From Neisseria uirgultaei (GTDB lineage Bacteria > Pseudomonadota > Gammaproteobacteria > Burkholderiales > Neisseriaceae), in NCBI RefSeq assembly GCF_962719845.1, contig NZ_CAUIYF010000002.1, positions 122,667-154,666 on the forward strand: a stretch of DNA of 32,000 bases, in the 5' to 3' direction. Every line of letters begins with the position of its first letter. Position 1 is the first letter of the stretch. The position numbers and the translations under genes are program-made. The notes under the pieces are model-generated. The model was not told the DNA's origin, made no database searches, and saw nothing but the letters and a program-made list of their open reading frames with translations. Below, piece by piece: positions 1 through 32,000 of this stretch.

Positions 1-2
1 AA

Positions 3-1193
3 AAAATCGAAACCGGTTTGCCTGCTGCCGACATCGAGCGTCTTGCCGAGAAATTCACCGCCGTACCGGAAGGCTTTGCCCTGCATCCGACTGCAAAACG
101 TGTGATCGAAGCGCGTAAAGCCATGGCATCCGGCAAACAGCCTATCGACTGGGGTATGGCCGAAACCCTCGCATACGCAAGCCTGCTGACCAAAGGTCAT
201 GGCGTGCGTATCTCCGGTGAGGACTCCGGCCGCGGTACATTCTCACACCGTCATGCCGTTCTGCACGATCAAAAACGCGAAAAATGGGACGACGGTACTT
301 ATGTTCCTCTGCGCAACATGGGCGAGGGCTTGGGCGAGTTCCTGGTTATCGACTCTATCTTGAACGAAGAAGCCGTGATGGCGTTCGAGTACGGCTTTGC
401 CTGCTCCGCTCCTGACAAGCTGACCATTTGGGAAGCGCAATTCGGTGACTTCGCCAACGGCGCGCAAGTAACTATTGACCAATTCCTCTCTTCAGGCGAA
501 ACCAAATGGGGTCGTTTGTGCGGTCTGACCACCATCCTGCCGCACGGCTACGACGGTCAAGGCCCCGAGCACTCTTCTGCACGCGTAGAACGTTGGTTGC
601 AACTGTGTTCTGAGAACAATATGCAAGTCATCATGCCGTCTGAAGCGTCGCAAATGTTCCACCTCTTGCAACGCCAAGTCTTGGGTTCATACCGCAAACC
701 GCTGGTGATTTTCATGTCCAAACGCCTGTTGCGCTTCAAAGGTGCAATGAGCCCGCTGGAAAACTTCACCGAAGGTTCGACTTTCCGTCCGGTTATCGGC
801 GATACTGCCGAACGCGCAAGCAACGACAGCGTGAAACGCGTGGTATTGTGTGCCGGCCAGGTTTACTATGACTTGGAAGCAGGCCGTACCGAGCGTAAAC
901 TGGAAGATGATGTTGCGATTGTCCGCGTTGAGCAGCTGTATCCGTTCCCATACGACGAAGTTAAAGCTGAACTGGCGAAATATCCGAACGCAAAATCTGT
1001 GGTTTGGGCGCAAGAAGAGCCGAAAAACCAAGGCGCGTTCTACCAAATCCGCCACCGCATCGAAGGCGTTATCAGCGAAGAGCAAAAACTGTCTTATGCC
1101 GGTCGTCCAAGCAGCGCATCGCCTGCAGTGGGCTACTCAAGCAAACACATTGCTCAATTGAAACAATTGGTTGAAGACGCTTTGGCGTTGTAA
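3..1193 (+). CDS. sucA: 2-oxoglutarate dehydrogenase E1 component, C-terminal part (5' end lies outside the window)
   Basis: The frame is open from the window edge to the TAA at 1191-1193. The translation (…FSHRHAVLHDQ…IWEAQFGDFANGAQV…LPHGYDGQGPEHSSAR…) is typical E1o. It is followed by sucB and lpdA in the canonical order. Confidence 0.95.
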   Translation, partial: KIETGLPAADIERLAEKFTAVPEGFALHPTAKRVIEARKAMASGKQPIDWGMAETLAYASLLTKGHGVRISGEDSGRGTFSHRHAVLHDQKREKWDDGTYVPLRNMGEGLGEFLVIDSILNEEAVMAFEYGFACSAPDKLTIWEAQFGDFANGAQVTIDQFLSSGETKWGRLCGLTTILPHGYDGQGPEHSSARVERWLQLCSENNMQVIMPSEASQMFHLLQRQVLGSYRKPLVIFMSKRLLRFKGAMSPLENFTEGSTFRPVIGDTAERASNDSVKRVVLCAGQVYYDLEAGRTERKLEDDVAIVRVEQLYPFPYDEVKAELAKYPNAKSVVWAQEEPKNQGAFYQIRHRIEGVISEEQKLSYAGRPSSASPAVGYSSKHIAQLKQLVEDALAL

Positions 1194-1292
1194 GCCTGGC
1201 GGCATTCCGTTTGAAATTGTTCAGGCGGAATGCCCATATGCAGAATTAAAAACACACAACAGGCCGTCTGAAAGGGCCATTGGAGACACAAA

Positions 1293-2474
1293 ATGATTAT
1301 TGATGTAAAAGTACCTATGCTGTCTGAAAGCGTATCTGAAGGCACGCTCTTGGAATGGAAGAAAAAAGTTGGCGAAGCAGTTGCCCGTGACGAAATCCTG
1401 ATCGATATCGAAACTGACAAAGTGGTTTTGGAAGTACCTTCTCCACAAGCCGGCGTATTGGTTGAAATCGTAGCGCAAGACGGTGAAACCGTTGTTGCTG
1501 ACCAAGTTTTGGCCCGTATCGATACAGCTGCCACTGCCGCTGCTGAAGCACCTGCCGCCGCGCCTGCAGAAGCTGCCCCAGCTGCCGCTCCTGCTGCTGC
1601 ACAAAACAACGCCGCTATGCCTGCTGCCGCTAAACTGGCTGCCGAGACCGGTGTTGACGTGAACGCATTGCAAGGTTCCGGTCGTGACGGTCGCGTATTG
1701 AAAGAAGACGTACAAAATGCCGCTGCCAAACCTGCCGCAGCCGCTGCTCCTGCCGTTGCGCTTCCTGCCGGCGCACGTCCTGAAGAACGCGTACCGATGA
1801 GCCGCCTGCGTGCCCGTGTTGCAGAACGCCTCTTGGCTTCTCAACAAGAAAACGCCATTCTGACTACATTCAACGAAGTCAATATGAAACCAATCATGGA
1901 CTTGCGTGCGAAGTACAAAGAAAAATTCGAGAAAGAACACGGCGTGAAACTGGGCTTCATGTCCTTCTTCGTTAAAGCCGCGGTTGCCGCCCTGAAAAAA
2001 TACCCGGTTGTGAATGCTTCTGTTGACGGCAAAGACATCGTGTACCACGGCTACTTCGACATCGGTATCGCGATTGGCAGCCCACGCGGTTTGGTTGTGC
2101 CTATCTTGCGCGATGCCGACCAAATGAGCATTGCCGACATCGAACAAGCAATTGTTGATTACGCGAAAAAAGCCAAAGACGGCAAAATCGCTATCGAAGA
2201 TTTGACCGGCGGTACATTCAGTATTACCAACGGCGGTACTTTCGGTTCTATGATGTCCACCCCGATCATCAACCCGCCTCAATCTGCGATTTTGGGTATG
2301 CACGCCACTAAAGAGCGCGCTGTGGTTGAAAACGGCCAAGTTGTTGTCCGTCCAATGATGTATCTGGCTCTGTCTTACGACCACCGTATCATCGACGGCC
2401 GCGAAGCTGTATTGACTTTGGTAGCCATTAAAGACGCGTTGGAAGACCCAGCACGCCTGTTGTTGGATCTGTAA
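1293..2474 (+). CDS. sucB: Dihydrolipoyllysine-residue succinyltransferase (E2 of the 2-oxoglutarate dehydrogenase complex)
   Basis: GGAGA RBS before the ATG. It has an N-terminal lipoyl domain ([10 protein letters not shown]), Ala/Pro linkers, an E3-binding domain and a C-terminal catalytic domain with the DHRIIDG motif. Confidence 0.95.
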
Positions 2475-2476
2475 TC

Positions 2477-2517
2477 GTTTCAGACGGCCTTTTATTTGTT
2501 AATGAAAAGGCCGTCTG
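2477..2517 (+). terminator. Inverted DUS pair hairpin downstream of sucB
   Basis: TTCAGACGGCCTTTT … AAAAGGCCGTCTGAA form perfect inverted arms directly after the sucB stop. Confidence 0.6.
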
Positions 2518-2732
2518 AATTTTTATTTAGATGTAGCGTAATGTAGTATCGTGCTACAATAGGCTCAACGAACGATTGAGGCCGTCTGAAACATTTGATT
2601 CGAATGAATCGGCAGATATGGACTTTCAGACGGCCTTTTCTTAAAACCATCAAAACGCAGTCATTCAAAATAAAAAAGAAACAAAAAGTATCGTTTTTAT
2701 TTTGAGATACTGCAAAAGCAAAGGATGACACG

Positions 2733-4166
2733 ATGTCTCAATATGATGTAGTAGTGATTGGTGCAGGCCCGGGCGGATACGTTGCCGCCATCCGTGCTGC
2801 GCAACTGGGTTTCAAAACTGCTTGCGTTGACGCAGGCGTTAACAAAGCGGGCAATGCCCCTGCATTGGGCGGTACTTGCTTGAACGTAGGCTGTATCCCT
2901 TCCAAAGCCCTGTTGCAATCCAGCGAACATTTCCACGCTGCGCAACACGATTTTGCCGAACACGGTATCACTGTCGGCGACGTAAAATTCGACGCGGCCA
3001 AAATGATTGAGCGCAAAGATGCCATTGTAACCAAGCTGACCGGCGGCGTGAAATTCCTGTTCCAAAAAAACAAAGTAACCAGCCTGTTCGGTACTGCTTC
3101 TTTTGCCGGTAAAAATGGCGATGCTTACCAAATCGAAGTCGATAACAAAGGCGAGAAAACCGTTATCGAAGCCAAACACGTCATCGTAGCCACAGGTTCC
3201 GTGCCGCGTCCGCTGCCACAAGTCGCTATCGACAACGTGAACGTATTGGACAATGAAGGCGCATTGAACCTGACCGAAGTACCTGCCAAACTCGGCGTGA
3301 TCGGTTCCGGCGTGATTGGTTTGGAAATGGGTTCCGTATGGAACCGCGTGGGTGCAGAAGTTACCATTCTTGAAGCTGCGCCGACCTTCCTGGCTGCCGC
3401 CGACCAACAAATCGCCAAAGAAGCCTTCAAATACTTCACCAAAGAGCAAGGCTTGAACATCGAACTGGGCGTGAAAATCGGCGACATCAAATCTGAAGGC
3501 AAGGGCGTTTCCGTTGCTTACGAAACTGCTGCCGGCGAAGCCAAAACCGAAGTTTTCGACAAACTCATCGTTGCCATCGGCCGTATTCCAAACACTAAAG
3601 GCCTGAACGCCGAAGCCGTCGGCTTGGAAAAAGACGAACGCGGCTTTATCAAAGTGGACGGCGAATGCCGTACCAACCTGCCTAACGTATGGGCAATCGG
3701 CGACGTGGTCCGCGGCCCGATGTTGGCACACAAAGCCAGCGATGAAGGCGTTGCCGTTGCCGAGCGCATTGCCGGTCAAAAACCGCATATCGACTTCAAC
3801 AACGTACCGTTTGTGATTTACACCGACCCTGAAATCGCTTGGGTGGGTAAAACCGAAGAGCAGCTCAAAGCCGAAGGCGTGGAGTACAAAAAAGGTACTT
3901 CAGGTTTCGGCGCAAACGGTCGCGCATTGGCAATGGGCAAAGCCAAAGGTACGGTTAAAGTATTGGCAGATGCCAAAACCGACCGCATCTTGGGCGTACA
4001 CATGATCGGCCCGGTTGTCAGCGAATTGGTTACCGAAGGCGTGACTGCGCTCGAATTCTTCGCCAGCAGCGAAGACATCGCCCGCATTATCCATGCCCAC
4101 CCAACCTTGTCCGAAGTGGTTCACGAAGCTGCCTTGGCGGCCGACAAACGCGCTTTGCACGGTTGA
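2733..4166 (+). CDS. lpdA: Dihydrolipoyl dehydrogenase (E3)
   Basis: AAGGATGA RBS. It has the FAD-binding GAGPGGY motif, the redox-active disulfide [13 protein letters not shown] and the C-terminal HAHPTLSE dimerisation motif. Confidence 0.94.
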
Positions 4167-4172
4167 TAGACA

Positions 4173-4206
4173 TTAAGGCCGTCTGAAACTTTTCAGACGG
4201 CCTTAA
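4173..4206 (+). terminator. Inverted DUS pair hairpin downstream of lpdA
   Basis: TTAAGGCCGTCTGAAA / TTTCAGACGGCCTTAA is a perfect palindrome 7 nt after the lpdA stop. Confidence 0.65.
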
Positions 4207-4290
4207 GGCCTTCGACAAATTGAATGTTCCGAGAGCTCCGTTTTCTGATTTATAATTCCGTCAGGCAAACACACAGCACTTACATTCATT

Positions 4291-4578
4291 ATGAACAAAG
4301 AAATAGTCGGTATTTTCTTTATACCGGCGGGCATCATCAGCATGTGTATGGCCGCATTGTGGCAGATGTATGTGATGATGACCGAAACTTATACGCTCAA
4401 CCGTTTCAAAGATAAAGAATTGGTTTGGCGCGTGGCATTGTTATTTATCAGTTTCAGCCTTGCCGTTTATCTGCTCTGCCCGAATTCGCGTAAAAAAGGC
4501 ATTGTCTTTTTTATTCTCGGAGGAGGTGGCGCAACCATGTATCTGCTGGCGCGGATGTGGTTGCCCTTCAGTAAATAG
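4291..4578 (+). CDS. Small hypothetical integral membrane protein (about three hydrophobic segments)
   Basis: A 95-aa ORF sits between lpdA and sucC with hydrophobic stretches ([48 protein letters not shown]). I recognise no family. Confidence 0.45.
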
Positions 4579-4649
4579 TAGGGCCGTCTGAAAATATGGG
4601 ATTGGCCGCAGGGCGATTCCTAAAACCCACTCACCTTAAGGAGAAATCC

Positions 4650-5816
4650 ATGAATTTACACGAGTATCAGGCTAAAGAACTGCTGGCTGGCTACGGTTTG
4701 CCCGTACAAGGCGGTATTTTGGCACACAACGGCGAAGAAGCCGCTGCAGCTTACGACAAATTGGGCGGCAAATTCGCTGTTGTCAAAGCACAAGTACACG
4801 CCGGCGGCCGCGGTAAAGCGGGCGGCGTAAAAGTCGTTAAAAGCCGCGAAGAAGCTAAAGAAGTGGCTGAAAGCCTGATTGGCACCAACTTGGTAACTTA
4901 CCAAACCGATGCCAACGGCCAACCTGTCAACAGCGTTTTGGTTTGCGAAGACATGTATCCGGTTCAAACCGAGCTGTACTTGGGCGCAGTGGTTGACCGT
5001 TCTACCCGCCGCGTTACATTCATGGCTTCTACCGAAGGCGGCGTGGAAATCGAAAAAGTTGCTGCCGAAACTCCTGAAAAAATCTTCAAAGTAACCGTTG
5101 ATCCGCTGGTCGGCCTGCAACCTTGCCAAGCTCGCGAAGTTGCCTTCCAACTGGGCTTGAAAGACAAACAAATCAACGAGTTCGTCAAACTGATGACCGG
5201 CGCGTACAAAGCGTTTATCGAAAACGACTTCGCACTGTTTGAAGTAAACCCATTGGCAGTTCGCGAAAACGGCGCGCTCGCCTGCGTGGACGGCAAAATC
5301 GGTATCGACAGCAACGCCCTCTACCGACTGCCAAAAATCACCGAATTACGCGACAAATCCCAAGAAAACGAACGTGAGCTGAAAGCTTCCGAATTCGACC
5401 TGAACTATGTTGCCTTGGAAGGCAACATCGGCTGTATGGTTAATGGTGCCGGTTTGGCGATGGCTACTATGGACATCATCAAACTCAAAGGCGGCCAACC
5501 TGCCAACTTCTTGGACGTTGGCGGCGGCGCAACCAAAGACCGCGTGGTTGAAGCGTTCAAACTGATTCTGGAAGACAAATCCGTTAAAGGCGTATTGATC
5601 AATATCTTCGGCGGTATCGTACGTTGCGACATGATTGCGGAAGCCATCGTGGCAGCCGTTAAAGAAATCAACGTCAACGTTCCTGTCGTTGTTCGTTTGG
5701 AAGGTAACAACGCCGAACTCGGCGCGAAAATCCTGAACGAATCAGGTCTGAAACTGACTTCTGCAGACGGCCTGAATGACGCAGCCGAAAAAATTGTTGC
5801 AGCCGTAAACGCCTAA
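4650..5816 (+). CDS. sucC: Succinyl-CoA synthetase beta subunit
   Basis: The ATG at 4650 is preceded by AAGGAG (4638-4643). The canonical N-terminus [12 protein letters not shown] is present. The track ORF start at 4596 is an upstream in-frame extension. Confidence 0.95.
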
Positions 5817-5826
5817 GGAGAAAAGA

Positions 5827-6717
5827 ATGAGCGTATTGATTAATAAAGACACCAAAGTATTGGTTCAAGGTTTCACCGGTAAAAACGGTACTTTCCACTC
5901 CGAACAAGCTCTGGCTTACGGCACTAAAGTTGTCGGCGGCGTTACCCCGGGCAAAGGCGGTCAAACCCACCTGAACCTGCCTGTATTCAACACCATGAAA
6001 GAAGCCGTTAAAGAAACCGGTGCTGACGCATCCGTGATTTACGTTCCCGCTCCGTTTGTTTTAGACTCTATCGTTGAAGCTGTTGATTCAGGCGTAGGCT
6101 TGGTCGTTGTGATTACCGAAGGCGTACCGACTCTGGACATGCTCAAAGCCAAACGCTACTTGGAGACCAACGGCAACGGCACACGTTTGGTCGGCCCAAA
6201 CTGCCCGGGCGTGATTACTCCGGGTGAGTGCAAAATCGGCATTATGCCGGGCCACATCCACACTCCGGGCCGCATCGGTATTATTTCCCGTTCCGGTACA
6301 TTGACTTACGAAGCTGTGGCACAAACCACCAAACTGGGCTTGGGTCAATCAACCTGTATCGGTATCGGCGGCGACCCGATTCCCGGTATGAACCAAATCG
6401 ACGCACTGAAACTCTTCCAAGAAGACCCGGATACCGACGCCATTATCATGATCGGTGAAATCGGCGGTACTGCGGAAGAAGAAGCAGCCGAATACATCCA
6501 ATCCAACGTAACCAAACCTGTTGTCGGTTACATTGCCGGTGTTACCGCTCCTAAAGGCAAACGCATGGGCCACGCCGGTGCGATTATCTCCGGCGGCAAA
6601 GGTACTGCCGAGGAAAAATTCGCCGCTTTCGAAAAAGCCGGCATCGCCTACACACGCAGCCCTGCCGAGTTGGGCACGACGATGCTGGAAGTGTTGAAAG
6701 CAAAAGGTTTGGCATAA
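5827..6717 (+). CDS. sucD: Succinyl-CoA synthetase alpha subunit
   Basis: AAGGAG RBS. The translation shows [10 protein letters not shown], the SRSGTLTYE motif and the phosphohistidine loop [10 protein letters not shown]. Confidence 0.95.
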
Positions 6718-6743
6718 TCAGGTTTGACAACTGATTGAACATC

Positions 6744-6785
6744 AAATGCCGTCTGAAACCGGAAATCGGGTTTCAGACGGCATTT
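6744..6785 (+). terminator. Inverted DUS pair hairpin plus T-run downstream of sucD
   Basis: AAATGCCGTCTGAAACC … GGTTTCAGACGGCATTT is followed by TTTGTTT. Confidence 0.7.
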
Positions 6786-6879
6786 TGTTTGTCATTTCAA
6801 AAAGAGGCAGCCTCAACATACCCACATTATTTTTTGCCCTTTGAGGCAGTCAGAATATTTATCGGTCAAACAGGAGTAA

Positions 6880-7026
6880 ACCCGTAAATTGCCTCTTGCA
6901 CCTTATTCACCTGAGCTCAACCCGATTGAGAAAGTGTGGGCGAATATTAAGCGGTATCTGCAAACCGTTTTGTCTGATTACGCCCGATTTGACGATGCAC
7001 TACTGTCCTATTTTGATTTTAATTGA
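6880..7026 (+). pseudogene. C-terminal remnant of an IS630-family (IS1016-like) DDE transposase
   Basis: My own translation of the frame starting at 6880 gives TRKLPLAPYSPELNPIEKVWANIKRYLQTVLSDYARFDDALLSYFDFN*. The PYSPELNPIEKVW block is the hallmark of the third catalytic region of IS630/Tc1 transposases. There is no upstream coding part or terminal repeat. Confidence 0.7.
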
Positions 7027-7494
7027 TTATATTTTTGCAGGATTCTGTTTTAGCACGCGACATTTTTTGTTTGATAGGATTGGAATGGATGTAGTCCGCG
7101 CAACGCTGCAAATCTGTTTCGTCGCGCACGGTGTGTTCGTAAAAACGCCGTTGCCAAATACCGCGTTCGTGCTGCCGCTGTTTGCTGGCAGACAGGTTTT
7201 CTTGCTGGCAGACAGGTTTTCGGCACGAGGGAAATGTGCGGAGAATTTGGTTTTAATCAGCCGCCAGCGCAGGGAATAATCCGCATCGTCGGGCGGCAAC
7301 GTCCAAATGGCGTGAATGTAGTTCGGCAGTACGCATACGGTGACGGTTTCAAAGGGATATTGTTTTTGCACATCCATATAAGCCGCACGCAATAAGTCGA
7401 TATGTTCGACAAGCAGGCGCGATTTTGGGTTGGCGAGTTTGACGGTGAAAAAGAATGTGCCGCCGGCAATGAAGTTTCTGCGATAACGCGCCAT
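7019..7494 (-). pseudogene. REP-associated tyrosine transposase (RayT, IS200/IS605 Y1-type TnpA-like), frameshifted by a 20-bp tandem duplication
   Basis: The track ORF 7027-7494 loses family similarity after …AENLSASK. Removing one copy of the 20-bp repeat (7182-7221) restores …SASKQRQHERGIWQRRFYEHTVRDETDLQRCADYIHSNPIKQK…* (stop at 7019-7021), which is the conserved RayT C-terminus with the catalytic-Tyr region. Confidence 0.8.
7182..7221. repeat. Perfect 20-bp tandem duplication (TTGCTGGCAGACAGGTTTTC x2) inside the RayT gene
   Basis: Read directly from the sequence: 7182-7201 equals 7202-7221. A 20-nt insertion shifts the reading frame. Confidence 0.95.
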
Positions 7495-7548
7495 AGGATT
7501 TTTGTTTGTGGTTTGGGTGTTGGAGAAGGAACGGTTTGTTGTTTAAGG

Positions 7549-7625
7549 TTTTAACTTTGTTGAAGCTGACGCTTTCAGACGATATCGGAGGCCGTCTGAA
7601 AGCGTCAGCTTCAACAAAGTTAAAA
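7549..7625. repeat. Long perfect palindrome (33-bp arms, 11-nt loop) containing DUS-like sequence, just upstream of the RayT gene
   Basis: Left arm TTTTAACTTTGTTGAAGCTGACGCTTTCAGACG (7549-7581). The right arm (7593-7625) is its exact reverse complement. No T-run follows on either strand. Confidence 0.9.
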
Positions 7626-7656
7626 GTTGAAACGGCAAACCGTCAATCAAGCAACC

Positions 7657-7880
7657 GCGTGCGTGCGTACCGCACACACCCTACACGTTGGCTTTGAAGT
7701 TCCGTGCAATTCACAGGTAGGGTGTACGGCACAGCCACGCACGCGGAGGGGGAGGGGTATGCAGGCTACGGCTTGCTACGCGTTGATTTTGAAGTTCCGC
7801 GTAATTCACAGGTAAGGTGTGTGGCGCAGCCACGCACGCGCGTGGATTGGGTATGTAGGCTACGGCTTGCTTTTTTGTTG
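7657..7880. repeat. REP/BIME-like cluster: three GTAG-headed imperfect palindromes within two ~95-bp tandem units
   Basis: REP copies lie at 7657-7684 (inverted), 7717-7744 (GTAGGGTGTACGGCACAGCCACGCACGC) and 7812-7840 (GTAAGGTGTGTGGCGCAGCCACGCACGCG). Units starting TTTGAAGTTCCG recur at 7693 and 7788. The cluster is adjacent to the RayT gene. Confidence 0.7.
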
Positions 7881-8687
7881 ATTTTTTTCTTGCTTTTCAT
7901 ATTCCTCAAGTAAGTTTAAGTTATTACCATAAGCTGTTTTTTTATAGCGAATTAAATCAGTTGATGTTATTTCATCGTGAAGATGTTCAAAAAGATGGTA
8001 TTTCTCTATCAGTGGAGCAAATTTATCTTTTCCCCATTTAGATAGCCCACTATAAAACAGAAAAAACAATTCATCACTTGAGATTTGTGCACGTAGCATG
8101 TGTATATAAAAAGTTTTCTGCTCCTTACTTAATTTACTTTTATCTATATACTTTACTGCATGGTATATGCCTCTAAAATAATGCCCGAGAACTCTGTGTA
8201 AATATTCTTCATAAAAATTCTCATACTTTCCTATATTTCCTTTAGAATGCGAGGGAATTCTTTCAAGCTTAAAGTGATTTCTTAATATAATAAATACAAG
8301 CCGACCAGACACACCTTCTTGTATGTATAAATCTCGTTTATGTCCCTCAATTTTATAGGATACTTTTCCTTTAAGTAATTGAAGCCCATCAATGATGTTG
8401 TTGACTGTTTCAAGATGTTTAAACAGATGCTCTTCGGTTTGCCTAGCTTTTCTCTCTCTATTGCCAATATAAATTGCGATAAAAGCACCGCACATTGCAA
8501 GCCCTGAGAAGATAGCATTTAAACTTCCATAAGAATCTCCGTGCAAACCTAACATTTCTTTGCTTGGGGTCTCTATTTTAGTAGATAGCTGAATTTTCCA
8601 GTTTAGAATTTCTGGGTAATTCCACCACAATATGCCAATCAGAGCAAAAATGATAACTAACAAAATAGTCGAAATAAATTTATTCAT
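7860..8687 (-). CDS. AT-rich membrane protein resembling the 'putative phage abortive infection protein' (putAbiC-type) family
   Basis: The 275-aa ORF has an N-terminal TM helix, then GLHGDSYGSLNAIFSGLAMCGAFIAIY (second TM). Later come HYFRGIYHAVKYID and MLRAQISSDELFFLFYSGLSKWGKDKFAPLIEKYHLFEHL, which I recall from that family. Base composition differs sharply from the flanks. Confidence 0.5.
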   Translation of the reverse strand: MNKFISTILLVIIFALIGILWWNYPEILNWKIQLSTKIETPSKEMLGLHGDSYGSLNAIFSGLAMCGAFIAIYIGNRERKARQTEEHLFKHLETVNNIIDGLQLLKGKVSYKIEGHKRDLYIQEGVSGRLVFIILRNHFKLERIPSHSKGNIGKYENFYEEYLHRVLGHYFRGIYHAVKYIDKSKLSKEQKTFYIHMLRAQISSDELFFLFYSGLSKWGKDKFAPLIEKYHLFEHLHDEITSTDLIRYKKTAYGNNLNLLEEYEKQEKNQQKSKP

Positions 8688-8688
8688 T

Positions 8689-11544
8689 TCATTTATCCAA
8701 AATCATATTTTTCAAATACTTCCCAGTATAACTCCCCTTAACCTTCGCCACTTCTTCGGGGCTACCTTCCGCAATAATTCTCCCACCACCATCTCCCCCT
8801 TCCGGCCCTAAGTCCACAATCCAATCTGCGGTTTTAATCACGTCCAGATTATGCTCGATAATCACAATCGAGTTGCCTTTGCCTTTCAGACGACCTATGA
8901 CTTCCAGCAGCAGGGCGATGTCGGCGAAGTGCAGGCCGGTGGTCGGTTCGTCGAGGATGTAGAGCGTTCTGCCGGTGTCGCGTTTGGAGAGTTCGAGGGC
9001 AAGTTTGACGCGTTGGGCTTCGCCGCCGGAGAGGGTGGTGGCGGACTGGCCGAGGCGGATATAGCCGAGGCCGACATCCATGAGGGTTTGTAGTTTGCGT
9101 GATACGGTGGGGACGGCGTCGAAAAATTCGCGGGCTTCTTCGACGGTCATGTCGAGGACTTGGCTGATGTTTTTGCCTTTGTATTGGATTTCGAGCGTTT
9201 CGCGGTTGTAGCGTTTGCCGTGGCAGACTTCGCAGGGGACGTAAACGTCAGGCAGGAAGTGCATTTCGACTTTAATCACGCCGTCGCCTTGGCAGGCTTC
9301 GCAGCGGCCGCCTTTGACGTTGAAGGAGAATCTGCCGACGTTGTAGCCGCGTTCGCGCGAGAGGGGTACGCCGGCGAAGAGTTCGCGGATGGGGGTAAAC
9401 AGGCCGGTGTAGGTGGCGGGGTTGGAGCGCGGGGTGCGGCCGATGGGGGATTGGTCGACGTTGATGACTTTGTCGAGGTGTTCGAGGCCGCAGATGTCGT
9501 CGTATGGGGCGGGTTCTTCTTGGGCGCGGTTGAGTTCGCGGGCGGTGATTTTGGCGAGAGTGTCGTTAATCAGGGTGGATTTGCCGCTGCCGGATACGCC
9601 GGTGATGCAGGTAATCAAACCGAGCGGCAATTCGAGGGTAACGTTTTTGAGGTTGTTGCCGCGCACGCCTTTGAGGACGAGCATTCGGTCGGGATTGACG
9701 GGCGTGCGTTCAGACGGCACGGCAATGGATTTTTTGCCGCTGAGATATTGTCCGGTAACGGATTTTTCGCATTTGGCGACGTTTTCGGGCGTGTCGGCAA
9801 TCAGTACGTTGCCGCCGTGTTCGCCCGCGCCGGGGCCCATATCGACGACGAAATCGGCTTCGCGGATGGCGTCTTCGTCGTGTTCGACCACAATCACGCT
9901 GTTGCCCAAATCGCGCAGGCGTTTGAGGGTGGCGAGCAGGCGGTCGTTGTCGCGCTGGTGCAGGCCGATGGAGGGTTCGTCCAAAACGTACATCACGCCG
10001 GTCAGGCCGCTGCCGATTTGGCTGGCGAGGCGGATGCGCTGGGCTTCGCCGCCGGAGAGGGTTTCGGCGGAGCGGGAGAGATTCAGGTAATCCAGCCCGA
10101 CGTTAATCAGGAAGCCGAGCCGCTCGGTGATTTCTTTGAGGATTTTCTCGGCGATTTGTTTTTTGTTGCCGTCCAAATCCAGCGTTTCGAAAAATTGGTG
10201 GGTTTTGGTCAGCGGCCAGGCGGAAACTTCGTGCAAGGGTTCGCCGCTGACGTAAACGTAGCGCGCTTCTTTGCGCAAACGTGCGCCGCCGCAGCTCGGG
10301 CAGGCGCGGTGGTTTTGGTATTCGCGCAGTTTTTCGCGCACGGTTTCGCTGTCGGTTTCGCGGTAGCGGCGTTCGAGATTGGGGATGATACCTTCGAAGG
10401 CGTGGCTGCGGTTGAAGGTGGTGCCGCGTTCGGACAGGTAAGTGAAATCAATGACTTCTTTGCCCGAGCCGTGCAAGATGACTTTTTTCACTTTTTCAGG
10501 TAGCGTTTCCCAAGCAGCCTGCACATCGAAACCGTAATGCCGCGCCAGCGACTGAATCATTTGGAAATAGAACTGGTTGCGCTTGTCCCAGCCGTCAATC
10601 GCGCCCGAAGCTAACGACAATTCGGGATGGGCAACCACTTTTTCGGGATCGAAGAAATTGGTGTTGCCCAAGCCGTCGCAAGTCGGGCAGGAGCCCATCG
10701 GGTTGTTGAACGAAAAGAGGCGCGGCTCCAATTCGGGCAGGCTGTACGAACACACGGGGCAGGCAAAACGCGCGGAGAACCAATGTTCTTCGCCGCTGTC
10801 CATTTCCATCGCCAGCGCGCGCTCGTTGCCGTGGCGCAGCGCGGTTTCAAAGCTTTCTGCCAGCCGTTGCTTGATGTCGGCTTTTACTTTCACGCGATCG
10901 ATAACCACGTCGATATTGTGTTTGATGTTTTTTTCCAGCTTCGGCACTTCGTCCAACTGATAGACTTCGCCGTCCACGCGCACCCGCGCAAAACCCTGCG
11001 CCTGCAAGTCGGCAAAGAAATCGACAAACTCGCCCTTACGCTCGCGCACTGCCGGCGCCAGAATCATCACGCGTGTGTCTTCCGGCAGTTTTAATACGGC
11101 ATCGACCATCTGCGACACGGTTTGGCTCGACAGCGGCAGCTTGTGTTCGGGGCAATACGGCGTGCCGACGCGTGCGTACAAAAGGCGCAGGTAGTCGTGG
11201 ATTTCCGTTACCGTGCCGACGGTGGAACGCGGATTGTGGCTGGTGGATTTCTGCTCGATGGAAATCGCGGGCGAGAGGCCTTCGATCAAATCGACATCGG
11301 GTTTGTCCATCATCTGTAAAAATTGACGGGCATAGGCGGAAAGGCTCTCGACATAACGCCGCTGCCCTTCGGCATATAAAGTATCAAATGCCAGCGACGA
11401 TTTGCCGCTGCCCGACAATCCTGTTATGACCACGAGCTTGTGGCGCGGAATATCCAAATCGATGTTTTTCAAATTATGCGTGCGCGCGCCGCGTATGCGG
11501 ATGGTGTCGTTGTCGTGTGAATGTCGGGGATGATGGTTGCACAT
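8689..11544 (-). CDS. uvrA: Excinuclease ABC subunit A
   Basis: It has two ABC ATPase modules ([20 protein letters not shown]; LSGGEAQR twice) and zinc-finger Cys clusters. I place the start at the ATG at 11542-11544 ([26 protein letters not shown]). The track start at 11589 is an upstream GTG. Confidence 0.93.
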
Positions 11545-11597
11545 AATGGATGCCGCCTGAAAAATAAAGGAAAACCGATATTGTAGCACTTTCTCGG

Positions 11598-11627
11598 ATG
11601 CCGTCTGAAGCCGCGTTCAGACGGCAT
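11598..11627. repeat. Inverted DUS pair in the divergent uvrA/psd intergenic region
   Basis: ATGCCGTCTGAAG … TTCAGACGGCAT. Confidence 0.8.
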
Positions 11628-11698
11628 TTGTCGGCGGAATGCGGCGGATTCCGTTATAATGGCGGCAATTTTAACCCGCTTGAATAAAAGGATGACAA

Positions 11699-12529
11699 AT
11701 GAACCGTCTTTACCCCCACCCGATTATCGCCCGTGAGGGCTGGCCGATTATCGGCGGCGGTTTGGCTTTGAGCCTGCTGGTGTCGATGTGCTGCGGCTGG
11801 TGGTCTTTGCCGTTTTGGGTGTTTACCGTATTTGCATTGCAGTTTTTCCGCGATCCTGCGCGTGAGATTCCGCAAAACCCTGAAGCGGTGTTGAGTCCGG
11901 TTGACGGCCGTATCGTGGTGGTCGAACGCGCACGCGATCCGTATCGTGATGTCGATGCTTTGAAAATCAGTATTTTTATGAACGTGTTCAACGTGCATTC
12001 GCAAAAATCGCCTGCCGATTGTACGGTTACGGAAGTGGTCTATAACAAAGGCAAATTCGTGAATGCGGATTTGGACAAAGCCAGCACGGAAAACGAACGT
12101 AATGCGGTGTTGGCGACTACGGCTTCTGGTCGTGAAATTACTTTTGTTCAAGTCGCAGGCTTGGTTGCCCGCCGTATTTTGTGTTACACCAAAGTGGGCG
12201 AGAAACTGTCCCGTGGCGAACGCTACGGCTTTATCCGCTTCGGTTCGCGCGTGGATATGTATCTTCCGGTTGACGCGCAGGCGCAAGTGGCGATTGGCGA
12301 TAAAGTAAACGGCGTCAGCACTGTATTAGCGCGTTTGCCGCTGACTGCGCCGCAAACTGAATCTGAGCCTAAAGCCGCAGCTCCACAAGCCGCGCCAGTT
12401 TCACAAGCAACTCCGGCTTCTCAAGCTGCTCCGGTTGAGACAGTGGCAAACCAATCTACCGAGCAACAGCAAATCGAAGCAGCGGCGGCTAAGATTCCGG
12501 CGGCTGTGCAAGATGTGTTGAAAGATTAA
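11699..12529 (+). CDS. psd: Phosphatidylserine decarboxylase proenzyme (short, Asd-type) with an Ala/Pro/Gln-rich C-terminal tail
   Basis: AAGGATG RBS. It has N-terminal TM segments, a PVDGRIV motif and the FGSRVD self-cleavage (G-S) site. The last ~60 aa are low-complexity (…[23 protein letters not shown]…). Confidence 0.88.
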
Positions 12530-12559
12530 TTTTGCGAACTGAAATAGAAAATATCAGTA

Positions 12560-13420
12560 CCATCATTCACACGAATGAGGAAGTTTGGTTTTTTGAATTT
12601 TTGCTAATGTTCACACCGTTATGTTCACGAAAATGGGAATCTGGAAATTTAACGTTACAGTGATTTATCGGAAACGGCTGAAACCGAACGAATTGGATTC
12701 CCGCCTGCGCGGGAATGACGACTCATTAGTTACCTAAAACTTAAAAAACAGAAACCTTTACGCCGTCATTCCCACGAAAGTGGGAATCCGGGAACTTAAC
12801 GTTACGGTGATTTATCAGAAATAACAGAAACCGAACGAATTGGATTCCCGCCTGCGCGGGAATGACAACTCATTAGTTACCTAAAACTTAAAAAACGGAA
12901 ACCTTTACGTCGTCATTCCCACGAAAGTGGGAATCCGGGAACTTAACGTTACAGTGATTTATCAGAAATAACAGAAACCGAACGAATTGGATTCCCGCCT
13001 GCGCGGGAATGACGACTCATTAGTTACCTAAAACTTAAAAAACAGAAACCTTTACACTGCCATTCCCACGAAAAGTGGGAATCCGGGAACTTAACGTTAC
13101 AGTGATTTATCGGAAACGGCTGAAACCGAACGAATTGGATTCCCGCCTGCGCGGGAATGACGACTTATTAGTTACCTAACACTTAAAAAACAGAAACCTT
13201 TACGCCGTCATTCCCACGAAAGTGGGAATCTAGAACCCAAATGCTAAGGCGATTTATCGGAAACGGCTGAAACCGAATGAATTGGATTCTCGCCTGCGCG
13301 GGAATGATGGGATCTTGGGTTTTTGCTTTTGATTTTTCTGCTTTTGCGAGAATGACGGCGTGAAAGCAAGAATGATGAAACAAAGAAAATGGGAATGATG
13401 GCATAGTGGTTTGTTCTTTG
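12560..13420. repeat. Neisserial intergenic mosaic element (NIME) array: ~147-bp-period units each carrying two dRS3 repeats (ATTCCC-N8-GGGAAT)
   Basis: dRS3 with spacer GCCTGCGC occurs at 12697, 12844, 12991, 13139 and (degenerate) 13286. dRS3 with spacer ACGAAAGT occurs at 12768, 12915, 13062 (N9) and 13210. Degenerate copies sit at both ends. Confidence 0.9.
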
Positions 13421-13449
13421 TCTTTGCCATATTTCCTAACAAATTGATT

Positions 13450-13489
13450 AAAAAAAGGTTTTCAGAATGCCGTCTGAAAACCTTTTTTT
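13450..13489 (-). terminator. Bidirectional hairpin terminator downstream of znuD (contains a DUS)
   Basis: AAAAAAAGGTTTTCAGA-ATGCCG-TCTGAAAACCTTTTTTT gives a stem flanked by A/T runs on both strands. Confidence 0.7.
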
Positions 13490-13505
13490 GTTTGCCTGTC
13501 CGATT

Positions 13506-15794
13506 TTAAAACTTCACGTTCACGCCGCCGGTAAAGCTGCGGCCCATTTGCGGCGTATCAGAGAGGAAGCTGCTGTGGGCGTAAACGGATTGGTTGAGCA
13601 GGTTGTCGGCTTTGACGTACCAATTCCACTCGCCATAGCGCGTATTGCGGCGGTAGTTTGCGCCGAGGTTGAGCATATGGTGTCCGGGCGTGTGCGTTTC
13701 GTAGCGGGCGAGTTTGTTTTGGGCGAACACGCGGTAGTAGTCCAAGTTGGCATCGATGCGGTCGGTCAGCGCGGCTTTCAGGTGGAAGCCGAGGCGCGCA
13801 GCCGGAACGCGAGGTGCGTTCTGGTCGGCTTGTGTGATGAAAGGACGCTTGCCGTAAGCATCTTCCCTGCCGGGTAGGGATGGCAGGTTTTTCAGACGGC
13901 CTCGTACATAGTCGCCGGAAACGCCGATGCGGTAGCGCGGCGTGGGCTTGAAGTAGATTTCGCCTTCTGCACCGTAGAAGTCGGCGCCGGATTGGTTGTA
14001 GCGCACGAGCTTCATTTCGCTGTCGTCTTCGATGGATTTGGGGCCGCGTCCATCGTTTAAGGTTTGGGCGTAAATGTAGTTGCCGAAGCGGTTGCGGTAG
14101 AGTGCCAGATTGTATTGCCAGCGGTCGCCTTCGTAGCCCAACGCGAGTTCGATGTTGTTGGAACGCTCTTTGTTCAGGTGTTTGTTGCCGACTTCAAAAG
14201 TGTTGGTGGCAACGTGTTTGCCGTGTGCGTACAGCTCTTGCGTTGACGGCAGGCGTTCCTGATGGGAGGCGGTCAGGCTGAGTTTGTGTTGCGGCGTGAA
14301 ATACCAGTTGCCCGAAAGTGCGAACGAGCGGGCGGTTTGGCGGTGTGCGCCGAGGTCGGGCAGGGGCTGCTTGTAGTAGTTTTCCCGATCAATCAATGCT
14401 TTGTCGTACTGGATGGAAGCTTTTTGTTTTTCCACGCGTACGCCGCCTTCAAGCGTGAAGTTGTCCCATTCTGCCTGTTCTACGCCGAAAAAGCTGTAAT
14501 GTTGCACTTTATTGTCAAGCAGCATCGGTTGTTTAACCGCTTCGGATATGGCAGATAAAGCACTGGATTTTTGTTGTAAATATTGCACGCCCCAGCTGCC
14601 TTTCAGACGGCCTATGGGTTGGTGGCGCAACTCGATACGGGCGTTTTGCGTTTTGTTGTTGAAGAAGTTTTCGACCGCATCGCCTGCTTTTTCGTCGTGG
14701 CGGTAGTCGTTGCGGTTCAGGTGTACGCGCAGGGCTTCAAAACCGGGGAGAGGCTGCTTCCATTCGGCGCGGAGTTCGTAGCGTTTGTTGCGCAGGTCTA
14801 TCCACGGTCTGCCGTTGTGGGTGTGTGCGTGTGCACCGTCGCCGTCGTGAGAACCGCAGCTCAAGCCCGGATTGTCGTAATCGATGTCTTCTTCGGTCAA
14901 CAAGTGCGGATAAAGCTGCAAATAGCGTTTGTTAATCAAGCTCTTTTGCCAGATGATGTCGGCGTGGCAATCATCGTATTCGTGGCTGTGGGCAGGCAGG
15001 CCGTATTGGTCGCGACGGTCGCTGTACGCTACGCCGATAAAACCTTTTTCGCCTACCCAAGACAGCCCGATAGTGCCTGTTTTGGAATCGGCATGGCTGT
15101 CGGGCAGTCGTTTCAGACGGCCTTCTTCTTTTTGATAGCGCGGTACGGCGTAGTCGCCCGATTTACGGTACAAGCCTTCGGTATGCAGCACGAAGTTGTT
15201 GCCCAAACCGATATTGATGCCGCCGGACGTGAGTTTTTCCAGATTGCCGCTGCTCAAACGCAATCCAGCTTCGCCCGATACGCCGTTTTCAGGTATTTTT
15301 TCGGGAATTTTGCCATCGGCAACATCAACCAAACCGGCCACATTGCCCGAGCTGTACAAGAGCGTTACCGGCCCGCGCAGGATTTCAACCTGTTGTGACA
15401 AGGCGGTATCTACCATAATGGCGTGATCGGGCGAAAAGTCCGCCATATCGCCTGTTTCGCCGTGATGGTTCAACACTTTAATCCGCCTGCCCGTCTGCCC
15501 GCGTATCACAGGCGCAGACGCACCGCCGCCGTATTGCGAAGCGTGGATGCCCGGTACGCCGTCCAAAGCGTCGCCCAAGTTGACGGCTTTTTGGCGCAAA
15601 GTATCGCCGGAGATGATTTTATCGGAGGCGGTTGAAGTGTGTAACAGTCCCGAAGTCGCGCGCGGACGGCTTTTGCCGACAACGCTGACCGTTTCCAAGT
15701 CCACCGATTGCTCGGTTTCATGTGCTAGGGCGGGGGGGGGCGTGCTGATTAAAAGAATTGATAAAACAATGGGTTTGAGTGTAATTTGTGCCAT
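13506..15794 (-). CDS. znuD: Zinc-regulated TonB-dependent outer-membrane receptor ZnuD/TdfJ
   Basis: The 762-aa ORF has a signal peptide, a TonB box/plug (ETVSVVGK…), the His-rich loop HSHEYDDCHAD…GAHAHTHNG and a terminal …GGVNVKF. It matches my recollection of meningococcal ZnuD almost along its full length. A Zur box lies upstream. Confidence 0.92.
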   Translation of the reverse strand: MAQITLKPIVLSILLISTPPPALAHETEQSVDLETVSVVGKSRPRATSGLLHTSTASDKIISGDTLRQKAVNLGDALDGVPGIHASQYGGGASAPVIRGQTGRRIKVLNHHGETGDMADFSPDHAIMVDTALSQQVEILRGPVTLLYSSGNVAGLVDVADGKIPEKIPENGVSGEAGLRLSSGNLEKLTSGGINIGLGNNFVLHTEGLYRKSGDYAVPRYQKEEGRLKRLPDSHADSKTGTIGLSWVGEKGFIGVAYSDRRDQYGLPAHSHEYDDCHADIIWQKSLINKRYLQLYPHLLTEEDIDYDNPGLSCGSHDGDGAHAHTHNGRPWIDLRNKRYELRAEWKQPLPGFEALRVHLNRNDYRHDEKAGDAVENFFNNKTQNARIELRHQPIGRLKGSWGVQYLQQKSSALSAISEAVKQPMLLDNKVQHYSFFGVEQAEWDNFTLEGGVRVEKQKASIQYDKALIDRENYYKQPLPDLGAHRQTARSFALSGNWYFTPQHKLSLTASHQERLPSTQELYAHGKHVATNTFEVGNKHLNKERSNNIELALGYEGDRWQYNLALYRNRFGNYIYAQTLNDGRGPKSIEDDSEMKLVRYNQSGADFYGAEGEIYFKPTPRYRIGVSGDYVRGRLKNLPSLPGREDAYGKRPFITQADQNAPRVPAARLGFHLKAALTDRIDANLDYYRVFAQNKLARYETHTPGHHMLNLGANYRRNTRYGEWNWYVKADNLLNQSVYAHSSFLSDTPQMGRSFTGGVNVKF
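15732..15740. repeat. G9 (C9 on the coding strand) homopolymer inside the znuD signal-peptide codons
   Basis: The coding strand reads agc acg CCC CCC CCC gcc (…LISTPPPALA-HE…). The gene is in frame with 9 residues. Confidence 0.95.
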
Positions 15795-15822
15795 TTTGGT
15801 TTCTCGTCGCGTTTCAAAATTT

Positions 15823-15837
15823 TGTTATTATATAACA
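15823..15837. promoter_or_regulatory. Zur box (perfect 15-bp palindrome TGTTATTATATAACA) upstream of znuD
   Basis: It lies 29-43 nt upstream of the znuD ATG and matches the neisserial Zur operator pattern TGTTAT-N3-ATAACA. Confidence 0.8.
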
Positions 15838-15949
15838 TTGCATTTTTTATATCATAAGATTTTGAGAACACTCAGAGGGCATAGGCAAAAGTTTTTCAAA
15901 TGACGCGGTTGCGGCATCGGGCGGTGTCCATTTGTATCCGCCGTCATTC

Positions 15950-15957
15950 GGGGGGGG
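15950..15957. repeat. G8 homopolymer in the znuD-trpG intergenic region
   Basis: Read directly: cattcGGGGGGGGcgcgg. Confidence 0.9.
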
Positions 15958-16218
15958 CGCGGTTGATGTTGATGCAGATTCTGCTGTGTTTGCCTATTAT
16001 GTTCGGCTGCGGGATAACCAAAATTTATGAGGGCATAAAATCGGTGCTTTCCCGAACGGTCGAAAAGGTGGCAAAATGGCGTACTTGTCAGAACGCGAGG
16101 CTCTGCGCCAGATTCACGAGGGCGCATCGGGCACGCTAAGATATAAGGGGTATGGATGGGGATATCGGAAATGCAGTTAATAATAAACAAAATTATAAAT
16201 CAATAGGTTAATCACAAA

Positions 16219-16809
16219 ATGCTTTTGTTTATCGACAATTACGACAGTTTTACTTACAACATCGTCCAGTATTTCGCTGAATTGGGGCAGGAAGTTGCCG
16301 TGCGCTGCAACGATGATATTACGTTGGAGGAAATCGAAGCCTTGAATCCGCAATATCTCGTTATCGGACCCGGTCCGTGTTCGCCCAAAGAAGCGGGGAT
16401 TTCCGTGGCGGCGATGCGCCATTTCGCCGGCAGGCTGCCGATTATGGGTGTGTGCCTCGGGCATCAGACGATAGGCGAGGCGTTCGGCGGCAGGATAGTC
16501 CGCGCCAAAACGCTGATGCACGGCAAGGTGTCGCCCGTGTCCCATTCTGGCAAGGGGATGTTTAAGGGTTTGCCCAATCCGGTTACCTGTACGCGTTATC
16601 ACAGCCTCGTTATCGAACGCGGCACGATGCCCGAATGTTTGGAAGTAACGGCTTGGACGGAAGACGGCGAGATTATGGGCGTGCGCCATAAGGAATATGC
16701 CGTCGAGGGCGTGCAGTTCCACCCCGAAGCCCTTTTGACCGAACACGGACATGATATGTTAAACAATTTTTTAGTTGAATTTCAAAACTTCAAACCGCAA
16801 AAAATCTGA
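16219..16809 (+). CDS. trpG: Anthranilate/aminodeoxychorismate synthase glutamine amidotransferase component II
   Basis: It is a class-I GATase ([14 protein letters not shown]…, catalytic GVCLGHQ, …VQFHPE) immediately upstream of trpD. Confidence 0.9.
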
Positions 16810-16813
16810 CGTG

Positions 16814-16841
16814 ATGCCGTCTGAAGCCCTTCAGACGGCAT
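16814..16841 (+). terminator. Inverted DUS pair hairpin downstream of trpG
   Basis: ATGCCGTCTGAAG-CC-CTTCAGACGGCAT is followed by TTT. Confidence 0.6.
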
Positions 16842-16872
16842 TTTCGTCCGAATATTGAACGGAGGACAAAAA

Positions 16873-17901
16873 ATGATTACACCGCAACAGGCTATCGAAC
16901 GATTAATCAGCAATAATGAGTTGTTTTACGATGAAATGACCGACTTGATGCGTCAGATTATGAGTGGAAAAGTGCCGCCCGAACAAATTGCGGCGATTTT
17001 GACAGGATTGCGTATCAAGGTTGAAACCGTTTCCGAAATTACCGCCGCCGCCGCCGTGATGCGCGAGTTTGCGGCAAAAGTGCCGCTGGAGAATGCGGAG
17101 GGGCTGGTCGATATCGTCGGTACGGGCGGGGATGGCGCGAAAACCTTTAATATTTCGACGACTTCGATGTTTATTGCCGCAGCGGCAGGCGCGAAGGTTG
17201 CCAAACACGGCGGGCGTTCTGTTTCATCTTCCAGCGGCGCGGCGGACGTGGTGGAGCAGATGGGCGCAAACCTCAACCTGACTCCCGAACAGATTGCCCA
17301 AAGTATCAGGCAGACCGGCATCGGGTTTATGTTCGCGCCCAATCACCACAGTGCCATGCGCTATGTCGCCCCGGTGCGCCGTTCGCTCGGTTTCCGAAGT
17401 ATTTTCAATATATTGGGTCCGTTAACCAATCCTGCGGGTGCGCCGAACCAGCTTTTGGGCGTGTTCCATACCGATTTGTGCGGCATTTTGTCGCGGGTCT
17501 TGCAACAACTCGGTTCAAAACACGTTTTGGTTGTTTGCGGGGAGGGCGGTTTGGATGAAATTACACTGACGGGCAAAACGCGCGTTGCCGAACTCAAAGA
17601 CGGAAAAATCAGCGAATACGACATCCTCCCCGAAGATTTCGATATCGAAACCCGCCGCAATTTGGATGAAATCAAAGTTGCCAATACTCAGGAATCTTTG
17701 TTGAAAATGAACGAGGTGTTGGACGGGAAAGAAGGGGCTGCGCGCGATATCGTATTGCTCAACACCGCCGCCGCCCTATATGCCGGAAATGTCGCTGCTT
17801 CGCTTTCAGACGGCATATCTGCCGCACGGGAAGCGATTGATTCAGGTAGGGCGAAGGCGAAAAAAGAGGAATTTGTCGGGTTTACGCGGCAATTCGCCTA
17901 A
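16873..17901 (+). CDS. trpD: Anthranilate phosphoribosyltransferase
   Basis: The ATG at 16873 is preceded by GGAGGA (16861-16866). Motifs GTGGDG and KHGGRSVSS are present. The track start at 16855 is an upstream TTG. Confidence 0.93.
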
Positions 17902-17926
17902 GCTGGCAGAATGAATATAGAGCAAC

Positions 17927-17958
17927 AAATGCCGTCTGAAAGGCTTCAGACGGCATTT
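17927..17958 (+). terminator. Inverted DUS pair hairpin downstream of trpD
   Basis: AAATGCCGTCTGAA-AGGC-TTCAGACGGCATTT. Confidence 0.65.
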
Positions 17959-18387
17959 GTGTTTCAGGGTTAAAAGAATGGAGAGGGCAATTTATTTATA
18001 TAAAAACTTTTGGGGCTGTAAAGGAGTAAAGATTGCAGTTGCAACGTGTGGTAGAGTACGGGTGAAGATGGTAAAACTTATAACAGCGGAGCCTATTCGA
18101 TTGTGCATAACAAGGATTTTATTGGTAATAGATCGACAATGTGGATACCGCCATTTTTCTTGTTAGGAATAATGGCACTACACAAGGTACATGTAAGGGG
18201 TTTTGCTATCCGCATAGCAGTTATTTTGCAGAAGTGCCTGAGCAGTATCAAAGAGATAAAAATGGGAATATTAAAATGGAAAATGGGAAAAACTTTAAAG
18301 AAATCAGGTATAAGAAAGGTACAGTTGAATCTGTTATTTCTCAATTGAATCTATAATATATTTTGAGACTGTACTAGAACAGCAGAT

Positions 18388-18642
18388 ATGTTACCCTTGA
18401 AATATGAAGATAATGTACTGAAAATTAAAGAAAAAATATAGAAAGAACTACTCCGCTTTTTTGTGCTGGAAGTTACCGCCCGATATAAGGCTTCAATAAC
18501 TGCGCCACTTACCAAAAATCAGAAAAAAGCTTTTCCTGAAATTGAAAGAACGGGAGCAACAGTGGTCGGCAAGGGGAAACCAGGCTATCCAAAGGGGACC
18601 AAAATTAAGCCTACTAAAGTTATCATTGAAAGGAAAGGATAA
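18388..18642 (+). pseudogene. Remnant of a polymorphic-toxin C-terminal domain with an in-frame TAG (18439-18441)
   Basis: My translation is MLPLKYEDNVLKIKEKI*KELLRFFVLEVTARYKASITAPLTKNQKKAFPEIERTGATVVGKGKPGYPKGTKIKPTKVIIERKG*. The tail recalls PD-(D/E)xK-type toxin C-termini (E-V-K…LT-x-NQ). The stop overlaps the next ATG (TAATG). Confidence 0.4.
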
Positions 18643-18965
18643 TGTCTATTTTGGAAGAGAATGTAATTGATTCAGCCTCTATTGAAAACGGAATACTCAT
18701 ATTAACTATTTCTGATCATTTAAAATGGGATAACGAGCATTTGTTTTTGTTGCAAGAAAAAATAAATTCATATATTCAATATATTGAATCAGGTCAAATT
18801 TTTGAAGATTTTGGAGAAAGTAGCTATGAGACTATTGAAATACAGCTTATATATAAATATAAACCAAATGAAAATTATAGAAAATTTTTATATCGCCTAG
18901 AAGGTGCTTTATTAAAACTTAAATTACGGTTTTCTCATGGAACTATCTCATATTTTTATAGTTGA
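18642..18965 (+). CDS. Putative cognate immunity protein (small, acidic, AT-rich)
   Basis: The 107-aa ORF has a start codon that overlaps the stop of the toxin remnant (TAATG), the classic toxin-immunity coupling. I recognise no family. Confidence 0.5.
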   Translation: MSILEENVIDSASIENGILILTISDHLKWDNEHLFLLQEKINSYIQYIESGQIFEDFGESSYETIEIQLIYKYKPNENYRKFLYRLEGALLKLKLRFSHGTISYFYS

Positions 18966-19113
18966 AAAGTAAATACTCTCTTTATCACTTCGAGCACAGG
19001 CAAGCCATAACTTATATAAACCCTGAAATCAAAAGAAGCAAATCGTAACACGCGGCGTCATATCCCTTAAGTCATACTTATACTGAAATATATAAGCCTG
19101 AGGAATTTACGCT

Positions 19114-19267
19114 ATGGTTAAGAAAGTAAATATATTGAATATTGCAGAAATTTTTTATGAGAGTAAAAATAAAATTTAGATATAGTCGTTATCTGTCTGC
19201 CGATGGAACAAAATGGATAAGACATGGTTTGTTCTATGTATCTTACGAAAATGGTAATATTGTTTAG
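19114..19267 (+). pseudogene. Frameshifted fragment of a MORN-variant/YwqK-like immunity gene
   Basis: MVKKVNILNIAEIFYESKNKI is followed by a stop. The next frame reads RYSRYLSADGTKWIRHGLFYVSYENGNIV* (a G-x-W…Y-x-NG repeat pattern). Confidence 0.25.
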
Positions 19268-19277
19268 GCAAAAAATT

Positions 19278-19727
19278 ATGAAAATTTTTTATTTTAGTTC
19301 AAAAAAAATAGAAAATTGTGTAAACATTATCTCATCAAATCTGAATCGAAAACAAGTTCGTGCAATATTTAGTTCTGATGTACAAGAAATTTATAAGTCA
19401 TCATACTCTCGGGTTCCTATGGATGTTTTTCCCGAATTGAATATCCATTGTTTTTATGATGATAAAAATCAGCTTGAAGCGATAGAGATATTTGAACCAA
19501 ATAAGTTTTTTTTAGAAGATATTTCTTTTAATTGGCTTGGAAAAATTAATGATGAAATAATAAGCTATCTTTATAAGAGTGGAATTAATGATTTTGAAAT
19601 TGATGATTTGGGTATTAGGCTTCTTAATATTCCTGTTTCAACTATAATCAATTCAATAGGTAAAGTAGAATGTTGTTATTTAGATTTTTCAAATAGAGAC
19701 ACGAAATTTTATGTAAAACAAGTGTAG
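19278..19727 (+). CDS. Hypothetical AT-rich protein, probable orphan immunity protein
   Basis: The likely start is ATG 19278 (MKIFYFSSKK…), which lies within track ORF 19224-19727. The gene is AT-rich, sits among toxin/immunity remnants and has no signal peptide. Confidence 0.45.
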   Translation: MKIFYFSSKKIENCVNIISSNLNRKQVRAIFSSDVQEIYKSSYSRVPMDVFPELNIHCFYDDKNQLEAIEIFEPNKFFLEDISFNWLGKINDEIISYLYKSGINDFEIDDLGIRLLNIPVSTIINSIGKVECCYLDFSNRDTKFYVKQV

Positions 19728-19870
19728 ATTTGAGGTCAAGATCCAATCTACGCTTACTCCGGTATCAGCGTCTCCATCATCTACGACGAATAAAAAATCC
19801 GCCATCTGACCAAGTAAACGCCTACCTTGCCGAAAACCAAAGCCGCGACCACACCTGGAAAAAAAGACGG

Positions 19871-19998
19871 CATAGCAAGCCGTAGCTCATATGAAACCTA
19901 AACTCAATACGTAGGATGTGCGGAATGCACATATGTAGTTCTCAAAGTTTGAGCTAAAAGGCCGTCTGAAACAACAAGAATACGTTTCAGACGGCCTT
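19871..19998. repeat. Direct repeat copy A (module-end element: …SYET* tail, GTAG-headed palindrome, CTCAAAGTTTGAG palindrome, inverted DUS pair)
   Basis: By hand alignment it matches 28292-28409 at roughly 85% identity, with a 10-bp insertion (AAGCCGTAGC) in copy A. The inverted DUS pair at 19958-19998 is perfect here. Confidence 0.8.
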
Positions 19999-20098
19999 AT
20001 ATATTTCGCTTATATATTTCGCTTCCGTTAAGGGAGTGTAAAATACATTTAAAACCCCTTGATAAATTCGATTAACCGACATTTGAGAGGGATCTAAA

Positions 20099-21016
20099 AT
20101 GTTTTTACAGCAACAAATTGAGTTTCAGCAGCAAGCGAACGCGAAGCGTGCCGCGCTTCCTTGTCTTAATAGTAACAATTGCATTGAGACCGCAAACAGC
20201 GGCGAAATCAAGCAGTTGCAAAGTCAGCATGAAAACCGTAAAGCGAACACGCTGAACGAGTTTTCTACTTCTTACAAAAAATCCACTACTGCTCTAGAAA
20301 TGAACGTTAAAGTGTTCATTGAAGCCTTTGGCCTGAACAAAGTCGGCTTTTTAACCCTGACCTTTGCCGATGACGTAATCGACCCGAAAGAAGCGCAACG
20401 CCGTTTCCACAGCTTGAGGACTAACTTTCTCAAACGCCACTTCCCCGAGTACATCGCTGTTTATGAGCGTACAAAAAAAGGTCGTATTCATTTCCATCTA
20501 ATCGTAAATACCCGTGTCGATATACGGCGTGGCCTGAATTTCCGCGAAATCGCCGCAGGTCGCTACAGCTCTGCCAATCCAGCATTGCGCAAACTGTGGG
20601 CATTGCTCCGCGAAAACGTCCACAAATACGGCTTTGGCCGTACTGAACTGCTGCCCGTAAAAACCAACATCAAAGGCTTGGCGCGGTATGTGTCCAAGTA
20701 CATCAGTAAACACATCAACAGCCGCCTGCCTGAAGACAAGGGCTATCGGCTTGTTCGTACTAGCATGGACAAAAAATGCGTATGGAAAGTAGCAAACAGC
20801 AATTTTGCTTTTGTGTCCAAAGGCTCGAAAGAGTGGAGACGCAAGTTAAAAAAATGGGTTGAGCGGGTAGAAAGCTACCTGAACCGCGTAGCAGAGTGGA
20901 AATACCGCGCAGCCCTACCCAGAATTACCCAAGATAATTACAACACTGTCTTGGCCTTTGTCCTAAGCCCGAAATGGGCATTTAAAAACCGCGAAATCAT
21001 CTTAAACATGGAGTAA
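20099..21016 (+). CDS. Phage rolling-circle replication initiator (HUH endonuclease, RstA/pII analogue)
   Basis: GAGAGGGA RBS. It has the HUH motif GRIHFHLIV and the Tyr motif ARYVSKYISKH, and it is the first gene of the phage module. Confidence 0.8.
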   Translation: MFLQQQIEFQQQANAKRAALPCLNSNNCIETANSGEIKQLQSQHENRKANTLNEFSTSYKKSTTALEMNVKVFIEAFGLNKVGFLTLTFADDVIDPKEAQRRFHSLRTNFLKRHFPEYIAVYERTKKGRIHFHLIVNTRVDIRRGLNFREIAAGRYSSANPALRKLWALLRENVHKYGFGRTELLPVKTNIKGLARYVSKYISKHINSRLPEDKGYRLVRTSMDKKCVWKVANSNFAFVSKGSKEWRRKLKKWVERVESYLNRVAEWKYRAALPRITQDNYNTVLAFVLSPKWAFKNREIILNME

Positions 21017-21021
21017 CCAAC

Positions 21022-21291
21022 ATGAGTGAAAACCAAACCCCGAAACAAGGCTTTTTTGTAATCGCGTCATTTGACCGCGAATTTGTCAAAGAGCGCAAAA
21101 ACGCAGACGGCACATACGTCAAAGTCCACTATCTAGGCCTGCTCGTCCGCAGTGAAGATGGCACGCAGCTTTGCGAAGTGCGTACAAAGAACCCTGAAAA
21201 ATACCAGCATTTCAAGCGCGATCAAGTCGTAACGCTGGAAATCCACCTGCGCGCCTTTAAAGACAACGTCTATTACTCTGACGAACGTTAA
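21022..21291 (+). CDS. Putative phage ssDNA-binding protein (pV analogue)
   Basis: This 89-aa ORF lies directly after Rep. The call rests on size and position only. Confidence 0.5.
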   Translation: MSENQTPKQGFFVIASFDREFVKERKNADGTYVKVHYLGLLVRSEDGTQLCEVRTKNPEKYQHFKRDQVVTLEIHLRAFKDNVYYSDER

Positions 21292-21386
21292 CGCACAAGC
21301 AAAATTCAGGGGTTGGCCGTTTCCCCTGAATCAGACCCCTAAAAACGGCCACAACATTTTTTTAACTCACTTAAAGGAAAAAAATC

Positions 21387-21611
21387 ATGAATATCATGAA
21401 ACTGAAAACCGCAGCGAGTAAAGCCGCTGCAACCGTAGCAGTAGCCGTAATGTCTGCTCCCGCTTGGGCTGATGGCACACCGTTGGAAGCAGCACAAAAC
21501 GAAATCGGCAGCCTGAAAACAGGCATTGCAGCCCTGGGCGGCGTGATTCTTGGCGTAGCCGTTGCAATCGTAACCATCGGCGTAATTAAACGCGCAGTAT
21601 CCAAAGCCTAA
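21387..21611 (+). CDS. Major coat protein (pVIII analogue)
   Basis: It has a signal peptide ending AWA|DG, an amphipathic N-terminus, a hydrophobic core GGVILGVAVAIVTIGVI and a basic C-terminus KRAVSKA. Confidence 0.8.
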   Translation: MNIMKLKTAASKAAATVAVAVMSAPAWADGTPLEAAQNEIGSLKTGIAALGGVILGVAVAIVTIGVIKRAVSKA

Positions 21612-21620
21612 GGAAACGAC

Positions 21621-21935
21621 ATGGGTTATCAAGTAGGCAGAATATGCTATTTCACAGAAGACGAAGCAGTGAACATCGTGATGACCCAAGTCGTACCGAC
21701 GATAGATAAAGACGGGGTGTTACATCACCCCGTTTTTAACGGCAGGACTTGGACATACAAACAGCAGGGGCATGAATACCCCGTAAAACCCACATTTCCC
21801 CAATGCGACCCAAACGAATACACAAACGCAGGCAGGGAAGTAGGAATAGCCCTGTTGGGCGCGTTTGCCGTCGTTTGGATTATCCGCGTAGTGCTTTCAA
21901 CCTTGAACATACTGAAAGAAAGAGATGAAGAATAA
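21621..21935 (+). CDS. Phage hypothetical protein with a C-terminal TM anchor (minor coat candidate)
   Basis: The 104-aa ORF has a C-terminal hydrophobic segment IALLGAFAVVWIIRVVL and overlaps the next ORF by 11 nt. Confidence 0.55.
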   Translation: MGYQVGRICYFTEDEAVNIVMTQVVPTIDKDGVLHHPVFNGRTWTYKQQGHEYPVKPTFPQCDPNEYTNAGREVGIALLGAFAVVWIIRVVLSTLNILKERDEE

Positions 21936-23667
21936 TGCTCCCCGAAATTTTATTTTTAATTGCCGCCGCCCCCTACCTGTTCTGCTGCTGGGCGTTGTCG
22001 TTCCTCATGCTCAAGTAAACGCAGACGCGCAACTACCCCCACCTGCACACCACCAAAACGTAGGCTTTCCATCAGCCCAAAAACTCGAGCAAATGGGATA
22101 CAACAGAGAGACAGGCGTTTGGAAAGTACAAACAAACCCAACAGGCAAACCGACAGTAAGCAGCGGAGGCGGCCAAATCACGGGGACGCAGAACCAGCGT
22201 GTAACCGTAACGGACGCGTACGGCAACAAAGCGAACGTGAACACCCAAGTAACGCAGCGCGTTAATATCGGACGTGTTGAAGCTGCTATTGGTGGCACGT
22301 TAGCAGGTTTGTCAGCGGCAGGCGGTGCTATTGGTTCTGATTATGCCGCTTGGGCATATAGAGATATTAAAGAAGGAAGCTGGGGCGACGCAGCTAGAAA
22401 TACAGTTGGCGCATTGTTATCAGGTCTAGAAGCGTTGGATATAACTGGACTTGGTAGCGGGATTAATAATTTTTTAGATAAAACAGGTATTAGAAGCAGT
22501 TCTAGCGGTGAACAATTAGGACAAATAGCCGCCCAACAGCAACAAGCCCAAGAGCAAGCACAAAAATCAGGAGACTTCAGAGGAGCAGTAGGCTACGCCG
22601 TAGCAGCCAAAGCCGCAAAAGTAGCCGGAGAAGTAGCGAGAGCTGAAAAATTCGAAAAAGAGAAACTCAAGCCCAAAAATGAAAACGGCAAAGTCTTAAA
22701 ACCCTTTCTAATTAGTTTTCAAGAAACAGGTTACAGATACGCAGCAAACGGAAACGGCGGTGAATTACTTGAACCAGAGGTTAAATGGGTGACTGCGTAT
22801 TTAGAAAATGATGGGGGTCGTTATATTTATGGATTTTCGTATAGTCAAAAAGACTGGGGCGAAAGCGTAGATCTTAATATTGAGGGTTTTAAAACAAGTT
22901 ACAAATTTAAGCACAAAGATACTCCAAGACATATATCGAACGGTGTTTATAGTGGTTATTATGATATTTCCTTAGTGGTAAAAGCTTACCCAACAAATTC
23001 CAGTGGCATAAAAATAGTACCTGACCCGAATCCCAAAGATTTCCAACTAACCCAACAGGAAATTTTAGACATTCTCAAGAGCATGCTTGAGAACCAACAA
23101 ACCAACCATAACGAACTAATGAACCAGCTCGCCAAAATGGGCAACGTCGTACCCGATTCGACAACATCGACCGAGTTCACACCGGCAACGGCTATTACTG
23201 ACCCTTATACTCCGTCAGGCTCAAATACACCACAGCAGACCCAAATCACGATAAACAAAGACGGCAGCGTAACAACAAGCGTTATTCCCCGTTCCGACCT
23301 CGTGCCGAACAGCCCACAAGCCCCAACGCGAATCCCGTTGATACCAAACAACCCAAGCACACCTATCACACCCGATGATCCGACCGTGCCAAACAAGCCC
23401 AAAGAAGACCAACCACCGCAGGAAAACACAGCCTATGAAGACCCCAACATACCCACCCAAACCGTAGATTTAGACTTTAAACCAGCCGATATATTTTCAG
23501 TTGACGGCGTATGCCCCGAACCTAGAAGCGTAGATTTCGGCATGTTCGGACAACATGAATTTTCATATGACCCCCTATGCGATTTTGCCCGAAAACTAAG
23601 ACCGATTTTGATACTTATCACAATCGTATCCTGCTCCTTTTTCGTTTATTCATCACTGAAAGACTAA
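21925..23667 (+). CDS. tspB: TspB-like adsorption/minor coat protein (pIII analogue)
   Basis: The 580-aa ORF has an N-terminal signal-like segment, a Gly/Ala-rich region, a Pro-rich tract (…PNSPQAPTRIPLIPNNPSTPITPDDPTVPNKPKEDQPPQ…) and a C-terminal TM anchor. The architecture and position match Nf ORF6/TspB. Confidence 0.7.
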   Translation: MKNNAPRNFIFNCRRPLPVLLLGVVVPHAQVNADAQLPPPAHHQNVGFPSAQKLEQMGYNRETGVWKVQTNPTGKPTVSSGGGQITGTQNQRVTVTDAYGNKANVNTQVTQRVNIGRVEAAIGGTLAGLSAAGGAIGSDYAAWAYRDIKEGSWGDAARNTVGALLSGLEALDITGLGSGINNFLDKTGIRSSSSGEQLGQIAAQQQQAQEQAQKSGDFRGAVGYAVAAKAAKVAGEVARAEKFEKEKLKPKNENGKVLKPFLISFQETGYRYAANGNGGELLEPEVKWVTAYLENDGGRYIYGFSYSQKDWGESVDLNIEGFKTSYKFKHKDTPRHISNGVYSGYYDISLVVKAYPTNSSGIKIVPDPNPKDFQLTQQEILDILKSMLENQQTNHNELMNQLAKMGNVVPDSTTSTEFTPATAITDPYTPSGSNTPQQTQITINKDGSVTTSVIPRSDLVPNSPQAPTRIPLIPNNPSTPITPDDPTVPNKPKEDQPPQENTAYEDPNIPTQTVDLDFKPADIFSVDGVCPEPRSVDFGMFGQHEFSYDPLCDFARKLRPILILITIVSCSFFVYSSLKD

Positions 23668-23668
23668 A

Positions 23669-23950
23669 ATGAATATTGGGAACATCATAACCGCGGTACT
23701 GATGACCGTAGCAGGCAGACTAATCGCCGCGTTTGGTCTGTCATTTGTAACCTACGTAGGCCTAAACGAAGTACAGAGCCGTATAGTTGCGGCCATTGCC
23801 GAAAACCTGAACAGCATACCGAAAGAAGCCTTACAAATTGCCTATATCGCAGGTTTGGGCGTAGTGCTTAACTGGATAATCGGCGCATTTGCCTTTGTCA
23901 TTTCAACAAAAAGCCTGACGAAGCTTGCCGCAGGCATATCAAAAAAATAG
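23669..23950 (+). CDS. pVI-like small membrane protein
   Basis: The 93-aa ORF has several hydrophobic helices and sits between the adsorption protein and the Zot-like gene. Confidence 0.6.
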   Translation: MNIGNIITAVLMTVAGRLIAAFGLSFVTYVGLNEVQSRIVAAIAENLNSIPKEALQIAYIAGLGVVLNWIIGAFAFVISTKSLTKLAAGISKK

Positions 23951-23962
23951 AGAGATTAAGCC

Positions 23963-25042
23963 ATGTTATATCTGTTCACAGGCGTACCCGGTTCGGGCAA
24001 AACCTTGAACGTTGTTTCAATGTTAGCCAAACGTCCCGACCTCAAAAACCGCCCCTTGTTTATAGACGGGATTCCAGATTTACAAATCCCACACGAACCA
24101 ATCCCCGAGGGAGAAAGCATCCAAACGTGGCCGAAGTGGGCGCCGACAGGCGCAATCATCGTTGTTGACGAATGTCAGCGCATCTTTAGGCCGCGCCCGA
24201 GTGGCTCGAAAGTACCCGACTACGTTTCAGAACTAGAAACCCATCGCCATCGCGGCCTAGATTTCTTCTTCATAACCCAACACCCCCGATTAATTGATGC
24301 CAACCTAAGAAGCCTGATAGAGCATCACACCCACGTAAGCAAGACCGAACTAGGCGTAAGGCGTAAACTAGAATGGAGTACGGGCGGCGCGAAGAACCCA
24401 GAAAGCAGGGCAGACGTAAGAGACGCACTCAAAAGCGTGTACAAGCTGGATAAAAGCGTGTACGGCCTATACAAATCAGCCGAAGAACACACCAAAATCA
24501 AAACAGGCCGCAGCAAAGTCTTTTACCTGATTCCTGTCATACTTTTGATGATAATCGGTGGCCTTTGGGGCTTTTATGACTTTTGGGGAGACTTCAAAAA
24601 AATCACACCGAACCCCACGGCGCAGCAGGAAGTTGCCGCGCCAGCGGCAAGCCCCGAAACGGACGGCACGGTGGGGGCGCAAGCCCAAAACGGGACGCAC
24701 GGGACGGGGCAATACCCCGAAGCGCAGACAACGCCCGAGCCGCCGCAGCATCGGAAACACCTGACTGAAGACGATTACAAGCCCGCCATAGACGGGCAAC
24801 CCCACACCGCCCCGATATATGACCAATACAACAAAGCAGTAAAAACCATGCCCTATCCAGTCGCTTGCGTCAAAAACGCAAACCGCTGTACATGCTACAC
24901 AGACCAAGGAACAGCGATAAAAGGTTTCAGTAAAACCCAATGTTTTGAGTTCGTAGAGAACGGCATATACAATCCGTATAAAGCAGCGGCGGCCACACCG
25001 ACACCGACGGCAGCGGCAGAGCCGAAAGAGAGCGGCGGCTAA
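23963..25042 (+). CDS. Zot-like assembly ATPase (pI analogue)
   Basis: It has the Walker A motif GVPGSGKT, Walker B IVVDECQ and a central TM segment VFYLIPVILLMIIGGLWGFY. Confidence 0.85.
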   Translation: MLYLFTGVPGSGKTLNVVSMLAKRPDLKNRPLFIDGIPDLQIPHEPIPEGESIQTWPKWAPTGAIIVVDECQRIFRPRPSGSKVPDYVSELETHRHRGLDFFFITQHPRLIDANLRSLIEHHTHVSKTELGVRRKLEWSTGGAKNPESRADVRDALKSVYKLDKSVYGLYKSAEEHTKIKTGRSKVFYLIPVILLMIIGGLWGFYDFWGDFKKITPNPTAQQEVAAPAASPETDGTVGAQAQNGTHGTGQYPEAQTTPEPPQHRKHLTEDDYKPAIDGQPHTAPIYDQYNKAVKTMPYPVACVKNANRCTCYTDQGTAIKGFSKTQCFEFVENGIYNPYKAAAATPTPTAAAEPKESGG

Positions 25043-25134
25043 GTGCTGACGATGGGCGGAGAGAGTCCGCAAAATCTTATGTATGACGGGTATAATGAAA
25101 AAAAGTTAAGTAATCAAGGTGCAAAAGTAGGGAT

Positions 25135-25290
25135 ATGAATTGTTTATTATCATTCTTTCTGGGTATTGTTGTAGCGACGACATATGAACGTAAAGGTTGG
25201 AAAGGCTTAATTGGCATGCGATGGCCTTTTAAAATAGTCCTTTTATTAATTGTAACGCTTGGAATATTTCTACTAACCCAAAACCTCTAA
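25135..25290 (+). CDS. Small (51 aa) two-TM hydrophobic protein, possible phage moron (below the ORF-track size cut-off)
   Basis: My translation is MNCLLSFFLGIVVATTYERKGWKGLIGMRWPFKIVLLLIVTLGIFLLTQNL*. A TATAAT lies about 40 nt upstream. The segment is more AT-rich than the phage core. Confidence 0.35.
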   Translation: MNCLLSFFLGIVVATTYERKGWKGLIGMRWPFKIVLLLIVTLGIFLLTQNL

Positions 25291-25314
25291 TTCCCCCGCC
25301 CACTTTCCCACAAG

Positions 25315-25390
25315 TCAAGGGGAGGATGTCCAGAAAGATTTGTAAAGACAGCTTTATCGTCTTTATAAATCTTTTTGGATACCCCTTGAC
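25315..25390. repeat. Imperfect long inverted repeat (~32-35-bp arms) at the start of the recombinase leader
   Basis: GTCAAGGGGAGGATGTCCAGAAAGATTTGTAAAGAC (25315-25349) pairs with GTCTTTATAAATCTTTTTGGATACCCCTTGAC (25359-25390). Confidence 0.8.
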
Positions 25391-25399
25391 GCTAACCCA

Positions 25400-25678
25400 C
25401 CCAAAAACGCTTTAAAGAAAGGTTGGTGCGGTTTTTTGCGCCAACCCCTGCCACATGGCGAATGTCGCCGAAGGCAAGCAAACGATAAGCTTCAAGCCCT
25501 GAATGAGTAAATCAGCCCATTGAGGGCTTGGCGTTTGACGAAACACCAAGTAAAGCCCACGACTTCGAAAGTACGGCCAAAGCGTACAGCTTGTAAGAAA
25601 GATAGAAGCGTGGGCTTTCGTACATCTTAAGTTTGAACACTATCTAGGGCAAAAAGCCCGAATTAATAAGGTTAAACC
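25400..25678 (+). ncRNA. Candidate structured non-coding RNA (bridge-RNA-like guide) in the 5' leader of the IS110-family recombinase gene - hypothesis only
   Basis: No ORF is present. Consecutive perfect stems lie at 25421-25446, 25457-25469, 25493-25530 (8 bp), 25552-25618 (10 bp, with inner stem 25571-25587) and 25647-25659. Short matches to the dRS3 core are CCCACGA 25556, CGAAAGT 25566 and CTTTCGT 25615. Confidence 0.3.
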
Positions 25679-26629
25679 ATGTACTTAGGAATAGACGTTT
25701 CAAAGCTCACAATAGATTGTTGTTTGATTGCAGACGGTCAAAATCATCAAAAGAAGTTTCAGAACAACAAAGGAGGATTTGAACAATTAATAAATTGGCT
25801 ACAAAGTCATAAAGTAACCGATAAGCTCCATTGCGTGTGCGAAGCAACAGGCACATATTACGAAGCATTAGCCGAATATCTTTATTTACGATACACAATT
25901 ACCGTAGAGAATCCACGAAAGATAAAAGGATATGCGATAGCAGAACTACAACGATCAAAAACAGATACACAAGACGCAAAGTTGATAGCCCAATATTGCC
26001 AAGACCGAAAGCACAAATTAAAAGCATGGAAACCACCGGCAAAAGAACAGAAGCAATTACAGGAAATCGCCCGATATTTAGACTATCTGAAACAGCAACG
26101 CGCAATAGAAAAAGCCAAACAACACGAAGCACCCGACTATATCAAATCCCACATTCAAACAACTATTTCAAATCTGACAGCACAAATACAGATAGTCAAA
26201 AAGCAATTACTCCAGTTCTACAAAGACAATCCAAGTTACAACAACCTTCGCAAAAGGCTGAAAACAATAACAGGCATAGGCGAGCAAGCGACAGCCGTAT
26301 TGCTATCAACCTATAAAAGACATGATTTTAAAAATGCAAAACAGTTCACGGTTTATCTAGGCCTAGACCCTAGAAAATATCAATCAGGAACAAGCGTAAA
26401 CGGAAAAAGCAGAATATCAAAAATCGGAAGTTCGGAAATACGGAAAAGCCTTTATATGCCTGCACTTGTTGCATATCGTTGTAATGCCTTCCCTGAATTT
26501 GTAGGCCGTCTGAAAAACAAGGGAAAACATATAAAGCTGATATTAATCGCCATAATGCGGAAACTGGCGGTAATAGCGTTTACGCTGTTGAAGAACGGCC
26601 AAGATTTCCAAGTGGAAAGATATAAATAG
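25679..26629 (+). CDS. IS110-family DEDD recombinase/transposase (PivNM/Irg-like)
   Basis: It has the N-terminal RuvC-like motif MYLGIDVSK…, a C-terminal Transposase_20-type region (LKTITGIGEQATAVLLS…GLDPRKYQSGTSVNGKSRISKIGSSEIRKSLYMPALVA) and an AAGG RBS. Confidence 0.88.
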   Translation: MYLGIDVSKLTIDCCLIADGQNHQKKFQNNKGGFEQLINWLQSHKVTDKLHCVCEATGTYYEALAEYLYLRYTITVENPRKIKGYAIAELQRSKTDTQDAKLIAQYCQDRKHKLKAWKPPAKEQKQLQEIARYLDYLKQQRAIEKAKQHEAPDYIKSHIQTTISNLTAQIQIVKKQLLQFYKDNPSYNNLRKRLKTITGIGEQATAVLLSTYKRHDFKNAKQFTVYLGLDPRKYQSGTSVNGKSRISKIGSSEIRKSLYMPALVAYRCNAFPEFVGRLKNKGKHIKLILIAIMRKLAVIAFTLLKNGQDFQVERYK

Positions 26630-26954
26630 ATTTAACGCGGCCAAAATCCTGGTAAATTTTCAATTTATTGAAAATAGAACATAAATTAAAACATCAAATC
26701 CATTCAAAACAAAACAAACACCCCGAACAAGTCGGGGTGCGGATACTTGCAACGTCAAGAAATGTAAGTTTATTTGACTGTGCAATACACTATCTTTCTT
26801 TTAACAAATCGTCACAGCAATCAGACAAAAGCAACCTACATCACCTTATAAATTGAAACTGTCCAATCAATCGTAGTTCGGCAAATATGTCGAAGCCCTC
26901 AAGCGCGAAGTCGAAAAACGCAAAGGCAGAAAAATCAGCAGCCAAGAAGCGGCA

Positions 26955-27851
26955 ATGAGAATCCGCAGGCAGATACTGCGTTGGGTGGACAAAGGTTCCC
27001 AAGACGGCTATACCGACCAAAGCGTCATATCCCTTATCGGAATGAAAGGCGAAGACAAAGCCTTGGGTTATACTTGGGACTACCGCAACTACGGCACAAG
27101 AAATCCGCAAGCCTACAACGATCCGAAGCTGTTTGAGGAATACCGCCGACAGGACAAACCCGAATACCGCAACCTGACCTGGCTGCACAGCGGGACGAAA
27201 GACACCAAAATCAGGCAGAAAGAGCGGAAAAACGAAGAGTTTGCACTGAACGTTGCCGAAGGACTGACGAGCCTTGTCAACCCCAATCCGAGGATAAAAG
27301 TCCCGATTCTTGCAGGCATCCGCAACCTGAAAAACATCAAGCCGACCGTTACCGGCAGCGATCCCTTATTGGCGGGTGCGGGGAATATCCGTATCCCTGC
27401 AAACGGTAATGTTGCGAAGGGGGGCAGGATTCCGGATACGGCATTGGCGTCGAAGAGTCATCAAAAGAATGATTTGGGAGCATCTAAAGGGCAGGTGGGT
27501 AGGTCTTCTGTACCTGTACCTGAAACTGTAGAAATTAAGTTTGATAATAAAGTTGTTACTTATAAATCGAACTCAAAACACACTCCAGGTGGCTCAGGTT
27601 GGAATCCAAAAGCCGGAAAAGAACCGAAGAATTCACTTGACTTATTTATAAAGTCTAAACCAATACCATCATCTCCAACAGTTCGATTTTCAAAAGACGA
27701 ATATGGAAATATTCATCGATTTTCAGGGGATCATAATAATCAATGGCACTGGAATGGAAGTACAGGTGATGCCAATAATCCATTAAAATTAAACAATAAG
27801 GTTAAGTTTGATTTAAGAAATTTAGGTTGGAAAGAAAAGGTTTTAAAATGA
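26955..27851 (+). CDS. Orphan (5'-truncated) polymorphic-toxin C-terminal cassette: conserved GC-normal N-part plus an AT-rich variable toxin domain
   Basis: The frame is open from 26877 (FGKYVEALKREVEKRKGRKISSQEAA-MRIRRQ…) with no signal peptide or RBS, and composition switches to AT-rich at about 27465. It ends …EYGNIHRFSGDHNNQWHWNGSTGD…LGWKEKVLK*, with the stop overlapping the next ATG (ATGA). Confidence 0.6.
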   Translation: MRIRRQILRWVDKGSQDGYTDQSVISLIGMKGEDKALGYTWDYRNYGTRNPQAYNDPKLFEEYRRQDKPEYRNLTWLHSGTKDTKIRQKERKNEEFALNVAEGLTSLVNPNPRIKVPILAGIRNLKNIKPTVTGSDPLLAGAGNIRIPANGNVAKGGRIPDTALASKSHQKNDLGASKGQVGRSSVPVPETVEIKFDNKVVTYKSNSKHTPGGSGWNPKAGKEPKNSLDLFIKSKPIPSSPTVRFSKDEYGNIHRFSGDHNNQWHWNGSTGDANNPLKLNNKVKFDLRNLGWKEKVLK

Positions 27852-28312
27852 TTTTTGGAAATAAACTAGATTTTTTCGTACAAACAGACATATTAATTAG
27901 AGATGGAGATTATTGCATGGGTCCCCTTGTATTTTGGATTGATGATAAAGCATATCCGGGGGAAGGGGCTGTGTTAACGTTAAACAGTGAAATAATGACT
28001 TTAAAAAATAATTTAGATAAGGCGTTATGTAAAAAGTTTCCTGGAAGTAATCTTTCATTGCATAATATTGATTTTGAGAGAGAAGAGGAAAGTGAAGAAA
28101 ATATCATGTATTGTTATCTTTCGGAGCTGGGGGATTATGGTTTAAGAATGATGTGTGAGATTGTAGAGGATAAATTTAGGCTGTTTTACTCTCTGCATGA
28201 AGGGTCTTTTAAGCTGAAGGAAATTTCTTTACAGTATTATAGGAATATAATAGTTGAGTTATTCAAATTTATTTCAGTTCAATCAGCAAACCATAGCCCA
28301 TATGAAACCTAA
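27848..28312 (+). CDS. Putative cognate immunity protein
   Basis: The ATG at 27848 overlaps the toxin stop (ATGA). The N-terminus MIFGNKLDFFVQTDILIRDGDYCMGPLVFWIDDKAYPGEG… recalls Imm42-type immunity proteins, though that recollection is weak. The protein is acidic and cytoplasmic. Confidence 0.55.
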   Translation: MIFGNKLDFFVQTDILIRDGDYCMGPLVFWIDDKAYPGEGAVLTLNSEIMTLKNNLDKALCKKFPGSNLSLHNIDFEREEESEENIMYCYLSELGDYGLRMMCEIVEDKFRLFYSLHEGSFKLKEISLQYYRNIIVELFKFISVQSANHSPYET

Positions 28313-28409
28313 ACTCAACAAGTAGCATATGTGCGGAACGCATGTATGCGCTTCTCAAGGTTTGAGCTAAGAGCGGTCTGAAAACCGTGAACCCGTTTCA
28401 GATGGCCTT
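28292..28409. repeat. Direct repeat copy B of the module-end element (degenerate DUS pair)
   Basis: See copy A (19871-19998). Here the DUS arms are mutated (GCGGTCTGAA / TTCAGATGGC). The repeat begins inside the last codons (…SPYET*) of the immunity ORF. Confidence 0.8.
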
Positions 28410-28416
28410 TATTTAA

Positions 28417-28548
28417 CGTTACCGAGCCAGCGGGTTACAAAGTGCAGTCAATGCCGCTGCGCCCTATGCCTCCGAAGCCATAGGCAAGACATTTGGACAC
28501 GGTGAAAACAAAAACGAAATCGTCCAAACTGTCGGACACTTCCTTTTA
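28417..28548 (+). pseudogene. Short fragment of the conserved pre-toxin region of a MafB/TpsA(CdiA)-class secreted toxin
   Basis: My translation is …LQSAVNAAAPYASEAIGKTFGHGENKNEIVQTVGHFLL…. The A-A-A-P-Y…I-G…G-x-x-x-N…H-x-x-L pattern is typical of these proteins. The fragment has no start and runs into the glyA terminator. Confidence 0.35.
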
Positions 28549-28568
28549 ATAGCTTGGATTTTAAGTAA

Positions 28569-28596
28569 ATGCCGTCTGAAAAGTTTCAGACGGCAT
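28569..28596 (-). terminator. Inverted DUS pair hairpin downstream of glyA
   Basis: ATGCCGTCTGAAA-AG-TTTCAGACGGCAT lies 17 nt beyond the glyA stop. Confidence 0.65.
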
Positions 28597-28612
28597 CGGT
28601 TTTTAAAAAGGT

Positions 28613-29863
<1,251 letters not shown>

Positions 29864-30073
29864 CTCTTGATTCCTTTGTGTGGTCAGGGTTAATTATTGA
29901 AAATTTATGCGTAAAGCGGAGGATTGTCAACGATTTTGTCGGACGGTGGGGCGGTTTTCTGCGGGCGGTGTTGCCGTGTGTAACAAAACACTGGATAAAA
30001 ATATTATCTTTGTTATAATTAATGTAAAGATTCAGTTTGACTTTTTAACCGTAAACCAAGAGAGGAAAGCGAT

Positions 30074-30292
30074 ATGTTCCCAGAATACCGTGATTTGATT
30101 TCCAAATTGAAACAGGAAGATTCCCACTTCGCCCGTCTGTTCGACGAACACAACGAGCTGGACGATAAAATTACCGGTCTGGTCAACAATCCGGTTACCA
30201 GCGGCGCGGAAAACATCGATGAGCTGAAAAAAGCCAAATTGAAACTGAAAGACGAGTTGTACGCCATTCTGCAAAAAGCAGCGGGCAAATAA
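30074..30292 (+). CDS. DUF465/YdcH-family small coiled-coil protein
   Basis: The 72-aa ORF reads …KLKQEDSHFARLFDEHNELDDKI…LKKAKLKLKDELY… and has a GAGAGGA RBS. Confidence 0.75.
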   Translation: MFPEYRDLISKLKQEDSHFARLFDEHNELDDKITGLVNNPVTSGAENIDELKKAKLKLKDELYAILQKAAGK

Positions 30293-30310
30293 TTCGGGTT
30301 TGAGTTTTTG

Positions 30311-30343
30311 AAATGCCGTCTGAAATGTTTTCAGACGGCATTT
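30311..30343 (+). terminator. Inverted DUS pair hairpin plus T-run
   Basis: AAATGCCGTCTGAAA-TG-TTTTCAGACGGCATTT is followed by TTT. Confidence 0.7.
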
Positions 30344-30396
30344 TTTCCGTTCGGAAAGGCGGTTTTCTATCTTTTTAAGGCTGTGTACGAAATATC

Positions 30397-30425
30397 GGCG
30401 GCAGCGTCGGATGCGCGCTGCCGCC
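30397..30425 (-). terminator. GC-rich hairpin downstream of fbp
   Basis: GGCGGCAGCG-N9-CGCTGCCGCC is a perfect 10-bp stem 26 nt beyond the fbp stop. There is no strong U-run. Confidence 0.35.
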
Positions 30426-30450
30426 CTTCTTTATCGGTCAGGCAGCCTGT

Positions 30451-31425
30451 TTATTTTGAATGCAGGCGGTCGAGGTAATCCACTTCTTCGCGGCTGCCCA
30501 TAATGACGGCGACGCGCTGGTGCAGGCTTTCGGGCTGTATGTCGAGCATGGTCTGATATGCGTTGCTTGCCGATGCGCCCGCCTGTTCGAGTATCAGGCT
30601 CATAGGGTTGGCTTCGTACATCAGGCGCAGTTTGCCGGGTTTGGACGGGTCGCGTTTGTCTTGCGGATACATGAACACGCCGCCGCGCATCAGGATGCGG
30701 TGGATTTCGGCAACCATACTGGCTACCCAGCGCATATTGTAGTTTTTGCCGCGCGTGCCGGTTTCGCCTGCCAAGAGCTCGTCTATGTATTGTTGGATGG
30801 GGGGCAGCCAGTGGCGGCGGTTGGACATATTGATGGCAAATTCTTTGGTACTTTCGGGTACTTTCGGGTTTTCTTTGGTCAGCACAAATTCGTTTTCGGC
30901 ATTGAGCGTGAACATATACACGCCGTGCCCAAGTGTGAATACGAGCTGGGTTTGAGGCCCGTAAAGAACGTAACCGGCGGCAAGCTGCTGTCTGCCCGTT
31001 TGAAGGAATGATTCGGTTGCCAATGCGCCTTCGGGTTTTTCAAGGATGGAGAAAATCGTACCGACGGAAATGTTGACATCAATATTGGACGATCCGTCTA
31101 AAGGGTCGAATAGGACGAGATAGCGTCCGTTTTCACCGGCACTCACGAAAGTGTCTTCTTCCTCGCTTGCCAAACCGGCAACGGCAGGGTTGGCTTTGAG
31201 TGTGTCAATCATAATGTTGTTGGCGATAACGTCTAATTTTTTCTGGTCTTCGCCCTGAATATTGCCCGTGCCCGCCATACCCAATACGCCGGCCAGTGCG
31301 CCGAGGCGGACTTTGGCGTTGATTTCGGTGCAGGCGGAAACGACAGACAGTAAAACGCCGCCGAGTGATTCGGGCAGCTGGTTTTGTTGCAGGTGTTCGG
31401 GGAGGAATCGGGTCAGTGTGTCCAT
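30451..31425 (-). CDS. fbp: Fructose-1,6-bisphosphatase class 1
   Basis: I place the start at ATG 31423-31425 ([12 protein letters not shown]…; 324 aa). Motifs are EEED…, [10 protein letters not shown] and [12 protein letters not shown]. The track ORF start at 31548 is an upstream extension. Confidence 0.92.
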
Positions 31426-31586
31426 AGTTTGCTCGTTTCGGAAAGGTTTGTGCCGTTTGAAAGGCGGCAGGTTATTGCGGCGTATTCCTTTGGCGCGTTC
31501 CGCCAAATATTGTGTGGGATTGTAGTGGAAAAAAACGGCGCGGGGCAAGTCGGAACGCGGCAGGCGGATGAGGGGATATTTATTCT

Positions 31587-31692
31587 TATAGTGGATTAAA
31601 TTTAAACCAGTACAGCGTTGCCTCGCCTTGCCGTACTATTTGTACTGTCTGCGGCTTCGTCGCCTTGTCCTGATTTTTGTTAATCCACTATA
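31587..31692. mobile_element. Correia repeat-enclosed element (short ~106-bp form)
   Basis: The terminal inverted repeats are TATAGTGGATTAAATTTAAACCAGTAC… and …TTTTTGTTAATCCACTATA. The whole sequence matches the Correia consensus. Confidence 0.92.
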
Positions 31693-31741
31693 AAAGTGCT
31701 GACTGCCGGTATATCGTCCGGTTTTGTTTGTTTGACGGGAG

Positions 31742-31770
31742 ATGCCGTCTGAAGGGTTTCAGACGGCATC
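31742..31770 (-). terminator. Inverted DUS pair hairpin downstream of rlmJ
   Basis: ATGCCGTCTGAAG-GG-TTTCAGACGGCAT lies directly beyond the stop at 31775. Confidence 0.65.
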
Positions 31771-31774
31771 GGGG

Positions 31775-32000
31775 TCAGCGGATTTTGCTGTCCAACAGGT
31801 AGCGCGCGCCTTCGTCTTGCGCCAGCAGCCGCGTCAGGGTGGGGAGGTTTGCCGCCAATTGTTCCGCCAACAGATAGGGCGGATTGATGACGAACATTCC
31901 GCTGCCGTGCATACCGAAACCGTCGGCTTTCGGCGCGTGGACGTGCAGTTCAGCGTGAAGGTAGTTGTCGGGAACGAGTTTTTTCAATTCTTCCGGCAGC
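31775..32000 (-). CDS. rlmJ: 23S rRNA (adenine2030-N6)-methyltransferase RlmJ, C-terminal part (5' end outside the window)
   Basis: The frame is open to the window edge. The motif …GMHGSGMFVINPPY… is characteristic of RlmJ/YhiR. Confidence 0.75.
   Translation of the reverse strand, partial: LPEELKKLVPDNYLHAELHVHAPKADGFGMHGSGMFVINPPYLLAEQLAANLPTLTRLLAQDEGARYLLDSKIR

What the first reader, a model, noticed from the sequence alone, without database searches (positions are those of the whole stretch)
25290..26629. Filamentous phage carrying an IS110-family recombinase with a ~390-nt stem-loop-rich leader: candidate bridge-RNA-guided phage integration module
SEEN: No ORF lies between the small ORF stop (25290) and the recombinase ATG (25679). 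The stretch opens with a dRS3-like half-site (ATTCCC-CCGCCCAC-TTTCCC, 25290-25309) and a ~35-bp imperfect inverted repeat (25315-25390). A train of perfect stems follows: 25421-25446, 25457-25469, 25493-25530, 25552-25618 (with nested 25571-25587) and 25647-25659. The largest stem-loop and its flank contain CCCACGA, CGAAAGT and CTTTCGT/CGTGGG. These are pieces of both strands of the ATTCCCACGAAAGTGGGAAT dRS3 variant that is repeated in the NIME array at 12.7-13.2 kb. KNOWN: IS110-family DEDD recombinases use a structured non-coding 'bridge' RNA, encoded in the non-coding end next to the recombinase gene, whose two internal loops base-pair with target and donor DNA. Nf phages have been proposed to integrate at dRS3 repeats through their own Piv/IS110-type enzyme. 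INFERENCE: This leader may encode such a guide RNA programmed for dRS3, which would make Nf integration RNA-guided. To my knowledge that has not been described for a phage. CAVEAT: The 7-mer matches are individually weak statistically.
Basis: partly seen in the sequence, partly recalled or inferred. Interest (0 to 1): 0.8.

Follow-up and report, generated by a model that had tools for sequence, protein, structure and literature searches.

The report
Bridge RNA guides filamentous phage integration

Summary
The window holds a 6.8-kb inovirus prophage (19998-26795). Its recombinase is a close IS621/ISCro4 homologue (E 1e-59). Only the proximal ~190 nt of the leader (25490-25678) travels with that gene across phage backbones. 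It folds as a 5' stem-loop plus two internal-loop hairpins, and 32-34 of 47 pairs change compensatorily across lineages. The loops follow the published bridge-RNA rules. LDG ACACUAUCU equals the phage right end. RDG AUAAG is antisense to CT+TAT at the left end. RTG plus handshake AAGAAAGAUAG is antisense to the attR junction. LTG ACGGCC equals the end of the flanking AG-DUS. An empty attB exists in a metagenome contig.

Guides covary with flanks. Eight RTG variants occur, and the five with known flanks track them (P=2e-4). LTG ACGGCC goes with AG-DUS, ACGACC with AG-mucDUS, and CCCGCC with dRS3 in a sister phage. So integration is very probably RNA-guided, but here the guide is programmed for a DUS terminator, not dRS3. 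The dRS3-like 7-mers lie in stems. The distal hairpins (25314-25474) belong to the phage backbone. No transcript or activity data exist. I found no prior description for phages.

The parts
19986..19997 (+). Left target plus core at attL: TTCAGACGGC-CT, the reverse complement of the 12-mer AG-DUS AGGCCGTCTGAA and the 3' arm of a DUS inverted-repeat terminator.
   Evidence: The same LT (CAGACGGC-CT) occurs at 7 independent attL sites. Dialect names come from PMC7371117.
19998..26795 (+). Inovirus prophage, 6.8 kb: Rep 20099-21016, coat B 21387-21611, TspB-like 21925-23667, DUF2523 23669-23950, Zot 23963-25042, small ORF 25135-25290, hairpins, bridge RNA, recombinase, right end.
   Evidence: Pfam hits. 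Junctions. The flanks are contiguous in the empty site L052.
19998..20023 (+). Right donor (RD) at the phage left end, TATATATTTCGCT, tandemly duplicated here. It supplies the -10 (TATATT) of a promoter that exists only in the circular form.
   Evidence: The junction promoter TTGACT/TTGACC-18-TATATT (10 of 12) was found in circular L001 and L026.
25314..25390 (+). 77-nt near-perfect hairpin. It is a phage-backbone element, most likely a packaging-signal or origin-type hairpin of the single-stranded genome, and is not part of the recombinase module.
   Evidence: It shows two compensatory changes against L001. Unrelated large hairpins occupy the same place in L002 and L004. It lies outside the homology shared with L002 and L004.
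25421..25474 (+). Two further backbone hairpins (25421-25446 and ~25453-25474).
   Evidence: They are not shared with L002 or L004.
25490..25678 (+). Candidate bridge RNA, about 190 nt: 5' stem-loop, small hairpin, target-binding loop, donor-binding loop. The exact 5' end is unknown.
   Evidence: It is the minimal segment that always accompanies the recombinase. Model R1 hits the same position in phages whose recombinase is 40-56% identical, at E 1e-11 to 1e-31. Covariation supports the fold.
25494..25529 (+). 5' stem-loop.
   Evidence: Helix 1: 9-10 of 13 pairs show compensatory changes.
25530..25547 (+). Small second hairpin, absent from IS621.
   Evidence: Helix 2.
25552..25618 (+). Target-binding loop hairpin: outer stem AAAGCCCACG/CGUGGGCUUU plus CUUC/GAAG, and inner hairpin AAGC-GUACA-GCUU at 25580-25592.
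   Evidence: Helix 3: 13 of 14 pairs compensatory. Helix 4: 3-4 of 4.
25573..25578 (+). Left target guide (LTG) ACGGCC, same sense as LT plus the first core base (ACGGC-C). The next base, A at 25579, mismatches core T.
   Evidence: It covaries with the target: ACGACC with AG-mucDUS, CCCGCC with dRS3, ACGGCCU in L003. The 6-mer is not significant on its own.
25595..25605 (+). Right target guide AAGAAAG (antisense to core plus RT, CTTTCTT) followed by handshake guide AUAG (antisense to the last bases of LD, CTAT).
   Evidence: It is an 11-nt antisense match to attR (P about 0.002). These are the most variable columns of the leader. RTG-RT pairing gives P = 2e-4.
25631..25677 (+). Donor-binding loop hairpin: basal stem GUUUGA/UUAAAC and inner hairpin GGGC-AAAAA-GCCC at 25647-25659. 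Its 3' side overlaps the ribosome-binding site.
   Evidence: Helices 5 and 6. Helix 5 is only 79-84% paired.
25637..25645 (+). Left donor guide (LDG) ACACUAUCU, identical to LD plus core at the phage right end.
   Evidence: P about 0.013. It covaries in five lineages: ACACTATCT, ATACTATCT, ATATCATCT, ATACCATCT and, in IS621, ACAGTATCT.
25666..25672 (+). Right donor guide AUAAG (antisense to CT plus TAT) followed by handshake GU (pairs with G6 and C7 of LT).
   Evidence: L003 and L009 have AUACAAG with RD TGTAT.
25679..26629 (+). IS110-group DEDD/serine bridge recombinase, 316 aa.
   Evidence: Pfam. phmmer to IS621 8wt6 gives E 1.6e-59 and to ISCro4 9t56 gives 2.8e-58, full length, with the catalytic motifs identical.
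26630..26795 (+). Right end: A-rich tract, hairpin 26718-26740, -35 hexamer TTGACT 26774-26779, and LD plus core ACACTAT-CT 26787-26795.
   Evidence: IS621 has the same layout.
26796..26802 (+). Right target (RT) TTCTTTT, the chromosomal side of attR.
   Evidence: It is contiguous with LT in the empty site L052.

Best explanation
The filamentous prophage at 19998-26795 integrates with an IS621-type bridge recombination module instead of a conventional integrase. The module is about 190 nt of guide RNA (25490-25678), the DEDD/serine recombinase (25679-26629) and a 166-nt right end.

Shown from sequence:
- The RNA has the IS621 layout: a 5' stem-loop, then two hairpins with internal loops.
- In the second loop, ACACUAUCU has the sequence of the phage right end plus the CT core, and AUAAG is antisense to CT plus the first bases of the phage left end. 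That loop therefore specifies the circular phage junction (attP, ACACTAT-CT-TATATATT).
- In the first loop, ACGGCC has the sequence of the end of an AG-type DNA uptake sequence, and AAGAAAG is antisense to CT+TTCTT. That loop therefore specifies the chromosomal site ...TTCAGACGGC-CT-TTCTT.
- The bases after each right guide (AUAG and GU) pair with the other partner, as handshake guides do.

Inferred by homology to IS621: a recombinase tetramer bound to this RNA pairs attP and attB, cuts after the CT core and exchanges strands. This inserts the whole 6.8-kb replicative form just after a terminator hairpin.

Inferred from consensus matches: as in IS110 elements, a sigma-70 promoter (-35 in the right end, -10 in the left end) exists only in the circular form and is split on integration. 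Here it faces the phage replication gene, and the guide RNA lies 5.5 kb further down the same strand.

The distal leader hairpins (25314-25474) are a separate phage-backbone feature, probably packaging or origin hairpins.
For: Protein. The match to IS621 and ISCro4 is full length (E 1.6e-59 and 2.8e-58). The motifs that hold D11, E60, D102, D105 and S241 are identical: GID, CEATG, KTDTxDA, SRxSK.

Module boundaries. DNA homology to phages with unrelated backbones starts at 25482-25488 and ends at 26796-26808.

Structure. A covariance model built from close relatives finds full-length matches directly upstream of recombinases 40-56% identical, at E 1e-11 to 1e-31 and on the + strand only. On those alignments 93.7-96.2% of cells are paired, 32-34 of 47 pairs have compensatory changes, 0 of 500 shuffles reach the score, and the covariation score is 0.35-0.50 against at most 0.11 for slid controls. 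An independent MAFFT plus RNAalifold run on 8 diverse leaders recovers the same helices, with 23 of 41 pairs compensatory.

Guides in the window. The LDG 9-mer has shuffle P about 0.013 and the RTG plus handshake 11-mer has P about 0.002.

Positive control. The same k-mer logic recovers the known LDG and RTG of IS621 itself in L008, including a natural mismatch at core T9.

Junctions. The CT core is present at both ends, and the two flanks are joined precisely in metagenome contig L052.

Covariation of guide and DNA:
- RTG columns are the most variable in leaders that are otherwise about 95% identical, with 8 variants.
- Predicted and observed RT agree at 51 of 55 positions over 11 sites (permutation P = 2e-4).
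- LTG ACGGCC goes with AG-DUS at 7 sites, ACGACC with AG-mucDUS at 2 sites, and CCCGCC plus RTG CGCGCAG with dRS3 ATTCCCGC-CT-GCGCGGGAAT in L050 and L051.
- LDG tracks LD in five lineages, and RDG AUAAG versus AUACAAG tracks RD TATAT versus TGTAT.

Pairing rules are taken from PMC11208160 and PMC11208158. The junction promoter is found only in circular forms.
Against: - There is no transcript, binding or recombination data. Everything here is comparative.
- No sigma-70-like promoter lies just upstream of the RNA, either in the window or in L001, so how and where the RNA starts is unknown.
- The LTG is only 6 nt, mismatches core T, and is not significant in the window alone. The same holds for the RDG.
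- The model does not significantly hit the IS621 bridge RNA (6.7 bits, E about 2), although that hit is at the right coordinates.
- The basal stem of the donor loop is weakly supported (79-84% paired).
- Some prophages sit at sites that do not fit their guides: the L016 group (non-DUS LT, 1 RT mismatch), L034 (2 RT mismatches) and L045 (neither guide fits).
- The covariation counts on A2 and A3 come from alignments fitted to the model.
- Sites within a lineage are not phylogenetically independent.
Confidence: 0.85

Rival explanations
1. The whole ~390-nt leader is one guide RNA programmed for the dRS3 repeat, and the dRS3-like half-site at 25290 marks the phage attachment region.
For: dRS3 copies exist in the window. 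Nf1 phages are reported to target dRS3. A sister lineage really does have a dRS3-matched guide. The strings CCCACGA, CGAAAG and CGTGGG occur in the leader.
Against: This prophage's junctions and its empty site show a DUS-terminator target. No dRS3 lies within 2 mismatches near the phage. The 7-mers lie outside the guide positions, in the outer stem and at the base of the loop. 25290-25309 is not conserved in relatives. The distal 170 nt are not part of the module. Circular relatives run uninterrupted through this point and carry attP downstream of the recombinase.
Confidence: 0.03
2. The stem-loops are the ordinary intergenic region of a filamentous phage (packaging signal and origin hairpins acting as single-stranded DNA), and no guide RNA is involved.
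For: The region lies after the assembly gene, as intergenic regions do in Ff-type phages (own knowledge). The 77-nt hairpin resembles a packaging signal in size. The DNA fold has z = -6.3. Other backbones have their own large hairpins at this place. G-T pairs would also form in the packaged + strand.
Against: This fits 25314-25474 but not 25490-25678. The proximal part travels with the recombinase rather than with the backbone. It has the IS621 loop layout, and its unpaired loops match and covary with the att sites. A DNA origin has no reason to do that.
Confidence: 0.05
3. Protein-only site recognition, as once assumed for Piv/IS110 enzymes. The leader is just a 5' UTR, and the repeats of att-site sequence in it are DNA binding sites or chance.
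For: No RNA data exist. The LTG and RDG matches are short. Some insertion sites do not fit the guides.
Against: The closest characterised homologues (E 1e-59) need a bridge RNA. The sense and antisense pattern, handshake bases and loop positions follow the published rules. Stems covary, which DNA binding sites would not require. Guide changes track target changes.
Confidence: 0.05
4. The recombinase and its RNA are a passenger insertion sequence sitting inside the phage. The phage itself integrates by another route, for example host XerCD.
For: IS110 elements are common passengers. Many inoviruses use XerCD/dif (own knowledge).
Against: The donor sequences read by the RNA are exactly the prophage ends, 6.8 kb apart. 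There is no CT|RD-type left end next to the RNA. Circular phage genomes carry the LD-CT-RD junction between the recombinase and Rep. The flanks rejoin precisely in the empty site. The gene order is conserved across many phage lineages.
Confidence: 0.03

Closest known systems
IS621 / IS110-group bridge RNA plus bridge recombinase (Durrant et al. 2024, PMC11208160; Hiraizumi et al. 2024, PMC11208158)
   Same: The recombinase is homologous, with the same catalytic motifs. The RNA lies directly 5' of the gene, with a 5' stem-loop and two internal-loop hairpins. The left guides are same-sense and the right guides antisense. Both have a CT core and handshake bases (AU in the target loop, GU in the donor loop, identical to IS621). 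The donor sequences are very similar (ACACTAT-CT-TATAT against ACAGTAT-CT-TGTAT). The right end holds a hairpin and a -35, and the -10 lies across the junction.
   Different: The mobile unit is a 6.8-kb filamentous phage, not a 1.3-kb insertion sequence. About 5.5 kb of phage genes lie between the left end (and junction promoter) and the RNA, so the junction promoter does not abut the RNA. There is an extra small hairpin between the 5' stem-loop and the target loop. The LTG is only 6-7 nt. The target is a DNA uptake sequence terminator rather than a REP element. The covariance model does not reach significance on the IS621 RNA.
Nf1-Nf4 / MDA filamentous prophages of pathogenic Neisseria, proposed to integrate at dRS3 with their own IS110-family transposase (Kawai et al. 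2005; Bille et al. 2005; PMC7058167)
   Same: The phage type and gene order are the same, with the transposase at the right end, a CT at the crossover, and multi-copy chromosomal repeats as targets.
   Different: This phage targets AG-DUS terminators, not dRS3. None of the papers I could search invokes an RNA guide. The dRS3-targeting relative L050 carries a guide matched to dRS3, which supplies the missing mechanism.
Expanded, cargo-bearing IS110 loci (bioRxiv 10.64898/2026.08.14.744561)
   Same: An IS110 recombinase and bridge RNA mobilise multi-kilobase DNA, with guide matches to the flanks.
   Different: There the cargo is mainly resistance and plasmid-like genes, and whole-unit mobility declines with size. 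Here the 'cargo' is a complete self-replicating virus that supplies its own circular donor form. Inoviruses are not mentioned in that paper.
IS1111-group seekRNA (Siddiquee et al. 2024, PMC11187229)
   Same: It is an RNA-guided DEDD transposase of the same family.
   Different: There the RNA is encoded downstream, in a long right end with subterminal inverted repeats. Here the right end is short (166 nt), and the RNA is upstream.
ICENmu, an integrative conjugative element whose att site contains an AG-mucDUS (PMC7371117)
   Same: It is a mobile element of commensal Neisseria that uses the abundant DNA uptake sequence as an integration site, with the dialect mattering.
   Different: ICENmu uses a protein integrase and a 21-bp att site, not an RNA guide.

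Membership tests
IS110-group bridge recombination system (IS621 type) | Recombinase with an N-terminal RuvC-like DEDD domain and a C-terminal Tnp domain with a catalytic serine | tested here: met
   PF01548 6.8e-25 and PF02371 1.1e-22. Full-length alignment to IS621 8wt6 (E 1.6e-59) with GID, CEATG, KTDTxDA and SRxSK conserved.
IS110-group bridge recombination system (IS621 type) | [quoted passage not shown] | tested here: met
   The architecture is recovered by RNAalifold on fitted and unfitted alignments. 32-34 of 47 pairs are compensatory, and 0 of 500 shuffles reach the score. One extra small hairpin is present.
IS110-group bridge recombination system (IS621 type) | Target-binding loop: 5' side same-sense to left target plus core, 3' side antisense to core plus right target | tested here: met
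   LTG ACGGCC matches ACGGC-C. RTG AAGAAAG matches CTTTCTT. An empty site confirms attB. RTG-RT permutation gives P = 2e-4. The LTG switches with AG-DUS, AG-mucDUS and dRS3. The LTG is short (6 nt) and mismatches core T.
IS110-group bridge recombination system (IS621 type) | Donor-binding loop: 5' side same-sense to left donor plus core, 3' side antisense to core plus right donor | tested here: met
   LDG ACACUAUCU equals 26787-26795. RDG AUAAG matches CTTAT. Both covary across five lineages, IS621 included.
IS110-group bridge recombination system (IS621 type) | CT core dinucleotide at both junctions, with no other target duplication | tested here: met
   attL ...GGC-CT|TATAT and attR ...TAT-CT|TTCTT. 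In L052 the flanks join as GGCCT|TTCTT.
IS110-group bridge recombination system (IS621 type) | Handshake guides 3' of each right guide that pair with the other partner's positions 6-7 | tested here: met
   AU(AG) after the RTG pairs with LD ..CTAT. GU after the RDG pairs with LT ..GC, one pair being a wobble. The second handshake base does not fit in L039 or L003.
IS110-group bridge recombination system (IS621 type) | [quoted passage not shown] | tested here: inconclusive
   A junction promoter is present in circular forms (TTGACT-18-TATATT) and is split in the prophage. However, it lies 5.5 kb upstream of the RNA, and no promoter-like site lies next to the RNA.
IS110-group bridge recombination system (IS621 type) | Compact element (about 1.2-1.6 kb) whose left end holds the RNA | tested here: not met
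   The element is a 6.8-kb inovirus, and the RNA starts about 5.5 kb from the left end.
IS110-group bridge recombination system (IS621 type) | Sequence and structure similarity of the RNA to the IS621 bridge RNA | tested here: inconclusive
   R1 against IS621 (L008) scores 6.7 bits, E about 2, at the right coordinates 102-289. Rfam 15 has no bridge RNA family, since IS621 itself gives no hit. The published covariance models were not available.
IS110-group bridge recombination system (IS621 type) | The RNA is expressed, binds the recombinase and is required for recombination | not testable with these tools
   This needs RNA-seq or Northern blots, binding assays and recombination assays.
dRS3-targeting Nf prophage (Nf1/MDA type) | Prophage flanked by the two halves of a dRS3 repeat (ATTCCCNN-CT-NNNNGGGAAT) | tested here: not met
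   The flanks are TTCAGACGGC-CT and TTCTTTTAAC. No dRS3 lies within 2 mismatches outside 12.7-13.3 kb. The feature is met by relative L050.
Inoviridae (filamentous phage) | Rolling-circle Rep, coat protein B, adsorption protein, G6P-like protein and Zot-like assembly ATPase, all on one strand | tested here: met
   PF23343, PF05356, PF05616, PF10734 and PF05707. The layout is collinear with circular saliva inoviruses.
IS1111-group seekRNA elements | Guide RNA in a long right end downstream of the transposase, with 7-17 bp subterminal inverted repeats | tested here: not met
   The right end is 166 nt, with one hairpin and the -35. The model matches only upstream. The protein is closest to the IS110-group enzymes.

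The most novel reading that the evidence does not exclude
A whole radiation of Neisseria filamentous phages has turned an IS110 bridge module into its integrase and changes integration site by rewriting a few guide bases. The left guide follows the host's DNA-uptake-sequence dialect (AG-DUS, AG-mucDUS) or dRS3. The right guide is hypervariable between otherwise ~95% identical leaders and picks one site among thousands of repeat copies. This would be natural, ongoing reprogramming of an RNA-guided recombinase by a virus. It would also supply the unexplained mechanism of site choice for dRS3-targeting Nf-type phages, the group that includes the disease-associated meningococcal phage. I found no description of it in the searchable literature.
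Probability: 0.75. Interest if true: 0.75.

Novelty: new variant of a known kind. Interest (0 to 1): 0.7.

Why it matters
- It would give a mechanism for a question open since 2005: how Neisseria filamentous phages, including relatives of the disease-associated meningococcal phage, choose their integration sites.
- It would show that bridge-RNA recombination is used by a virus as its lysogeny system, not only by insertion sequences.
- The natural series of guide variants with matched sites (7-8 right-guide variants and three or four left-guide classes) is a ready-made specificity data set for an enzyme family now being engineered for genome editing.
- Targeting the DNA uptake sequence ties phage integration to the host's own self-recognition signal for transformation, and to terminators. 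That placement would silence the prophage's split promoter.
- All of this can be tested directly with two plasmids and a guide swap.

Tried and rejected
- **Rfam scans.** Nothing reached threshold except microRNA-like scores for the 77-nt hairpin. A control on IS621 itself shows Rfam 15 has no bridge RNA family, so this negative says nothing.
- **dRS3 as target.** A pattern search found dRS3 only at 12.7-13.3 kb, and the junctions show DUS instead.
- **attP at 25290-25309.** Rejected, because circular relatives are continuous there and the stretch is not conserved.
- **Nested stem 25571-25587 as the inner hairpin of the target loop.** Rejected, because it is not conserved. AAGC/GCUU covaries instead.
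- **N. lactamica locus L004 as a stand-alone IS copy of the module.** Rejected, because a Zot gene and another large hairpin lie upstream.
- **A downstream (IS1111-style) RNA in 26630-26876.** The right end is short and holds one hairpin and a -35. The homology ends at 26796. No model match was found.
- **A sigma-70 promoter for the RNA.** None was found.
- **Homology of the RNA to IS621 by covariance model.** Not significant.
- **ORF 26955-27851 as a truncated Rep of a tandem phage.** No similarity. It belongs to the flanking immunity-gene island.
- **Literature searches for a phage bridge RNA.** None found.


Full report
**What is in the window**

The finding lies inside a filamentous (inovirus) prophage. 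The phage genes all run on the + strand:
- Rep, 20099-21016 (PF23343)
- coat protein B, 21387-21611
- a TspB-like adsorption protein, 21925-23667
- a DUF2523/G6P-like protein, 23669-23950
- Zot, 23963-25042
- a 51-codon ORF ending at 25290
- about 390 nt without a + strand ORF
- a 316-aa protein at 25679-26629 with both IS110 transposase domains

The host is a Neisseria-type chromosome. It carries 33 copies of the 10-mer DNA uptake sequence in 32 kb, 15 of them in the AG-DUS form. The prophage sits in a low-GC island of orphan immunity genes between trpD and glyA.

**Checking the observation**

The region folds far better than shuffled sequence. As RNA, z is -8.9 for 25291-25690. As RNA, z is -5.4 for 25490-25681. 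As DNA, z is -6.3 for 25305-25480.

The dRS3 part does not hold. The dRS3 pattern with up to two mismatches occurs only in the repeat array at 12697-13305. The "half-site" at 25290-25309 shares just ATTCCC with dRS3 and is not conserved in close relatives. CCCACGA and CGTGGG are the two strands of one conserved stem, and CGAAAG sits at the base of its 5' loop, away from the guides.

**The recombinase**

The protein aligns over its full length with the two structurally characterised bridge recombinases. The E-value is 1.6e-59 to IS621 (8wt6) and 2.8e-58 to ISCro4 (9t56). The motifs that carry the IS621 catalytic residues are identical: GID, CEATG, KTDTxDA and SRxSK. It therefore belongs to the IS110 group, whose members encode their guide RNA upstream of the gene.

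**The leader is two things**

Circular inovirus genomes from human saliva and prophages of N. lactamica and N. flavescens carry the same recombinase. DNA homology to phages with a related backbone starts at 25309-25311. Homology to phages with a different backbone (OR148973, and the N. lactamica locus L004) starts at 25482-25488. In every case it ends at 26796-26808.

The segment that always accompanies the gene is thus about 190 nt of leader, the gene, and 166 nt downstream. The IS621 left end is 191 bp, so the leader part is the same size.

The 77-nt hairpin at 25314-25390 and the two hairpins after it belong to the backbone. They show two compensatory changes against OR148970. In L002 and L004, unrelated large hairpins replace them at the same place. 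I read them as the phage's intergenic packaging or origin hairpins. That reading is an inference from what is known of Ff-type phages.

**Where the phage ends are**

In circular relatives the gene order is Zot, leader, recombinase, about 170 nt, then Rep. The attachment site is therefore downstream of the recombinase, not at 25290.

- All right ends read A(C/T)ACTAT-CT, and the sequences diverge after that.
- All left ends start TATATATT or TGTATATT, preceded by CT.
- In the window, attL is TTCAGACGGC-CT|TATATATTTCGC, with the core at 19996-19997.
- In the window, attR is ACACTAT-CT|TTCTTTTAAC, with the core at 26794-26795.
- A circular form of the 97% family (L026) reads ACACTAT-CT|TATATATTACGCC.
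- A metagenome contig (L052) carries the two window flanks joined precisely as ...TTTCAGACGGCCT|TTCTTTTAACAAATCG. One side matches 128 nt at 88% identity and the other 46 nt at 93%.

So attB, attP, attL and attR are all defined. Integration is conservative around a CT core, as in IS621.

**The RNA follows the bridge-RNA rules**

The published rules are as follows:
- The 5' side of each internal loop has the sequence of the top strand of the left half-site plus core.
- The 3' side is antisense to the core plus the right half-site.
- The two bases after each right guide, the handshake guides, pair with positions 6-7 of the other DNA.

In the window (coordinates):

| Element | Sequence | Coordinates | Matches |
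|---|---|---|---|
| LDG | ACACUAUCU | 25637-25645 | LD plus core at 26787-26795 |
| RDG | AUAAG | 25666-25670 | antisense to CTTAT |
| Handshake after RDG | GU | 25671-25672 | pairs with ..GC of LT |
| LTG | ACGGCC | 25573-25578 | ACGGC-C of the DUS end |
| RTG | AAGAAAG | 25595-25601 | antisense to CTTTCTT |
| Handshake after RTG | AUAG | 25602-25605 | antisense to CTAT of LD |

Against shuffled leaders, the 9-nt and 11-nt matches have P of about 0.013 and 0.002. The two 6-nt matches are not significant on their own.

As a positive control, the same search on IS621 itself (L008) recovers its known LDG and RTG. It also shows that the wild-type IS621 LDG mismatches core T9, exactly as the phage LTG does. 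The donor loops are visibly alike. In IS621 the loop reads ACAGUAUCA...CAAGGU. In the phage it reads ACACUAUCU...UAAGGU.

**Structure is conserved and covaries**

A covariance model was built from 18 close leaders with a hand-drawn structure. It finds full-length matches on the + strand only, directly upstream of recombinases that are 40-56% identical, at E 1e-11 to 1e-31.

On those alignments:
- 93.7-96.2% of cells pair.
- 32-34 of 47 pairs have compensatory changes.
- No shuffle of 500 reaches the score.
- Sliding the 3' partners drops the covariation score from 0.35-0.50 to at most 0.11.

These alignments are fitted to the model. I therefore also ran plain MAFFT plus RNAalifold on eight diverse leaders. 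It returns the same 5' stem-loop, target hairpin with inner hairpin, and donor hairpin, with 23 of 41 pairs compensatory. The basal stem of the donor hairpin is the weakest part, at 79-84% paired.

**Guides covary with the DNA they should read**

Among leaders that are about 95% identical, the four most variable columns are 25595-25598, inside the RTG. Eight RTG variants occur among 18 distinct leaders.

| RTG variant | Observed core plus RT |
|---|---|
| AAGAAAG | CT-TTCTT |
| AGCAAAG | CT-TTGCT |
| UGAAAAG | CT-TTTCA |
| AAAAAAG | CT-TTTTT |
| CAUCAAG | CT-TGATG |

Over 11 distinct sites, 51 of 55 positions agree (permutation P = 2e-4).

The left guide changes with the kind of repeat targeted:
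- ACGGCC goes with AG-DUS ends at seven independent attL sites.
- ACGACC goes with AG-mucDUS ends (TTCAGACGAC-CT) at two sites, in a lineage 54% identical. Dialect names were checked.
- CCCGCC together with RTG CGCGCAG occurs in a 55% lineage. Its junctions in L050 are ATTCCCGC-CT|TATATATT and ACACTAT-CT|GCGCGGGAAT. That reconstructs the Nf1-subtype dRS3.

The donor guides track the donor in five lineages, IS621 included.

**Mechanism proposed**

Shown from sequence: a bridge-type RNA gene sits next to an intact IS621-like recombinase, its loops match this prophage's attP and attB, and insertion at a CT core is precise.

Inferred by homology: the recombinase-RNA complex synapses the circular replicative form with the chromosomal site and exchanges strands as IS621 does. 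Excision would use the same complex, less efficiently.

Inferred from consensus matches: a sigma-70-like promoter (TTGACT or TTGACC, 18 nt, TATATT; 10 of 12) spans attP in circular genomes and is split in the prophage, as in IS110 elements. Here it points into Rep, and the RNA lies 5.5 kb further along the same strand. I could not find a promoter next to the RNA. Its 5' end and mode of expression are therefore unknown. It could come from read-through and processing, or from a non-consensus promoter.

Landing just after a terminator hairpin would also shield the prophage from read-through. That is speculation.

**What does not fit**

- Five related contigs (the L016 group) share a site with a non-DUS left flank and one RT mismatch.
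- L034 has two RT mismatches at a site used by another guide variant.
- L045 sits where neither of its guides fits, but where the right guide of a different phage (L046 type) would fit.

These could be off-target events, action of a co-resident RNA in trans, or exchange of modules between prophages. They do not overturn the pattern, but they show it is not absolute.

**Comparison with what is known**

The system works like IS621 and meets most defining features of the IS110-group bridge system. It departs in being a 6.8-kb virus, with the RNA far from the left end and from the junction promoter.

That Nf phages integrate with their own IS110-family enzyme at dRS3 has been proposed since 2005. 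That IS110 elements use bridge RNAs has been known since 2024. That IS110 loci can carry cargo was reported in a 2026 preprint, which does not mention inoviruses.

Seven literature searches and look-ups found no paper linking a bridge RNA to phage integration, and none on DUS targeting by a filamentous phage. The library lacks most subscription journals, so this is not proof of absence.

**Verdict**

The guide-RNA idea is well supported. The dRS3 programming is wrong for this phage, although it is right for a sister lineage. I classify this as a new variant of a known kind, with interest 0.7.

Noticed in passing
window 19998-20023; L016 2447-2478: The first 13 nt of the prophage (TATATATTTCGCT, ending in CT) are tandemly duplicated at attL. 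L016 has the same kind of duplication with a 16-nt unit. This may be a footprint of a second exchange at the next CT. It remains unexplained.
   Followed up: no
L016, L018, L019, L020, L023 (attL about 2447, attR about 10117 in L016): Five contigs share an insertion whose left flank is TTTAAAAC-CT (not a DUS) and whose right flank has one mismatch to the guide. It looks like an off-target insertion.
   Followed up: partly
L045 attR about 10200; L046 leader 8119-8323; L034 attR 5547: The N. lactamica prophage L045 carries a dRS3-programmed guide but sits at a site that fits the right guide of a different phage type (L046). L034 carries RTG AAAAAAG at a TTGCT site. This suggests guide RNAs acting in trans, or module swapping between prophages.
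   Followed up: partly
window 19874-19998 and 28282-28414: These are two copies (about 80% identical) of a ~130-nt element that ends in a DUS hairpin. The first copy is the occupied attB. The second ends CAGATGGC-CT|TTATTT, an unoccupied near-cognate site with one mismatch on each side.
   Followed up: partly
window 26503-26514: The recombinase gene itself contains a perfect 12-mer AG-DUS (AGGCCGTCTGAA), so the phage DNA carries the host's uptake signal. Its flank does not match the right guide, so it is not a self-target.
   Followed up: partly
window 12697-13305: The repeat array holds 8 dRS3 copies. Four are exactly ATTCCCGCCTGCGCGGGAAT and a fifth differs by one base. The exact copies are full matches to the guide stretches (CCCGCC and CTGCGCG) of the L050-type phage, and they are unoccupied here.
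   Followed up: partly
window 17960-19990 and 26796-28500: The prophage lies in a low-GC (0.33-0.45) island between trpD and glyA. The island encodes orphan immunity-type proteins: DUF6572 at 18642-18965 and Imm42 at 27827-28312.
   Followed up: partly
L010 about 2677 (OR148974): The right guide plus handshake of this circular inovirus (AGGAAAAGAUA) is complementary to an 11-nt site inside its own genome (TATCTTTTCCT), about 115 nt from its attP. This could be chance or a self-recombination site.
   Followed up: no
window 25628-25629: This is a second small variable hotspot in the close-family leaders, in the linker between the two loop hairpins (UA, AC or GA). Its meaning is unknown.
   Followed up: no
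L008 (IS621) 113-289: Rfam release 15 gives no hit to the IS621 bridge RNA itself, so Rfam cannot be used to detect or exclude bridge RNAs.
   Followed up: yes
L011 1401 and L012 1375 (OR148969, OR148975): [quoted passage not shown] The true start is the ATG after the donor loop.
   Followed up: partly
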